The notes below the pieces were generated by a model. The model was not told where the DNA came from and searched no databases. It was given only the letters and a program-made list of their open reading frames with translations. 64,000 bases of DNA. It comes from Candidatus Tayloriibacteriota bacterium (lineage in GTDB: Bacteria > Patescibacteriota > Minisyncoccia > Phycocordibacterales > PALSA-1337). The first letter of the stretch is position 1, and the number at the start of each line of letters is the position of its first letter. The stretch spans positions 87,622 through 151,621 of the forward strand of contig JACRJP010000002.1 of the NCBI GenBank assembly GCA_016215455.1, in the 5' to 3' direction. Positions 1 through 64,000 of this stretch are shown here, piece by piece. The position numbers and the translations under genes were made by a program.

Positions 1-732
1 TGTTTTGAGTTGAGAGAGATTAGCGGTGATACCAGTAAAATCAACTGCTGGTACGGGGAATTGTCGTCCTGCCATAAATACATCAGGGCGATTTGGTACA
101 GCAGCAGGAGGTGCCGGATCAACAGGACTATCTTGAGTGTACACACCAAAACGATATGAACCTGGAGCATCAGGATCGATATATTTATCTTTTGCACTTG
201 TTACAAGATTGTGTGCAACACCATCAAATCTAATTCCTTCATTCGAGTGAATCGGTCCGAACACTTCTGTTCCTGCTCCAAAACGCATAACATCATTTGC
301 TGCCACAGCATATTTCGCAAGCGAAGGAATAGCAAGACTTACGGCAATCGTGCGAGAAACTGTTGGATATGCTACGACAGTTCCCTTTGATTGAATTTTA
401 ACTACCGTAGAACCTATCGGAGGAGGAGTGATTGTAAGAGTAAACTGACCAATAACATTTCCATCTTTATCAGTAAAATCATGTACATATGGACCTGGGT
501 TAGCTGTACCATCAGTGTAATCTGATTGAGCATGCGCAAGATGCCAGCGATAATAATCAATTCCCGCTTCAGCAATTTGAAACGCTTGTTCACGAGCTGC
601 TAGCTGGCGTTGGTTACGAAGAACCGATGCTCCCCAACTTACAAAAGCAGAAACAATAATAACTACAATAACTCCAAAGACGAGAGCGTTGATCAAAATA
701 AAACCTTCTTTTTTTGCGTGAATATATTTCAT
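1..732 (-). CDS. Type IV pilus minor pilin / PilX-like protein (N-terminal hydrophobic segment, partial; C-terminus runs off window start)
   Basis: Reverse-strand ATG at 732 overlaps the upstream stop (ATGA). Translation begins MKYIHAKKEGFILINALVFGVIVV with a hydrophobic N-terminal helix typical of pseudopilins. It sits in a co-directional pilin/pilC/pilB block. Absent from the ORF track only because no stop lies in the window. Confidence 0.45.
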   Translation of the reverse strand, partial: MKYIHAKKEGFILINALVFGVIVVIIVSAFVSWGASVLRNQRQLAAREQAFQIAEAGIDYYRWHLAHAQSDYTDGTANPGPYVHDFTDKDGNVIGQFTLTITPPPIGSTVVKIQSKGTVVAYPTVSRTIAVSLAIPSLAKYAVAANDVMRFGAGTEVFGPIHSNEGIRFDGVAHNLVTSAKDKYIDPDAPGSYRFGVYTQDSPVDPAPPAAVPNRPDVFMAGRQFPVPAVDFTGITANLSQLKT

Positions 733-1340
733 AGATTGTCTTTCAAATTACGCAATGTCACCTGGCTTGTATATGAACGTGAAACTGGTGATCGATTGAT
801 ATCAGCGTCTAATATGAGATTCACATTTACCAATCGAACCGAAGTAAGCGGAATAGGATAGCCATACGGTTCTGTCGTACCATCATAATTACTTCCGTAA
901 TACGTGAAAAGTGGTGTTGAGGTAGAGTTACGAATATTCGAAGTAAGAATTGTTACTACTTCATTACCAGGAACATATGTAAGTGGAGATCCTGTGGGTT
1001 TAATAACTCCTTTTTTAAGCGTAGTACTCGCAATATAATATCGTATTTGTTCTTTCAAGTTGTCAGAATCAGTATCGGCGAAAAAGGTTATCGAGCTCGT
1101 ACCTGCTTGCGCAAGAGGATACGCGCCGTTATTCCCTACAGATGATGTACGCAATTCTCGCGTAATCGTACGAAGAATAATACGAGCATCATACGAAGTG
1201 GTAAGAGAACCACTCGCAGTTGCACCGTACTGTATAACATCTCTCTGAAAAGTACTGACTGCAATAAATACAATACTAAAAATACCAAGAGCAACGAGAG
1301 TTTCAACGATAGTAATTCCTTTTGTAAAATTATACTTCAT
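729..1340 (-). CDS. Prepilin-type N-terminal cleavage/methylation domain protein (pilin/pseudopilin)
   Basis: N-terminus MKYNFTKG|ITIVETLVALGIFSIV is a class III signal: G followed by a hydrophobic helix with Glu at +5. Confidence 0.6.
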   Translation of the reverse strand: MKYNFTKGITIVETLVALGIFSIVFIAVSTFQRDVIQYGATASGSLTTSYDARIILRTITRELRTSSVGNNGAYPLAQAGTSSITFFADTDSDNLKEQIRYYIASTTLKKGVIKPTGSPLTYVPGNEVVTILTSNIRNSTSTPLFTYYGSNYDGTTEPYGYPIPLTSVRLVNVNLILDADINRSPVSRSYTSQVTLRNLKDNL

Positions 1341-1342
1341 AT

Positions 1343-3145
1343 TTATTGTGGAGTAAGAACTACCGACTGCTCAGTCCAATCGTTTTCTATTGAAACATTT
1401 GTTGATGAAGTAGCATACCCTACTCGACCCACATCAACAGTATACGTTCCTGTAGAAAGATTTGAGAAAAATACTTGTCCAGGAGGAGTACATGCCGACG
1501 TAAATGTTATTGACGTATCTGCAACGGTTGGAGTATATGAACTACTTGCAGTACTTAAAAACAACTTGTAGCGAACATATCGATCGTTATTATGAATAGA
1601 ATTAATAGCAGTATTTAGTGGTGTATAGAAAGAATCAGAAGTACCATCTGGACCTTTATATGACCATACTGCTACATCAGATGTTGTTGCTGTTGCAATC
1701 TGTGCACGAACACTATCACTTCCAGCACTCACAGGTTGATCCACAGGAGTTACAAAGATCTGTCGAAAATTACTCAAAGATCCTGTATCAAATATCGACG
1801 ACTCAAGAACTGCATTTGTTACATACTCTCCGAATGTTTGTAGAAGATGAACTTCGCCTGCAGGATCATTTGTTGTTGCATTTCCATTATCAGAATAGTA
1901 CTGATTCGCTGTAACAAAATCTTGTTGTCCTCCCCCACCCGACCAATCAGTCTGAGAGACAAAACCTTGTCCTGTATATTTTGAAAGAGATATTGGTCCT
2001 GAAAGTTCTACAAAAGCATCGGTCAAAGGTAGACCAGTTGAACTATCTTTCACTGTTACCAACAGTCCTTGTGAATTTTTTGGAGCAACAACAAGCAAAA
2101 CATCTTGAGTTGAATTAGGAGTAATGTTTATTTGATTCAAAGGACTGAGACCAATAAGATCATACGTGGAATCATTTGGTCGTATTGTATAACTATCCCA
2201 TTCAACATTATTCACCGGTTGAATACCTGCTCCATTTGTCTGAAGATCTTTGTGTGTTTTATAAATTACAGGTGAGTTTCCTATTTGCTTAGCACCTGTC
2301 ATTGTATAATCAAAATTTCCAACAGGAGTACACGTTGGTGTAACACTTGAGAAATTAACCTCACTTACCCTATCAATAATAAAACTCACTTGAGTAACCT
2401 GTTGCATAGCGACCGTAGCATTTCGCTTAGTTGGATTAGGATTACTGACACTTACAGGATATGTTCTATCAATAGAATATCCACTTTTAGTTACTGTAAT
2501 TTCATAAGCATCAGTTCCTGGTGGAATATCAACAAGCTGTAACATTCCATTGTTATCAGTCTCATCATTAATCGTAATAGTAGACGTGCCTGTTCCTTGT
2601 ACAACTGTTACCTGAGCCTGTGGCACTGCAACTCCATTTGCGTCAAAGACTCGAATGAAAAGAGCACCATTTGTTGAGGCATTCTCAAGATTTTTAGGAG
2701 CAACATTTGAAGTTACCGTAATCGGTGAAAAATTTGTACACGTAGGACACGCAACCTCCACCTCAACTAGTTTATTATCAGCAGGAGCAGTGTCATTAGG
2801 AGTTCCTCCCAAAGTACCATCAAAAGGTAAATCTATATTTCGAATCGTGGTGGTAACAACAAAATTAAATCCACTTCGAGTAAGATTCTGGACATGAGGA
2901 ATTTTTCCACTAGGAATACCCGATACTATACCAACATCACCGTATGGAAGATTACGAGCAATTTCAAATTGTTCATTAGCAAGATTGAGGGCTGCAATTT
3001 TTGTTTGACTGTATGAAGTTAACTTAAACAAACTTACAAATGCTTGGTACCCAGCAAGGGCGATAATAAGAAATACCGCTGTTCCTACAAGAACCTCAAT
3101 GAGAGTGAATCCTTTGTTGTAAAAAGTATTTCGACCCAAAAACAT
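1343..3145 (-). CDS. Large prepilin-type protein (600 aa) with extended Thr/Ser/Asn-rich beta-type extracellular domain
   Basis: N-terminus NKG|FTLIEVLVGTAVFLII is a canonical prepilin peptidase site. The long C-terminal region is low in charged residues. Confidence 0.6.
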   Translation of the reverse strand: MFLGRNTFYNKGFTLIEVLVGTAVFLIIALAGYQAFVSLFKLTSYSQTKIAALNLANEQFEIARNLPYGDVGIVSGIPSGKIPHVQNLTRSGFNFVVTTTIRNIDLPFDGTLGGTPNDTAPADNKLVEVEVACPTCTNFSPITVTSNVAPKNLENASTNGALFIRVFDANGVAVPQAQVTVVQGTGTSTITINDETDNNGMLQLVDIPPGTDAYEITVTKSGYSIDRTYPVSVSNPNPTKRNATVAMQQVTQVSFIIDRVSEVNFSSVTPTCTPVGNFDYTMTGAKQIGNSPVIYKTHKDLQTNGAGIQPVNNVEWDSYTIRPNDSTYDLIGLSPLNQINITPNSTQDVLLVVAPKNSQGLLVTVKDSSTGLPLTDAFVELSGPISLSKYTGQGFVSQTDWSGGGGQQDFVTANQYYSDNGNATTNDPAGEVHLLQTFGEYVTNAVLESSIFDTGSLSNFRQIFVTPVDQPVSAGSDSVRAQIATATTSDVAVWSYKGPDGTSDSFYTPLNTAINSIHNNDRYVRYKLFLSTASSSYTPTVADTSITFTSACTPPGQVFFSNLSTGTYTVDVGRVGYATSSTNVSIENDWTEQSVVLTPQ

Positions 3146-3147
3146 AA

Positions 3148-4362
3148 TTAAATAATGTTAACTAACGAGTACATTGGAGAAATCATTGAGATAGCAAAGA
3201 ATCCTACCGCGGCTCCGATAAATACCATGAGAAATGGTTCGATGATCGTCGACATATCCTTAGTTCTTTGCTCAATATCTTCTTCGTAATACACAGCTAC
3301 GCCGAGGAGCATCTCTCCAACCTTACCCGTCTCCTCTCCCACTGACATCATCTCACCAAGAAACACAGGGTAAAGTTTTGAATTTTCAATGAAGATCTTC
3401 GACATTGGTGTACCCTTTTTTATCTCTTCCTCAGCTTGAATTAAAATCTTTTTATAATGAACATTCTGAAGCACATCAGTAGCAATGTGTACCGATTCAA
3501 CAACAGCTACACCTGAAGTCAACAATGATGAAAGAGTTCGTGCGGTACGAGCAGCATTTACTTCTCGAACTAATTCTCCAAACACAGGGAGTCGAAGTAT
3601 TGCATAATGAACAATCTTTTTTCCTTGAGGACTACGTGCCCATACATACACAAAGTATCCAATAACTGCCAAGATAATGAGAACCCAAAAACCTTGAGTG
3701 CGAAGAGCATCGCTTACTGCGACTACTATTCTCGTTGAAAGTGGGAGAGTGATTTTGAGATCACGGAATGTAGCCGTAAGTGTTGGAACAATATAGGTAA
3801 GCATGAGAATACCAATAATAATCATGACTCCCAAAATAACCCCAGGATACATCAAAGATCCACGAACTTTTCGTTCGAGAGTGTACGAACGATCCATCTG
3901 TGTAGCAATTATCTTAAGAGACCCAGCAAGCATTCCACTTTCCTCACCTGCTCGTACCATTGATCGGAAAAGGGGTGAAAAAACATTCTTATATCCATCA
4001 AGAGAATCACTAAATGTTTTTCCATTACTAATATCATTCATAATAGCTGTCAAAATTTTCTTGAGAGCTTTATTACTACTCTGTTTCTCGAGTACTTCAA
4101 GAGCTCGTGTTACCGCAAGGCCTGCTTCAAGCATGGCACCAAGATTTCGAGCAAAAATAATTTTTTCTTGAGTCTTAACTCCAGAACCAAAAGAGATGTG
4201 AAAAATATTTGAAAAGCCTTTACCAGTTGATACTGGAGATGCTTTAAGAACACTTTCTCCAACTTCTCTCAACTCTTTATACAATACAAACTTATCAGCA
4301 GCTTCACGCTCTCCTTCGTATATTTCTCCTGTTGATTTTTTTGCAGTGTATATAAAACGCAT
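3148..4362 (-). CDS. pilC: Type IV pilus / T2SS inner-membrane platform protein PilC/GspF
   Basis: 404 aa, two GspF-type repeats, three TM segments, sited between the pilin genes and the PilB ATPase. Confidence 0.8.
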   Translation of the reverse strand: MRFIYTAKKSTGEIYEGEREAADKFVLYKELREVGESVLKASPVSTGKGFSNIFHISFGSGVKTQEKIIFARNLGAMLEAGLAVTRALEVLEKQSSNKALKKILTAIMNDISNGKTFSDSLDGYKNVFSPLFRSMVRAGEESGMLAGSLKIIATQMDRSYTLERKVRGSLMYPGVILGVMIIIGILMLTYIVPTLTATFRDLKITLPLSTRIVVAVSDALRTQGFWVLIILAVIGYFVYVWARSPQGKKIVHYAILRLPVFGELVREVNAARTARTLSSLLTSGVAVVESVHIATDVLQNVHYKKILIQAEEEIKKGTPMSKIFIENSKLYPVFLGEMMSVGEETGKVGEMLLGVAVYYEEDIEQRTKDMSTIIEPFLMVFIGAAVGFFAISMISPMYSLVNII

Positions 4363-4370
4363 ATAGATAA

Positions 4371-6119
4371 TTATTCTGAAATTACTCGAAGCACTTCTTC
4401 AATTGTTGTAAGACCGAGCACACACTTAAATACTCCATCTTCAATCATTGTGAGCATTCCCTCTTTCTTTGCTTGTGCCTCAACTTCATCTGCAGTCGCC
4501 CCTTTCATAATTAATTCTTTAATTGCAGAACTTACCTTGAGTACTTCGTGAATTCCGACTCGTCCACTGTAGCCATCAGAACCTTCTTTTTGTGCAGGTT
4601 TCCAAAAAGGAATTTTCTCCCACGTTGCTTTTTGATCAACTATCTTTTCAGCCTTAAGTGTTGCAAGAATTTTGTCGAGGTCGACAGATTTTCCGAGTGC
4701 AGCAAGTTCTGCTTTTGTTAAAACATGTTTTTCTTTACCCTCAGCAAGTCGACGAACAAGACGCTGTGCAATAACTACATTGAGTGTTGAGACGAGAAGA
4801 AACGGCTCGATCTTCATATCAAGAAGACGTGGCAAAGCACCCGCAGCAGAGTTGGTGTGGAGTGTTGAAAGTACCAGGTGGCCAGTGAGCGATGCGTTGA
4901 CCGCAAGCGAAGCTGTCTCGTTATCTCGAATTTCACCGACCATGATAATATCAGGATCTTGTCGAACAAGAGTTCGAAGACCGGAAACGAAGGTGAAGCC
5001 GATTTCTGGCTTAACCTGAGTCTGATTTACTCGTTTCATCTGATATTCAATCGGATCTTCAATCGTTGAAATATTCACATCAGGCTGATTCAAAATATCA
5101 AGAATTGTATACAACGTTGTCGTCTTTCCTGAACCAGTAGGACCTGTTGTAAGAATCATACCAGTTGTTTGAGTTGTTGCGTGGTGAATTCTTTCAAGAC
5201 CTTCCCCATGGAATCCAAGTCCTTCAAGACTAAAGCCCGAGACGTTGTCACGCAACAAACGCATCACAGTTTTTTCTCCGTAGTATGTTGGCAAAATCGA
5301 AACACGGAAAGAAACTTTTTCATTCGTCATATCGACTTTGAAACGACCGTCTTGTGGAAGACGTTTTTCATCAAGCTTAAGATTTGAAAGAACTTTAATA
5401 CGTGCAGTAATTGATGGTTCTGCATTTTTTGGCAACACCATAGCGTCACGCAACATACCATCAATTCGATATCGTACGACGACCTCTGCTTCCATTGGTT
5501 CAATATGAATATCTGATGCATTCTGAAGAATCGCATGCTTAAGCAATGTATCAACGATACGAACCACAGGAAGATCTTCAGCAATTTTTTTGAGATCAGC
5601 TTCTGAAACCTCTTCACCAGCCGCTTCTGAGATAGTTTTAAGTGTTGCAGATTCTTTTTGAATAATATCCCCGAATTCTGCCTTGAGACTTTTTTGATAT
5701 TGAATAATTACACTTCGTATTGATTCAGTATCGGTAAGTCGAGGAAGAATTTTAAGATGAACTTTTTTCTTAATGAAATCGATCGCCGCAAGATCATCAG
5801 TATCAAGCATCGCCACCTCAAGAGTGTCTTCAGTTTTTTTGAAAGCAACAATGTTATGATTTCGAGCGACAGGCTCAGGAATCATTGAGAGAGTTTCTGC
5901 TGGAATTTTCTTTGTCTTAAGATCAACAAAAGGAATACCCAAGACATACGCCTGCATACGACGAAGATTATCTTCAGTGATTTTTCCACTTGCCACAAGT
6001 ACATCTCCCACTCGAGTTTTCTTCTCTTCAGCCTCTTTTTTAGCATCATCAAAATCAGCTTTCGATATGAGATTAGAATCGAGAATAAATTTATTAAGCT
6101 GTGAGTCTTCAATGATCAT
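4371..6119 (-). CDS. pilB: Type IV pilus assembly ATPase PilB/GspE family
   Basis: GspE N-terminal domain, Walker A GPTGSGKTTT, Asp/His boxes. The ORF track extends to 6161 using a TTG; the ATG at 6119 (MIIEDSQLNKF) is the more likely start. Confidence 0.85.
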   Translation of the reverse strand: MIIEDSQLNKFILDSNLISKADFDDAKKEAEEKKTRVGDVLVASGKITEDNLRRMQAYVLGIPFVDLKTKKIPAETLSMIPEPVARNHNIVAFKKTEDTLEVAMLDTDDLAAIDFIKKKVHLKILPRLTDTESIRSVIIQYQKSLKAEFGDIIQKESATLKTISEAAGEEVSEADLKKIAEDLPVVRIVDTLLKHAILQNASDIHIEPMEAEVVVRYRIDGMLRDAMVLPKNAEPSITARIKVLSNLKLDEKRLPQDGRFKVDMTNEKVSFRVSILPTYYGEKTVMRLLRDNVSGFSLEGLGFHGEGLERIHHATTQTTGMILTTGPTGSGKTTTLYTILDILNQPDVNISTIEDPIEYQMKRVNQTQVKPEIGFTFVSGLRTLVRQDPDIIMVGEIRDNETASLAVNASLTGHLVLSTLHTNSAAGALPRLLDMKIEPFLLVSTLNVVIAQRLVRRLAEGKEKHVLTKAELAALGKSVDLDKILATLKAEKIVDQKATWEKIPFWKPAQKEGSDGYSGRVGIHEVLKVSSAIKELIMKGATADEVEAQAKKEGMLTMIEDGVFKCVLGLTTIEEVLRVISE

Positions 6120-6194
6120 GGGTAGAACTTTACGCTGTAAGTATATCAAAAATACGCCCAAAACACTTGGGGAAACCGTGGATTAAACTACTTT

Positions 6195-6279
6195 TTGACA
6201 AACTTGCTTAAATACCATATACTACTTTTGTGTTAAGTTGCGTTCGCTTAAGGATTCCTTGAGCGGACCCGTTTTTTTA
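6195..6279 (+). promoter_or_regulatory. Sigma70-like promoter (TTGACA-N17-TATACT) followed by an imperfect hairpin plus T7 run, upstream of nusA
   Basis: TTGACA at 6195-6200 and TATACT at 6218-6223. Hairpin gcgttcgcttaagg/ccttgagcggac at 6243-6270 is followed by TTTTTTT at 6272-6278. nusA ATG is at 6300. Confidence 0.4.
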
Positions 6280-6299
6280 TACGTAATCAAAAATCACAT

Positions 6300-7448
6300 A
6301 TGTTCGATCTCAAAGTTATCCATTCCGTTCTTGATCAGATGGAACAAGAACGAGGAATTCCAAAAGAAAAAATGCTCGAAGCAATCGAGTTGGCCCTTGC
6401 TACTGCCTACAAAAAGGAATACGGCAAGAAAGGTCAGATTGTTCGTGCTACATTTGACGTAAATAGTGGTAAAACAGAGTTTTACCAAGTCAAAATCGTT
6501 GTCGATGAATCAAAAGTCATCATGACTGACGATGAAGAGGAGCAGGATATTGAGAATACAGATGAAGAAAACATTAAAGTTCGCTTCAATCCAGAACATC
6601 ACATTCTCCTTGCTGATGCTAAGAAAATCAAGAAAGACGCCAAAATCGATGATGAAATCGTCTTCCCTCTTGAAGCAAAGGCAGATTACGGGCGCATTGC
6701 TGCTCAAACAGCAAAACAAGTCATTATCCAAAAGATTCGTGAGGCTGAAAAAACTTCAGTTATGGCAGAATACGGCCAGAAAGAAGGCGAAATTGTCACA
6801 GGAAGTGTCCAGCGTATCGAACGAGGTATCCTCTATATCGATATGGGCCGAGCTGTGGGTATTCTTCCTTACGAAGAACAGATTCCATCTGAACGTTACA
6901 AGCAGGGTGAGCGAATTCGAGCATATCTCTATGCTGTAGAAGAAAGTCCTAAGGGAATCGTTCTTCGACTCTCTCGTTCACATCCAAAGTTCCTTGCTCG
7001 ACTTTTTGAAATCGAAGCTCCTGAAATTGCAGCTGGTATCGTTGAAATCAAGGCAATTGCTCGCGAAGCAGGTGCTCGCTCAAAGATCGCTGTTTCTTCA
7101 AAAGATACTCATATTGACCCAATTGGATCACTTGTTGGTCAGCGAGGAGTACGTGTTTCAACAGTTATGAGTGAACTTGGTGGTGAAAAGATTGATATTA
7201 TCGATTGGAACGAAGATCCAGCTATCTTTATCGAAAAAGCTCTCTCTCCAGCAAAAATTGTCAGTATTGAGCTTAATAAGGAGGAAACAAAGGCTACTGT
7301 TCATGTAGCAGAAGACCAGCAATCTCTTGCAATTGGTAAAGGAGGGCAGAATGTTCGCCTAGCAGCAAAACTCACTGGTTGGAAAATCGATATTCAATCA
7401 ACGGGCAAGCCAGCAGTTACAACAGAAGAAGGTACAGATTCTAAATAA
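6300..7448 (+). CDS. nusA: Transcription termination/antitermination factor NusA
   Basis: N-terminal domain, S1 domain ([14 protein letters not shown]) and two KH domains ([30 protein letters not shown]). Confidence 0.9.
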
Positions 7449-7479
7449 CAGCTTAACATAGGCTTAATTTAACAAAATC

Positions 7480-8019
7480 ATGGCAAATTTACTTCACGAT
7501 ATTGATCCAGGTACAGCTCAAGAAATTACCACTATTATAGAAATCAATAGAGGTTCAAAAAACAAGTACGAAATCGACAAAAAAACAGGTCTTATCGCTC
7601 TTGACCGAGTTGGCCACACTTCTCAGGACTTTCCCTTTGATTATGGCTTCATTCCCCAGACTCTTTGGGATGATGGTGACGCTGTAGATGTGATTGTACT
7701 CACAACATATCCTCTTTTCCCTGGTATCCTCGTCCGTGTACGACCTGTTGCTATCATGAGTATGATCGACAGTGGCGATGCTGACGACAAAATCATCGGA
7801 GTTCCTGTAGATGACCCACGTTGGGCTAATGTACAAGATCTTAAGGATGTAAACCCTCACACCCTCAAAGAAATCGAACACTTCTACTCAACATACAAGA
7901 AACTTCAGAATAAGGAGGTAAAAGTAAATGGTTTTAAGGGTAAAAAAGAGGCCGAAGCAGCATTTGCGCGAGGCAAAAAGCTCTACAAAGAGGCTCACTC
8001 AGAAAAAAAGAGTAAATAA
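7480..8019 (+). CDS. ppa: Inorganic pyrophosphatase (family I)
   Basis: 179 aa; segments IEINRGSKNKYEID and DGDAVDVIV are characteristic. Confidence 0.85.
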   Translation: MANLLHDIDPGTAQEITTIIEINRGSKNKYEIDKKTGLIALDRVGHTSQDFPFDYGFIPQTLWDDGDAVDVIVLTTYPLFPGILVRVRPVAIMSMIDSGDADDKIIGVPVDDPRWANVQDLKDVNPHTLKEIEHFYSTYKKLQNKEVKVNGFKGKKEAEAAFARGKKLYKEAHSEKKSK

Positions 8020-8123
8020 AACCTAACAATCAACTAGTTATACACAAAAAGAGCTCTATTATAGAGCTCTTTTTGTGTAGTATAATTAGGAGCGTATTAT
8101 TAAATTAATAGATTATAATAACA

Positions 8124-8930
8124 ATGAGTTCTACGTATAAAAAATTCTCAATCCTCGCCGCTCTTGTTCTTGCTCTCTCAGTGGGCGGACAAGTTTCTGC
8201 ACAAACGACCGAAGTAAGCGGAGAAGATTCTGCTGTTGGATCAGCAGGAACATCAGTAACCGTTCAAAAAGATCCAGCAGGACGTCCTCTTCCCCCAAAA
8301 GACCCTCGAGTAAAACCAGCAATTAATGGTATGCGAAAAGAAAATCTTGAACAAAACAAAGATCTTCGAAACAAGATGCTTGGGGAACGAAAAGAAATAG
8401 CAAATGAACGTCGAGAAGATGTAAAGACCCTTCGAAATGAAAAGCGAGAGGATTTCAAAAACGCATCATCGACATCAGAGAAAAAACTTATCATTGAACG
8501 TTTTCGAGATGCAAAAGGAGAGCTTCTTAAGAAGGCTCGAAAAGATGAAGTGATCTCTCGCCAGAAAATGATTGTTAATGAACTTACTCTCAAGTTGAAG
8601 TATCTAAAGGATGCTGCAAATCGAATTGAGAATATCCTCGCAAAGATGGAGTCTCAAGGTAAGTCAGTTACTGATGCACGACTTGCACTTGATACAGCTG
8701 GAAAAAAGATTGTTGCAGCTGAAGTAGCTATAGATGCTTTCAAAAACTGGAAGCCGACAGAAACTGGTACAGCATCAACAACAGAAGTATCACTAACAAA
8801 ACCACGTGAAGCTGCTCAGGGTGCAATTACTGCAATCAAAGATGCAGCAGAAGCATTACGAAAAATACTTCCTTCAGTTGAGCCTAAGCGCGAAGCTACA
8901 GCAAGTACAACAGTTCAAACTACTAACTAA
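8124..8930 (+). CDS. Secreted coiled-coil protein, Lys/Arg/Glu-rich (hypothetical)
   Basis: Signal peptide MSSTYKKFSILAALVLALSVGGQVSAQ, followed by a long charged helical region. Confidence 0.5.
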   Translation: MSSTYKKFSILAALVLALSVGGQVSAQTTEVSGEDSAVGSAGTSVTVQKDPAGRPLPPKDPRVKPAINGMRKENLEQNKDLRNKMLGERKEIANERREDVKTLRNEKREDFKNASSTSEKKLIIERFRDAKGELLKKARKDEVISRQKMIVNELTLKLKYLKDAANRIENILAKMESQGKSVTDARLALDTAGKKIVAAEVAIDAFKNWKPTETGTASTTEVSLTKPREAAQGAITAIKDAAEALRKILPSVEPKREATASTTVQTTN

Positions 8931-8941
8931 CGTAAAATAAT

Positions 8942-9238
8942 ATGGATACTACAACACAACCAAATCCAGGACAGGTTCCACCTCCAGTAATGAACCCTAA
9001 CCCTATGACTCCTCCTGCTCATGAACACAAACCAATAGGACCAATTATCGGTGCCCTCATTATCGTTCTTGTTCTCATTATCGGTGCTTTATATATCTGG
9101 GGACAGAAGCTTAACCTCGATGAACAGAAAAAGGCTCCTGAGACAACTGAACAGACAGCTACAACATCAGACGAGTCTGCTTCTGTGATTCAATCAATCG
9201 AAGCAAGTCTCGGAGATATTGATGATCTCAACTTCTAA
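8942..9238 (+). CDS. Small single-pass membrane protein, Pro-rich N-terminus (hypothetical)
   Basis: 98 aa; TM helix IGPIIGALIIVLVLIIGALYIW. Followed by a terminator. Confidence 0.45.
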   Translation: MDTTTQPNPGQVPPPVMNPNPMTPPAHEHKPIGPIIGALIIVLVLIIGALYIWGQKLNLDEQKKAPETTEQTATTSDESASVIQSIEASLGDIDDLNF

Positions 9239-9266
9239 TACACTATAGAAGTATATGTTCCCTAAA

Positions 9267-9299
9267 CCTGCCGACTCTCACGAGTCGGCAGGTTTTTTA
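9267..9299 (+). terminator. Rho-independent terminator
   Basis: cctgccgactc-tca-cgagtcggcagg followed by TTTTTT. Confidence 0.7.
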
Positions 9300-9357
9300 T
9301 ATAAGATATATATCAAACTTGCATATCATTCTAAATATAGGTAGACTTTGAAAACTT

Positions 9358-10500
9358 ATGGCAACAACAAAAAAGACAGCAGCAGAAAATAAAGAAAAAA
9401 AGTTATACAAAGACAGTAAAATCAACAAACTTCCTGGTTCAATGGTAGAAATTACCGCAGCAATCCCTGTAGATGTTCTTTCGGGTTACCGCGCTCAAGC
9501 CCTCAAAAACATCAATGAAACTGTCACTATTGATGGTTTTCGTAAAGGAAACGTACCTGAAAAAACATTGATAGCTAAGGTAGGTGAGATGAATATCCTC
9601 TATGAAATGGCAGAACTCGCTCTCGAGAAAGTCTACCCCGCTATCATAACTGATGAAGCTCTTGATGTAATCGGTCGTCCTGAAATAAGTATCACGAAAA
9701 TTGCCGCTGACAATGATCTTGAATTTAAAATAACAACAGCCGTAACGCCAGAAGTAACTCTTGGTGATTATAAAAAAGCTCTCAAGAAAATAGCGAAGGG
9801 TGAAGAAAAAGCAGAAGTAACTGACGAAGATATCTCAAAGATTCTCGAGGAACTCCGCACCTCACATGCAAAGAGACTTGCTCATGACGCTCTTCATGCA
9901 CTCGAAGGATCAAACCCTGACGAGGAGAGTGAAGATGCACACCAGCACGCCCCTATTTCTGAAGAAGACATAAAGAAAAATCTCCCTGAATTGAATGATG
10001 ACTTTGCAAAGATTCTTGGAAATTTTGCAACACTCGATGAACTTAAGACTCGCATCAAAGAGAATGTTCTTGGAGAAAAAGAAAAGAAAATAAAGGATAA
10101 AGCACGTCTTGCACTCTCTGATGTACTTCTTGAGACAGCAACAATTGATATTCCAAAAATTCTCGTTGATGCAGAACTCACTCGATCAGAAGGACAATTC
10201 CGTGACGATATTTCACGCATGGGAATCAAGGTTGATGACTATCTCAAACACACCAAGAAAACTATCGACGATCTCAAAGAAGAATGGCGAGACTCAGCAA
10301 CAAAGAAAGCAAAGCTTCAACTTATTCTAAACACTATTGCTAAAGAAGAAAAAATTCGACCTGACGTAAAAGATATTGAGAAAGAAGTTGAGTATATTAC
10401 TGAGTACTACAAAGATGCAGACAAAGAACGTGCATATGTCTACGCAGAAAGTGTTCTCACTAATGAGCTTGTATTCAAATTCCTCGAGGAACAGAAATAA
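9358..10500 (+). CDS. tig: Trigger factor (ribosome-associated chaperone)
   Basis: N-terminal ribosome-binding motif GFRKGNVP. 380 aa with K/E-rich central and C-terminal arms. Confidence 0.8.
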   Translation: MATTKKTAAENKEKKLYKDSKINKLPGSMVEITAAIPVDVLSGYRAQALKNINETVTIDGFRKGNVPEKTLIAKVGEMNILYEMAELALEKVYPAIITDEALDVIGRPEISITKIAADNDLEFKITTAVTPEVTLGDYKKALKKIAKGEEKAEVTDEDISKILEELRTSHAKRLAHDALHALEGSNPDEESEDAHQHAPISEEDIKKNLPELNDDFAKILGNFATLDELKTRIKENVLGEKEKKIKDKARLALSDVLLETATIDIPKILVDAELTRSEGQFRDDISRMGIKVDDYLKHTKKTIDDLKEEWRDSATKKAKLQLILNTIAKEEKIRPDVKDIEKEVEYITEYYKDADKERAYVYAESVLTNELVFKFLEEQK

Positions 10501-10517
10501 TTCTTAGGTATACAAAA

Positions 10518-11222
10518 CTAACGAAGGAGAAGGAGTGAGAGTACTGCGATAGCAGCCGTTTCAGCACGAAGCACCTGTGTACCAAGAGAGTATACAGGTG
10601 TTTTGTTTGCTCGGAACAACTCAAGTTCCTTTGGTGACCATCCTCCTTCAGGACCTATGTATACAGCAAAAGGACCTTCTGTAGGTACACCAGACGCTGA
10701 TGTGATAAAAGCACTGCCAGTTGGGTCAAAAGCAGCCTTAGGAATATCATAGTGTGTCAAAGCATCAGTAAGTGTCGCTATCTCATATAGGCGAGGCAAA
10801 ATAACTCTTCCTGACTGTTCAGAGGCTTCGATAATAATCTTTTTAGCTCGTTCGAAGTTAAGATCTTTCTTTTCACTTCTTTCAGATATAAGAGGAATAA
10901 CGCGATCAACCCCGAGCTCAGTCGCTTTTTCAAGAATCCACTCAAAGGTATCTTTCTTGGTAATTGATACAAAAAGATATACTTCCCTTTTGGTACTAAG
11001 AGGCTTTTGTTCTTCATGAGTAACAATTAAACGAGCTTCAGCACCTTCGATGTATTCAATACTTGCTGTATATTCATAGCCTGAATTATCAAATACTATA
11101 ACACTATCACCAGGGGCATAACGAAAGACTTTCTTCCATTGATGTATCAATTGTTCGTTATTGATAACAATATTCTTGGCATTTCCTACCGTTTCCTCAA
11201 TAAAAAATCTATGGAGTCGCAT
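10518..11222 (-). CDS. rsmE: 16S rRNA (uracil1498-N3)-methyltransferase RsmE
   Basis: Starts MRLHRFFIEE, the hallmark RsmE N-terminus. SPOUT fold with C-terminal glycine-rich motif. Start placed at the internal ATG 11222. Confidence 0.75.
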   Translation of the reverse strand: MRLHRFFIEETVGNAKNIVINNEQLIHQWKKVFRYAPGDSVIVFDNSGYEYTASIEYIEGAEARLIVTHEEQKPLSTKREVYLFVSITKKDTFEWILEKATELGVDRVIPLISERSEKKDLNFERAKKIIIEASEQSGRVILPRLYEIATLTDALTHYDIPKAAFDPTGSAFITSASGVPTEGPFAVYIGPEGGWSPKELELFRANKTPVYSLGTQVLRAETAAIAVLSLLLLR

Positions 11223-11312
11223 GTGCACAGTGTACACTGGAGTTTCAGACTCATCAAATACAAAATAAAAAACCACAACCCTAATCTAGGTTATGGCTGA
11301 AACAAGGAATCT

Positions 11313-12203
11313 CTACTCACAGATCATTCCTCTAAGAAAGTTCTCGACCTCACCAGCGTAGCCCGGAAGAACTGCGACAGTAATGTAAGGTGTCGGGACT
11401 GGTGCATGAGGAATCGCTGGATCACAATCATGAACCTCAAGGGTTTCAGGATTAATTCGGAAATACACAACACCGAGCGCTTTCGAGATGCCAAGAACTG
11501 GCACCTCATCCCACGGAGTGCTATGTGCTGGATCGAGGAGTAATATCGCCACCTCCCCTTTCCATAGTCGAGCAAAGAAAGTTCCGTAACTTCCGCCCAA
11601 AACTTCCACATCTTTGCACAAACCACCTTGGCTGTGTTTGAAAAGGATTTTTCGCACCTGACGTGAAAATTCTGTCGGACTCGTATTACTCATCACATAC
11701 CGTCTCGCCAGAGGCATACTGGTATCCGACGCTAAGACCTGATCGACGCCGAAACGGGTGCGGATCGGAACAGGATTCTCGGGATCGAAACCATAGATTT
11801 CTCCAGTGTTCACGTCTCCAACAAATCCTGCAACAATCTTACCGCCACGGACCACACCAACCATGGTACCGACGCCGTGCGATTGTCCTCGAGCAAACGC
11901 TTTGGTGCCATCGAGTGGGTCAATCGTAATATACACATCGTCATGAGGAATGGTGCATGGTCGCCGAAGTCCATCTTCTTCACCAACAAGGCCGAAGCCG
12001 GGCAAATATTTAGTGAAGTGAGTAATATAGACTTCTTGGGCTGCACGATCGGCAGTTGTAACGATGTCTTCGCGAACACCGTCGTAATGTGTCTTGGATT
12101 CAGCAATGAACGTAGCGGCTTGTTCGCGAATGACTGCGATTGCTTCGTGCATTGCTCTCCGAATTACCGGGCCAATCTTTTTGGGATCATATTCAATGTT
12201 CAT
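11313..12203 (-). CDS. Inositol monophosphatase family protein (IMPase / bisphosphate nucleotidase-like)
   Basis: Metal-binding motifs GEEDG and ITIDPLDGT(K)AF, plus a WDxxA-like segment. Confidence 0.7.
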   Translation of the reverse strand: MNIEYDPKKIGPVIRRAMHEAIAVIREQAATFIAESKTHYDGVREDIVTTADRAAQEVYITHFTKYLPGFGLVGEEDGLRRPCTIPHDDVYITIDPLDGTKAFARGQSHGVGTMVGVVRGGKIVAGFVGDVNTGEIYGFDPENPVPIRTRFGVDQVLASDTSMPLARRYVMSNTSPTEFSRQVRKILFKHSQGGLCKDVEVLGGSYGTFFARLWKGEVAILLLDPAHSTPWDEVPVLGISKALGVVYFRINPETLEVHDCDPAIPHAPVPTPYITVAVLPGYAGEVENFLRGMICE

Positions 12204-12387
12204 GTTCGTTTCCTTTCTATGTGTTCGTACCGATTATCTTCATCCGCTCTCAGAATATCAACCCTGTATGGATTTGTAATAAAAATATGACTGATATGTA
12301 AGAATCGACCAATACTATCTACATATAGATTGATATATAAGGCTATATGTGTAATAATATTATTGTAACTATTTATTACATATATAC

Positions 12388-13113
12388 ATGAAGAACTCAT
12401 CAGTACTCTCCTCTCTAGGTTTATCACCATACGAAACATCTTTATATCATCTTCTGCTCGATACAGGACCAGCATCACCAACCCTCCTACAGAAGCTTTC
12501 AAAAATACACAGACCTCTTGTTTACAAAGCTCTCGAAGGACTTGTCGAAAAACGACTTGTGGCTATTACAGTAAAAGGTAAACGAAAAGTATACATTGCA
12601 GAATCACCTGACAGACTCACTACCCTATTTAAACGTCTCGAAGAAAATCTTCTTTCTGAAATAGAAGAACTCCACACAGTTCATCAGCAATCAAAATCAT
12701 CAAAACCAGTAATTACATTCGGCGAAGGTGAAAGTGCTATTAGAAAGAGCTTCATGGATGTAGTTGCCACTCTCAACAAAAACGAAAAATATTATCGATA
12801 TAGCCCTGGTTACGATTTATTTGATAAAGAAAAATTCCTACCAAGAAAATATAAAAGTGTTCGTGATGCAAAACAAATTGAAAGATACGTAATCGCCAAT
12901 GAAGCAGTAAAAGACCATAAATTTGGAATGAATAAACAAATCAAGATGGTCCCCGCGGCATTTGATCTCTTTAATGACAGAATCGGTCAGGTGGTATATC
13001 GAGATAAAGTGACTATTGTTGATTACGAAAGCAAAACAACAATCACCATCCAACACAAGAAATTTGCTGAATTTCAAAAGAAGATCTTCCGACTCCTATT
13101 TTCAAAGCTTTAA
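12388..13113 (+). CDS. TrmB-family HTH transcriptional regulator
   Basis: N-terminal LGLSPYETSLYHLLL ... LVYKALEGLVEKRLV is the TrmB winged-helix signature. Confidence 0.6.
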   Translation: MKNSSVLSSLGLSPYETSLYHLLLDTGPASPTLLQKLSKIHRPLVYKALEGLVEKRLVAITVKGKRKVYIAESPDRLTTLFKRLEENLLSEIEELHTVHQQSKSSKPVITFGEGESAIRKSFMDVVATLNKNEKYYRYSPGYDLFDKEKFLPRKYKSVRDAKQIERYVIANEAVKDHKFGMNKQIKMVPAAFDLFNDRIGQVVYRDKVTIVDYESKTTITIQHKKFAEFQKKIFRLLFSKL

Positions 13114-13158
13114 AAATGTGTAATATTAGGTAACTAATTAATTTAAATACTTATTACC

Positions 13159-13728
13159 ATGCTTATTCCAACAGTTATCGAAAAAACAAACTTCGGCGAG
13201 CGAGCATACGACATCTATTCTCGACTTCTCAAAGAAAACATCATTTTCCTTGGTGGCCCCATCAATGATCAAGTAGCAAACATTATTATCGCTCAGCTTC
13301 TCTTTTTACAATCAGAAGATCCAAAGAAGGATATTTCACTCTACATTAACTCTCCAGGAGGGTCAGTAACTTCTACTCTTGCTATTATCGACACCATGAA
13401 CCACATCAAAAATGATGTCTCTACAGTCTGTGTCGGTCTCGCTGCTTCAGGCGGTGCTTGGGTTCTCTCTTCAGGAGCTAAAGGTAAGCGTTATGCACTC
13501 GAGAATGCTGAAGTTATGGTCCATCAACCTCTTGGAGGTGCTGAGGGTCAAGCTACTGACATCGAAATCAGTGCCCGCCACATCTTAAAGATGCGAGAAA
13601 ACCTCAATAGAATCCTTTCAAAAAATACAGGTCAACCCCTAGCTAAAATCGAGAAAGATGTTGAACGTGATTTCTACATGAATGCTGAAGAATCTAAAAA
13701 ATACGGCCTTATAGACAAAGTTCTCTAG
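13159..13728 (+). CDS. clpP: ATP-dependent Clp protease proteolytic subunit ClpP
   Basis: Catalytic Ser in GLAASGG, His in MVHQP and an Asp are present. 189 aa. Confidence 0.9.
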
Positions 13729-13881
13729 GTGTTATATGCTTTGGACATTACTGGATTAATTGCGAAACCACGCCAATCCTAGTAACTCTTTGATGTAGAT
13801 CACCTTCAGTATTTCATCCACTCTCGAAACACCGGTTTACACTACAGAATTTGCTTGATTGCTACGTGGTTTCATTAAAGT

Positions 13882-15411
13882 ATGTCATTAAAAATAGTAG
13901 CGCTTCTTCTCTCCCTTGCAGGTGTTATCGGGGTTGGGATCGGCTACTATCTCCGCCTCATTATTTCCCTTGGAAAAAAGGGTTCGATGGAGCTCGAGAT
14001 TAAAGAAATGCTCTTAGGAGCCAAAGAAGAAGCGAAAAAAATAACAGCAGAGGCACAAAGTAAGTCAGAGAAGTTGATAGAGACAAGTAGAAGTGAGATT
14101 CGTGAAAAAGAAGAGAAGATAAAGCAGGTTGAGGCACGTTTAATCAAAAAAGAAGACTTACTTGATAAACGTCAGCAGGATATTGATAGAGAAGTAGAAA
14201 TTGTTAAGGAAAGAGTTGCTGAAATAAAAACCATTAAAGAACGCGCCGATAAACTCGAGGCGGATCGTCAGGCTGCACTCGAAAAAGCGGCAAATCTTAC
14301 TCAAGAACAAGCTCGAGCTGAAATTATCAGTACCATTGAGAAAAATGCAGCAGAAGATTTGTCAGTACGACTTCAAAAACTTGAGGTTGCTGGAGAAGAC
14401 GTGCTTGAAAATAAGGCAAAGGAAATTCTCGCAACATCAATCCAACGTCTCGCAAACTCAGTGGCAAGTGACATCATGTCAACGATTGTTCCCCTTCCTA
14501 ACGATGAGCTGAAAGGAAAGATAATTGGTAAAGAAGGTCGCAACATAAAGACATTTGAACGTATGACGGGAGTCGAAGTTATCATCGACGATACACCTGG
14601 TGCACTTACCATCTCTTCATTTGATCCTGTGCGACGCCAGGTGGCACGTATGGCTCTCGAAGAACTCATCAAAGACGGCCGTATACAACCAGCAAAGATC
14701 GAAAAGCTTGTTGAAGAATGCCAGGCGAATATCAATAAGATTATTAAAGAAAAAGGAGAACAAGCTGCATACGAATGTGGTGTTTTGAACCTTGATCCTC
14801 GAATTCTCTTGATTCTCGGCCGACTTCATTTTCGAACAAGTTATGGCCAGAATGTTTTGCAGCACTCAATCGAAATGTCACACATTGCAGGTATGATTGC
14901 AGCTGAAATCGGAGCAAACGTGAACGTTGCTAAGGCAGGTGCCCTTCTCCACGATCTTGGTAAGGCACTCGACCATGAAGTAGCCGGTACACATGTTGAA
15001 ATAGGTCGCAGAATTCTCCAGAAATTTAACGTTAGTGAAGATATTATCAAAGCGATGCAAGCGCATCATGAGGAATATCCTTACGAAACAGTTGAATCAC
15101 GAATCGTACAAACCGCTGATGCTATTTCCGGTGCACGTCCTGGTGCTCGACGCGACAGTATCGAAAACTATCTCAAGCGTCTTACAGAACTCGAGGCCAT
15201 TGCTAGTTCATTCCCTGGAGTTGAAAAATCATATGCTCTACAAGCAGGACGAGAAATTCGCATATTTGTTACTCCTGATAGTGTTGATGATTTTGCAGCT
15301 AAAAAACTTGCTCGAGACATCGCTCTCAAGATTGAAAAGGATCTTCGTTACCCTGGAGAAATCAAAGTCACGATCATTCGCGAAACACGAGCTATTGAGT
15401 TTGCGAGATAA
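13882..15411 (+). CDS. rny: Ribonuclease Y
   Basis: N-terminal TM, coiled-coil, KH domain (GKIIGKEGRNIKTFE) and HD domain (LHDLGKA...H). 509 aa. Confidence 0.9.
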   Translation: MSLKIVALLLSLAGVIGVGIGYYLRLIISLGKKGSMELEIKEMLLGAKEEAKKITAEAQSKSEKLIETSRSEIREKEEKIKQVEARLIKKEDLLDKRQQDIDREVEIVKERVAEIKTIKERADKLEADRQAALEKAANLTQEQARAEIISTIEKNAAEDLSVRLQKLEVAGEDVLENKAKEILATSIQRLANSVASDIMSTIVPLPNDELKGKIIGKEGRNIKTFERMTGVEVIIDDTPGALTISSFDPVRRQVARMALEELIKDGRIQPAKIEKLVEECQANINKIIKEKGEQAAYECGVLNLDPRILLILGRLHFRTSYGQNVLQHSIEMSHIAGMIAAEIGANVNVAKAGALLHDLGKALDHEVAGTHVEIGRRILQKFNVSEDIIKAMQAHHEEYPYETVESRIVQTADAISGARPGARRDSIENYLKRLTELEAIASSFPGVEKSYALQAGREIRIFVTPDSVDDFAAKKLARDIALKIEKDLRYPGEIKVTIIRETRAIEFAR

Positions 15412-15585
15412 ACTATACTTTTTGATGATTTCAAAATACTTTTGCATATTTAGCAATAGTGTTTTCTAATTCATAAGGCAATTGCGGCAAACTGTAGCCG
15501 TTATATAATGATTCACGAGGTAGGCTCTAGCGGAATCCCGTTAGATGTTGATTATTAGCGAGCGCAAGCTCAAATAAAGAACACT

Positions 15586-15858
15586 ATGAATAAAGCAGAT
15601 ATCATCGAAGCAGTGCACGCAGTATTGGGTGGTACAAAGGTACAAGCAGAACAAGCAGTTGAAGCAGTAGTCAACTCTATCATCAATACTCTTAAGAAAG
15701 GTGATGAGGTTTCAATCGCTGGCGTGGGTATCTTCTCAGTGAAGATGCGAGCTGCTCGAGAAGCTCGAAACCCTCGAACAGGTGAAGCTATCAAGGTTCC
15801 TGCTATGAAAGTTCCTAAGTTCCGAGCTGCTAAGGCTCTCAAGGACGCTGTAAAATAA
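15586..15858 (+). CDS. hup: DNA-binding protein HU
   Basis: 90 aa; MNKADIIEAV..., arm motif RNPRTGEAIKVPA. Confidence 0.9.
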   Translation: MNKADIIEAVHAVLGGTKVQAEQAVEAVVNSIINTLKKGDEVSIAGVGIFSVKMRAAREARNPRTGEAIKVPAMKVPKFRAAKALKDAVK

Positions 15859-15900
15859 TCAAGTCAGCGCACAAATAAGGCTCGACTCGAGCATTATTAC

Positions 15901-15929
15901 AAAAAACCACCATAAGGGTGGTTTTTTGT
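15901..15929. terminator. Bidirectional rho-independent terminator
   Basis: aaaaaaccaccataagggtggttttttg, flanked by A-run and T-run, between convergent hup and tRNA-Gly. Confidence 0.7.
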
Positions 15930-15969
15930 TATCTCTGTATTTTAAATAGGTAACCTTATACGAAACAGA

Positions 15970-16043
15970 TGGTGCGGGATGGGGGAATCGAACTCCCGAC
16001 AACAGTTTGGAAAACTGTAGTTTTACCACTAAACTAATCCCGC
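15970..16043 (-). tRNA. tRNA-Gly (anticodon UCC), CCA encoded
   Basis: Reverse complement gcgggattagtttagtggtaaaactacagttTTCCaaactgttgtcgggagttcgattcccccatcccgcacca folds as a cloverleaf. Anticodon loop is tttccaa. Confidence 0.8.
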
Positions 16044-16065
16044 ATGTGCACCAATATAGCAAAAA

Positions 16066-16410
16066 CTACTTGATTTTACCAGCCCCTTTCCCCTTCTTCT
16101 CATTACTCTTTTTTACTATCTCTACCAAAACATCAAAATCGTCTTCTTTATCAAGCTTTTTTCGACGGATACTACCACACTGAACACACTTGTGAATAAT
16201 GTAGATATCACCTGACATTGTCTCTGATCCTATAGGCTCCATAAGCCCTCCACAGACTTCCCTACGGTCACCAGGGTGAATATCAACATGCTTACTCCAT
16301 AAGCAATACGGACAGTGATTTGTATACCCACTCCCCTTCACTGACGCACCACATCGTCCACAGGAAAAATCCTCAATAGTTCTTTGAAAAAGTTTTGTAT
16401 CACTACTCAT
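16066..16410 (-). CDS. RNHCP-domain zinc-ribbon protein
   Basis: Contains CGRCG...YTNHCPYCLWSKHVD...CGG...HKCVQCG, matching the RNHCP-domain arrangement of paired Cys motifs. Embedded between tRNA genes. Confidence 0.55.
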   Translation of the reverse strand: MSSDTKLFQRTIEDFSCGRCGASVKGSGYTNHCPYCLWSKHVDIHPGDRREVCGGLMEPIGSETMSGDIYIIHKCVQCGSIRRKKLDKEDDFDVLVEIVKKSNEKKGKGAGKIK

Positions 16411-16425
16411 ACCAGATATTGATTG

Positions 16426-16498
16426 TCGGGGCGCCGGGATTCGAACCCGGAGTCACATGATCCCAAGTCATGCATGTTAGCCGTTACACCACGCCCCG
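16426..16498 (-). tRNA. tRNA-Pro (anticodon UGG), CCA not encoded
   Basis: Reverse complement cggggcgtggtgtaacggctaacatgcatgactTGGgatcatgtgactccgggttcgaatcccggcgccccga. Acceptor cggggcg/cgccccg. Confidence 0.75.
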
Positions 16499-17072
16499 AA
16501 TTAACCACAACATAGTAGCACACGCTTTGAAAAAACTCCATATTTTAAGCCGAGAGTGGTATTTTCTTCATGAAACAAAGAATACATGTGTTTGATAGAT
16601 ATATTTTAACCAGAACCGCCATAAATATAATCTCTCTGTCACTATCCCCTATTCAACAACACAGACCTGAATAACCATTTAAATTCATAGGCAGTATCTT
16701 CCCGTCCATAGTTGGTTTTGTACTTGATATCAAGCTTTCACCTTCCCAAGAATACGCAGTATCTCTTTGAATAACTGCAACACGGTCTAGTTTTCTAAGT
16801 TTACGGACAACTAGATTTTCTCACAATCACCCAATTTAACAGTCTATTTATTGATATGTTTCATGATTACCATAACTAGTGTTTCATGTGAAACAATTTA
16901 ATGTCTCTATTAAAATATGTCTTATTAAGGTTATTATGGCTTAACTAGGCTAAATAATTGATAAAATCGGTCTAAAATCCTTCTCAAGAGGTCACGATTA
17001 TAAGCCATTTTTTCTGTCTTTTATTCCCATAATCCCCAAGGTTATCCACAGTTTGGGGAATTCAAGACAAAC

Positions 17073-17102
17073 AAAAAGACCTTGTTTTAAGGTCTTTTTG
17101 TT
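17073..17102. terminator. Bidirectional terminator hairpin downstream of tRNA-Gly(GCC)
   Basis: aaaaagaccttgttttaaggtctttttgtt. Confidence 0.65.
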
Positions 17103-17126
17103 ATATAAAATCTATCCTTTCTTGAA

Positions 17127-17200
17127 TGGTGCGGGTAGAGAGAATCGAACTCTCGCCTCATCCTTGGCAAGGACGTGTGCTACCACTAAACCATACCCGC
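17127..17200 (-). tRNA. tRNA-Gly (anticodon GCC), CCA encoded
   Basis: Reverse complement gcgggtatggtttagtggtagcacacgtccttGCCaaggatgaggcgagagttcgattctctctacccgcacca. Confidence 0.8.
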
Positions 17201-17290
17201 ATTTCCTAGTATTTTGCTTTGAAACACCAACAAAAACAACGAAAACAGTATATAACCTAATTTAATTTTACACAATTCACCTCAACAAAC

Positions 17291-17365
17291 TGGTGCTCCC
17301 GGAGGGATTCGAACCCCCAACAACGGTTCCGAAGACCGGTATGATATCCATTTCACCACGAGAGC
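17291..17365 (-). tRNA. tRNA-Arg (anticodon UCG by manual fold), CCA encoded
   Basis: Reverse complement gctctcgtggtgaaatggatatcataccggtctTCGgaaccgttgttgggggttcgaatccctccgggagcacca. Isotype assignment rests on a hand-folded anticodon loop cttcgga. Confidence 0.6.
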
Positions 17366-17434
17366 ATTAAAAAATGCGTGTTTGTATCATACTCTAAGTT
17401 ATGAAAAAGTCCAAAGGTATACTAGAATAGTGCT

Positions 17435-18931
17435 ATGAATTCTACTGTAAAGGGAATAGGTGTGGAAGTACCGAAAGAAGTAATTACTGTCACCGAAACC
17501 CTAAAAAACAAGGGTTTTGAAGCCTATATCGTGGGTGGTTGTGTGCGCGATCTCCTTATAGGCAGAACGCCTAAAGACTGGGATGTAACTACAAACGCGA
17601 CTCCTGAAGAGATAATTACGGCTTTTCCTAAAACATTCTACGAAAACACCTTTGGTACTGTAGGAGTTGTTGATGAAAATACTACCGACGAAAGTTTGAA
17701 GGTGATAGAAGTAACTCCATACCGCCTTGAAACGGGCTATAGTGACTTTAGACGCCCGGATGAAGTAAAGTTCAGTAAACACCTCAAAGATGATCTTGAA
17801 CGTCGTGATTTCACGATTAACGCGTTAGCAGCGGATGTGGCTAATGGAAAAATTGCCAACATTCTTGATTTCCATAACGGACAAAAAGATTTAAAAGACA
17901 AAACCTTACGTGCGGTAGGGGATGCCAATGAAAGATTTCATGAGGATGCGCTTCGCAGCCTACGTGCCGTCAGAATAGCCACAGAATTAGGTTTCATGAT
18001 TAACAAGGAGACTGAGGAAGCTATTGTTACACATGTAACATTACTCAAACACATCTCTTGGGAGCGAATTCGAGACGAATTCAGTAGAATACTCATGTCA
18101 GACTACCCAGCTAATGGTATATTCTTGGCTCAACGACTTGGTATAATCAAAGAGATTGTACCTGAACTCGAAGCAGGAATAGGTGTAGAACAGAATCAGG
18201 CTCACGCTTTTGATGTATGGACACACCTCCTAAAGTCACTTCAGCATGCCGCTGATAAGAAATGGCCTCTCGATATCCGACTTGCGGCTCTATTTCACGA
18301 TATATCAAAACCTGAAACACGAAGATTTTCACATGAAACACAACAATGGACATTCTATGGCCACGAAGTAGTTGGTTCACGTGTAACACAGAAAATACTT
18401 GATCGACTCAAATACCCACGTAAAACAATAGACAAGGTTGTGAAACTCGTTCGTTGGCATATGTTCTTCTCAGACACAGAAAGTATTTCTCTATCGGCTG
18501 TACGTAGAATGATTGCTAATGTTGGCACAGAAAACATCTGGGATCTCATGAATGTTCGTATTTGTGACCGAATAGGGACGGGAAGACCTAAAGAAAACCC
18601 TTACAGACTCAGAAAATACCAATCAATGATCGAAGAAGCTCTTCATGACCCTGTTTCTGTCGCAATGCTCAAAATAGATGGAAAAAAGATAATGGAGGTT
18701 ACAAAAATAACACCGGGACCAAAAATAGGGCAGGTTCTTAATGCCTTACTTGAAGATGTCCTTGAAAATCCATCTCATAATACAGCCGAATATCTTGAAA
18801 ACACAGCCAAAAAACTGATCGAACTGAGTGACGAGGAGCTAAAAAAGAGAGGGGAAGCAGGAAAAGAGCTTCGTGAGGCCGAAGAAGAGAAGAATCTCGA
18901 GGAAATACGGAAAAAATACCACGTTTCATAA
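17435..18931 (+). CDS. cca: CCA-adding enzyme / tRNA nucleotidyltransferase with HD domain
   Basis: Head domain GGCVRDLLIGRTPKDWDVTT... RRDFTINALA, plus HD-domain His/Asp motifs. Lies immediately after the tRNA cluster. Confidence 0.8.
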   Translation: MNSTVKGIGVEVPKEVITVTETLKNKGFEAYIVGGCVRDLLIGRTPKDWDVTTNATPEEIITAFPKTFYENTFGTVGVVDENTTDESLKVIEVTPYRLETGYSDFRRPDEVKFSKHLKDDLERRDFTINALAADVANGKIANILDFHNGQKDLKDKTLRAVGDANERFHEDALRSLRAVRIATELGFMINKETEEAIVTHVTLLKHISWERIRDEFSRILMSDYPANGIFLAQRLGIIKEIVPELEAGIGVEQNQAHAFDVWTHLLKSLQHAADKKWPLDIRLAALFHDISKPETRRFSHETQQWTFYGHEVVGSRVTQKILDRLKYPRKTIDKVVKLVRWHMFFSDTESISLSAVRRMIANVGTENIWDLMNVRICDRIGTGRPKENPYRLRKYQSMIEEALHDPVSVAMLKIDGKKIMEVTKITPGPKIGQVLNALLEDVLENPSHNTAEYLENTAKKLIELSDEELKKRGEAGKELREAEEEKNLEEIRKKYHVS

Positions 18932-18952
18932 GAAACATACGGTAATTACAAC

Positions 18953-18992
18953 AAAAAAGCCCTTCTATCATTCGATAGAAGGGCTTTTTTGT
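18953..18992 (+). terminator. Rho-independent terminator
   Basis: aaaagcccttctatcattcgatagaagggctttttt. Confidence 0.7.
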
Positions 18993-19367
18993 TAATCATG
19001 AAACATATTTCAGATAAATCCCCATAAATAAACTAACCGCGCTTGAAGAACAAGAGTAGGAACAGTTCTTCGCACGCGGTTTTGAGAGAAATCCACGTGC
19101 TTGCCAAAAGGGGTTTAAGTAATTTTCTTCTAAAAAGAAGTGATTTCCTAGAGGGAAACCTAAAAATATACTTGTGAAGAAATACTTCAACCAGCCTAAG
19201 CCAAACAAGGGTTTTCAATAACTACCCACTACGTTGGAAAAGAGCTGGTGGACTAAATGTCCTATAGTCACCGTACCTCGGTGTATGTGACTTTTATCTG
19301 GGATTAGTATAGCAACTGTAAAAGACATGTAAAGGACTTACTGTGGATAAGTCACAATAAATGTCCT

Positions 19368-20135
19368 TTATTTTATTTCAAGAAGAATCGGGCAGTGATC
19401 AGAACCTGTAATTGTGTCCATAATATCAGCTTTTTTTACCTTCGACAGAATTTTGGGAGTAACAAAAAAATAATCGATTCGCCAACCAACATTACGTTCA
19501 CGAGCAAACGTTTTCATATCCCAATATGTATACCTACTCGTTGCGCGAGGGTTTAAATGTCGGAAAATATCTGTGTATCCATGACCAATAACTTCATCTA
19601 TCCATGCACGCTCTACAGGGAGAAATCCTGTGTTTTTCTCATTTTCTTTAGGTCGAGCAAGGTCAATTTCAGTATGCGCGGTGTTAACATCACCACAGAA
19701 TATAATTTCGTGACCTTTCTTTCGAAGAGTGTTGATGTATTTCAAAAAAGCATCATAAAACTTAAGCTTAAAATCAAGACGTTCTGGTCCACCACCTCCA
19801 TTGGGGAAATATGTATTAATAAAAACAAAATCTTTGAAGAAAAGGGCGAGGAATCGACCTTCCTGATCCAGAGCCTCTACCCCTAGACTATATTCAACTT
19901 TAAGTGGCTCTTCTTTTGAAAAAACGGCTACACCACTATAACCTTTACGCCCTTTTGAGTGGTCGAAAAAGGCATGGTACCCAGCCGGACTTCGTACACC
20001 ATCCTCGAGTTGATCTGGATGTGCCTTTGTCTCCTGAAGACAGAAAATATCGGCATTTTGTTGTAATAACCAATCAAAACCACCTTTTTTGATATTTGCA
20101 CGAATACCGTTGACGTTCCATGAGATTATTTTCAT
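19368..20135 (-). CDS. xth: Exodeoxyribonuclease III (AP endonuclease)
   Basis: MKIISWNVNGIRA start, ExoIII/APE1 family motifs. 255 aa. Confidence 0.85.
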   Translation of the reverse strand: MKIISWNVNGIRANIKKGGFDWLLQQNADIFCLQETKAHPDQLEDGVRSPAGYHAFFDHSKGRKGYSGVAVFSKEEPLKVEYSLGVEALDQEGRFLALFFKDFVFINTYFPNGGGGPERLDFKLKFYDAFLKYINTLRKKGHEIIFCGDVNTAHTEIDLARPKENEKNTGFLPVERAWIDEVIGHGYTDIFRHLNPRATSRYTYWDMKTFARERNVGWRIDYFFVTPKILSKVKKADIMDTITGSDHCPILLEIK

Positions 20136-20175
20136 GAAAATATCATAGCATATTTAGTCTAAAGTAGATTAAGGC

Positions 20176-21132
20176 CTATTTTCGACCCTTACCATGGAAC
20201 TTTTTATGGATGTTTCGTAATTCACTATCTGTGATATGTGTATAAATTTGGGTTGTTCCAATATTTGCATGACCTAACAGCATTTGAACTGAACGTAGAT
20301 CGGCACCGTTACGCAAAAGATCTGTGGCAAATGAGTGTCGAATAACGTGAGGAGTAACTTTTTTTGATATACCGACCTTTATTGCATAGTACTTCACAAT
20401 ACGTTCTACCGAGCGGGGAGTGAGGCGCATTGTTTCATTTTTACCTTGCGCAAGCTTGGCATTTCCTGTACGAACCTGTACAAACAAAGCATCATCCATA
20501 TCATCACGCTTGTCTAAATAGGCCTTAACCATAGCCTTTGCATCATCAGAAAGAAATACCACACGAACCTTTTCTCCCTTACCACGAACGGAGAATTCGT
20601 CTTGCTTTAGATTAATATCTCGAGGGAGACTACAAAGTTCTGATACACGTAGGCCTGTAGAGAAAAATAGCTCGAGAATGGCTCTATCTCTGAGTCCTTT
20701 GAGAGTTCCTGTGTCCGGAGCAGACATCAATCGTGATAAATCATCAAGAGAAATGAGATCGAGAGACCGTTCAGGGACTTTTGCCAACTCAATACGGTCC
20801 GGAGGGAGTGATTCAACTCCTCGACGAGCTAAATACTTGAGAAACGAGCGTAACGCAATAAGATAATAGTTCTGAGTACGTTTTTTCATTCCAGGAGCAG
20901 ACATACCCTTAGCTGCCTTACCCTCCTGTCGATTCAGCCATAGGCGGTACTCTCTCAAGAGGTTATCAGTGATCTGCTGAGGCTTATCTATCTTGGCAAA
21001 TTCAAAAAAACGAGAGATATAGTGGTCATAATTACCCACAGTACTGAGACTTCGACCCTTCTCAATTTCAACATATTGGAGGAATTCGAGCTTTAGGTCC
21101 TTGAGATTACGGGATGCAGCAGACATGTGCAT
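20176..21132 (-). CDS. xerC: Tyrosine recombinase XerC/XerD family
   Basis: C-terminal catalytic box RHSFATDLLRNGADLRSVQMLLGHANIGTTQIYTHI (R..H..R..Y). N-terminal SAM-like DNA-binding domain. Confidence 0.75.
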   Translation of the reverse strand: MHMSAASRNLKDLKLEFLQYVEIEKGRSLSTVGNYDHYISRFFEFAKIDKPQQITDNLLREYRLWLNRQEGKAAKGMSAPGMKKRTQNYYLIALRSFLKYLARRGVESLPPDRIELAKVPERSLDLISLDDLSRLMSAPDTGTLKGLRDRAILELFFSTGLRVSELCSLPRDINLKQDEFSVRGKGEKVRVVFLSDDAKAMVKAYLDKRDDMDDALFVQVRTGNAKLAQGKNETMRLTPRSVERIVKYYAIKVGISKKVTPHVIRHSFATDLLRNGADLRSVQMLLGHANIGTTQIYTHITDSELRNIHKKFHGKGRK

Positions 21133-21184
21133 AGTATAGCATGTACTTGCAGTCAGAAGACTTTCATGCTACTATGGTGCCAAC

Positions 21185-21451
21185 ATGTTAACGACACGAC
21201 AGAAACAAAAAATAATCAAAGAAACGGGGATTCACGGTAAAGATACTGGTTCTCCGGAAGTTCAGGTATCTCTTCTTACAAAGCGAATTGACGAACTTGC
21301 TTCACACCTCAAGAAACACAAGCAAGACAACCATTCTCGACGAGGACTTCTTGCGATGGTAGCTGACCGACAGTCACACCTCAATTACCTTAAGAAGAAG
21401 AATCCAAAGCGATACGCTTCTATTACGAAGAAACTCGAAATCAAGAAGTAA
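21185..21451 (+). CDS. rpsO: 30S ribosomal protein S15
   Basis: 88 aa; LTKRIDELASHLKKHKQDNHSRRGLL is the S15 signature. Confidence 0.9.
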   Translation: MLTTRQKQKIIKETGIHGKDTGSPEVQVSLLTKRIDELASHLKKHKQDNHSRRGLLAMVADRQSHLNYLKKKNPKRYASITKKLEIKK

Positions 21452-21457
21452 TCTCTC

Positions 21458-21484
21458 AAAAACCACCGCTACGGTGGTTTTTGT
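21458..21484 (+). terminator. Rho-independent terminator after rpsO
   Basis: aaaaccaccgctacggtggtttttg. Confidence 0.7.
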
Positions 21485-21522
21485 ACTTAATTTACCTTTA
21501 GTTAGTAGTAAAAAATCACACT

Positions 21523-22059
21523 ATGACAGTTATTAAACATTCAGAACAGAGAGTAGGAATCTTCATTGATGCCCAAAATCTCTACCACAGCGCAAAAAAT
21601 ATTTATCATGCACGCGTCAACTTTGGCCAAATCGTCAAAGATGCACTTGCAAACCGTGCCCTTATCCGTGCAGTAGCTTACGTAATCACCACAGAAGCAG
21701 GGGATGAAAAAGCCTTCTTTGAAGCACTTCTTAAAATGGGAATCGAAACAAAGACAAAAGATCTTCAAATTTTCTCAAGTGGTAACAAGAAAGCTGACTG
21801 GGACGTTGGTCTTGCGATCGATGCAGTCAAACTCGCACCGAAACTCGATGCAATTATCCTTGTAACAGGGGATGGGGACTTTATTCCACTCGTACAATAC
21901 CTTCAAATTCATGAGGGGTGCCAAGTAGAAGTAGTCTCATTTGGTAAATCAACATCAAGTAAGCTCATCGAAGCAGCTGATGACTTTTTTGACCTCGATC
22001 ACAACCCTCGAAAATATCTCATGGGAGCACGTCTCGGAGATTTCAAGAAAACAAAATAA
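21523..22059 (+). CDS. NYN-domain (LabA-like) protein, predicted RNA nuclease
   Basis: GIFIDAQNLYHSAK ... ADWDVGLAIDAV ... LVTGDGDFIPLV matches the NYN/LabA acidic catalytic residue pattern. Confidence 0.65.
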   Translation: MTVIKHSEQRVGIFIDAQNLYHSAKNIYHARVNFGQIVKDALANRALIRAVAYVITTEAGDEKAFFEALLKMGIETKTKDLQIFSSGNKKADWDVGLAIDAVKLAPKLDAIILVTGDGDFIPLVQYLQIHEGCQVEVVSFGKSTSSKLIEAADDFFDLDHNPRKYLMGARLGDFKKTK

Positions 22060-22112
22060 AATTTTCCACGAAAATAAGTGCTCTCTTTGCGCAATTTTGC
22101 TACACTTAGCAC

Positions 22113-24230
22113 ATGCACAAGAAAGAGTACTCTATCGAAGTAGGAGGGGAGCGACTTATTGCTGAATTTAATGATCTTGCAGATCAAGCTCATGGTTCAG
22201 TACTCGTTCGTTACGGAAATACCATAGTTCTCGGAACAGCAGTTATGTCAAAAGAAATTCGTGAAAATGATTTCTTTCCACTTACCGTTGAATATGAAGA
22301 ACGTTTCTATGCCTCAGGAAAAATACTTGGCAGCCGTTTTGCACGACGTGAAGGCCGACCTTCTGACGAAGCAATTCTTTCAGGTCGCCTCATCGATCGA
22401 ACACTACGCCCTCTTTTTGATCAGTGGATTCGAAATGAAGTTCAGGTTGTTACAACTGTACTTTCTATTGGTGAACACGATCCTGACGTCGTAGCAATTA
22501 TCGCAGCATCTCTTTCTCTCGGTGTATCAAACATTCCTTGGAATGGTCCTGTATCGGCTGTACGTATCACAAAAAATAAAGAATTTGAAATAAATCCAAC
22601 CTACACTCTACGAAAAGAAACTTCTATTGAATTCGACATGGTTGCATGTGGTAAAGATGGTCTCATTAACATGATTGAAGTTGCTGGAAAAGAAACAGAT
22701 GAGAGTTTGGTTGTGAAAGCCTTACAACAAGCCTCAAAAGAAATTGAGAAGATTCAAACATGGCAACAGAAAATTATTTCAGAGATAGGTGTACCTAAGA
22801 AAAATATTCCAAAACCATCTCTTACCCCAGGTACAGCAGAACTTTTTGCACAAGAAATTACACCAAAACTTAATTCATACGTATTCAGTGGACCAGGTCA
22901 CACAAAGATAACAGAAATTAATGATATTTGGTTACATATTTTTAAAGAAAAGATTCCTGGAGGAAATACAGCTCTCGCTCAGGGATTATTTGATGAGTCA
23001 GTTAATACACTCCTTCATACAGAAGCTATAGAAAATTCTCGACGAGCAGATGGTCGTGAACTCGATGAAATACGGCCGCTTTTTGTACAAGCAGGAAAGT
23101 TTTCTCCTGTACTTCACGGTTCTGGAATATTCTACCGAGGAGGGACTCATATCCTCTCTATACTTACACTTGGTGGACCACAGGATTCACAAATTATTGA
23201 TGGAGCAGAGATCACTGATACAAAGAGATTTATGCATCACTATAATTTTCCTCCATTCTCAACAGGTGAGACAGGAAGAATCGGGGGACTCAATCGACGA
23301 ATGGTTGGTCATGGAGCTCTCGCTGAAAAAGCTTTAGTGCCTGTACTTCCAGACACAACGACATTTCCTTATACCATCCGTCTCGTATCTGAAGCTCTTG
23401 CATCAAACGGATCTACTTCAATGGGATCAGTGTGTGCATCAACTCTTTCTCTTATGGATGGGGGAGTGCCTATAAGTGCACCCGTTGCAGGTATAGCATC
23501 AGGACTTATGATGCGTGAAAAGAAGGGGCTCCTTGGTGGCACAAAATATGACTACAAAATACTAACTGACATTCAAGGACCAGAAGATCATCATGGTGAT
23601 ATGGATTTTAAAGTAGCAGGAACTCGAAAAGGAATTACTGCAATACAGATGGATGTAAAGGTTAATGGAATTCCTCTCGCAATTCTTGAAGAAGCATTTA
23701 AGAAAGCTCAACAGGCTCGATATACCATTCTTGATCTTATTGAAAAAGAACTACCAAAACCTCGTAAGGATATTTCTTCACATGCTCCGAAAATACTAGC
23801 ACTACGTATCAAACAAGATCAGATAGGATTAGTTATTGGTGGGGGAGGAAAAACTATTAATGATATTAAAGAAAAAACTGGAGTAGATGATATCGCCATA
23901 GAAGACGACGGAACAGTATACATTACAGGAAAAGATACGACTGCAGAAAAAGCTCGCGATATCATAGAAAGTATGACGCATGAATTTACTGTTGGTGAAA
24001 AATTTGAAGGGGAAGTCACCAAGATACTCGACTTTGGAGCATTCGTCCGCATAAGTCCAACAACCGAAGGACTTGTTCATATCTCAGAAATTGCTCCATT
24101 CAAAATTGACGCGGTAGCTTCACACCTCAAAGAAGGTCAGAAGGTTCCTGTTATCATCAAAGAAATTGATGAGAGGAAGCGTATTAATCTCTCGATCAAA
24201 ATGGCAGACCCTAATTTTATTAAACAATAA
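22113..24230 (+). CDS. pnp: Polyribonucleotide nucleotidyltransferase (PNPase)
   Basis: Two RNase PH-like domains followed by KH (GGGGKTINDIKEKTG) and S1 (GEKFEGEVTKILDFGAFV) domains. 705 aa. Confidence 0.9.
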   Translation: MHKKEYSIEVGGERLIAEFNDLADQAHGSVLVRYGNTIVLGTAVMSKEIRENDFFPLTVEYEERFYASGKILGSRFARREGRPSDEAILSGRLIDRTLRPLFDQWIRNEVQVVTTVLSIGEHDPDVVAIIAASLSLGVSNIPWNGPVSAVRITKNKEFEINPTYTLRKETSIEFDMVACGKDGLINMIEVAGKETDESLVVKALQQASKEIEKIQTWQQKIISEIGVPKKNIPKPSLTPGTAELFAQEITPKLNSYVFSGPGHTKITEINDIWLHIFKEKIPGGNTALAQGLFDESVNTLLHTEAIENSRRADGRELDEIRPLFVQAGKFSPVLHGSGIFYRGGTHILSILTLGGPQDSQIIDGAEITDTKRFMHHYNFPPFSTGETGRIGGLNRRMVGHGALAEKALVPVLPDTTTFPYTIRLVSEALASNGSTSMGSVCASTLSLMDGGVPISAPVAGIASGLMMREKKGLLGGTKYDYKILTDIQGPEDHHGDMDFKVAGTRKGITAIQMDVKVNGIPLAILEEAFKKAQQARYTILDLIEKELPKPRKDISSHAPKILALRIKQDQIGLVIGGGGKTINDIKEKTGVDDIAIEDDGTVYITGKDTTAEKARDIIESMTHEFTVGEKFEGEVTKILDFGAFVRISPTTEGLVHISEIAPFKIDAVASHLKEGQKVPVIIKEIDERKRINLSIKMADPNFIKQ

Positions 24231-25324
24231 TGAATCCTGAGAATTTTCCACCACTTCCTCAAACAGGTCTTCAAAAAACTGTCAACAAAATGACAGAGGG
24301 TACATCTGTAACTACACCAGCACCTGTAATCCCTCCGAATCCAGCACCAACACCCACTCCCACAACTGAACCAGAAACAACAAATCAATTCAAATACCAA
24401 AAAGCACTTCGAACATACGAAGGGGATGTAGCTGCTGCTTTAGCAGGTAGAAAAGTTTCAGTGGCAACTATTGCTATTGCTGAAAATGTGGAGCGCCAAA
24501 AAATACAAGAACAAACATCAGTCACAACACTGAACGTTGCCACCCCACCAGCAACTCCATCAAAAATTCCTAAAAATCTCCTGTTACTTCTTCTAAGTCT
24601 TCTACTCATCGGTGGCGGTGCATATGGAGCGTATTATCTCTACCAACAAAGCGCCCTTGGAACAATTACACTCCCTGATATTACTCCATCAAAAGTACAG
24701 GGAATTATTCCGAGTTCACGACAAAAAGAAATTATCGCAACATCATTTACCGACACCACTGTACGCGAAAGAATTGCACAGGAACGTTTAACCGCACAAT
24801 TAAAAAATGGAGAAGTTGAAGAGCTTTACATCCTCATGAATCAAAACTCGGTAAAGAGCTTAATCCCTGCTGCCCAGGCTTTTCCTCTTATCGCATCAAA
24901 TGTTCCTGGAGAAGTGATCCGCTCTCTTAGTCCACGACTTATGGTAGGTCTCTTGGGAGAAAATGGAGCAACAACACCTTTTGTTCTCGCAAAATCAAAC
25001 TTCTTCCAAAGTACATTTACCGGGATGTTGTCGTGGGAAGAAAAAATGTTCCGAGATTGGCAACCGTTCTTAATTGATGATACAGCTCGATTCGTTCCAG
25101 TCGCAACGACAACTGCAACAACAACCACTACAACCCTTTCACGTGGACCTCGGTTTGAAGACTTGACGTATCGCAATAAAGATCTTCGTGTACTAAAAAA
25201 TGACTCTGGAAACATCTTCTTCTTATACTCATTTATTGATAAAGAAAACCTTATTATTACGACTAGTTTGAGTGCTTTTGACACACTTCTTAAAAGTTTC
25301 GAAAAACAAAGTTACATACGGTAA
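24230..25324 (+). CDS. Bitopic membrane protein with Pro/Thr-rich N-terminus (hypothetical)
   Basis: Start overlaps the pnp stop (TAATG). TM LLLLLLSLLLIGGGAYGAYYLY. No recognisable domain. Confidence 0.5.
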   Translation: MNPENFPPLPQTGLQKTVNKMTEGTSVTTPAPVIPPNPAPTPTPTTEPETTNQFKYQKALRTYEGDVAAALAGRKVSVATIAIAENVERQKIQEQTSVTTLNVATPPATPSKIPKNLLLLLLSLLLIGGGAYGAYYLYQQSALGTITLPDITPSKVQGIIPSSRQKEIIATSFTDTTVRERIAQERLTAQLKNGEVEELYILMNQNSVKSLIPAAQAFPLIASNVPGEVIRSLSPRLMVGLLGENGATTPFVLAKSNFFQSTFTGMLSWEEKMFRDWQPFLIDDTARFVPVATTTATTTTTTLSRGPRFEDLTYRNKDLRVLKNDSGNIFFLYSFIDKENLIITTSLSAFDTLLKSFEKQSYIR

Positions 25325-25358
25325 TTGCATCACTTTTGCTTTGTGGTATGATCGTGAC

Positions 25359-25745
25359 ATGAAAAGCAAAGACATTACTTATTTCAAAGACCGATTAATC
25401 AAAGAGAAAGCCACTCTCGAGGAAGAACTCAAGAGTGTTGGCCGAATTAATCCTGAAAATCCATCTGATTGGGAAGCAACGGTTGATGACAGTGATGTCG
25501 ACAGTGCTGATGAAAATGAAGTTGCTGATAAGATGGAAGAACTTGTTGAACATAAAGCAATTCTCACTCAGCTCGAAAAACAACTTGGTGAGGTACATAA
25601 CGCTCTCGAACGAATTGAACAAGGAAAGTACGGTATATGTGAGGTATCAGGAGAAGAAATCGAACGAGAACGTCTTGAAGCAAATCCTTCAGCGCGAACC
25701 TCAATCAAACATCTACGCGATTTAGAAGGCCTCAAGAAAAACTAA
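25359..25745 (+). CDS. DksA/TraR-family-like protein lacking the C4 zinc finger
   Basis: Coiled-coil N-terminus and a C-terminal GKYGICEVSGEEI segment resembling the DksA finger region but with a single Cys. The ORF track starts at 25272; the ATG at 25359 (MKSKDITYFKD) looks likelier. Confidence 0.4.
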   Translation: MKSKDITYFKDRLIKEKATLEEELKSVGRINPENPSDWEATVDDSDVDSADENEVADKMEELVEHKAILTQLEKQLGEVHNALERIEQGKYGICEVSGEEIERERLEANPSARTSIKHLRDLEGLKKN

Positions 25746-25755
25746 AATAAAAATA

Positions 25756-25786
25756 AAAACAGTTTCATGCTGTTTTTATTTTTTCT
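25756..25786. terminator. Bidirectional terminator between convergent genes
   Basis: aaaaacagtttcatgctgtttttatttttt. Confidence 0.65.
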
Positions 25787-25850
25787 TCATAGTTGGTTTT
25801 GTATACTTCCACTATGAATTATGCAAATATAAAAGGGAATACTACTCAAA

Positions 25851-26954
25851 CTAGAAGGTATTTCGAGCTCCTCGAATCTCAAAGTGAACGTGAGGACCAG
25901 TAGTTTTACCCGTCATACCGATTCGTCCAATACTTTGACCTTGTTCCACCTTATCACCCACCTTAACAAGGTTTGTACTCATATGAGCATAGAGAGTCTG
26001 TGTACCATTTGGGTGACTGATAACAACATAGTTACCATAACCATGATTCCAGCCTGCATTAGCTGAACTGATGATAACAGTACCTGCAGCTGAAGCACGA
26101 ATAATGGTACCGATTGGGCTCGCAAGATCCACAGCGTTATATCCATGAAGACCCTGACTTCGAGAACCACCGACAATTGGTCGAATATAATATCCAGGGT
26201 ACAAAGGACCACTTGCTCCGTGAAGAGCTGCTGTAGGGTTTTTGGCAGCGTTTGCTGGTAGTTTTGGCTGAACAATTGTTGGAATTTCAGCGTCGGGCAC
26301 AATAATCACATCTCCTACGGCCAAAACAGAAGATTCTGTGAGGTTGTTATACTCTGCAACTTCATCAAAATCAGCTTTATATTTATTCACAATACCCTTC
26401 AATGTTTCTTTTGACTTAACTACGTGACGAACACCTGAAATAGGGAGGATAACGAGGTTTTGACCTTCTTTAAGAACACTTGATCGAGATAGATCATTTG
26501 CCCAAAGAATAGTATTGACTGAGACATCAAAAATCTTAGCGATTTTCTCAAGAGAATCTCCTTTTCGAACAGTATAGAGACTAATACTTGTTCCCGTAGC
26601 ATCTTCTACGTCAGCTATTGTCCCAGCTGGACCAGACTCTGATATTACAGCAGTACCACCTGATACCATAGAGATTTGAGTTGCCCCAGAATTAGGATTA
26701 GGGTTCGAATTCACCACCACCTGAAGCAACTGCATTGTTTGAGAATTCACTTCTGAAACATCCACAGCAGCAGCAGAAACTTCAGGGGTAACATCATTTA
26801 AAATCGACGAGAAAAAACCCGCACTTACTGGATGCGGGGCAAAAATAACAAAACAACAAAGAAGAAGCTTCGAAGTAAAAAGCTTAAGAGAAACTGAGAA
26901 ATTATTTAGAAACTTTTGAGTTAAATTCATGCGATAAACGGCGGGTTCTGTCAA
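25851..26954 (-). CDS. M23-family metallopeptidase with two LysM domains, secreted
   Basis: C-terminal HGYNAVD ... GPHVHFE (M23 HxxxD / HxH motifs). Two LysM repeats (YTVRKGDSLEKIAKIF.., HVVKSKETLKGIVNKY..). N-terminal signal peptide. Confidence 0.8.
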   Translation of the reverse strand: MTEPAVYRMNLTQKFLNNFSVSLKLFTSKLLLCCFVIFAPHPVSAGFFSSILNDVTPEVSAAAVDVSEVNSQTMQLLQVVVNSNPNPNSGATQISMVSGGTAVISESGPAGTIADVEDATGTSISLYTVRKGDSLEKIAKIFDVSVNTILWANDLSRSSVLKEGQNLVILPISGVRHVVKSKETLKGIVNKYKADFDEVAEYNNLTESSVLAVGDVIIVPDAEIPTIVQPKLPANAAKNPTAALHGASGPLYPGYYIRPIVGGSRSQGLHGYNAVDLASPIGTIIRASAAGTVIISSANAGWNHGYGNYVVISHPNGTQTLYAHMSTNLVKVGDKVEQGQSIGRIGMTGKTTGPHVHFEIRGARNTF

Positions 26955-27221
26955 ACTTTCTCACACCAATTTAGAGTCGTTTTTAATCGGGATATTTCAG
27001 TAATATATGGCTCTATGAAGCCGTATATTTTGTACTCTGCCGTAGAGGTACTTTCCAAGGATACGTGGGTGTGCATCAAAAGTCAACGGGGGGTGTGGAG
27101 AGATTTTATGGTGTAATATTATGAACATTCTGTCAAATATTGACTTGCTAGAGTAGTAAAAAGTATTTTGAAATATCGTTCTATAAAAAATGTCACGATC
27201 ACATCTGATATACTCAGTGTC

Positions 27222-29174
27222 ATGTCAACAAATTCTCTCAATGAACGTCAAAAAAAAGCGACCGAGACGCTCGATGGACCTCTTCTCATTCTTGCTGGAG
27301 CAGGAGCAGGTAAAACAAAAACCCTCACTCATCGAATTATCAATCTTGTACATCGAGGAGTAGCACCTCATGAGATTTTAGCTATCACCTTCACCAACAA
27401 AGCAGCTAAAGAGATGCGTGACCGAGTTAACCATCTTCTCTCAACCGATACAAGCTTAAATGTACCGATTTCTTTCAATGAACGTCCATTTGTAAGCACT
27501 TTTCACTCTCTAGGAGTACACATCATCAAAGAAAATAGCCGTATCCTCGACATTCCACGACATTTTACAATCTATGATCGTAATGATTCAAAACGAGCAG
27601 TAAAAAATGCTCTCGAGGAACTCAATCTTGATCCGAAACAATACGATCCTAACAAAATTCTCTCTATCATCTCACGTGAAAAGGGAGATGGTGTGTCATC
27701 TGTAGAATATGCAGCCCGTAATCTCGATTTTTTCCCAGAAATCGTAAGTAAGGTGTGGCAAAAATACGAACAACAACTTAAGAAAGACAAATCTCTTGAT
27801 TTTGATGATCTTCTTCTCAAAACAATGCTGCTCTTAAGAAATAATGCTGCTGTACGAGAACATTACGCCCAAACTTGGAAATATGTTCACATTGATGAGT
27901 ACCAAGACACTAATCGAGTACAGTACGAGATATCTCGTCTTCTTGTAGAGAAACATCGCAATATCTGTGTTGTTGGAGATATTGATCAAAATATTTATAG
28001 CTGGCGAGGAGCTGATATTCAAAACATTCTTAATTTCGAAAAGGACTATCCTGAAGCAACCGTTATTCTTCTCGAGGAAAACTACCGCTCAACACAAACG
28101 ATTTTGACGGCAGCTAATAGTGTTATTGAAAAAAATGTCATGCGACGAGACAAAAAACTCTTCACCAACAATGGTGAAGGGGACAAGATCGAACTCATCG
28201 AGACATATGATGAGAATGAAGAGGCTCGAACCGTTGCCGAGAAAGCAAAACTTCTCATAGCAAACGGTGTCTTGCCTGAAGAAATCGCAGTATTGTACCG
28301 AGCAAACTTTCAATCACGTATTCTTGAAGAAGCGTTTTTGAGAAAAAATGTACCATACCAAATACTCGGAACTCGATTCTTCGACCGAAAAGAGATCAAA
28401 GATGTACTCTCATTTATTCGTCTTGCGCTTAATCCCGACAATTCAGGAGACTTAAGCCGAGTTATCAACGTTCCTCCACGTGGAATTGGGAAAGTGACCC
28501 TTCTTAAAATCTTAGAGGGCAAGAAAAATGAACTATCAGGGTCTATGCAAGAGAAAGTTGGACAGTTTTTCAGAATCCTTGAAAGAATTCGCGAAGTGGC
28601 AAGTACAGAAAAACCCTCAGAACTCATTAAATTTACCATTCGAGAGACAGGAATTGAGTCTTCACTCAAAATGGGCGACCCCGAAGATCAAGAACGTCTT
28701 GAAAACCTTCGTGAAATGGTGACACTGGCCACAAAATACGATGAAACGCCAGGAGAAGAGGGTATAGAGAAACTTTTAAGTGACGCCGCTCTTGCAACAG
28801 ACCAGGATGAACTCCAAAAACCTCAAAGTGCCGTGAAACTGATGACTGTCCATGCCTCAAAAGGTCTTGAATTTGACTATGTCTTCATAGCAGGACTTGA
28901 AGAAGATCTTTTTCCTCATGCACGGCTCAACGAAGAGCATGTATCAGCAAGTGGCCAAGAAGAAGAGAGACGTCTCTTCTATGTAGCACTCACTCGTGCT
29001 CGAAAAAAGGTTTTTCTGTCATTCGCTGCTATTCGTACGATATTTGGAGCCCAAAAGGTAAACATTCCATCACAATTCATTGCAGATATTGATGTGGCTC
29101 TCATTGAACGAAATTCTCCCGATCAAAATGGGGAACAGGCTCGTGGAATAAAGGCTATTTTCATTGATTTCTAA
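27222..29174 (+). CDS. pcrA: ATP-dependent DNA helicase UvrD/PcrA family
   Basis: Motif I AGAGAGKTKTLTHR, DEYQDTN, and the rest of the SF1 motif set. The ORF track starts at 27168; ATG 27222 (MSTNSLNERQ) fits the family N-terminus better. Confidence 0.85.
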   Translation: MSTNSLNERQKKATETLDGPLLILAGAGAGKTKTLTHRIINLVHRGVAPHEILAITFTNKAAKEMRDRVNHLLSTDTSLNVPISFNERPFVSTFHSLGVHIIKENSRILDIPRHFTIYDRNDSKRAVKNALEELNLDPKQYDPNKILSIISREKGDGVSSVEYAARNLDFFPEIVSKVWQKYEQQLKKDKSLDFDDLLLKTMLLLRNNAAVREHYAQTWKYVHIDEYQDTNRVQYEISRLLVEKHRNICVVGDIDQNIYSWRGADIQNILNFEKDYPEATVILLEENYRSTQTILTAANSVIEKNVMRRDKKLFTNNGEGDKIELIETYDENEEARTVAEKAKLLIANGVLPEEIAVLYRANFQSRILEEAFLRKNVPYQILGTRFFDRKEIKDVLSFIRLALNPDNSGDLSRVINVPPRGIGKVTLLKILEGKKNELSGSMQEKVGQFFRILERIREVASTEKPSELIKFTIRETGIESSLKMGDPEDQERLENLREMVTLATKYDETPGEEGIEKLLSDAALATDQDELQKPQSAVKLMTVHASKGLEFDYVFIAGLEEDLFPHARLNEEHVSASGQEEERRLFYVALTRARKKVFLSFAAIRTIFGAQKVNIPSQFIADIDVALIERNSPDQNGEQARGIKAIFIDF

Positions 29175-29215
29175 GGATTTTTAGCCTTTTGGGCAATTCC
29201 TGCTAGAATACCCTT

Positions 29216-30034
29216 ATGAAACCAATATTTGCCAAGAAATCACTCGGTCAAAACTTCCTCCATGCCCCAAATGTAGTGAGAAATATCGTTATTACAGGCC
29301 ATATATCGCCAAAAGAGAGTGTTTTAGAGATAGGTCCAGGAAAAGGAGTCCTTACAGAAGCCCTTCTTGAAGCTGGTGCAACGGTTACCGCAGTAGAGAA
29401 AGATGACAACCTTATCCCTTTTTTAAATGAAAAGTTCAAAGAATTCGTAAAAACGGCTCAACTGAAGCTTTTTCATGCAGATATCCTTGAAATTTCACCT
29501 ACAACCATTGGAATTGAGCATCCCTATAAGCTTATCGCCAATATTCCGTACTACATAACAGGAGAAATCATAAGAAAATTCCTTGAAACTTCTACCCCAC
29601 CAGAATGTATGGTGCTCATGGTCCAAAAAGAAGTAGCTGAACGAATTGTGTCACGAGATGGCAAAGAAAGTATCCTCTCTATCAGTGTTAAAGCGTACGG
29701 AAAACCAAAATACGTTGAAACGGTGAAAGCGCGCTGTTTTAGACCAATTCCTAATGTAGATTCAGCTATTTTATTGATCGACAGCATATCAAAGGAGTTT
29801 TTCAATCAGCACAAAGTGTCAGAAGAACACTTTTTCAATGTAGTTCGTGCTGGTTTTGCTCACAAAAGAAAGTTTTTAATTAATAATTTGGAAATACTTG
29901 CTCCGAAACCAATTTTGATATCAATTTTTAATGAAATAGCTATTTCTCCAACGGTTCGAGCTGAATCAATCAACACAGAAACTTGGGGAAGAATTGCACA
30001 AAAAATTTCTTCTTCTTTTCCACAGAAAAACTAG
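29216..30034 (+). CDS. rsmA: 16S rRNA (adenine1518/1519-N6)-dimethyltransferase RsmA/KsgA
   Basis: KSLGQNFL start motif and SAM-binding VLEIGPGKGVLT. Confidence 0.85.
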   Translation: MKPIFAKKSLGQNFLHAPNVVRNIVITGHISPKESVLEIGPGKGVLTEALLEAGATVTAVEKDDNLIPFLNEKFKEFVKTAQLKLFHADILEISPTTIGIEHPYKLIANIPYYITGEIIRKFLETSTPPECMVLMVQKEVAERIVSRDGKESILSISVKAYGKPKYVETVKARCFRPIPNVDSAILLIDSISKEFFNQHKVSEEHFFNVVRAGFAHKRKFLINNLEILAPKPILISIFNEIAISPTVRAESINTETWGRIAQKISSSFPQKN

Positions 30035-30097
30035 GAAAATCAATCATCTTTTCTGAAATCTTTGCTATAATTATGGGTAGTTTGGAATCCAACTACC

Positions 30098-31000
30098 TTG
30101 AACTACCCTCGCTCAACAATCAGCCTGAAAAATATTCTATTAATCCTAGGTGCTGTAGTCATCATCGGAGGGTCTCTTATTGTCTCAAAACGAAATACTG
30201 AAAAAAATAAAGCTGCACAACTTACGTATCAAGCACCACTTGTAGCAACTACAAGTCTCATCACCATTGAAGGGGATACTACAAAAGATTGGGAAAAAGA
30301 ACTGATTTCAACCCACACCTATGATCCAAAAAATCCCACAGTAAGTTTTTCAACAAGTACTAATGCCAAGGACAAGAAACTCACTTCAACTGAGATACTC
30401 GCTCGAACTTTGTTTGCAAAATACATGTCACTCAACCAGCTCGGTCTCGGAAAAGATCCTCAGAGTCAGCAGGATAGTATCAACGAAGTTCTTGCAGCAA
30501 GTCTCAAAGATTTTAATCCTCCTGTGTACAGTGATAAACAAATCAAAGTAAGCAGTGACACAAGTACTGATGCTCTAAAAAAATATGGTAACGCAGTTGG
30601 TGAAACTTTTCTTACAAACACTGTCAGTGCACGAAACGAGACTGTAATCTTGAAAGAGGCAGTTGAAAATAACGATCCAAAAGTTTTAGCTGAACTTGAT
30701 CCAACTCTCGCAAGTTATCGAAAGATGCTCGTTGGACTTTTTGCGATACCTGCTCCAAAAAATATGGCAGCAAATCATCTCGCCATGATCAACAACGTAG
30801 CTGGTCTTATTTATCTTATTGAAAATTTTAAAAAAGCTTTTACCGATCCTGTTATGAGTCTACAGGCTGTAGGATACTATCAACAAATAGCTGAAGGTCT
30901 TGGGATATCATTTACTAATATAAGAAATACTCTTATGCAAGGAAATGTTACCTACACAATCACAGAAGGGGGTTCATTCTTTATTGCACCACAAAAATGA
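30098..31000 (+). CDS. N-terminally membrane-anchored extracytoplasmic protein, first gene of the T4SS-like operon (hypothetical)
   Basis: TM ILLILGAVVIIGGSLIV followed by a 270 aa soluble domain. TATAAT at 30065-30070 just upstream. Confidence 0.5.
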   Translation: MNYPRSTISLKNILLILGAVVIIGGSLIVSKRNTEKNKAAQLTYQAPLVATTSLITIEGDTTKDWEKELISTHTYDPKNPTVSFSTSTNAKDKKLTSTEILARTLFAKYMSLNQLGLGKDPQSQQDSINEVLAASLKDFNPPVYSDKQIKVSSDTSTDALKKYGNAVGETFLTNTVSARNETVILKEAVENNDPKVLAELDPTLASYRKMLVGLFAIPAPKNMAANHLAMINNVAGLIYLIENFKKAFTDPVMSLQAVGYYQQIAEGLGISFTNIRNTLMQGNVTYTITEGGSFFIAPQK

Positions 31001-32685
31001 AACTAGCTATTTTCAAAAAAATAACTCCTCTTTTCCTTATACTTGCTCTTACTCTTTCAAGTATCTCTCCACTCTTTGTTCCAAAAGAAGCTAAAGCTTT
31101 ATTCGGCTTCGGAGATATCGTTAATGACCCTTGGAACACAATCCAAAATACAATTTCTGCATCAGGAAGTGCCATTCGTACAGGTCTTCAAACAAGTCTC
31201 AACTTAAAGGAATTCACTCTCGATGCAATCGCATATGCCCTTGCAAAACAAATACTCCGTCAGGTTGTAAGTGACACCGTCAATTGGATCAACTCAGGCT
31301 TCGATGGAAACCCTGCTTTCCTTAGTGATCCAGCAGGATTCTTTTTGGGAATAGGGGATGAGATTCTTGGAAAATTCCTTGAGAGTATGGAGCTCACCAA
31401 CTTCCTTTGTTCACCATTTAGTATCGATGTTCGTATTGCTATCGCTTTCCGTTATCGTCCATTCTCAAAACGAGTACCGTCATGTACCCTAAGTCAGGTA
31501 ATTAAAAATAGTGAAAATGCCATTGAAGGAGCAAACATTAACGGTTTCACTGCTGGTGATTTCAAACAAGGAGGCTGGCCTGCATTCGTATCACTCACAA
31601 CAGAACCTCAAAACAATCAGTATGGTGCATTTATCGAAGCAGATAACGAACTTTCGATTCGAATTGGCAACAAAACACTTCTCAAACAAAACGACCTACT
31701 TCAAGGTAAAGGATTCCTATCTTGGGAAAAATGTACCGATATTCCTGTAAGTGCATCATCAAATACCGTAGGGCCTGTAGCGGCAGAGGCGCCAACTTTT
31801 TCTGAACAAGCTGGAATTTTCAATGCAGATGCATACAGCGGCACGGCACCAGCTGTACCGGCAAACTATGTTGAAAAAAATCCAGCAATGGTACCCCAGC
31901 AACACTGCGAAACACAAACTCCTGGATCAGTTATCTCTGGTCAACTCGAAACATCTCTTGGATCTCCAATTCGAGAGTTGGAACTTGCTGATGAAATTAA
32001 CGAAATTGTTAATGCTCTTTTTGCTCAACTCATCAAACAAGTTCTTACAAGTGGTCTTCGGGCTATCACCGGAAGTAGTCCAGGTGATCCTGACTCATAT
32101 ATCACTAAACTTGAAAATGAACGAGTTCAGAGCGACAGCCAACTTCAAACTATCAAGCTTAATATCCTAGAAAGTATTGATCGTTATATTAACCAAGGGG
32201 AAAAATACAAGACTGACAAAGAGACATCTCTGAAATACGGTTTGGATACAAAGAAACAACTCGATGATGTAAAAACTTGCTTCGAGACAAAACTCACTGC
32301 GGTATATACGCCACCACTCCGTGAAGATCAAAAGAATTTTGCAGCAAACAGTATTGCTCGAGCCGAATCAATCATCGTAACAAGTGTTGCTTCAACAACA
32401 ACACACCTTTACAGTGACGTTCTCTTTGCTGACGCACAAATAGCTCGTCTTGCTACAATTAAAGCGACAGTAACACGGGCTACTACAGTCAATGACATCA
32501 GCCCTCTAGCAAATGAGTATAACGGTCTTATAACTACCGGCGCGGTCATTGATGAAAGTGACACTACTCGAGCACAAACACAAATTACATTAGTACAAGA
32601 AGAAATGGATCCAATCCGCCAGACAGCAACTCGGCTTCAGCAGTCATGTAACCTGTTCCCATCAGTTATTACACCAATACCTTAA
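30997..32685 (+). CDS. Secreted 562 aa protein (hypothetical) in T4SS-like operon
   Basis: Signal peptide MKLAIFKKITPLFLILALTLSSISPLFVPKEAKA. Start overlaps the upstream stop (ATGA). Confidence 0.5.
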   Translation: MKLAIFKKITPLFLILALTLSSISPLFVPKEAKALFGFGDIVNDPWNTIQNTISASGSAIRTGLQTSLNLKEFTLDAIAYALAKQILRQVVSDTVNWINSGFDGNPAFLSDPAGFFLGIGDEILGKFLESMELTNFLCSPFSIDVRIAIAFRYRPFSKRVPSCTLSQVIKNSENAIEGANINGFTAGDFKQGGWPAFVSLTTEPQNNQYGAFIEADNELSIRIGNKTLLKQNDLLQGKGFLSWEKCTDIPVSASSNTVGPVAAEAPTFSEQAGIFNADAYSGTAPAVPANYVEKNPAMVPQQHCETQTPGSVISGQLETSLGSPIRELELADEINEIVNALFAQLIKQVLTSGLRAITGSSPGDPDSYITKLENERVQSDSQLQTIKLNILESIDRYINQGEKYKTDKETSLKYGLDTKKQLDDVKTCFETKLTAVYTPPLREDQKNFAANSIARAESIIVTSVASTTTHLYSDVLFADAQIARLATIKATVTRATTVNDISPLANEYNGLITTGAVIDESDTTRAQTQITLVQEEMDPIRQTATRLQQSCNLFPSVITPIP

Positions 32686-32687
32686 TT

Positions 32688-34949
32688 ATGAAGAAAGTAA
32701 TTCTTTACATTCTCATACTCGCAATCTTTATACCGACGACACTCGGGGTCTTTACGCCTAAGACAGCTCAAGCAAGTTGCGTCCCTTCACTTTCAGCAAC
32801 AATCACAGGTGGTTTTAAGATAACAGACTGTATCAATGAAGTTTCAACACTTGTCGTCTTTCCAATAGTAGGAAAGTTTCTTCAAGTAAGTGGTTTCTTA
32901 TTCGGTCTTTCAGTAAAAGCGAACCTAGGTATAGCAAATCTTGTTGATACAACAACAAATGGAGGAAGTGTTATTGGGGAAGTATGGAAAAACATCCGAG
33001 ATCTTTCAAGTATTTTCTTTATCGGAATGCTTTTATATGCATCATTCGCAATGATCCTTGGTGTAAGTGGTCCAAATGTAAATCAACTCATTGTATCAAT
33101 GGTACTTGCAGGACTTCTTATCAACTTTAGTCTATTCGGAACACGACTTATTATCGACGCATCAAACACCGTCTCATTATTGTTTTACAACGCCATAACT
33201 CCAGCGGGAAGTGCGGCAACATACGATGCGAGTTTTGCTGGTGGGTTAGGGGGCGGAATCGGAAGATTTATTGATTCTAAGATTGATGATGGTGGAATCT
33301 CAAACAATATCATGAGTGCTCTTGAGATGCAGACATTATTTGCTTCAGTCAAACAAAAACCAGGACAGTGGGTTCTCCAATCAATCGTTACAATGATCGG
33401 TGGCACCTTCCTCATGATTATTGCTGGTCTAGCATTCCTTGCTGGAGCACTCATGTTTGCTTACCGCCTTGTGATCCTCATTCTCCTCATGGCATTTTCT
33501 CCATTACCTGTCATTGCAATGATTCTTCCACAGACAGGGAAGTACGCAAAAGAATGGACTGATACTCTTATTAGTCAGTGTTTGTTTGCTCCTATCTATC
33601 TATTCCTTATGTATGTTGCGCTCAAGATTGCAACTGATCAAAGACTCATAGCTTTGTTTGGAGCACAACGCAAAACAGGCCTTGCTGATGTTATGAATCT
33701 CAATAATGCAGCAGGTCTCAGTGTTGGTCCTCTTCTTCAATATACAATTGTCATTATGTTGATGTACTACGCTCTCGTTGCTGCAAAATCATACGGTGGA
33801 CACGGTGCAGATATGGGAATTAAATGGATGAAAGGAGTTCAGTCATGGGGACAAGGGTTCGTGGGAAGAAACTTTGTTGCACGCCCAGCTCGAATGGTGG
33901 GAAATCTTTATGATAAAGCTCTCTCTGATCCAAAATCAGGACGCGTTACGAGTGTTCTAGCAAAAATCGGAAAGGTTACTGGGGTTGATCGTGGTATTCG
34001 CGAGACACTCTCTAGTATTGAAAAAGATAAATATGGCAACACAACTCTTGAAGGAGAAGAGAAGGCTGATAAGGCTCGTCTCAAAGATCTTAAAAACTTA
34101 CGAGAAGGTGGTAACCGTACTTCAAAAATCGAAAATGCTCTCAAGGTTCTTAAAAATGGTGGAACGGAAGCAGAACTTGGTAAGGCGCATAGCGATCTAA
34201 AGGATGCTATAAAAACAATGAGTTCTGCTGAATTAAAAGAATTGGACAAAGATACACTTAAAAACGAACACTTTGCAGCACGTCTTTCTTCGTCACAATT
34301 TGAATCTCTCATGAAAAACGACGACATCTCGGAATCTGATAAAAATAAAATCAAAGAGGCTCGTGCAACCGGTGTTACAAAACTCATTAATTCAAAAGGA
34401 ACTGTTACAAAAAAGAATAAGGATGGTAAAGAGGAAACAAACTCTGTTATGGGTCCAAACGAACTTCTCGCAGAAGGGAATATTGATCTTGCAAAACTTA
34501 GTACGGAGAACCTTGAAAAGCTTGCTCCATACCTTAGTCGTGGTAAGTATGAAAACCTCATGAAAGAAAATGATAACCCTGATCGCAACATCAGTGAAGC
34601 TGCAAAAGAAAAAATTACAGCGGCTCGGAAAAAATTCCTTGAAAGTAAAATGTTTGAAAGTGCTCCAGTTGCACCAGATAGTGCTGATGCTGAAGCTGTA
34701 GGACGACTTGTTAAATCAATGAAACCTGACGAGTTGTTCCCAATCATAGGAAATGATCTCGCAAAACTTACAAAACTTGCACCGTATCTACAAAATGATC
34801 ATCTACAGAAGATTGTTAGTGAATTTGATAAAGATACACAATTAGACATTGCCATGAAAATTATAGACCTTGATAAAAATGTTTATAAGAAAGTTCCTGG
34901 AATAGGTTTCGCTCGAAAAGTATGGAATCTATCATCAACACATCCATGA
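32688..34949 (+). CDS. VirB6/TrbL-like polytopic membrane protein with long K/E-rich C-terminal tail
   Basis: Signal/TM1, then at least 5 further TM helices across residues 100-330, then a 400 aa hydrophilic tail with internal repeats (DLAKLSTENLEKLAPYL / DLAKLTKLAPYL). Architecture typical of the T4SS channel subunit VirB6. Confidence 0.5.
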   Translation: MKKVILYILILAIFIPTTLGVFTPKTAQASCVPSLSATITGGFKITDCINEVSTLVVFPIVGKFLQVSGFLFGLSVKANLGIANLVDTTTNGGSVIGEVWKNIRDLSSIFFIGMLLYASFAMILGVSGPNVNQLIVSMVLAGLLINFSLFGTRLIIDASNTVSLLFYNAITPAGSAATYDASFAGGLGGGIGRFIDSKIDDGGISNNIMSALEMQTLFASVKQKPGQWVLQSIVTMIGGTFLMIIAGLAFLAGALMFAYRLVILILLMAFSPLPVIAMILPQTGKYAKEWTDTLISQCLFAPIYLFLMYVALKIATDQRLIALFGAQRKTGLADVMNLNNAAGLSVGPLLQYTIVIMLMYYALVAAKSYGGHGADMGIKWMKGVQSWGQGFVGRNFVARPARMVGNLYDKALSDPKSGRVTSVLAKIGKVTGVDRGIRETLSSIEKDKYGNTTLEGEEKADKARLKDLKNLREGGNRTSKIENALKVLKNGGTEAELGKAHSDLKDAIKTMSSAELKELDKDTLKNEHFAARLSSSQFESLMKNDDISESDKNKIKEARATGVTKLINSKGTVTKKNKDGKEETNSVMGPNELLAEGNIDLAKLSTENLEKLAPYLSRGKYENLMKENDNPDRNISEAAKEKITAARKKFLESKMFESAPVAPDSADAEAVGRLVKSMKPDELFPIIGNDLAKLTKLAPYLQNDHLQKIVSEFDKDTQLDIAMKIIDLDKNVYKKVPGIGFARKVWNLSSTHP

Positions 34950-35560
34950 TAAACACAAATATACCTTCAGAAATACTTGATGTTGCAAATTCTGCCGCCT
35001 TATTTGATAAGGTAGAACTTGTCACAAAACCATTTGAACTTCACATCAACCAAGTAGGTGAATTAGACTCTATCGTGCGACAAGCACTGAAAGGTGAAAT
35101 TCCTCGTGAAGAAATCTTGAAATATATTGTCGAGAACCTCGAGGTTGATGATGTTACTGGGAGTAAAATTCTTAAAACAATCAATCTCGAAATATTCCAA
35201 AAACTTCGTGAGCTCATTCTTGAGACTCACAATGAAAAGGAAGGTGGTAATGCTGAAGAAACATTAGCTCAAATCGAAAATACCGTGACGGAACCACTTG
35301 CGACAAAGTTACCTATAAATGTATTAGAAAAAAATACACCTCACGATCTCGCAAAAATTCCTGGCCAAACAGCGCACAATGTTCCTCATGTTGAACAAAC
35401 ACCACCAACACCTCCAATTGTCGAAAAACCTCGAAATCCCTTGCAGGGCCTAACTGCTCCTGTCCATAATCCAATGGAATCAGAGGTTCTTCAACCAAAA
35501 AAATCTCCTAACACACGTGGATACGACACAGTAGACCCATATCGTGAGCCGATTAATTAG
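34946..35560 (+). CDS. Soluble acidic protein with Pro-rich C-terminus (hypothetical) in T4SS-like operon
   Basis: ATG at 34946 overlaps the upstream stop by 4 nt. No TM segment. Confidence 0.45.
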   Translation: MINTNIPSEILDVANSAALFDKVELVTKPFELHINQVGELDSIVRQALKGEIPREEILKYIVENLEVDDVTGSKILKTINLEIFQKLRELILETHNEKEGGNAEETLAQIENTVTEPLATKLPINVLEKNTPHDLAKIPGQTAHNVPHVEQTPPTPPIVEKPRNPLQGLTAPVHNPMESEVLQPKKSPNTRGYDTVDPYREPIN

Positions 35561-35628
35561 GGCTGACGATAAGTAATCCCCTAAAGCTCTACAGAAGAGT
35601 AAAATGACAGTGTATACTATAGGTACGT

Positions 35629-36069
35629 ATGCGTTTCCAAGTCCCACAATTTATCGAAGTTGAGGATAAAGTCTTCGGACCACTCACCGTTAAGCAATTC
35701 ATCTATATTGCTGGTGGGGGAGGAGTTTCATTCATTATATGGTCACTTATCCCAGTTCCTCTCGTATTCAAACTAGTTATCATCCTCCCAATTATTGCAT
35801 TCTCATGCGCTTTGGCATTCTATAAGGTAAATAACAAACCCTTTATTAACGTTGTTGAAGCTGCATTCAAATATTTCTTTGCATCAAAGCTCTATATTTG
35901 GAAAAAAGCACCCAAAAAACCAGAAGTAGTAATGGCAGAGAGTCCACAGAAGCTTGTTGATGAATATAAGAGTATACTTGTACCAAAGATATCCGAAAGT
36001 AAACTCAAAGATCTCACATGGAGTCTCGATATTAAGGAAAGTATGTATTCCAACAAAAATCAACGCTAA
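35629..36069 (+). CDS. Small two-TM membrane protein, VirB3/PrgI-like position (hypothetical)
   Basis: 146 aa; hydrophobic hairpin FIYIAGGGGVSFIIWSLIPVPLVFKLVIILPIIAFSCALAF. Lies directly upstream of the VirB4-like ATPase, as VirB3 homologues do. Confidence 0.4.
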   Translation: MRFQVPQFIEVEDKVFGPLTVKQFIYIAGGGGVSFIIWSLIPVPLVFKLVIILPIIAFSCALAFYKVNNKPFINVVEAAFKYFFASKLYIWKKAPKKPEVVMAESPQKLVDEYKSILVPKISESKLKDLTWSLDIKESMYSNKNQR

Positions 36070-36707
36070 TGGCAAAAATATCAGGAACAACTCAAGAATT
36101 TGTACCGATCCGAGAAATACGAGATGGTGTTGTTATCTTGAAAGATGGCTCAATGAGAGCAATCGTTATGGCTTCATCTCTCAACTTTGCTCTCAAATCA
36201 ACAGATGAACAAAACTCTATCATCTATCAGTTTCAGAATTTCATCAACTCTCTTGATTTCTCTGTACAAATCTTTGTGCAATCAAAAAAGCTTGATATAC
36301 GGCCGTATATTAGTCTTCTTGAAGGACGCTATAAGGAGCAGGGTACTGATCTTATGAAGATCCAAACTCGTGAATACATTGAATTCATCAAAACTTTCGT
36401 TGAAAACAGTAATATCATGACAAAAAGCTTCTTTATAGTAATCCCTTATAGTCCTCCTGTTATCAATGACTCTCACAACCCAATCAAAAGTCTCCTCGGA
36501 AACTCATCGAGTGACAAAACAAAGGTGAGTGGCAGTGGATCATTCGATGAAAGTCGAACACAACTTGAACAACGTGTAGGAGTTGTGGAACAAGGTTTAA
36601 CACGCTGTGGAATTCGCGTAGCAGAACTTGGAACAGAGGAAATTGTCGAGCTCTTCTATAAGATATTCAATCCAGGAGACATGGAGAAGCCAATTCAACA
36701 ATCATAA
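36069..36707 (+). CDS. 212 aa soluble protein immediately 5' of the VirB4-like ATPase (possible detached VirB4 N-terminal domain)
   Basis: Start overlaps the upstream stop by 1 nt. Ends in TAA one nt before the ATG of the ATPase gene. Confidence 0.45.
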   Translation: MAKISGTTQEFVPIREIRDGVVILKDGSMRAIVMASSLNFALKSTDEQNSIIYQFQNFINSLDFSVQIFVQSKKLDIRPYISLLEGRYKEQGTDLMKIQTREYIEFIKTFVENSNIMTKSFFIVIPYSPPVINDSHNPIKSLLGNSSSDKTKVSGSGSFDESRTQLEQRVGVVEQGLTRCGIRVAELGTEEIVELFYKIFNPGDMEKPIQQS

Positions 36708-36708
36708 T

Positions 36709-38520
36709 ATGGGAATTTTAAATAAAATTTTTGGCAAAAAACAGGAAGAGGCCGTTGTATCAGTACTTCCACAAGAAATATATGAAGCTGGGGTGCTCGA
36801 ACTTCAGGATGTTATTGCTCCTTCAGCCCTTAAAATAAGTCCAAAAGAACTCAATCTTGGAGAAAAAGTAGCTCGTACTTTCTTTGTGATTTCATACCCA
36901 CGCTACCTTACTGACAGCTGGTTTGCCCCTATCATCAACCTTGATAAGGTTTTTAACATCTCAATCTTCATTCATCCGGTTGAAACAGCTAAGATCCTTC
37001 GACATTTCCAAAAGAAAGTAGCCGAAGTACAAAGCCAAATCAATGAACGTGAATCAAAAGGTCTCGTTCGTGATCCAATGCTCGATACTGCATATCAGGA
37101 TCTTGAACAACTTCGAGACAATCTTCTACAAGCACAAGAAAAGATCTTTGATGTCGGTGTGTACATCACAATATATGGTGATAACGATGGAGAATTGGAT
37201 AAGATAGAATCTGAGGTTAAATCAATCCTCGAAGCAAAACTTGTATACATCAAACCCGCACTCTTCCAACAAGCAGAAGGGTATAAGAGCGTACTACCGA
37301 TCGCTGATGATGAACTCATGGTTCATTCAAAGCTCAACTCAGCCCCACTTTCGAGTCTCTTTCCATTTGTTTCATTTGACCTTACATCAGACAAAGGAAT
37401 TCTCTATGGTATTAATCGTCATAATGCCAGTTTGGTACTCTTTGATCGATTTCTTCTTGAAAACTACAACTCAGTGACATTTGCAAAGGCTGGTTCTGGT
37501 AAATCATATTGTACAAAACTCGAAATTCTTCGAACACTTATGTTCGATACAGAAGTTATCGTGATCGACCCTGAACGCGAATATGAATACATGGCCGAAG
37601 CAACAGGAGGAAAGTACTTCAACATCTCACTTACATCAGAACACCACATCAATCCATTTGATCTTCCTGTACCACGCGAAGACGAAGCTCCATCAGATGT
37701 TCTTCGTTCACATATTGTTAATCTTGTAGGACTCTTCCGTATCATGATGGGAGGTATCAGCCGTGAAGAAGATGCGATTATTGATCGAGCAATTACCGAA
37801 ACATACGCTCTTAAGGATATTACTCCTGAGGCAGACTTTGCAAAGGTGGAACCACCACTCATGTCAGACTTTGAATATGTTCTTGCTGGCATGGAAGGAG
37901 GAGAGTCGCTTGTACAACGCCTTACGAAGTATACGAAGGGTACATGGTCAGGTTTCATCAATCGTCCAACCAACGTTGATATTAATAAAAAGTTCGTGGT
38001 GTTCTCTCTTCGAGATATGGAAGACGAACTCAAGCCAGTAGCAATGTATATTGTTACACACTTCATCTGGAACGCTATTCGTAAAAATCTCAAAAAACGC
38101 CTTCTTGTAATCGACGAGGCATGGTGGATGATGAAATCTGAAGATACGGCTTCATTCCTACTTGGTTTGGCAAAACGAGGTCGTAAATACTATCTTGGAC
38201 TTGCAACGATTACCCAGGACGTTGATGACTTCCTTAAATCTCCATATGGTCTACCTATCATCACCAACTCATCGATTCAGATACTTCTCAAGCAATCTCC
38301 ATCATCAATCGACAATATCCAGAGAACATTTAATCTCACTGATGAGGAAAAATATCTTCTTCTTGAATCAGATGTAGGAGAGGGGATATTCTTCGTGGGA
38401 CTAAAACATGTTGCAATCAAGGTTATTGCTTCATATACCGAAGATCAGATTATAACGACAAATCCTTCGCAAATTCTTGAAATTAAGCGTGCAAAGAAAG
38501 AACTCGAGGCTTCTCAATAA
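36709..38520 (+). CDS. VirB4/TrbE/TraC-family type IV secretion ATPase
   Basis: Walker A FAKAGSGKSY, Walker B LLVIDEAWWMM, and a conserved LATITQDVDDF block. 603 aa from ATG 36709; the ORF track gives 36628 in the same frame. Confidence 0.7.
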   Translation: MGILNKIFGKKQEEAVVSVLPQEIYEAGVLELQDVIAPSALKISPKELNLGEKVARTFFVISYPRYLTDSWFAPIINLDKVFNISIFIHPVETAKILRHFQKKVAEVQSQINERESKGLVRDPMLDTAYQDLEQLRDNLLQAQEKIFDVGVYITIYGDNDGELDKIESEVKSILEAKLVYIKPALFQQAEGYKSVLPIADDELMVHSKLNSAPLSSLFPFVSFDLTSDKGILYGINRHNASLVLFDRFLLENYNSVTFAKAGSGKSYCTKLEILRTLMFDTEVIVIDPEREYEYMAEATGGKYFNISLTSEHHINPFDLPVPREDEAPSDVLRSHIVNLVGLFRIMMGGISREEDAIIDRAITETYALKDITPEADFAKVEPPLMSDFEYVLAGMEGGESLVQRLTKYTKGTWSGFINRPTNVDINKKFVVFSLRDMEDELKPVAMYIVTHFIWNAIRKNLKKRLLVIDEAWWMMKSEDTASFLLGLAKRGRKYYLGLATITQDVDDFLKSPYGLPIITNSSIQILLKQSPSSIDNIQRTFNLTDEEKYLLLESDVGEGIFFVGLKHVAIKVIASYTEDQIITTNPSQILEIKRAKKELEASQ

Positions 38521-38526
38521 AACTCC

Positions 38527-39072
38527 ATGGCACAAAAAGGATCTATGTCAGCAGGAAAGTGGTTCATCCTCTATGTTATTAGTGGTTTTGTTGATCTTCT
38601 CCAAATAATTCTTGATTTTTTTGCTATTGGAATTGTAATCAATAGAGTTATTGATATCTTTTTAGGACTTGGATTACCTATATATCTTCATCTCAATGGA
38701 ATTCCAATGTTCGAGACAAAGAATTTAATGCTCTATATATCTGTATTTATTGGTGAAGAAATTCCTCTTGTTGATGCACTTCCATTATGGACTTTTGAAG
38801 TTTGGCGTATGCATAAGAACTATATAACATCACAATTAACAGAGGCTGTCCCCGCACTTACCCCAACAGCTCAAGCTATGAGTGGTATTAAAAATCCTCA
38901 ACAAACTCCACCTCTTAATAAAGATGGGGTACGCCAGCCACCACAAAGACAACGCGTACAGCAAATTAAGGTCAATACTTCTCAAAAACAACAAGAAGCA
39001 GATATTATATCCCCTGACTTCAATCAAACTTCTGAGAAATCCTCAGATGATGACCTTAAAGAGGCAGCATAG
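38527..39072 (+). CDS. Polytopic small membrane protein with Gln/Pro-rich tail (hypothetical)
   Basis: 3-4 predicted TM helices in the first 110 residues. Confidence 0.45.
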   Translation: MAQKGSMSAGKWFILYVISGFVDLLQIILDFFAIGIVINRVIDIFLGLGLPIYLHLNGIPMFETKNLMLYISVFIGEEIPLVDALPLWTFEVWRMHKNYITSQLTEAVPALTPTAQAMSGIKNPQQTPPLNKDGVRQPPQRQRVQQIKVNTSQKQQEADIISPDFNQTSEKSSDDDLKEAA

Positions 39073-39091
39073 TATGCTAAAATAATAGGGT

Positions 39092-40126
39092 ATGCATTCT
39101 CGTACTCTTAGAATTTTGACTGTCTTCTTCATAACCCTTGTTGTTGTAGGGACACTAGCTTCAACCCCACTCACTGTTTCAGCACAACAACCTTATGATT
39201 CTTTTGCCATTGAAACTACACCAACAAATCCAGCACCCGGACAAAGTGTAGTTGTTCAAGTAAAAAGTCTTTCTTCAGACATCGCACACGCTGATATTGC
39301 TTGGTATGAAGGATCGACCTTACTCAAAAGAGGGAATGGTCTCTCACAAATTACCGTCACAGCCCCAAAAAACGGAACTTCTATGAAGATTACCTCTATC
39401 ATTAGGGCGTCTGATGGAAAATCGTCAACACAGACAGTAACTATCCGCTCTGGTGAGGTTGATATGTCATGGGAAGCTCTAACATACACACCACCTCTAT
39501 ATCAGGGTCGTAGTATCTATACAAGTCAATCGAATATTAAAATTGTCGCACTTCCAAATCTTCGTGATAACAACGGTCGTTTAATTTCTCCTGATGATCT
39601 TGTGTACAAATGGAAAAAAGACTCAACAGTACTCGGAAGTCTTTCTGGATATGGAAAACAGAGCCTTACTCTAAAAGGAGACATTGTATCTCGGCCTTTT
39701 ACAATTACCGTAGATGTTGCTTCTCGCGACAATAGTATTAAAGGTCAAGGTTTTATGAATGTCGATGCTGTTGATCCTGAGGTACTACTCTATGAAGAAG
39801 ATCCTTTGTACGGTGTACTCTACAATCGTGCTGTTGGTGAACAGTTTTCATTAAAAAACGAAACAAAACTTACTGCTGAACCATATTATTTTTCTACAAC
39901 AAACAAAAGTGACTCTGCTTTACGTTATACATGGAGTATTAATCGACTTGAACAAAACGATATTCGAGGAACAAATCTTATCCTACGACCAAAAGGGGAT
40001 GTGGAAGGAGTTTCTTTAATTTCTCTTAGAATTGATAACTTACGAGAAATTCTCCAAAGTAGTTCAGCTGAAATTGGGGCATACTTTAGTAAAAAACAAC
40101 AAGAGGAGCTTCCTTTATTTCAATAA
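39092..40126 (+). CDS. Secreted beta-rich protein (hypothetical, possible surface/adhesin component)
   Basis: Signal peptide MHSRTLRILTVFFITLVVVGTLASTPLTVSAQ. Repeated Ser/Thr-rich beta-like segments. Confidence 0.5.
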   Translation: MHSRTLRILTVFFITLVVVGTLASTPLTVSAQQPYDSFAIETTPTNPAPGQSVVVQVKSLSSDIAHADIAWYEGSTLLKRGNGLSQITVTAPKNGTSMKITSIIRASDGKSSTQTVTIRSGEVDMSWEALTYTPPLYQGRSIYTSQSNIKIVALPNLRDNNGRLISPDDLVYKWKKDSTVLGSLSGYGKQSLTLKGDIVSRPFTITVDVASRDNSIKGQGFMNVDAVDPEVLLYEEDPLYGVLYNRAVGEQFSLKNETKLTAEPYYFSTTNKSDSALRYTWSINRLEQNDIRGTNLILRPKGDVEGVSLISLRIDNLREILQSSSAEIGAYFSKKQQEELPLFQ

Positions 40127-40129
40127 AAT

Positions 40130-41263
40130 ATGAAAAAAATACTTTTTATAATCGCAACTCTACTCATACTCACAAATCCTAGTGAAGGAAAAGCTGCTAT
40201 TCAAAGTTATAAACTACTTGAACCTCTTCCTTGTATCGGAACAACACAAGAATGTGTTGGGGGAAGGGTAGAACAAGTAGATCTCAAATCATACGTAGGA
40301 TACATTTTCAAACTTGTAATTGCCTTAGCTGGTGCTATTGCTGTATTTCGCATTACATGGGGAGGCTTTAAATACATGACGACCGACGCTATATTCGGTA
40401 AACAAGAAGGAAAGAAGGAGGTCAAAGACGCAATATATGGCTTAATCATGATACTTGCCTCATATCTTATACTTCGAACAATTGATCCACGGTTGGTAAA
40501 TATTAATACTGAAATTAAACCAATTGAACAAGCTGAGTACATAGACATGAACTCACTTTTTACTGACGTTGAAGAAGCAAGCAAGACTCTCTCAGAGGCA
40601 AATAAAACAGCCGGTGAATTAAGAGCTCAGATTGCAGCACTCAGAGCCCAGGCGGGAACGACAACGGATGAAGATTTAAGCATTCGACTTCGAACGGAAG
40701 CTCTTAATCTTGAACGTAAGGCTGAGAATATAACAGCAAATGCTGTAGCTGATGTAAATTTCGATTTGGCGAGAAAATCATTACAACAAAATACTGAGGT
40801 TTCTCTAAGCACGTCATTTAAAACCGATCTCGAATCAAGAATAAGAGTTATAGAAAAATCAGTACAAACAAACGTTCAACAACTGACTGATCTCGGAGAT
40901 ATTGATGGGGCAGCAAAACTTAAAGACAAAGGCAACTTCTATGTTATGTCAGTACGAGACGAATTAGATTTTACCGAGAAATTTAAAAAGATTGAAGAGA
41001 TAAATAATACCCGAACCACATGGACGACTGGTTTATGGGGTGGGCCGTATCTATACCTACTTGGAAAAGGTGTTGATAAAATTAAAAGTAAAAATGAATC
41101 TATTGTAGTTGCAGGAGATACTTTGATTAGTGAACTTCGAGCAAAAGAATCAAAAGCTCAACAATCAACAGATCCAGCACTGCAACAAGGCTACCTTGAT
41201 AATCTTCATGAACAAATTAAACAAACAGAAGATTTAATTAAACCACTTCGTCCAAATCCATGA
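40130..41263 (+). CDS. VirB2/TrbC-like pilin-topology domain fused to 250 aa coiled-coil region
   Basis: Signal peptide, then two hydrophobic helices (YIFKLVIALAGAIAVFRITWGGF and IYGLIMILASYLILRTI) separated by a short charged loop. Then a long Ala/Glu/Lys/Gln-rich helical region. Confidence 0.4.
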   Translation: MKKILFIIATLLILTNPSEGKAAIQSYKLLEPLPCIGTTQECVGGRVEQVDLKSYVGYIFKLVIALAGAIAVFRITWGGFKYMTTDAIFGKQEGKKEVKDAIYGLIMILASYLILRTIDPRLVNINTEIKPIEQAEYIDMNSLFTDVEEASKTLSEANKTAGELRAQIAALRAQAGTTTDEDLSIRLRTEALNLERKAENITANAVADVNFDLARKSLQQNTEVSLSTSFKTDLESRIRVIEKSVQTNVQQLTDLGDIDGAAKLKDKGNFYVMSVRDELDFTEKFKKIEEINNTRTTWTTGLWGGPYLYLLGKGVDKIKSKNESIVVAGDTLISELRAKESKAQQSTDPALQQGYLDNLHEQIKQTEDLIKPLRPNP

Positions 41264-42579
41264 AAAAAAGCACAGCATCATTACTTATATTCATAGTTCT
41301 CCTCATTCTTGGAGGGATTGGTTGGTATGTCTATACAACAAAGATTGCCCCACAGACAGGCACAACAGGTACTGATCCTTTTGGAGGATTTAACCCACTT
41401 GGAGGAACTGGCTCTACAGCGGTACCAGCAAATAATCAGGTGCCTACAACCCCTGATAGTCCTACAACAACCACACCGACACCAACCAAACTTCCTTTAC
41501 TACGACAACTTACTATAACACCAGTAGCTGGGGCTATGGCTTCGACAACAGCATCTTCAACAATTGTAAGATATGTTGATCGTGGGGTAGGGCATATATA
41601 TGAAATATCTCTAACTTCAAATGATTCTCAAAAAATCACCAACACAACAATTCCTCGTGTCTATACAACAACATGGAACCGACAAGGTACAGCTGTCATT
41701 CTTCGCTATATCAAAGAGGGAAGTACAATAATTAGTAACTTCTACGCAGACATCATCCCTCCAAAGAAGATTGTTGCGTCCTCTTCACCAAAAACAGCAA
41801 CAAGTACAGCAACCTCAACTATCGTTTCAACCCCAACACCCGTACAAGATGTTGTTGGTGAATTAAAAGGAAGATTTTTCCCAAGTAATATAATTGATAT
41901 AGCTGTTTCACCAAAAGGAGATCGTCTTTTTATCCTGTCCGAGGAAGGTGAGGGGAGTGTTGGATACCTCTCTCGTTTTACCGGAGATACTCGAACACAG
42001 ATATTTAATTCTCCACTTACACAATGGAATGTTGATTGGAATAATGAAGATAGTATTATACTAACCACAAAGGCAACCTACGCAGGTGTAGGTTTTGCAT
42101 ATCTTATTGATCTCAAGAAAGGTACTACAGAAAAGATCCTAGGGCCTTTGCGAGCACTCACAACAAAAGCAAGTACTGATACAACACAGTTATTCTATAC
42201 TTCGAGCGTTGATGGTAAACGCTTTATCTCAAAGATATTTACTCTAAAAGACCAAACTTCTCAGGATGTTGTATTCAGAACTCTCCCTGAAAAGTGTGTG
42301 TGGAGTAAGAAAAACTCTTCAATTATATTCTGTGCGGTACCAACAGACTTACGTGATACAAACCTACCTGATAGTTGGTATCAAGGAAAGGTTTCTTTTG
42401 TTGATACAGTATGGGAACTTGATACAGAAACAGGGGAGGTTCGCCAATTATCTAATCTTCTTGATCAATCAGGAAAGATAATTGATGTTACCAATCCATT
42501 CTTAGATCCAAAAGAAAACTTCCTCATCTTCACAAACAAACGAGACTTGACCCTCTGGTCACTTGATATTCAAGACTAA
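41260..42579 (+). CDS. Membrane-anchored protein with Thr/Pro-rich linker and beta-propeller-like C-terminal domain (hypothetical)
   Basis: N-terminal TM LLIFIVLLILGGIGWYVY, Thr/Pro linker, then repeated beta-strand-like segments. Last gene of the operon. Confidence 0.5.
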   Translation: MKKSTASLLIFIVLLILGGIGWYVYTTKIAPQTGTTGTDPFGGFNPLGGTGSTAVPANNQVPTTPDSPTTTTPTPTKLPLLRQLTITPVAGAMASTTASSTIVRYVDRGVGHIYEISLTSNDSQKITNTTIPRVYTTTWNRQGTAVILRYIKEGSTIISNFYADIIPPKKIVASSSPKTATSTATSTIVSTPTPVQDVVGELKGRFFPSNIIDIAVSPKGDRLFILSEEGEGSVGYLSRFTGDTRTQIFNSPLTQWNVDWNNEDSIILTTKATYAGVGFAYLIDLKKGTTEKILGPLRALTTKASTDTTQLFYTSSVDGKRFISKIFTLKDQTSQDVVFRTLPEKCVWSKKNSSIIFCAVPTDLRDTNLPDSWYQGKVSFVDTVWELDTETGEVRQLSNLLDQSGKIIDVTNPFLDPKENFLIFTNKRDLTLWSLDIQD

Positions 42580-42591
42580 CAACAGCTTTAT

Positions 42592-43347
42592 CTATTGGTT
42601 TTTTCGAGCAATTTGTCGACGCACCACAATCTCTTGGAAGATAGTAAATACATTTGAAACGATCCAGTATAGAGCAAAGATTGCTGCTGCCTTTGGTGCT
42701 TGGGTAGGAATGAGGAAATACGAAATAATAAACACCATAACAGGGAGAACGTACTTCATCTGCTTCATAGCATTTAACATAACTTCCTGACCAAAACCTT
42801 GGGTATTGTTTGCAGACTTTGCTGGAGTGGTCGCCTTAAGAGAGAAGTGGATCTGTACAAACTGTGAGACGGCAACAAAAAGAGATAGGACGAGACTTTT
42901 TTGAGTAATATCAATAAAACCAAAGAGAGTCATCTTAATAACAGGAACTGAAACAAAAGAGTAGAGATAACTTACATCAACAACAGGAAGACCCTTTTCA
43001 AACACTGAATACATCGCAATAAAGATAGGGAGTTGAATAATAAGTAGAAAGATACTTGAAAAAGGATTTACTTCTTTATCTTTATACATCTGCATTGTTG
43101 CTTTTGCCTGCTCTTCTTTGTTGTCTTTATATTTTTCACGAATCTTCGCAAGCTCAGGTTCAATTTCTTTCATTCGAGCCTGAGTAATAATAGACTTTCG
43201 AGAAAGAGGGAAGAGGATCAACCGAACAATACAAGTAAAAAGAATAACCGCAATTCCAGCATCTATTAATGGAACATAGTCCATGAGAAGGATGAGGATA
43301 TTGTAAAGTGGCTTAAAGACTATCGTTGAATATAAATATGAAAACAT
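42592..43347 (-). CDS. yidC: Membrane protein insertase YidC (short form)
   Basis: 251 aa, 5 TM segments, position after rnpA. Confidence 0.8.
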   Translation of the reverse strand: MFSYLYSTIVFKPLYNILILLMDYVPLIDAGIAVILFTCIVRLILFPLSRKSIITQARMKEIEPELAKIREKYKDNKEEQAKATMQMYKDKEVNPFSSIFLLIIQLPIFIAMYSVFEKGLPVVDVSYLYSFVSVPVIKMTLFGFIDITQKSLVLSLFVAVSQFVQIHFSLKATTPAKSANNTQGFGQEVMLNAMKQMKYVLPVMVFIISYFLIPTQAPKAAAIFALYWIVSNVFTIFQEIVVRRQIARKNQ

Positions 43348-43356
43348 TGTCTTTTA

Positions 43357-43692
43357 TTATATAAGAGAACCCTTTAAAAGGACATTCTTAATTTCGGTTG
43401 TTAATTGTTCTGGCGAGAGGTCTTTTATGTTTGTCTTAAGGACAAGCACCCCTTCATACCCTGGCCGTAGCTCAACCATAAGGTTTTTTAGGCTAGCGTA
43501 CACTCGGCGACGGAGTAAGTTCCTCATAACCGCTGTTGTAGCGACTTTCTTAGGGATTGTAACAGAAAACCGGCTCTGTACAGCGCCGGTTTTCTGAATT
43601 CTCATAAGAAAACGAGGGGAGTGTATTGGTGTTCCCGAAGTAACAACTCGAGCAAATTCTTCGCTTCGAAGTGTACGTGATCGTGGAAGCAT
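43357..43692 (-). CDS. rnpA: Ribonuclease P protein component
   Basis: 111 aa basic protein with RLRRRVYASL-type motif, between rpmH and yidC. Confidence 0.8.
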   Translation of the reverse strand: MLPRSRTLRSEEFARVVTSGTPIHSPRFLMRIQKTGAVQSRFSVTIPKKVATTAVMRNLLRRRVYASLKNLMVELRPGYEGVLVLKTNIKDLSPEQLTTEIKNVLLKGSLI

Positions 43693-43695
43693 GTA

Positions 43696-43830
43696 TTACA
43701 CTGTAATTCGTCGACGTCCTTTTGATCGACGTCGCTTCATAACATTCTTTCCTGCTGTCGACTTTCGACGCTTCAAGAAACCATGTGACCGAGCTCTCTT
43801 TCTTCCTTTAGGTTGATACGTTGTTGACAT
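43696..43830 (-). CDS. rpmH: 50S ribosomal protein L34
   Basis: Reverse-strand translation MSTTYQPKGRKRARSHGFLKRRKSTAGKNVMKRRRSKGRRRITV (44 aa). Below the ORF-track size cut-off. Confidence 0.85.
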   Translation of the reverse strand: MSTTYQPKGRKRARSHGFLKRRKSTAGKNVMKRRRSKGRRRITV

Positions 43831-43908
43831 AACAAAACAACTCTACAGTAAATTTGTATTTTTTTCAAGTGGTTCTTGAGAGGGGAGTAAAAAATATTGC
43901 AGAATTTT

Positions 43909-43947
43909 TTTTCCACAACTTATCAACATAGTTATAAACTTTCCACA
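43909..43947. other. DnaA-box-like 9-mers in rpmH-dnaA intergenic region (oriC candidate, part 1)
   Basis: TTTTCCACA (43909-43917), TTATCAACA (43920-43928), CTTTCCACA (43939-43947). Consensus is TTATCCACA. AT-rich surroundings. Confidence 0.5.
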
Positions 43948-44010
43948 AGTTCTCTAAAATATTAACAACGATATACTATGTTCATCGAATTACTATTTTA
44001 AAAACACATC

Positions 44011-45363
44011 ATGATGACAGATACAACCAAACTCTGGCAAACGGTACTTACTGAAATCGAACTTTCTGTTTCAAAGGCAAATTTTTTGATGTGGTTCAAG
44101 GAAACTTATATTCAAAAGGTTCATGAGGGAGTGGTGTATCTCGGTGTTCCAAGTACTTTTATTCAAGAATGGCTTAATAAGAAGTTTCATAACATCATTT
44201 TACGAGTCCTTCGTGAATCTGATGGCCAAATTCGAGCTTTAGAGTATGTGGTTGTAAAAGATGCAGAGAAACGTAAGGAGGAACCTCAAAAAATAGCAGC
44301 TCAACAGATGACTTCAAGTCTTCCTTTGAATGATTACTATATAAATAAGGACGATAACCTTAATCCTCGATACACTTTTGATAATTTTATCGTTGGACCA
44401 TTCAATGAACTTGCTTTTGCAGCAGCACAAGCAATCATTAAAAAGCCCGGAACCGCATATAATCCATTTTTCATATATGGAAGCACTGGTCATGGTAAAA
44501 CACACCTCATCCAAGCAATAGGGAATCATATAAAAGAGACTCATCCAGGGAAAAAGGTCTTCTATCTCACTTCAGAAAAGTTTGGATCTGACTATGTAAG
44601 CTCTCTACAGGCAAATAAAATTCTTGCTTTCAAGGAAAAGTATCGTAAATACGATGTTTTGATCATTGATGATATCCAATTCTTCTCAAACAAGGAGAAA
44701 TCACAAGAAGAACTCTTCCATTTATTCAACTCTCTCTATGAGGGGAATAAGCAGATCATATTCTCATCAGACAAACACCCTAATTTCATCCCAAATCTCG
44801 AGGATAGACTTCGTTCACGCTTCGGTTCAGGAATGATTATTGATATTCCTATCCCTGATCACGAATCTCGGCTCCAGATTCTTCAAGCAAAAGGTAAGAT
44901 GAATAACCTTAGTATTGATAATGAAGTAGCTCAATTCTTAGCCGCAAATGTAGAGGGAAGTATTCGAGAGCTTGAAGGTGTACTTAATGCGATTATCTGC
45001 CAAACACAACTAAAAGGACGTGCTCTAAGTCTTCTTGAGGTAAAAAATCTTATTAAAAACAGTTCTCGACCTAAAAAAACAGCTTCAGTGAAGGATGTTA
45101 TCAAACTTGTAGCTGATTTCTATAAAATTAGTGAAGATAGTATCTATGACAAGACACGAAAAAAAGAAGTAGTTAAACCTCGTCAGGTAATTATGTACAT
45201 CCTCCGTGAAGATTTCAGTATTTCATATCCATCTATCGGTGAAAAACTTGGTGGGAGAGATCATACTACTGTTATTCACTCTTGTGAGAAGGTAAAAGAG
45301 GATATTAAGGTTGATAGTAACCTCGTACAAGAACTTTCTGAGATTCGTGCGATGATGGCATAA
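44011..45363 (+). CDS. dnaA: Chromosomal replication initiator DnaA
   Basis: AAA+ Walker A GSTGHGKTHL, Walker B LIIDDIQ, and a C-terminal DNA-binding helix-turn-helix. 450 aa. Confidence 0.9.
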   Translation: MMTDTTKLWQTVLTEIELSVSKANFLMWFKETYIQKVHEGVVYLGVPSTFIQEWLNKKFHNIILRVLRESDGQIRALEYVVVKDAEKRKEEPQKIAAQQMTSSLPLNDYYINKDDNLNPRYTFDNFIVGPFNELAFAAAQAIIKKPGTAYNPFFIYGSTGHGKTHLIQAIGNHIKETHPGKKVFYLTSEKFGSDYVSSLQANKILAFKEKYRKYDVLIIDDIQFFSNKEKSQEELFHLFNSLYEGNKQIIFSSDKHPNFIPNLEDRLRSRFGSGMIIDIPIPDHESRLQILQAKGKMNNLSIDNEVAQFLAANVEGSIRELEGVLNAIICQTQLKGRALSLLEVKNLIKNSSRPKKTASVKDVIKLVADFYKISEDSIYDKTRKKEVVKPRQVIMYILREDFSISYPSIGEKLGGRDHTTVIHSCEKVKEDIKVDSNLVQELSEIRAMMA

Positions 45364-45368
45364 AATAT

Positions 45369-45552
45369 TGTGGATATTCTTGTGAGTAAGTTGGGGAATA
45401 CATAATCAAAAGTCTGTGAGTAGTTGAGGATAAGTTTGTTTTTTAAAAAATATTTCCAGATATATGTGAGTAACTCTAATAGAGTGTGGATTATTTTTTA
45501 CAAATTATAAGGCTTTGATTAGGTGTATAATTGAGTTATACCCAAATCCACA
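45369..45552. other. DnaA-box cluster in dnaA-dnaN intergenic region (oriC candidate, part 2)
   Basis: TGTGGATAT (45369-45377), TGTGGATTA (45485-45493), AAATCCACA (45544-45552), each one mismatch from the consensus. Repeated GTGAGTA motifs and AT-rich stretches. Confidence 0.5.
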
Positions 45553-45601
45553 GGACTAATAATGGTGAGTTGGTCTAAATATAAAATAAATACTAATACT
45601 T

Positions 45602-46702
45602 ATGAAAATAGAATGCGTTCGGGATAAGTTAGTTCCAATCCTCCAAAGTGTTGAACGTATTGCGAGTAAGAATCTTTCACTCCCAATACTTTCTTGTATT
45701 TATTTGGAAGCAAAAGATAGTGAATTAATCCTACGAACAACAAATCTTGATGTTGGTGTTGAGATTAGAGTACCTGCAAAAGTTGAAGTTCCTGGTGTAG
45801 TTGCTATTGGAGCCTCAATCCTTACAAGTTTTGTTGCGAGTGTAACACTTGATAAGAATATTAAATTTGAGCTCATTGAGGGTAATCTAAAGGTTACAAC
45901 TGCGCATAACTCAACAATTTTGAAAGCTCAACCAGCGGATGATTTTCCTGCTCTTCCTTCTATTTCAAGCGACGATATGTTTCTTATCAATTCACAAGAT
46001 TTCCTTAAGGGGTTAAAATCTGTGTCATATAGTGCTTCTGTTTCAGGGGTTAAGCCGGAACTCTCAAGTGTTTGTGTGTATTGTGAAGACGGTAATGTTG
46101 TTTTTGTTGCTACAGACTCATTTCGTCTCGCTGAAAAGAAAATAAAGGCTCGAAAAAGTAAGGATTTTGGTCAGATACTCATTCCTGTGAAGAATGTAGT
46201 TGATATTATTCGTGTATTCGATGGAATTGATGCCGATCTTGAGATTGGTTTGAGTAAGAATCAACTCACTATCACATATGAATCAATCTATTTTGTTTCT
46301 CGTGTTATTGATGGAATCTTTCCTGACTACAAACAAATTCTTCCAAAACAATCTACCACTGAAGTGGTAGTACTGAAAAACGATCTAATCGACGCGCTAA
46401 AGCTCTCAAACCTTTTTTCGGATAAGTTCCATCAGGTTAAGATTTCTGTGTCACCAAGCTCAAAATCATTCGAATTAAAAGCAAAGAGTAATGATATTGG
46501 AGAAAATGTTCGTAAGATTGACGCGACATTAGAAGGGGATGATGTTGAAGTTAATTTTAATCAAAAATATATTACGGATTGTTTTCAATCAATCGACGCT
46601 GATAGTATGAGTCTTAGTTTAAGTGGACTTAATCGCCCGATGATTATCCATCCTGTCGGTGGAGGTCAGTTTACTTACCTTGTAATGCCAATGAACCGTT
46701 AG
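45602..46702 (+). CDS. dnaN: DNA polymerase III beta sliding clamp
   Basis: 366 aa; three-domain clamp; directly downstream of dnaA. Confidence 0.85.
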   Translation: MKIECVRDKLVPILQSVERIASKNLSLPILSCIYLEAKDSELILRTTNLDVGVEIRVPAKVEVPGVVAIGASILTSFVASVTLDKNIKFELIEGNLKVTTAHNSTILKAQPADDFPALPSISSDDMFLINSQDFLKGLKSVSYSASVSGVKPELSSVCVYCEDGNVVFVATDSFRLAEKKIKARKSKDFGQILIPVKNVVDIIRVFDGIDADLEIGLSKNQLTITYESIYFVSRVIDGIFPDYKQILPKQSTTEVVVLKNDLIDALKLSNLFSDKFHQVKISVSPSSKSFELKAKSNDIGENVRKIDATLEGDDVEVNFNQKYITDCFQSIDADSMSLSLSGLNRPMIIHPVGGGQFTYLVMPMNR

Positions 46703-46703
46703 T

Positions 46704-46961
46704 ATGTTTAATATAAGCCAATTTCTTGAACGTTTTAAACACCTTGAAACAAACGAAACAGGAATGCGGTCGGCAATCTCCGATGCTATTCATCAGATTG
46801 TAGGGGTTAATGTTCCTCTTGAGGCAATTTCATATAAAAATAGTGTTATTAGTCTAAAAATAGATGGGGCACTCAAGAGTGAGTTGTATATAAAGAAGCA
46901 AAAAATGTTTGATATGCTCAAAAAAACACTTCCTCATCTTAAGGATATTCGTTTTTCTTAG
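46704..46961 (+). CDS. DUF721/DciA-like small protein
   Basis: 85 aa; start 2 nt after the dnaN stop. The pattern ...IVGVNVPLEAISYKNSVISLKIDGALKSELYIKK... resembles DUF721 proteins typically found beside dnaN. Confidence 0.35.
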   Translation: MFNISQFLERFKHLETNETGMRSAISDAIHQIVGVNVPLEAISYKNSVISLKIDGALKSELYIKKQKMFDMLKKTLPHLKDIRFS

Positions 46962-46972
46962 TAGATTTGTAA

Positions 46973-49504
46973 CTAACGACCTATTGGAAGGGTAAGGGTA
47001 GCTTCTCCTTTGTTAAGAATGTCGTCATACATTACAACTCGGATTTCTGCTCTATTTCCAAGGTTTGAGATACTGTTTGGAATAAAACTATATGAGAAAG
47101 GATTTTGTTCGTCAGATCCAAGATATGTGTTATTCACAAAAAACTCTGCACGTTTAATATTCATCTTACTTATTGCGGTTGCTGAGATGGTAATTCTGTC
47201 ATCTTTATAGAACTTACTATCCGAAGTAGGGGAGGTGATGGTTACCTTAGGGAAATTTTCAGGCACATGAACATCGTCAGTTGCTGTCGGTTTTACAAAA
47301 GCCCCACCCTCAACAAATCCTGGATTTCTTGCTTTCCATTCTTCAACCCACTTTCGTACACCATATTCCCAATTATTAAATTGATTATCAGACGCTGGAT
47401 TTGTTGGAACTTCTCCGTTTGGATTATCTTTATCGAGCCAGTAGAGGATAGAGTGAACATTATTTTGAACAATCTCCTCTTTGAATTCTATCGGAGTATA
47501 GTCAGTCGCAAGTTTTCCTGAGATTTTGTCACGGAAGTATGAATTACCACCTCTCCAGACACCTCGAAGAACAGGTTTAAGGTTGTCGGGTAGGGGTTCT
47601 GGTTTTTGAAAATGACTAACAGGTTGATTTTTAACAACCTCAGTAAAGAGAGCAGCCCATACAGGGGCAATAACAAGACCAGCAACTTTCTTTTCCATTG
47701 CGGTGTTGTCATTTTTTCCTGCCCAAGCACCAATCACAAGATCAGGTGTATATCCCTCAATCCATACGTCACGGTAGTCGTTTGTTGTACCTGTTTTAAC
47801 CGCAACCTCACGACGCATTGGTTCGATGAGAGTGTTAAGACTCTCAAGTCGTACTGATGGGTCAGAAAGTGCGTCGTTTATTTGGCGAGCGACATTTTGG
47901 GGAATTGCTTGGATAGGATTTTCTGTTGCTTGTTCAAGTATATTACCATCAGCATCTTTAACCATGAGAACGGCTCGGGTATCATTACGAACGCCATCAT
48001 TAGCAAACACACCATAAGCACCAGTGATTTCAAGAAGGGAAACTTCTCCACCTCCGAGAACAAGAGTGAGACCGTAACGATTTGGGTCCTTAAGGGTAGT
48101 AATACCCATATTTTCCGCTGTATGGATTGAGTCTTTGATACCAGCAAGGTAGAGGGTTTTTACTGCAGGAATGTTACGTGAGTGTGCTAAAGCCTTCTTC
48201 ATTGTTTCTGGACCCTCAAAAAGACCGTCGTAGTTTTCTGGAGAATAACATTTTGCAGATGTGTTTTTTGGTGTTCCATCCGGGTTACATTCACTCGAGA
48301 ATTCTGTTTTGACATCAAAAAGGATAGTCTCTGGTGTGTAACCTTTTTGGAATGCTGTTGCATATACAAAAGGTTTAAATGCCGATCCAGGCTGACGGAA
48401 TGCAGTTGTAATATTGAAGTTTCCATCAATTCTCTTGTCATAGTAATCACGAGAACCAATCATCATGAGAATATCTCCTGTTTTTGGACTAATACCCACC
48501 ATTGCTGTGTTACTTGCTCCAAAATCAGCTTCAAGGCGGGGTGCAAAACCACGAACAACCTCCTCTGCTTTTTCTTGTAAGCTGTAATCAAGTGTTGTAA
48601 TAACAGAAAGACCTCCTTGCTCAACAGTTTCTTCTCCATACTTATCTACAAGATATTGTTTTACATACAAAGAGAAATGAGGGGCACGTATATTAGTGTT
48701 TGTTTTTTCACGAAACACTACAACTTCCTTGCTCGCTATATCGTAGTCTTCTTGTGTAATAAATTTATTTTCTAACATCTTGCGAAGAACAAGTTGTTGT
48801 CGCTTATCGAGAGCTTCTTTATTTTTGCCGTAAGGGGAATAGAAGGTTGGTGCTTGAGGAATTGCGGCAATATAGGCAGCCTCACTCAATGTTACATCTT
48901 TTGCTGACTTACCAAAGAATAGGCGACTCGCTTCCTCAACACCGTACACACTTCCTCCATAAGGGGTTTCGTTGAGATATGTACTTAAAATCTGGTCTTT
49001 TGTAAGGATTTTTTCAACTTTTACTGCCAAAACCCATTCTTTGAGTTTTCGGGTGATAGTCTTGTCTTTAGTAAGAACACTGTTTTTGATAACTTGTTGA
49101 GTGATTGTTGATCCTCCTTGGGTAAGGCCTCCTGGAATAAGGTCAGCAATGATGGCACGGAGAATTGCAGTTGGTTTGATACCAATATGTTGATAAAACT
49201 CGTTATCCTCAATAGAAATTGTTGCATTTTTGATATTTTGAGAGATATCTTCGAAAGGGATTATGGTTCGTTTGGTGTTCTCGTGAATATCGTAGAGGAG
49301 TATTTTCCCGGTACGATCAAATATTTTTGTTGATTGGGCTATTTTACGCTGAGAAAAAGCGCTAATATCAGGCATTTTAAGGTTGGCAAGCCAGATAATT
49401 CCAGCACCCCCAACAAACAGCATAATGGCCAAACCGAGTATTACAAGCTCTTTCCAAAGTTTTTTAGATCTAAAAAAACCACGTTTTCTTGTCATTCTCA
49501 CCAT
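46973..49504 (-). CDS. Class A penicillin-binding protein (transglycosylase + transpeptidase), PBP1A-like
   Basis: N-terminal TM. GT51 motifs (IEDNEFYQHIGI, GGSTITQQ). Transpeptidase SxxK (SAFKPF), SxN and KTGT motifs. Extended C-terminal domain. Confidence 0.85.
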   Translation of the reverse strand: MVRMTRKRGFFRSKKLWKELVILGLAIMLFVGGAGIIWLANLKMPDISAFSQRKIAQSTKIFDRTGKILLYDIHENTKRTIIPFEDISQNIKNATISIEDNEFYQHIGIKPTAILRAIIADLIPGGLTQGGSTITQQVIKNSVLTKDKTITRKLKEWVLAVKVEKILTKDQILSTYLNETPYGGSVYGVEEASRLFFGKSAKDVTLSEAAYIAAIPQAPTFYSPYGKNKEALDKRQQLVLRKMLENKFITQEDYDIASKEVVVFREKTNTNIRAPHFSLYVKQYLVDKYGEETVEQGGLSVITTLDYSLQEKAEEVVRGFAPRLEADFGASNTAMVGISPKTGDILMMIGSRDYYDKRIDGNFNITTAFRQPGSAFKPFVYATAFQKGYTPETILFDVKTEFSSECNPDGTPKNTSAKCYSPENYDGLFEGPETMKKALAHSRNIPAVKTLYLAGIKDSIHTAENMGITTLKDPNRYGLTLVLGGGEVSLLEITGAYGVFANDGVRNDTRAVLMVKDADGNILEQATENPIQAIPQNVARQINDALSDPSVRLESLNTLIEPMRREVAVKTGTTNDYRDVWIEGYTPDLVIGAWAGKNDNTAMEKKVAGLVIAPVWAALFTEVVKNQPVSHFQKPEPLPDNLKPVLRGVWRGGNSYFRDKISGKLATDYTPIEFKEEIVQNNVHSILYWLDKDNPNGEVPTNPASDNQFNNWEYGVRKWVEEWKARNPGFVEGGAFVKPTATDDVHVPENFPKVTITSPTSDSKFYKDDRITISATAISKMNIKRAEFFVNNTYLGSDEQNPFSYSFIPNSISNLGNRAEIRVVMYDDILNKGEATLTLPIGR

Positions 49505-49523
49505 TCTAGCATATTATTTTGAC

Positions 49524-50747
49524 ATGTTTTGGAAACGAAAAATAACTACTGTTACTGACCCGGCACGGATAGATGCTTTTCTTGATCGTGGTATTGAAAA
49601 TGTATATCCAAATAAAGAATTTGTTCGGGCAAAAATGCTCCGTGGAGAACGACTATCAATGTTTCTTGGTATTGATCCAACAGGTCCAACACTTCATTTA
49701 GGTCATGTTATTCCAATAAAAAAACTTCAAGAGTTCCAACAATTGGGTCATCAGGCAATTTTACTCATCGGCGACTTTACAGGAATGATAGGTGATCCAA
49801 CGGATAAGAGTGCAACACGTAAAAAACTCACTCGTGAACAAGTTCTTTCTAATGCTTCTCTTTATAAGCAGCAGGCAGCAAAGTTTCTTGATTTCACAGG
49901 TCCTAATAAGGCATTAATAAAATACAACAACGACTGGCTCGGAAAAATGAACTTTGCTGAGGTTCTTGAACTTGCATCCCTTATGACAGTTGATCAGATG
50001 TTGAAACGAGATATGTTTCAAAAGAGAATCGAAGAGGGTAATCCTATTTATATTCATGAATTTTTGTACCCACTTCTTCAGGGATATGACAGTGTTGCGA
50101 TGAATGTAGATGGAGAGGTTGGAGGTAATGATCAAACATTTAACATGCTTGCTGGACGCGATCTTGTAAAGGCAATTAATAAAAAGGAAAAGTTTGTCAT
50201 TGCAAGTAAACTCCTTGTTGATTCGACAGGTAAGAAAATGGGGAAGACTGAGGGGAATATGGTAAGTCTTAATCAAACAGCAGATCAGATGTTTGGAAGT
50301 GTTTTGAGTTGGTCAGACGGACTCATCATTCCAGGACTTGAAATTTGTACCAACATATCTCTTGATGAGATTCGTGTAATTGAGAACAAAATGAAGGAGG
50401 GAATGAATCCTCGAGACGCTAAGGTTCTTCTCGCAAAAGAGATTGTTGGTATGTATCACGGAAAAGAAGCCGCTGACAAAGCAGAACAAAACTTCATTAA
50501 GACATTTAAAGAAGGAGCCTTACCAGAAGACGTTCAAACTGTTGCTGTCGCGAAGGGTGAGAAACTTGTTGATATTCTTGTTAAAGAAAAATTAGTTGAA
50601 TCAAAGAGTGATTTCCGTCGCCTCATTGAAGGTAATGCAGTATCAGTTATTGGAGGAGATGTTATTACATCACCTGACTACAGCATTGACGGGCCAGTTA
50701 AGATCAAGGTGGGTAAGCGTCGGTTTATTAGTATCGAGGTTCGTTAA
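49524..50747 (+). CDS. tyrS: Tyrosine--tRNA ligase
   Basis: HIGH-type motif PTLHLGH, KMSKS-type KKMGKT, C-terminal S4 domain. The ORF track begins at 49383; ATG 49524 fits, leaving only 19 bp between the divergent PBP and tyrS starts. Confidence 0.85.
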   Translation: MFWKRKITTVTDPARIDAFLDRGIENVYPNKEFVRAKMLRGERLSMFLGIDPTGPTLHLGHVIPIKKLQEFQQLGHQAILLIGDFTGMIGDPTDKSATRKKLTREQVLSNASLYKQQAAKFLDFTGPNKALIKYNNDWLGKMNFAEVLELASLMTVDQMLKRDMFQKRIEEGNPIYIHEFLYPLLQGYDSVAMNVDGEVGGNDQTFNMLAGRDLVKAINKKEKFVIASKLLVDSTGKKMGKTEGNMVSLNQTADQMFGSVLSWSDGLIIPGLEICTNISLDEIRVIENKMKEGMNPRDAKVLLAKEIVGMYHGKEAADKAEQNFIKTFKEGALPEDVQTVAVAKGEKLVDILVKEKLVESKSDFRRLIEGNAVSVIGGDVITSPDYSIDGPVKIKVGKRRFISIEVR

Positions 50748-50751
50748 TAAC

Positions 50752-50783
50752 AAAAAAACCGCCCTTGAGCGGTTTTTTTGTTA
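50752..50783. terminator. Bidirectional rho-independent terminator
   Basis: aaaaaaaccgcccttgagcggtttttttg. Confidence 0.7.
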
Positions 50784-50990
50784 TTATTCTTCCCACTTAT
50801 CACCGAATGGATTGATATCACTTTCATCAAGACTCTCCTCATCTTCCTCAGTTTTAACTCCTTCTGTTTCGATTTCCTCGTCTGTGGTGTCTTCGTCTCC
50901 AAGAATAAGGTCAGGGTCTACTATCTTTGTTTCGTCGTCCTTTTCTTCCTCGTCTTTTAGGTTTGTTGTTACGTCTCTTTCGTCGCTCAT
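50784..50990 (-). CDS. Small highly acidic protein (68 aa, about 45% Asp/Glu), hypothetical
   Basis: Intact ORF in an otherwise empty 350 bp gap; no homology recognisable. May not be expressed. Confidence 0.3.
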   Translation of the reverse strand: MSDERDVTTNLKDEEEKDDETKIVDPDLILGDEDTTDEEIETEGVKTEEDEESLDESDINPFGDKWEE

Positions 50991-51101
50991 ACTAAATTAA
51001 TTACTGCTCATAATTTGTGATTGTATAGTTGTAACACATTCTATTTTCTTTGCAAGATTTTCAGAAGAATCTTTTTGTGGAAAAGTGTATTTTTTCAAAA
51101 A

Positions 51102-51584
51102 TTATTTTGCGCGACCATGAATAGCGGCACATGTAAGTCCAATTGCGATAGCGTCATACTCATCATCATATTTTATTTTTTTATTGATCGAGATGAGTTT
51201 GTCGACCATTGATAGTATTTGTTTCTTGTCACTTTTTCCATATCCAGTAACTGCAATTTTTACAGCAATGGGTGTGTATTCGTACACAGTAAGATTGTTG
51301 TTGAGAGCTTGATATAGAATTGCTCCACGAGTTTCAGCAACATGAAGAGCTGTTTTTTGATTCTTTGTAAAAAAAAGAGTTTCCATAGCAAATACATCAG
51401 GAGAGTATTTTTCTATAACACGTGCCACCTCTAAACTAACTTGGTGGAGTCGTGTATAAAAAGTATCTTTAGGGTTGGTGGTATAACAGTCTGAATACAG
51501 AAGTGTTTCTTTTGTTGTTCCATTTTTATCAATCACCGCAATACCAAGTCGGTCGTATCCAGGATCTACAGCAAGAATTTTCAT
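51102..51584 (-). CDS. ruvC: Crossover junction endodeoxyribonuclease RuvC
   Basis: MKILAVDPGYDRLGIAV start with catalytic Asp/Glu pattern. 160 aa. Confidence 0.85.
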   Translation of the reverse strand: MKILAVDPGYDRLGIAVIDKNGTTKETLLYSDCYTTNPKDTFYTRLHQVSLEVARVIEKYSPDVFAMETLFFTKNQKTALHVAETRGAILYQALNNNLTVYEYTPIAVKIAVTGYGKSDKKQILSMVDKLISINKKIKYDDEYDAIAIGLTCAAIHGRAK

Positions 51585-51600
51585 AGGTATATTGTAACAA

Positions 51601-51625
51601 AAAAGCCCGGTCTATGCCGGGCTCC
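51601..51625 (-). terminator. Rho-independent terminator after yebC
   Basis: On the minus strand: agcccggcatagaccgggct followed by TTTTTGTT. Confidence 0.6.
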
Positions 51626-51627
51626 TT

Positions 51628-52158
51628 TTATTCTGCGTTAGTAAACACCTCTTGCACTTCATCATTATCCTCGAGCTCTTCAATGAGTTTTTCAAGGATA
51701 GCCCCGTCCTCTTCGCTGATAGGGATCGTTGTCTGGGGTATCCAACCTTCAGATGTTTTTTGAAATGCCCACGTTGCACTTCCTTGAGCTGCAAGTTCAA
51801 AACCGTTTTTTGAGAGAATGTGTTTAACTTCTTGAGCTGCTTTATTACGATTTTCAGTAAGGCCCTCAATGATTAAGGCTGAGCCACCTGGACCATATGA
51901 TTCATAGGTGACAGACTCCATCGCTGCAGAGTTGTCAGCAGTTGCTTTTTTCACTGCTCGGTCGATTGTGTCATTCGGTACGTTTTCTTTCTTTGCTTTT
52001 TCAATAGCATTTACAAGACCAGGTGATCGAAGGTTTCCACCTGCTTTTTTTGCTTCTGCTGTAATTAACTTCACCATTTTTGTGAAAGTCTTACTCTTTT
52101 GAGCATCAGTCTTTGCTTTTTGATGCTTAATCTTTGAATATTTATTGTGTCCAGCCAT
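51628..52158 (-). CDS. yebC: YebC/PmpR-family DNA-binding regulator (short form)
   Basis: MAGHNKYSKIKHQKAKTDAQKSKTFTKM is the family's invariant N-terminus. Confidence 0.8.
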   Translation of the reverse strand: MAGHNKYSKIKHQKAKTDAQKSKTFTKMVKLITAEAKKAGGNLRSPGLVNAIEKAKKENVPNDTIDRAVKKATADNSAAMESVTYESYGPGGSALIIEGLTENRNKAAQEVKHILSKNGFELAAQGSATWAFQKTSEGWIPQTTIPISEEDGAILEKLIEELEDNDEVQEVFTNAE

Positions 52159-52212
52159 ATGTTTCTAAGTATATAGTTACTAAGATAAAATTCAACATTA
52201 CTATAATTGCTC

Positions 52213-53244
52213 CTATAATAACTTTCCAGAGCCTTTCATATCGAGGTGTGCGTATGCTTTGTCTGTTACTGTTCGTCCACGTGGAGTACGTTCAAGAAGT
52301 CCAAGTTGTATAAGGTAAGGTTCGTAGACTTCTTCGATAGTAGCCTGTTCTTCTGAAAGGGCAGCACCAAGAGTGTTGAGTCCAACAGGACCTCCTCCAA
52401 ATTTATCAATCATAATCTTGAGAATGTCTCGGTCAGCAGCGTTAAGACCCAGTTCATCCACTCCGAGCATTGCGAGTGTTTTTACTACTGTGTCATGGGA
52501 TAGAACTCCACCATTATGCACTTGAGCAAAATCACGACACCGTTTGAGAAAGTAGTTTGCAGTACGTGGTGTGAAACGACTTCGTTTTGAAATTTCAGCT
52601 ACAGCCTTGGGATCAATCTTAATACCGAGAATTTTTGCAGAACGCTCTATGATCTGACCAATTTCATCATTAGTATAAAATTCAAGCTTAAATACACCAC
52701 CCGAGAAACGTGATCGAAGAGGGGATGAGATCATTGCGATACGTGTTGTTGCTGCAATCAGTGTAAATTGAGGAAGTTCGAGTTGGATAGTTCGAGCAGA
52801 CGGACCTTTACCGATAATAATATCAAGGGACCCTGATTCCATAGCAGGGTAGAGTACTTCTTCAATTGCTTTGTTGAGACGATGAATTTCATCGATGAAC
52901 AATATATCACCATGAGAAAGGTTGGTAAGAATTGAAGCAAGGTCACCCACCTTGAGAATTGCTGGCCCCGATGTCACTTTCATTTGAGCTTTTGTTTCCT
53001 TTGCTATGAGATGAGCGAGTGTTGTTTTACCGAGTCCTGGAGGACCATAAAAAAGTATATGTTCTGGAGGATGTTCACGCTGTTGTGCCGCTGTAAGAAG
53101 AATATGGAGGTTATCTTTGATGTTTTTCTGACCAATGTATTCGTTCCATGTGCCAGGACGAAGGGTATAGTCGAGGTGATTAACCTCTTTATCCTGAGTC
53201 TGTTGCGTTTCTTTTGGTTTTTTGGTCGTTTTCTCGGTACTCAT
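52213..53244 (-). CDS. ruvB: Holliday junction branch migration helicase RuvB
   Basis: LRP..W.EYIGQ N-terminal motif, Walker A GPPGLGKTTLA, Walker B ILFIDEIHR. ATG 53244 chosen over the ORF-track 53280. Confidence 0.9.
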   Translation of the reverse strand: MSTEKTTKKPKETQQTQDKEVNHLDYTLRPGTWNEYIGQKNIKDNLHILLTAAQQREHPPEHILFYGPPGLGKTTLAHLIAKETKAQMKVTSGPAILKVGDLASILTNLSHGDILFIDEIHRLNKAIEEVLYPAMESGSLDIIIGKGPSARTIQLELPQFTLIAATTRIAMISSPLRSRFSGGVFKLEFYTNDEIGQIIERSAKILGIKIDPKAVAEISKRSRFTPRTANYFLKRCRDFAQVHNGGVLSHDTVVKTLAMLGVDELGLNAADRDILKIMIDKFGGGPVGLNTLGAALSEEQATIEEVYEPYLIQLGLLERTPRGRTVTDKAYAHLDMKGSGKLL

Positions 53245-53402
53245 GGTTATATGGGTATATTCTAACCTGACTTGACACAAAATACTATTTATGCTAGGAT
53301 ACTAGATGTAAACTTTTAAATAAGTTGGGTTCTATACAACTCCTGTAAAGCGGCACACCGAGTACTCTCGATGGCCGTTTTTACATATAATATCAAGTTC
53401 AT

Positions 53403-53550
53403 AAATCTCTAAGCAATTTAGCCTATTTGCGTAGGTTAACTGATGTTCGTCTAAGGACGTCCTGGTTCCACCCCGGTGTTCTTACTGGGTCTATCCTCGG
53501 GGGTTCGTTTAGCTTTTGGTGATCTCATTAAAAGTATTGCTTAGAGATTT
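53403..53550. repeat. 148 bp element bounded by perfect 15 bp inverted repeats with GC-rich palindrome-rich core
   Basis: aaatctctaagcaat (53403-53417) pairs with attgcttagagattt (53536-53550). Core contains aggacgtcct and ccaccccggtg palindromes. Confidence 0.5.
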
Positions 53551-53726
53551 CTGGACTTGATTGCACTATCGCGCATCTATTCTGTTGTAAATCGCTTTTC
53601 TCTCAATACCTTCTCTCACGTTTCTTTGAAGCGTTCTTTTGCTGCATTCAATACTACTCTTCCTTTTTTAAAATTCAATTGACACTGCAAAAATTCTGCT
53701 TCATAACAGAATTTCTTGTTAAAAAA

Positions 53727-55400
53727 CTAGTATTCAGTGATGTCAATCACACGTTCGAGCTCATCAAGAGTTGTAATTCCTTTGAGTACTTTGAGAACAC
53801 CATCTTGTGGCATTGTGAGAAGTCCTTGTGGTCGTGCAGCGTCACGAATGAGTTTTTCGCTTGATCCAGTTTCAATGAGATTGTTAACTGCTTCATCAAT
53901 GAGAATGCCTTCATACACACCAACTCGGCCTTTGTATCCAGTCTTATTACACTTATCACACCCAACAGCTTCCCAAACTTTTGTGTGTTCAGTAGGGATT
54001 TCGTTTTTATCAGTAATAGCATTGAGCACTTTCTCAACTTTTTCAAGAACTGGTCCAGTGAGAGTTGATTCTTTTCTACATACAGGACAAAGTTTTCGAA
54101 CGAGACGTTGAGCAAGAGCAATGGTTATAGCAGAACTAATTACTCGAGAGTTGATACCTAGATCGAGAAGGCGGGGGAATGAGCCAGCTGCATTGTTGGT
54201 GTGGAGAGTAGAAAATACCAAGTGACCCGTCAATGCAGAGTTGATGGCGATTGCCGCTGTCTCGCTATCTCGAATTTCTCCCACCATGATGATGTCAGGA
54301 TCTTGTCGGAGAGCTGAGCGGAGTCCTTCAAGGAAGGTGTAACCCTGGTCATTAACTTGTGTTTGTACGATACCAGGAAGATGGTATTCGATAGGGTCTT
54401 CAATGGTAATAATCTTAATTGCAGGAGCATGTACCTTCTTGAGAAGAGCATAGAGGGTTGTTGTTTTTCCTGAGCCAGTAGGACCTGTTGTAAGGAGCAT
54501 GCCGTTTGGTTTGTCGATCTGGCGGAGAATAGTGGCAAGTAACTTATCATGAATACCAAGTTCCTCAAGCGGAACAGAAATTGATTTTGGATTCAAAATA
54601 CGAAGTACCACCGATTCGTTATATGCACCCGGTAGAATCGAGGTTCGAATTTCAATATCAGTATCTTTGAGGTGCACACTAAAGCGACCATCCTGAGAAT
54701 CTTTTTTGATATTAAGTTTGAGTCCTGAAAGAAGTTTGATACGAGAAAGGAGAAGGGTATAAGTACTTGTGTCAAAACGAAGAACATCCTGAAGTACACC
54801 GTCGAGTCGATAACGAATACGAATGTATTCTTCTTCTGGTTCGATATGAACGTCAGATGCTCCTGTTGCAAGTGCACCAGCGAGAATTGTTTCGAGAATA
54901 CGCGAGATACGGTAGCTTTTCTTCTGAGTAAAGATGTCAGTAAGAATCTCTTGAACTTGAGGAAGGCCTGTTACTTGATCAACAATCTTTGCAATTTCAT
55001 CATTTGAAATTTCAAGTGAACCCGCTTTTGTTTCATAGGCAAATGAAAGATCTTTGTAAGCATTCCAACCTTTTTCAAGACTTGCTGTTGAGGCTACGTT
55101 TACATTCACTTCAAATCCTTTTTCTTCAAGAGATTTAATAACAGCAACAGTCTTCTCGTCTCCTGGCTGACGAGCGGCCACCTTTAGTTTTTTGTCGAAA
55201 ATAGCATAAGCAACGATACGTGCTTCTCGAGAATCTTTCTCATCAATGAGACGAAGAGCATCGGTGTTAACAGCTACGGTTGATAGGTCAACATAGTCGA
55301 GACTGTATTTAGCACCAAGAAGTTGAACAAGATCTTCTTCCTCTTTTTTTAGTAGCTCTGCGAGCTTATGTTTCTGCTTGTCTTCGTCAAATTGAACCAT
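53727..55400 (-). CDS. Second PilB/GspE-family secretion ATPase
   Basis: GspE N-terminal domain (LGAKYSLDYVDLS), Walker A GPTGSGKTTT, tetracysteine motif CPVC...CDKC. 557 aa. Confidence 0.8.
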   Translation of the reverse strand: MVQFDEDKQKHKLAELLKKEEEDLVQLLGAKYSLDYVDLSTVAVNTDALRLIDEKDSREARIVAYAIFDKKLKVAARQPGDEKTVAVIKSLEEKGFEVNVNVASTASLEKGWNAYKDLSFAYETKAGSLEISNDEIAKIVDQVTGLPQVQEILTDIFTQKKSYRISRILETILAGALATGASDVHIEPEEEYIRIRYRLDGVLQDVLRFDTSTYTLLLSRIKLLSGLKLNIKKDSQDGRFSVHLKDTDIEIRTSILPGAYNESVVLRILNPKSISVPLEELGIHDKLLATILRQIDKPNGMLLTTGPTGSGKTTTLYALLKKVHAPAIKIITIEDPIEYHLPGIVQTQVNDQGYTFLEGLRSALRQDPDIIMVGEIRDSETAAIAINSALTGHLVFSTLHTNNAAGSFPRLLDLGINSRVISSAITIALAQRLVRKLCPVCRKESTLTGPVLEKVEKVLNAITDKNEIPTEHTKVWEAVGCDKCNKTGYKGRVGVYEGILIDEAVNNLIETGSSEKLIRDAARPQGLLTMPQDGVLKVLKGITTLDELERVIDITEY

Positions 55401-55471
55401 ATTGTTTTTTTATTGCTCTAAGTATATCGCAGAAGGGAAAAGAAGGGAAAAATGGCTCTAGATAAGAGATA

Positions 55472-55501
55472 TTGACGATACGGTCATTTAAATGGTATAA
55501 T
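55472..55501 (+). promoter_or_regulatory. Near-consensus sigma70 promoter (TTGACG-N18-TATAAT), preceded by a perfect tandem 10 bp repeat
   Basis: TTGACG at 55472-55477; TATAAT at 55496-55501. agaagggaaa occurs twice in tandem at 55431-55450. Confidence 0.45.
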
Positions 55502-55567
55502 ATATAACAGGTGGGCACAGTGTTTGTGTCCAGATACCGTTCAACCGCAGCATTTTCCGTAACGTCT

Positions 55568-56089
55568 ATGAAACCCTCGTTCCTTATCAGTCTATTTCTC
55601 ACTCTCGCTACCCTCGTCACGGGTTGCGCCCAGTCAGGTGCAGCTCATCGGGTTTATCCTGGTGGAACAACTAGTTACTCCTCGACTACGTCGACGGAGT
55701 ATCATGTGTCCCGTCCGGGACCGTCGTGGCAGGGTAACAACTTCTACGATCATCCGATCGGAGCGAGTCGGATTACTCCGGTTCGCACGTATCGGAGCGA
55801 GACTTTGGTGGACCTTGGAGTATTCCAACACCATCGAGTGTCAGAGAAGGTAGCCTCTCCAACACTAATTCTGCCAGATGGCAGGTCGGTAACGGAGGTT
55901 ACCCGCTATCAGTCGACTCAAACGTCGACTCGACCCCAGCAGGTCTATCCCACCACATCCTACGGTGGGTTCACTGGTGTCCAGCCCTCCTACATCGATA
56001 ATACGTCGGGGAGGTCGGGTCGCAGTTCATTTCCATCGTCATCGGTGACGGTGACCCCAGTGTCGCCTTTCAGGGCATTGGGTAGGTGA
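55568..56089 (+). CDS. Lipoprotein, Ser/Thr/Arg/Pro-rich, encoded in a conspicuously GC-rich segment
   Basis: MKPSFLISLFLTLATLVTGC signal with lipobox. The ORF track starts at GTG 55511. Codons such as TCG/ACG/GTC/CGG dominate, unlike neighbouring genes. Confidence 0.5.
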   Translation: MKPSFLISLFLTLATLVTGCAQSGAAHRVYPGGTTSYSSTTSTEYHVSRPGPSWQGNNFYDHPIGASRITPVRTYRSETLVDLGVFQHHRVSEKVASPTLILPDGRSVTEVTRYQSTQTSTRPQQVYPTTSYGGFTGVQPSYIDNTSGRSGRSSFPSSSVTVTPVSPFRALGR

Positions 56090-56166
56090 CTGAGTCACCA
56101 ACACGTTTACGGCCGGCAGCATGCGCAAGCATCTGCCGGCCTAAATCTTTATGTTATGATATTTGC

Positions 56167-56619
56167 ATGCTTACGATTTCACATACGGTTGCCGAAACAG
56201 AATCACTCGCTTCTTTTTTTATATCTAAGTTAGTTGCTCGACCTCCAACCGCAGTTGCTACAGTTCTTGGTTTAAATGGTGATCTTGGATCAGGCAAGAC
56301 TGCATTTACAAAGGGAATAGCTCAAGCCCTCCATGTTCAGGAGCTCGTTACGAGTCCTACATTTGTTATTGAAAAGATATACCAACTCGACAATTCTCGT
56401 TTTGCTAACCTTATTCATATTGATGCATATCGACTTGATAAGGGGGAAGATTTGGTGAGACTTGGTTGGGATGCCATCATTAAAGACCCAAAGAATCTTA
56501 TTATCGTTGAATGGCCACAGAATGTAAAAGATATTATGCCAGCTAATACTATTGATATTGTGTTCACTTTCGTTGATCCTGCTACACGAGGAATTGAGAT
56601 TAAAGAAATACAACAGTAG
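56167..56619 (+). CDS. tsaE: tRNA threonylcarbamoyladenosine biosynthesis ATPase TsaE
   Basis: Walker A GDLGSGKTAFTKG and IHIDAYRL motif. ATG 56167 preferred over ORF-track 56086. Confidence 0.75.
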   Translation: MLTISHTVAETESLASFFISKLVARPPTAVATVLGLNGDLGSGKTAFTKGIAQALHVQELVTSPTFVIEKIYQLDNSRFANLIHIDAYRLDKGEDLVRLGWDAIIKDPKNLIIVEWPQNVKDIMPANTIDIVFTFVDPATRGIEIKEIQQ

Positions 56620-57035
56620 AGTAAAAATAAAAAGAGGTTAGGTGCCGGCAGGTAGCGCCCTACACACCACTACACGGGACATATACCCACCGGCACCAAC
56701 TCGAACTTAGGAGGGGGCTTTACTTCCCTCACTACGCCGCAACCCATCCGGGCTCGACATCTTTTCAATAGTTTATGATCAGGTCCGGCGGGCGTAAGCA
56801 ACACACAGCCTGCCCGCCGGACCATCACCCACAACCACAGCTACAACACACAAACTTGCAGGTGACCTCAGTCAGTCAATCCGCGTATCCATGTATCTCT
56901 TAACCTAGCAGTATGGCTGACGAAGATGAAGAGTGATCAAACTATTCTATCTAGCGTAATTGTACGCCCGTAGAGTTTTTGTTGTCAAATTTCTTTTTAG
57001 CACACTTTTTATTTGGTTAGGATATAATCTCATTA

Positions 57036-59495
57036 ATGCCAAAGACACCAGCAAAAACTACGTCACAAGAGCGATTAATCCTTCTTGATGCACATGCAAT
57101 CCTTCATCGTGCATATCATGCTCTTCCTGATTTCATGTCGACGAAAGGAGAACCTACAGGAGCTTTGTATGGTCTTGCAACAATGCTCATTAAGATCATT
57201 CAGGACCTGAAGCCAACATATATTGTTGCGTGTTACGATCTTCCTCAACCAACATATCGTCATGAGGTATATAAGGATTATAAAGCGGGACGTAAAAAGG
57301 CTGAACCTGAGCTTGTCTCACAGATGAAACGGTCACGTGACGTGTTCACTGCTTTTGATATTCCTATATATGACAATCCAGGATTTGAAGCTGATGACAT
57401 GCTCGGTACGATTGTTGAACAGGTTCTCAAAGGAAAAGAATTTAAAAATATCGATGTTGTTATTGCTTCAGGTGATATGGACACTCTTCAGCTTATTGAA
57501 GGAAAAAGAATCCAGGTATACACGTTAAAGAAGGGAATAAAAGATACTATTTTGTACGATGAAGAAGGAGTAATGAATCGATTTGGTTTTGGTCCAAAAC
57601 TTTTACCCGACTACAAAGGTCTTCGAGGAGACACTTCAGATAATATTATCGGTATTAAAGGTATTGGAGAAAAAACTGGCAGTATTCTCATTCAAACATT
57701 CGGTACGATTGAAAATATGTATAAGGAGCTCGATAAGAGCGACGAGCCTTTTAAAAAAGTAGGAATTACTCCACGTATCATAGACCTTCTAAAAAATGGA
57801 AAAGAAGAAGCAATGTTCAGTAAGATGCTCGCTTCAATTCGTCGAGATGCTCCAATTAAATTTTCTTTGCCGCATCCATGGAAGAGTGCTATTGATATGA
57901 AAAAGATCGATATGTTATGTGCAGATCTCGATTTCCGTACTCTCGGTGCTCGTGTTCGTGAAGCTATATCAGGTAAGATTGCATCAACAAAAAATAGCTC
58001 AACACAGTCTTCTGATGAGGGTTATCATGTTGCGTATGGAGAAGGAGAGGGTGATATAGAAACACATGATGGTGATACTCCAGAAACTATCGATGAAAAA
58101 GAATTACAGGAGACATTACTCGCTCTCTGGGTGGCTGATTCAAACAAAACGAATCCAACACTCGATGATATCTACACATTTGCTGGTGTTCGTAACTTTG
58201 CTCAGGCACGTGAGATTATATTCAACGAACTCAAAAAACGTGGAGGTGAAAAGATTCTTGAGACAATAGAAAAGCCACTTACACCTGTTCTTAAAAAGAT
58301 GCAGGACTATGGTATCAAGATTGATGTTACATATCTCAAGAAACTTTCGGAGGACTATCATATTGAGCTCGAAAAGATTCAAAAGAAGATTTGGGAATAT
58401 GCCGGTGAGGAATTTAATGTTGCTTCTCCAAAACAACTAGGTGAAATTTTGTTCGTAAAGATGGGACTCAAGGTAAAGAATCAAAAAAAGACAGGAACAG
58501 GTGCTTTTTCAACAAAAGAATCTGAGCTCGAAAAACTTCGTGAGACACACCCGATTATTGAGGAGATTCTCAAGTATCGAGAATTCGCAAAGCTTTTGGG
58601 TACATATATTGATGTGATTCCTACACTCGTTGATGATGGTAATCGTCTTCATACAACATTTATTCAATCAGGTGCTGCGACTGGTCGCATGGCATCTGAA
58701 AATCCTGGTATTCAAAATATTCCGAATAAGACAGAACTCGGACGCGCTATTCGTCGGGCCTTTATTGCGGAGAAGGGAATGAAGTTGCTTGCATTCGATT
58801 ATTCTCAAATTGAATTACGTATCGCAGCTTTTCTATCAGGTGATGAGAAACTCATTTCTATTTTTAAAAATGGTGAAGACGTTCACACCGCAGTTGCTTC
58901 ACAAGTATTTGGTATTCCGCTTGATAAGGTTGATAAAGAAATGCGACGACAAGCAAAAGTCATTAACTTCGGTGTCATGTATGGTATGGGAGTAAATGCA
59001 TTACGACAAAATCTTGGTACGGATCGTGCTGCTGCTCAGAAATTCTATGATGAATACTTTGCTAAGTTTTCAGGACTCGCAACATATCTTGAAAAGACAA
59101 AAGCAGAGACTGCTCTAAAAGGCTATACTGAGACGTTTTTTGGACGTCGCCGTTACTTCGAGGGTATTCGTTCAAAACTTCCTTTTATCCGTGCATCTGC
59201 TGAACGTATGGCAATCAATGCTCCTATTCAAGGAACTGAAGCGGATATTGTAAAGATCGCTATGATACGAGTGGATGAGTGGCTTACTGAAAAGAAATTC
59301 GGTGATAGTGTTCGTATGCTACTTCAAGTGCATGATGAACTTGTGTTTGAGGTTGAAGAAAAAATGATTCCTAAGATTGTCCCTGATATTCAGAGAATTA
59401 TGCAATCTGTTATTGATCCAAAAGAAACAAAGGGTGTTGTTTGTACAACTGAAGCGAAGGTGGGGGATACATGGGAAGATATGGATAAGTTATAA
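57036..59495 (+). CDS. polA: DNA polymerase I (5'-3' exonuclease + polymerase domains)
   Basis: FEN-type N-terminus (LLDAHAILHRAYHAL). Polymerase motifs RRQAKVINFGVMYGMG and QVHDELVFE. 819 aa. Confidence 0.9.
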   Translation: MPKTPAKTTSQERLILLDAHAILHRAYHALPDFMSTKGEPTGALYGLATMLIKIIQDLKPTYIVACYDLPQPTYRHEVYKDYKAGRKKAEPELVSQMKRSRDVFTAFDIPIYDNPGFEADDMLGTIVEQVLKGKEFKNIDVVIASGDMDTLQLIEGKRIQVYTLKKGIKDTILYDEEGVMNRFGFGPKLLPDYKGLRGDTSDNIIGIKGIGEKTGSILIQTFGTIENMYKELDKSDEPFKKVGITPRIIDLLKNGKEEAMFSKMLASIRRDAPIKFSLPHPWKSAIDMKKIDMLCADLDFRTLGARVREAISGKIASTKNSSTQSSDEGYHVAYGEGEGDIETHDGDTPETIDEKELQETLLALWVADSNKTNPTLDDIYTFAGVRNFAQAREIIFNELKKRGGEKILETIEKPLTPVLKKMQDYGIKIDVTYLKKLSEDYHIELEKIQKKIWEYAGEEFNVASPKQLGEILFVKMGLKVKNQKKTGTGAFSTKESELEKLRETHPIIEEILKYREFAKLLGTYIDVIPTLVDDGNRLHTTFIQSGAATGRMASENPGIQNIPNKTELGRAIRRAFIAEKGMKLLAFDYSQIELRIAAFLSGDEKLISIFKNGEDVHTAVASQVFGIPLDKVDKEMRRQAKVINFGVMYGMGVNALRQNLGTDRAAAQKFYDEYFAKFSGLATYLEKTKAETALKGYTETFFGRRRYFEGIRSKLPFIRASAERMAINAPIQGTEADIVKIAMIRVDEWLTEKKFGDSVRMLLQVHDELVFEVEEKMIPKIVPDIQRIMQSVIDPKETKGVVCTTEAKVGDTWEDMDKL

Positions 59496-59501
59496 AAATA
59501 C

Positions 59502-60215
59502 ATGCTATACGTTTTTTGTGGAGACATTGTAAAAGCAAAGAAAAAAGCGCGCGAGTTAGCGAAGGTACTTCTCACCAAGAAACCTGACGCTTCACTATTT
59601 GAACTTACTCCGGATTCATGGAATGAAGCCGCTTTTCAGGAGTATCTTGGAGGTCAGGGACTTTTTGAAAAAAAATATATTGTTCTCATGCACGAATTAG
59701 CGAGTCATAAACAAACAAAAGACTTTTTTCTTGATAATCTCAAAGAACTTAAGGCTTCTGAAAATGTTTTTGTTCTTGTTGAAGGAGAATTAACAAAAAA
59801 AGATCAAGCTCCTCTTGAAAAAAACGCTGAAAAACTCCAATCGTTTGATGTTTCTGAGAAAATAAATAAAAAAGAATTTAATATTTTTGCTCTTACAGAT
59901 GCAATTGGTCGCCGTGATGCAATTGCTGCGTGGACTATATTTACTCAGGCACAGATGGCAGGAATGGAAGCTGAACAGATTCATGGCATGATTGCATGGC
60001 AACTTAAGGCGATGGCGCTTGCTCAGGTCTCAAAAGATGCAAAATCATCAGGACTCAATCCGTTTGTATTTACTAAAGCTGTGGCTGCTGCAAAGAAATA
60101 TTCACAAGAAGAAGTTGTTTCTCTCTATAACAAGCTCATTCGTGACTATCACAATTCACGTAGAGGAATGATTGATTTTTCTCTTGCTACCGAACAATTT
60201 TTGTTGAGTTTGTAA
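59502..60215 (+). CDS. holA: DNA polymerase III delta subunit-like (HolA-like)
   Basis: Begins MLYVFCGD (the iYllyGed-type start). Three-domain helical architecture. 237 aa. Assignment by pattern only. Confidence 0.4.
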   Translation: MLYVFCGDIVKAKKKARELAKVLLTKKPDASLFELTPDSWNEAAFQEYLGGQGLFEKKYIVLMHELASHKQTKDFFLDNLKELKASENVFVLVEGELTKKDQAPLEKNAEKLQSFDVSEKINKKEFNIFALTDAIGRRDAIAAWTIFTQAQMAGMEAEQIHGMIAWQLKAMALAQVSKDAKSSGLNPFVFTKAVAAAKKYSQEEVVSLYNKLIRDYHNSRRGMIDFSLATEQFLLSL

Positions 60216-60241
60216 AATAAAAATATGAAGCAGAGCTTCAC

Positions 60242-61321
60242 TTAGTAACGGGCAACCTTCCAGCTTATTTTTTGACCTGCTCGGAAGGGGACGATCTTCG
60301 TTACGAATTTTGCCCCATTTCGCACGTCGTAGGCGAGGGGTACCGTCCAAGCCCGCTTCACCATAGTGAGCATTCTGGTTCTCCGCTTAATCCCATAGAA
60401 TGCGAGACCAAACTGACTTGAGAATCCTGCAAGACGTTCGAGAGCCTCATGTTTTTCGAACAATTCAACGAGCAAGGGGAGAGCAACGGGTGTTGTCCAA
60501 ACTCCAGCAGCACAACAATCAGCCTCCTTCTTGTCGAAGGGATGAGGCGCTGAGTCTGTTCCCCAGAAGAATTTGGGATCCCCTGAGATTGCGGCTCGCA
60601 CAAGAGCATCCCGGTCTTCGGGGCGCTTGGCATACGGGCGACACGCATGGTGTGGCCTGAGAAATTCACCTGCTCCAACAGGATCACACAACACATTGTT
60701 GAGGGTGAGAAAGAGATGATGCAAGGTGATACTTGCCGCAACCGTTTTCCCAAGATTTCGAACCAAATCAACAGCCGCTTTGGTGGTGATGTGTTCGAGA
60801 ACAATCCGCAGTGTCGGGAAATCCCGATGAAGTTGTCGAAGATATTCAAAGAAGAATTCTTCTCGATCGAGAACGAAGACATCTCCTCCGACTTCGCCGT
60901 GAATACAGAGAATCACCCCTGTGTCTTCCATGGCTTTGAATGTCGGGTATAGCTCGCGGAGCTTGTCCAAGTCGACACCGTCTGCTGAATTGGTCGTGAC
61001 ACCGACGGGATACATCTTCGCCGCAACAACACCCAACTTCTTGGCTTGAATGATGATATCCGGCGTGGTTTCCATTGTGAGCTTGATGAGGGTAAGTGGG
61101 AGAAACGAAGCGTTTGCTCCTCGGGCTGACCTCATGATGTCCGATTGGTAACGGCAAGCATCCTCACCGGTAAGAATGGGAGGGTTTGTGTTGGGCATGA
61201 CGATCGCACCATCAAAATGTCGTGCCGTGAGTCTCGTGACAAGACGCATGAGAGGACCTTGTCTCAGATGCGTATGCATATCGAAAGGACGAGGGATACG
61301 GAACATGGGAACTGATGTCAT
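60242..61321 (-). CDS. pyrC: Dihydroorotase (E. coli PyrC-type, class II)
   Basis: RPFDMHTHLRQG metal-binding start. Other blocks: AIVMPNTNPP, KMYP..TTNS, HGEV, LEHITT, GTDSAPH. Clearly GC-rich. Confidence 0.85.
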   Translation of the reverse strand: MTSVPMFRIPRPFDMHTHLRQGPLMRLVTRLTARHFDGAIVMPNTNPPILTGEDACRYQSDIMRSARGANASFLPLTLIKLTMETTPDIIIQAKKLGVVAAKMYPVGVTTNSADGVDLDKLRELYPTFKAMEDTGVILCIHGEVGGDVFVLDREEFFFEYLRQLHRDFPTLRIVLEHITTKAAVDLVRNLGKTVAASITLHHLFLTLNNVLCDPVGAGEFLRPHHACRPYAKRPEDRDALVRAAISGDPKFFWGTDSAPHPFDKKEADCCAAGVWTTPVALPLLVELFEKHEALERLAGFSSQFGLAFYGIKRRTRMLTMVKRAWTVPLAYDVRNGAKFVTKIVPFRAGQKISWKVARY

Positions 61322-61413
61322 ATCTCAGTAAGAGTCGTAGTTTATGAATGAACGCTTGATCCATATTACTTACCACAATAAGAAAAGCAAATAAAAATGC
61401 TGCCACAAATTGG

Positions 61414-62415
61414 TCAGCGATATGCGAGCCCCCGCTTATAGCGGATACTCTCATCTATGGTGGTTGCAACCATTGTCGGCGCAAGGAAGGCGATCGATCC
61501 CAACGAAATCGCATCAGCTCCAGCATCCAAGACTTCTTTGGCTGTGCGAGGAGAAGTGATTCCGCCTCCACCGATGATTGGTTTTCTGATTCCAGTGGCG
61601 CGCGCCTCTTTGATCCAACTCGTCACCATTGCGTGAAGAGGGGTTCCTGAGATACCGCCTCTGCCTTTGGGACCGAAGCGGTGTTCAAGAGGCGAGGTTG
61701 TCGTTCCAAAATACGACATCCTCAGTTCATCACTCGCCGCATTCCATGGTAGGGTGTTGAAGACGCATAAGGCTGCACATGCAGGTTCAACTGCAATTGT
61801 TCGTGCGATAGTCACAGGTGTCCCTGGCGAAAGCTTGACGATGTAGGGGACATCGAATTCATCTTTCGCTGCACGGAGCACGGGAACCACTTCGTCGGTG
61901 AACTCAGTGGGGTCGTGTCCTGTGTTGGGACAACTGAAATTAATCTGCACCCCAAATGGAGCCTTGAACTCCGGTTTCTTGTCGCGAAGCATTCGTGTCA
62001 TCGCAACAATTTCAGTAAGGCGTTGCGACGGAGTGTCTGCGACAGACATGATCGAAATCATGAAAGGTTCTGGCCATCTTTGCCAAAATCCTTGCTCGAG
62101 CAGAAATTCCATTCCAGGTCCGGAAAGACCAACTGCATTGATTGCGGCGCCTGTCCGTCGGTTGACGTGGATACATTTCGGCATCCACTCGCAGGGAGTG
62201 ACCCCGTCTGGTTTCAGGGGCATATTTCCTGCCCGAGCGTTCAGGGTAGTGGTCTTGCTCACGAATGTTGAACCATTGAAGTTAAGACCAAAAGGTTTGA
62301 GAAGATGGTGATACCACCAGCCTTTGCCGTGAAAATTACGAACGCCTGATGCGTCGATTACAGGAGAAAAGGGAATTCCCTCGAGATACAGTGTCTCTGA
62401 TCCAAGTGTGTGCAT
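61414..62415 (-). CDS. pyrD: Dihydroorotate dehydrogenase family protein (class 1-like, Cys active site)
   Basis: ASG motif (VIDASGV), active-site NFSCPNTG, FMN-binding PIIGGGGI...AGADAISLGS. GC-rich. Confidence 0.7.
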   Translation of the reverse strand: MHTLGSETLYLEGIPFSPVIDASGVRNFHGKGWWYHHLLKPFGLNFNGSTFVSKTTTLNARAGNMPLKPDGVTPCEWMPKCIHVNRRTGAAINAVGLSGPGMEFLLEQGFWQRWPEPFMISIMSVADTPSQRLTEIVAMTRMLRDKKPEFKAPFGVQINFSCPNTGHDPTEFTDEVVPVLRAAKDEFDVPYIVKLSPGTPVTIARTIAVEPACAALCVFNTLPWNAASDELRMSYFGTTTSPLEHRFGPKGRGGISGTPLHAMVTSWIKEARATGIRKPIIGGGGITSPRTAKEVLDAGADAISLGSIAFLAPTMVATTIDESIRYKRGLAYR

Positions 62416-62509
62416 ATGCGCAGTATGGAGGTGATATGAGCAGTTGAAACTCCCGTAGTTTTAACATACTTTATATATAAAACCAAACCTTAGTTTTTGC
62501 TGTAATTAG

Positions 62510-62582
62510 TGCACCCAGTTGGAATCGAACCAACGACCCTCTGCTTAAAAGGCAGGTGCTCTACCGACTGAGCTATGGGTGC
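62510..62582 (-). tRNA. tRNA-Lys (anticodon UUU), CCA not encoded
   Basis: Reverse complement gcacccatagctcagtcggtagagcacctgcctTTTaagcagagggtcgttggttcgattccaactgggtgca. Confidence 0.8.
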
Positions 62583-62603
62583 AAGTGCATGCAATATACC
62601 ACA

Positions 62604-62960
62604 CTAGAGCGGCCAATCAAGGGCCAGCATACCTGCTCCTGAGAAGATGAGAGAAAGTGACATTGCAAGAAGGAGTATGTAGTAGTTTACTCCCGCAGTG
62701 AGGAATGAACGAGTTTTCATCTTATGAACGAGTTGCACTACGAGAATGAAAGAAGCAACGATTGCAGCGAGTTGTGTGAGAAGACCAACAATGAACAGGA
62801 TACCAAGAATGAGAGTAATGATTCCAAAAAGTACGAGTTCTTTTTCTTTTGTTTTTATTCGTTTGTAGCCGATATAAAAGAATACGACACCGAGCACTAT
62901 ACGAATAATGATTGGAGCGATTAAGTTGTACGTAAGCAAAGTTGGGAACATATTAAGCAT
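62604..62960 (-). CDS. DoxX-family small membrane protein
   Basis: 118 aa, four TM helices, RIVLGVVFFYIGYKRI-type N-terminal motif. Confidence 0.5.
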   Translation of the reverse strand: MLNMFPTLLTYNLIAPIIIRIVLGVVFFYIGYKRIKTKEKELVLFGIITLILGILFIVGLLTQLAAIVASFILVVQLVHKMKTRSFLTAGVNYYILLLAMSLSLIFSGAGMLALDWPL

Positions 62961-62981
62961 ATATGTTAGTATATCACGCGT

Positions 62982-63488
62982 ATGAATAACGTCACGCTAC
63001 TACTCCATGATATTAGAAGTGTCCATAATGTTGGATCTATTTTCCGAACTGCAGAGTGTTTGGGTGTAACAAAGATTGTGGTATCAGGAGTTACTCCGGC
63101 ACCTATTGATCGGTTTGAAAAAAAGCGCGCTGATTTTGCCAAAGTTGCCCTGGGAGCAGAAGATATGGTGCCCTGGGAGATTATTACTGATGCAAAAGAA
63201 TATATCGAAGCCTTTAAACAGGGAAGATTATCAGGAATGACCGAAAAAGGTTTTGTGATTGTTCTTGAACAAGATCAAAAATCTGTAGATTACAAAAAAG
63301 TAGAGGTACCTGTGAATACTCCTGTATTAGTCGTATTGGGTAATGAGGTAAGTGGCGCACCACAAGAGCATCTCAACCTTGCTAATGTCATCGCTGAAAT
63401 ACCTCAAGCAGGTCTCAAAGAATCTCTTAATGTAAGTGTCGCTGCTGCGATTGTTCTTTTTCGATGGTTCGACAATCGAAGTGTATAG
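62982..63488 (+). CDS. SpoU/TrmH-family (SPOUT class IV) RNA 2'-O-methyltransferase
   Basis: HNVGSIFRTAECLG, VLGNEVSG and LNVSVAAAIVL motifs. Confidence 0.75.
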   Translation: MNNVTLLLHDIRSVHNVGSIFRTAECLGVTKIVVSGVTPAPIDRFEKKRADFAKVALGAEDMVPWEIITDAKEYIEAFKQGRLSGMTEKGFVIVLEQDQKSVDYKKVEVPVNTPVLVVLGNEVSGAPQEHLNLANVIAEIPQAGLKESLNVSVAAAIVLFRWFDNRSV

Positions 63489-63505
63489 GTCTACAATTGT
63501 AGTAT

Positions 63506-63979
63506 ATGAACATTCGACCCCTCGAGAAAAAAGACACACCAGAAGTTGCTCAACTGATTCATGCTACATGGTATACCCATGCTGACATTGAATCTGGTTT
63601 TCTTCGTAAAGAATACCTTGAGAGTATCGATATTGATTACTATCTGAGACTTTGTTTTGGTTCTGATACAAATTTCATGTTTGTTGCTGAAGAAAATGGC
63701 AAAATTATTGGTTGTTGTCGAGTCGAGATACAGGAGGCTGAGCCAGTACTGGTGAGTGATCGACTTGCATATATTCACGACATTATTGTCGATGAAGATT
63801 TTCAACGACATCATGTAGCAACAGCACTGCTTGAAACAATTGAAACTTTTGTTAAAAAAGATCTAAAGATACATCTCATCAAGTCTCGTGTCTATACATT
63901 CAACACTGCCGCGACTGGTTTGTTTGAGAAACGACACTATAAAGATCTTTATTCAGAATTCTATAAGAAACTTGATTAG
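63506..63979 (+). CDS. GNAT-family N-acetyltransferase
   Basis: 157 aa. Acetyl-CoA motif region IHDIIVDEDFQRHHVATALLE. Confidence 0.6.
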   Translation: MNIRPLEKKDTPEVAQLIHATWYTHADIESGFLRKEYLESIDIDYYLRLCFGSDTNFMFVAEENGKIIGCCRVEIQEAEPVLVSDRLAYIHDIIVDEDFQRHHVATALLETIETFVKKDLKIHLIKSRVYTFNTAATGLFEKRHYKDLYSEFYKKLD

Positions 63980-64000
63980 GTACGTGTAGTTAGTTTTTGG

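Follow-up and report, generated by a model that had tools for sequence, protein, structure and literature searches.

In the AT-rich genome of a Candidatus Taylorbacteria-like bacterium (Patescibacteria), two adjacent genes downstream of tRNA-Lys(UUU), assigned to dihydroorotate dehydrogenase (DHODH; pyrD) and dihydroorotase (DHOase; pyrC), are far richer in G+C than the genes around them. The locus raises the question of whether the pair is a foreign insertion at the tRNA gene or a resident part of the genome. The window, that is, the whole stretch of DNA analysed here, comprises 64,000 nucleotides; the two proteins have the accessions MBI5126305/6 (locus tag HZA80_00875 for the PyrD-like gene) and are encoded on a 245 kb contig. 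A preliminary description, made from the sequence alone, regarded the pair as an islet acquired from a high-GC donor, possibly a host, and integrated at tRNA-Lys. The coordinates given there for both ORFs and for the tRNA gene, called at 62509-62582 in the present analysis, are borne out, and its gene identities are essentially correct, as the pyrC ORF scores above the cut-off of TIGR00856 and the pyrD ORF matches Pfam DHO_dh.

Table 1. Features of the pyrD-pyrC locus and its flanks, in window coordinates.
Feature	Position	Strand	Remarks
SpoU-family RNA methyltransferase	62982..63488	+	Pfam SpoU_methylase, E = 1.3e-27; conserved outer flank
DoxX/DoxD-family membrane protein	62604..62960	-	Pfam DoxD; conserved upstream flank
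tRNA-Lys(UUU)	62509..62582	-	ARAGORN and Rfam (74 bits); co-directional with pyrD-pyrC
Leader, tRNA-Lys to pyrD start	62416..62508	-	93 bp; sequence read directly
pyrD-like gene	61414..62415	-	333 aa; first gene of the pair; predicted divergent class-1-type dihydroorotate dehydrogenase
Spacer, pyrD stop to pyrC start	61322..61413	-	92 bp, AT-richer; sequence read directly
pyrC	60242..61321	-	359 aa; predicted canonical type II (homodimer-type) dihydroorotase
Terminator-like hairpin and T-run	60215..60241	-	Directly past the pyrC stop; convergent with the holA end
holA-like gene (DNA pol III delta)	59502..60215	+	Pfam DNA_pol3_delta_C; GC 0.371; downstream flank, convergent with pyrC
polA	57036..59495	+	GC3 0.282; yardstick of vertical descent

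As shown in Table 1, a short spacer separates the two genes, and its sequence is 100% identical across all three strains described below. A scan for promoters and terminators gave counts that were not above those of shuffled sequences, with the exception of a plausible terminator after pyrC, where a consensus scan found, as a pattern match only, a candidate stem at 60241-60225 followed by ATTTTTATTT.

Gene products of the pair

In the profile search, PyrC scored 349.2 bits against the TIGR00856 pyrC_dimer equivalog (cut-off 292.95), where its residues 8-356 cover positions 3-340 of the 341 in the profile, and it aligned over its full length to the solved DHOases 5vgm (E = 1.4e-78), 4lfy, 3pnu and 1xge. 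The binuclear-metal ligands of the E. coli DHOase are provided by an HxH motif, a carboxylated lysine, two histidines and an aspartate. The motifs DMHTH, AAKMYP, HGE, EHIT and DSAPH are present in PyrC and align with their counterparts in the 5vgm DHOase, and the metal ligands of a type II dihydroorotase are found in PyrC by this motif alignment. As judged from its sequence, PyrC is a canonical type II dihydroorotase with a predicted carbamoyl-aspartate/dihydroorotate activity, and it has no evident functional difference from the homodimeric, E. coli/Vibrio-type enzymes.

The product of the pyrD-like gene scored 64.7 bits against Pfam DHO_dh (PF01180; cut-off 27) and fell far short of the cut-off of every class-specific NCBIfam model. 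The scores were 82.5 bits against the class 1B catalytic subunit model NF005574 (cut-off 269), 58 bits against pyrD_sub1_fam (cut-off 270), 33.2 bits against the class 1A model NF002702 'dihydroorotate oxidase' (cut-off 301), and 28-41 bits against the class-2 models (cut-offs 200-477), where mostly the C-terminal part was matched; the class-2 hits in the PDB span residues 252-318 or 156-303 only.

The catalytic loop NFSCPN of the PyrD-like protein, which contains C162, aligns to NISCPN of the L. lactis DHODB, and the residues K54, N93, N159, S161, C162, K194 and N220 show no variation among 36 homologues. The residues aligned with the substrate- and FMN-binding positions of DHODHs are kept. 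The AF2 model has a pLDDT of 94.2, and the top 50 Foldseek hits in the PDB are all DHODHs, with a probability of 1.0; the best of them have a TM of 0.66-0.74. The catalytic cysteine and the conserved Lys/Asn ligands of class 1 (Cys-type) enzymes are thus found in the PyrD-like protein, which has the same FMN TIM-barrel fold as the class 1 DHODHs (the L. lactis DHODB PyrD, 1EP1/5UE9, and the class 1A enzymes of Lactococcus and trypanosomatids) and shares with them the cysteine of the N-x-S-C-P-N loop and the conserved Lys and Asn. However, it is only 17-24% identical to these enzymes and carries an insertion of ~15-20 residues (roughly residues 63-85), in which D70, P74, P79 and C81 are conserved. 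The scanned ORFs of the window showed no PyrK-type domain, and the gene is bordered by tRNA-Lys, DoxX and pyrC. Assignment to class 1A was rejected because the curated class 1A model stays below its cut-off, to class 1B because the class model is below cut-off and the pyrK gene adjacent in that class is missing, and to class 2 because the residue is Cys, not Ser, and the class-2 models are below cut-off. The sequence comparisons and the structural model indicate that the protein is a divergent Cys-type (class-1-like) dihydroorotate dehydrogenase, as a prediction.

Base composition of the pair

The pair is a compositional outlier, as the preliminary description had noticed. The GC content of pyrC and pyrD is 0.512 and 0.518, and the GC3 is 0.511 and 0.500, respectively, compared with 0.395 ± 0.020 (GC) and 0.294 ± 0.044 (GC3) in 48 other genes. 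The excess of ~12 GC points and ~20 GC3 points corresponds to z values of approximately 6 for GC (5.8 and 6.1) and 5 for GC3 (5.0 and 4.7). The codons CGG, GCC, GGC, CCC and TCG are favoured, and the proteins are rich in Arg, Ala, Gly and Pro and poor in Lys, Asn and Ile. The figure of about 65% GC that had been quoted for 60-nt stretches holds as a peak, the maximum reaching 0.68 in pyrC and 0.63 in pyrD, but not as a typical value, the median being 0.52. Stretches of 60 nt with a GC of at least 0.60 amount to ~7% in the pair versus 0.5% window-wide, and the median is 0.37-0.38 in polA and holA. Further GC-rich ORFs of the window lie at 11313-12203 (GC 0.494) and 55511-56089 (GC 0.547).

The window is an extreme case of a phylum-wide GC3 trend of this operon. 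When 55 pyrD genes and 33 partner genes were compared with 565 neighbouring ORFs at Patescibacteria loci, the mean dGC3 was +0.050 for pyrD (p = 8.5e-6) and +0.092 for the partner genes (p = 5e-8), and it was larger in AT-rich backgrounds, where it reached +0.075 and +0.123, respectively. The excess is directional: a dGC3 of −0.10 or lower was found in no partner genes and in 1.8% of the pyrD genes, versus 11.5% of the controls. In all the syntenic relatives, the GC3 of pyrD is 0.46-0.54, despite a flank GC3 of 0.30-0.52. In ultra-small genomes, such a systematic excess could help to tell import from biased gene conversion and from selection.

Expression-driven codon bias was considered as a cause and rejected. 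The genes of the window that are expected to be highly expressed, namely those of NusA, trigger factor, ClpP and PNPase, have an ordinary GC3 of 0.23-0.36, which indicates that expression-linked codon selection does not raise the GC content here.

Synteny and probable residency of the pair

One of the best-conserved syntenic blocks of the window holds its strongest compositional outlier. At least five or six Taylorbacteria-like genomes share the order SpoU-DoxX-tRNA-Lys-pyrD-DHOase-holA-polA-TsaE-T2SSE, and the PolA identity among six syntenic genomes is 56-63%. The block is conserved in the relatives L005, L006, L007, L028 and L062 and partly in L061, L018, L030 and L032, and the slot is filled by a pyrD-DHOase pair in five syntenic relatives. 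In five other genomes (L006, L028, L062, L061 and L018), tRNA-Lys(UUU) lies between DoxX and pyrD, with the DoxX homologues in the same position; SpoU is syntenic in L002/L006 (Pfam gene call), L028, L062 and L061, and holA in L005, L006, L007, L028, L062 and L030. The position of tRNA-Lys between DoxX and pyrD in these genomes indicates that its place next to the pair is inherited from an ancestor and does not mark an att site.

A grouping with the homologues of close relatives had been named in the preliminary description as evidence against acquisition, and this is the grouping that PyrD shows: in a simple neighbour-joining (NJ) distance tree, the window joins L005/L006/L007 with a bootstrap of 77/100 and then L028/L030 with 88/100. 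The pair is carried by all of three strains from three samples, which are 98.8-100% identical, and the window and the L001 pair differ in 13 synonymous and 2 non-synonymous codons. These codon differences indicate that the pair is under purifying selection in the three strains.

No integrase was found near the pair, the sole tyrosine recombinase of the window being an Xer-like protein at 20176-21132, ~40 kb away. The 22-nt 3′ end of tRNA-Lys had no second match in the window with up to 3 mismatches allowed, and in L006 no repeat of the tRNA-Lys 3′ end was found with up to 5 mismatches. The window searches agree with the preliminary description that an integrase and a repeat of the tRNA 3′ end are missing, and the degenerate att repeat suggested there was found neither by the mismatch-tolerant search nor by a repeat scan of 59800-63000, which gave no relevant repeats. 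The junction between tRNA-Lys and pyrD is itself variable. L006 carries a 9.3 kb block there, and two independent short-read assemblies of window-lineage strains end within tRNA-Lys or next to it, 128-147 bp upstream of pyrD.

PyrC is ~50% identical to everything in the databases, its matches forming a continuum of 45-51% identity over several phyla. It is 48-51% identical to proteins labelled Obscuribacterales, Binatia and Planosporangium and to the protein of a contig with a pyrC-pyrB-pyrF operon, and this canonical PyrC is equally similar to sequences from outside and from within Patescibacteria. In a simple NJ distance tree, the bootstrap was 22% for the window with L024 and 19% with L005 added, and the support was 22% or less. 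The continuum of matches and the unsupported tree rule out the naming of a PyrC donor.

The integration at tRNA-Lys of an islet from a high-GC donor, which would have added two pathway steps to a biosynthesis-poor genome, is very improbable in the light of these results. The real bias in composition and codon usage, the closeness of PyrC to sequences from other phyla and the variable junction beside the tRNA gene argue in its favour, and, as in tRNA-associated genomic islands, a compositional outlier lies beside a tRNA gene. Unlike such islands, the pair has neither an integrase nor an att repeat and is found at this site, beside this tRNA, in distant relatives at only ~60% PolA identity, among which PyrD is phylogenetically nested. 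The GC content of 51-52% lies in the range that these genes show in related Patescibacteria (0.48-0.55) and is not the signature of a high-GC (above 60%) donor or host, and the steps are not new to this lineage, as the pair is present in five syntenic relatives and the PyrD-like gene in 282 GTDB species genomes. What stands of the proposed acquisition is that lateral exchange probably affects the locus; the tRNA-targeted islet does not stand. The sharp GC boundaries at the gene ends of the pair could also point to an assembly or binning artefact, in which a foreign GC-rich fragment was chimerically joined to an AT-rich contig. The probability of such an artefact is practically nil: the three assemblies L001, L085 and L088, which are independent and come from different samples, all have the same junctions and thereby rule out a chimera, and the gene order on either side agrees with that of the relatives. 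The pair is very likely a resident, conserved and, by prediction, functional operon and not a tRNA-targeted foreign islet, and composition together with tRNA adjacency alone should not be used to call genomic islands in Patescibacteria.

Origin of the GC excess and role of the operon

We propose that a resident two-gene operon, encoding a PyrD-like DHODH followed by a type II DHOase, fills an ancestral slot between SpoU-DoxX-tRNA-Lys and holA-polA-TsaE-T2SSE. This slot would be common to an order- or family-level clade, so that the adjacency to the tRNA would be inherited and would not be the trace of an integration. The GC excess may have arisen through replacement by an allele from a relative of roughly 50% GC, through GC-biased conversion, or through both.

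Several observations bear on exchange within the slot. Between L006 and L007, the identity is 70% for PyrD and 69% for the DHOase, compared with 58% for PolA, 57% for T2SSE, 40% for TsaE and 36% for holA. Three DHOase lineages, which are mutually 23-30% identical, fill the same syntenic slot, and the two other lineages of the relatives score only 98-162 bits against TIGR00856. Among the strains, the SNPs are clustered in tracts, and the strain assignment differs between the pair and its flank (chi-square p = 0.0026). Lateral exchange thus probably occurs inside the slot. According to published work, the individual gene transfers detected in Patescibacteria mostly had Patescibacteria as both donor and recipient (PMC12455944). 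As the cause of the GC excess, we tentatively prefer recombination of the cassette in its conserved slot, whether by import, biased conversion or both.

Nearly as likely as recombination is a gene-specific compositional constraint under strict vertical inheritance, where the operon has been in place since the ancestor of the clade, without recent import, and selection, for instance on the structure or stability of the mRNA or on the choice of codons, holds the GC3 near 0.5 in any background. The uniform GC3 of pyrD in the syntenic relatives and the directional excess over the phylum are in line with such a constraint. The strain polymorphisms also lean that way: in the three strains only, 32 polarised changes in the pair comprise 18 GC>AT and 14 AT>GC changes, a balanced spectrum that agrees with the pair's own equilibrium (p = 0.60) and is only marginally compatible with the 71% GC>AT expected from decay toward the genome GC3 (p = 0.054 at all sites and p = 0.10 at third positions). 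The spectrum leans toward maintenance and not toward a decaying import. In addition, no donor closer than 54% (PyrD) or 51% (PyrC) identity was found among ~15 billion proteins, which means that a replacement recent enough to escape amelioration would need an unsampled donor. However, we know of no mechanism that holds the synonymous GC high in just these two genes, the ordinary GC3 of the genes expected to be highly expressed speaks against selection of this kind, and strict vertical descent of the slot is contradicted by the incongruence between L006 and L007 and by the three DHOase lineages.

As for the role of the resident operon, PyrC would interconvert N-carbamoyl-L-aspartate and dihydroorotate, and the PyrD-like flavoenzyme would oxidise dihydroorotate to orotate; with no gene for a PyrK partner in the vicinity, the electrons may pass to a soluble acceptor such as fumarate. 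The operon is widespread in Patescibacteria. In 33 of 59 loci, pyrD is followed directly by a DHOase/pyrC gene, and in some Patescibacteria the pair is adjoined by pyrE and pyrF, the order being pyrE-pyrD-pyrC-pyrF in L087. In this operon and in the bacterial pyrC-pyrB-pyrF operon of the P0006 contig, as in the window, consecutive steps are encoded co-directionally, whereas the window holds the two middle steps only and the Patescibacteria loci examined have no nearby ATCase. A Pfam scan of most ORFs of at least 100 aa found none of pyrB, carAB, pyrE and pyrF in the 64 kb window, tblastn with PyrE and PyrF of Patescibacteria gave no match in the window, and a scan for the ATCase motifs (ST[RK]TR plus HP[TSC]Q) was negative in the window and within 10 kb of pyrD in 80 loci. 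Since the rest of the pathway is absent from the window, we infer the physiological direction and the role of the pair.

The lack of ATCase, CPSase, OPRTase and OMP decarboxylase in the window and of ATCase-motif ORFs near pyrD would also fit a non-biosynthetic pair. The enzymes could then run in reverse, from orotate via dihydroorotate to carbamoyl-aspartate, as a catabolic route or redox sink, or could act on other cyclic amides or dihydropyrimidines, like the pair of dihydropyrimidine dehydrogenase and an amidohydrolase. The position of the PyrD-like protein below the cut-off in all the curated DHODH equivalogs is consistent with this, as is the report that most Patescibacteria lack complete de novo nucleotide synthesis (bioRxiv 10.64898/2026.06.21.733656). 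We nevertheless regard a non-biosynthetic role as improbable, given that PyrC scores above the DHOase equivalog cut-off with intact ligands, that the PyrD-like protein keeps the residues at the DHODH substrate- and FMN-binding positions, and that pyrE and pyrF flank the pair in several Patescibacteria, which fits the route from orotate to UMP.

A bolder form of the proposal, which is speculative and on the whole unlikely, would make the PyrD-like protein an undescribed, largely Patescibacteria-borne class of Cys-type DHODH, which has no PyrK partner and carries a family-specific insertion. It would travel with the DHOase in a cassette of two genes, which recombination would repeatedly exchange in the conserved slot and between Patescibacteria lineages, and this exchange or the accompanying GC-biased conversion would keep the cassette GC-rich in AT-rich genomes. 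Without ATCase or CPSase, nucleotide-scavenging episymbionts could thereby still make orotate from carbamoyl-aspartate or dihydroorotate supplied by the host. The papers searched contain no description of the PyrD-like DHODH clade or of the Patescibacteria pyrD-pyrC pair. The family, which forms 516 clusters at 50% identity (E below 1e-30), is a divergent and poorly annotated DHODH-like family paired with a DHOase in a phylum usually described as lacking de novo nucleotide synthesis. Among the six source names given for listed hits, three read 'hypothetical' or 'uncharacterized' and one reads 'HisA/HisF-related TIM barrel protein'.

Identity of the two pyr genes

The PyrC protein scores 349 bits on the dihydroorotase equivalog model TIGR00856 (pyrC_dimer), above its cut-off of 293, and its alignment with solved type II dihydroorotases (DHOases), e.g., 5vgm (E = 1.4e-78), spans the full length. 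The motifs DMHTH, AAKMYP, HGE, EHIT and DSAPH, which correspond to the ligands of the binuclear metal centre in E. coli DHOase, are all in place, and the dihydroorotase assignment of the preliminary description is thereby upheld. PyrC resembles Patescibacteria and non-Patescibacteria sequences to the same degree, the latter including a pyrC-pyrB-pyrF contig. A 92-bp spacer lies between the two pyr ORFs, and the pyrD-like ORF lies 93 bp downstream of tRNA-Lys(UUU).

Positions of the features discussed, in window coordinates
Feature	Position	Strand	Remarks
pyrC ORF	60242-61321	-	359 aa
pyrD-like ORF	61414-62415	-	333 aa; co-directional with pyrC
tRNA-Lys(UUU)	62509-62582	-	
Inositol-monophosphatase family gene	11313-12203	-	GC 0.494, GC3 0.438
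Four tRNA genes	15970-17365	-	Gly(UCC), Pro(UGG), Gly(GCC), Arg(UCG)
RNHCP-domain ORF	16066-16410		interrupts the tRNA cluster
T4SS-like cluster	30098-42579		
rnpA, yidC, dnaA, dnaN	43357-46702		dnaA 44011-45363; dnaN 45602-46702
Ser/Thr/Pro/Gly-rich ORF	55511-56089	+	192 aa; GC 0.547, GC3 0.554
Intergenic segment	56620-56920	-	inside TsaE/polA intergenic 56620-57035; GC about 0.55

The PyrD-like protein matches Pfam DHO_dh at 64.7 bits and falls far under the cut-off of every curated dihydroorotate dehydrogenase (DHODH) class model, with 82.5 against 269 for the class 1B catalytic subunit, 57.6 against 270 for pyrD_sub1_fam, 33 against 301 for the 1A oxidase, and at most 41 for the class 2 models. 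Its loop NFSCPN is aligned to NISCPN in L. lactis DHODB, and all 36 homologues compared have K54, N93, N159, S161, C162, K194 and N220 as well as GGxSG and GGGG motifs. The top PDB matches of its AlphaFold model (pLDDT 94.2) are exclusively DHODHs, of all classes (TM 0.66-0.74, identity 17-24%). The failure of the class models, taken with the loop, the invariant residues and the fold, therefore identifies the protein as a Cys-type (class-1-like) DHODH, as had been proposed, in a divergent clade. An insertion at about residues 63-85 carries conserved D70, P74, P79 and C81. A profile of the clade retrieved 516 clusters at 50% identity (E <=1e-30) among 1.84 billion representatives; among the six listed matches with source names, three are called 'hypothetical' or 'uncharacterized' and one 'HisA/HisF-related TIM barrel protein'. 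Two homologues, P0300 (755 aa) and P0301 (749 aa), contain a LAGLIDADG intein at about profile position 159, in the catalytic N-x-S-C-P-N loop. What is new here is modest: a poorly annotated, divergent group of DHODHs and an oddity of composition that can be measured.

Across Patescibacteria, pyrD is followed directly by a same-strand DHOase gene in 33 of 59 loci (median gap 15 bp), and further pyrD neighbours are not conserved beyond the window's clade. In four loci pyrF adjoins the pair, in five there are pyrE-like matches near it of weak to moderate strength (26-39% identity), and contig L087 carries pyrE-pyrD-pyrC-pyrF beside T4SS-like genes. In none of the loci did an ORF with an ATCase motif lie 10 kb or less from pyrD, and pyrB, carAB, pyrE, pyrF and pyrK were not found in the 64-kb window, where a Pfam scan of most ORFs of at least 100 aa gave no PyrK gene near the PyrD-like gene. 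Complete de novo nucleotide synthesis is reported to be absent from 93% of Patescibacteria genomes, and its genes to be phylogenetically scattered (preprint 10.64898/2026.06.21.733656). Most economically, the pair would perform the two middle pyrimidine steps, from carbamoyl-aspartate through dihydroorotate to orotate.

Conserved synteny at tRNA-Lys

One genome per GTDB species was scanned for PyrD-like relatives, with at most one matching stretch counted per genome, and relatives were found in 282 species-representative genomes, the best 80 loci of which were taken with their flanks. In five of these loci (L005, L006, which is the same contig as L002, L007, L028 and L062), the pyrD-like and DHOase genes adjoin holA, polA, TsaE and the T2SSE ATPase gene in the order and orientation seen in the window. 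At the opposite end of the pair, L028 and L062 have DoxX and/or SpoU, as do L006, L061 and L018 in part; both genes are present in L028, L062 and L061. In L006, L028, L062, L061 and L018, tRNA-Lys(UUU) is situated between DoxX and pyrD. Since identity among the six syntenic genomes is only 56-63% for PolA and 55-59% for T2SSE, the synteny block is old. The adjacency to tRNA-Lys is part of this inherited synteny, which contradicts the proposal that an islet had integrated at the tRNA.

A distance tree built from 60 PyrD-like sequences places the window with L005/L006/L007 (77/100) and next with L028/L030 (88/100); these partners are exactly its syntenic relatives. A GC content of 51% in the pair is no signature of the high-GC, possibly host, donor that had been suspected. 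The earlier remark that integrase and tRNA 3'-end repeat are lacking was borne out: no repeat of the tRNA-Lys 3' end was found in searches of the window or of L006, and the sole recombinase of the window, a Xer-like gene, is 40 kb distant. The evidence does not support an islet targeted to tRNA-Lys and taken from a host or a high-GC donor; the pair is a resident, clade-conserved, functional pyrD-pyrC operon.

The junction itself appears to be structurally variable, because L006 has a 9.3-kb block (L006 646-10000) exactly between tRNA-Lys and pyrD, the assemblies of L001 and L085 break off next to the tRNA, 128-147 bp upstream of pyrD, and the L005 and L007 contigs end 280-410 bp upstream of pyrD. 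The block in L006 encodes FUR, ParA/CbiA-like, AAA_28, amino-acid-kinase-family and unknown proteins, dCTP deaminase and purD; many of its genes are GC-richer than the flanks, and it was found to hold no integrase and no att repeat.

The same arrangement occurs in three assemblies from three samples, namely the window (= L085), L001 and L088, which are 98.8-99.4% identical, and a chimeric assembly is thereby excluded. Divergence in the pair is 0.6-0.9%, like that of the flanks. The window and L001 differ in the pair by 13 synonymous and two non-synonymous codons, which points to functional genes under purifying selection. The strain SNPs are grouped in short tracts. Between 58164 and 62562, single-strain tracts are found at 58364-58739 in L001, at 61004-61070 and 61477-61875 in L088, and at 61885-62007 in the window, a mosaic pattern expected from homologous recombination within a population; in one 123-bp stretch of pyrD there are eight window-specific changes, of which six are toward G or C. 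Because the strain carrying the singleton differences is not the same in the flank and the pair (chi-square p = 0.0026), homologous recombination across the region is indicated.

Origin of the GC excess

The GC contents of pyrC and the pyrD-like gene are 0.512 and 0.518 and their GC3 values 0.511 and 0.500, against means of 0.395 (sd 0.020) and 0.294 (sd 0.044) in the remaining 48 window genes. The z values (GC 5.8/6.1, GC3 5.0/4.7) confirm the outlier status noticed earlier, and the edges of the GC-rich block are the gene ends of the pair. The 65% GC first quoted is reached as a peak (60-nt maximum 0.68) but is not typical (median 0.52); about 7% of 60-nt windows in the pair have GC of at least 0.60, against 0.5% window-wide. 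The amino-acid and codon counts agree with the preliminary description: the proteins have more Arg, Ala, Gly and Pro and less Lys, Asn and Ile, and CGG, GCC, GGC, CCC and TCG are commoner. Third positions in the pair are near equiprobable (G.22, A.23, T.27, C.29), against strongly A/T-rich ones in the other window genes.

This deviation is part of a phylum-wide pattern. When 55 pyrD and 33 partner genes were compared with 565 neighbouring ORFs of at least 200 aa (Mann-Whitney), the mean GC3 excess was +0.050 for pyrD (p = 8.5e-6) and +0.092 for the partner (p = 5e-8); where the background was below 45% GC, the two values were +0.075 and +0.123, and where it was at least 50%, +0.016 and +0.036. 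Regression of pyrD GC on flank GC gave a slope of 0.78 and an intercept of 0.15. An excess of +0.15 to +0.25 occurs in at least eight other loci, four of which (L019, L020, L073, L039) have flanks below 45% GC. In the syntenic clade, pyrD GC3 stays at 0.46-0.54 irrespective of the flank (0.30-0.52); therefore, the window pair is GC-typical for the operon, and the window genome is AT-shifted around it.

Several observations, the strain-level recombination described above among them, point to lateral renewal of the slot. The DHOases found there fall into three lineages whose mutual identity is only 23-30%: a canonical form, scoring 349 bits (window) and 370 bits (L005) on TIGR00856, a divergent form in L006 (148 bits), L028 (98 bits), L007 and L061, the last two placed there by 55-69% identity to the L006 protein, and a third form in L062 (162 bits). 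L061 and L062 keep the synteny, with PyrD outside the clade. Between L006 and L007 (GTDB genomes CAYGLL01 and CAYJVZ01), the cassette is more alike (PyrD 69.6%, DHOase 68.6%) than the flanks (PolA 58.3%, T2SSE 57.0%, TsaE 40.1%, holA 35.8%) and is therefore younger than the split of the genomes. These identities indicate that lineages sharing the synteny have exchanged the cassette. AT-rich L007 (flank GC 0.40) has a moderately GC-elevated version (0.48/0.45) of the cassette found in GC-richer L006 (0.51/0.52). Most individual gene transfers detected in Patescibacteria are reported to be between Patescibacteria (PMC12455944).

A recombination-linked cause of the GC excess, either import from a relative with about 50% GC that has yet to be sampled or GC-biased conversion, is tentatively favoured, at slightly less than an even chance; gene-specific constraint is a serious but less probable explanation. 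A recent import drifting to GC3 0.29 should show about 71% of polarised changes as GC>AT. The three strains gave 18 GC>AT to 14 AT>GC at all sites of the pair (p = 0.054 against this expectation) and 15 to 11 at third positions (p = 0.10), counts compatible with the pair's own equilibrium. No donor above 54% identity was found among about 15 billion proteins.

The genome and other features of the window

Window proteins cluster at >=90% identity with MBI5126305/6 (Candidatus Taylorbacteria MAG), and over 10.2 kb the window is matched at 100% identity by Logan contig L085. Its remaining content is Patescibacteria-typical, with type IV pilus genes, a T4SS-like block, PNPase, RNase Y and dnaA-dnaN. 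The rnpA-yidC-dnaA-dnaN region coincides with the cumulative GC-skew minimum at about 41-45 kb and is probably the replication origin, about 16 kb from the pyr pair. The T4SS-like cluster consists mostly of unannotated large ORFs with PrgI-family, TraG/VirB4-like P-loop and T4SS-pilin-like proteins, and a TraC/TraG block resembling it adjoins the pyr genes of L087.

The inositol-monophosphatase family gene is another GC outlier, with a Pfam Inositol_P match and weak HisN/CysQ-like NCBIfam matches. The 192-aa ORF has a lipoprotein-like N-terminus (…LVTGC) and no Pfam match, and is the coding region most diverged between strains (96.9%); at its position, L006 has a non-homologous, likewise GC-rich (0.583) ORF. 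The intergenic segment, in which no ORF and no Rfam match at E <=1 were found, shows the most strain variation (96.2% identity to L001). Its minus strand folds at -126.4 kcal/mol (z = -4.96 against shuffles), with a perfect 12-bp stem (GGTCCGGCGGGC/GCCCGCCGGACC) and a T-run at the end, and it may be an unannotated structured RNA.
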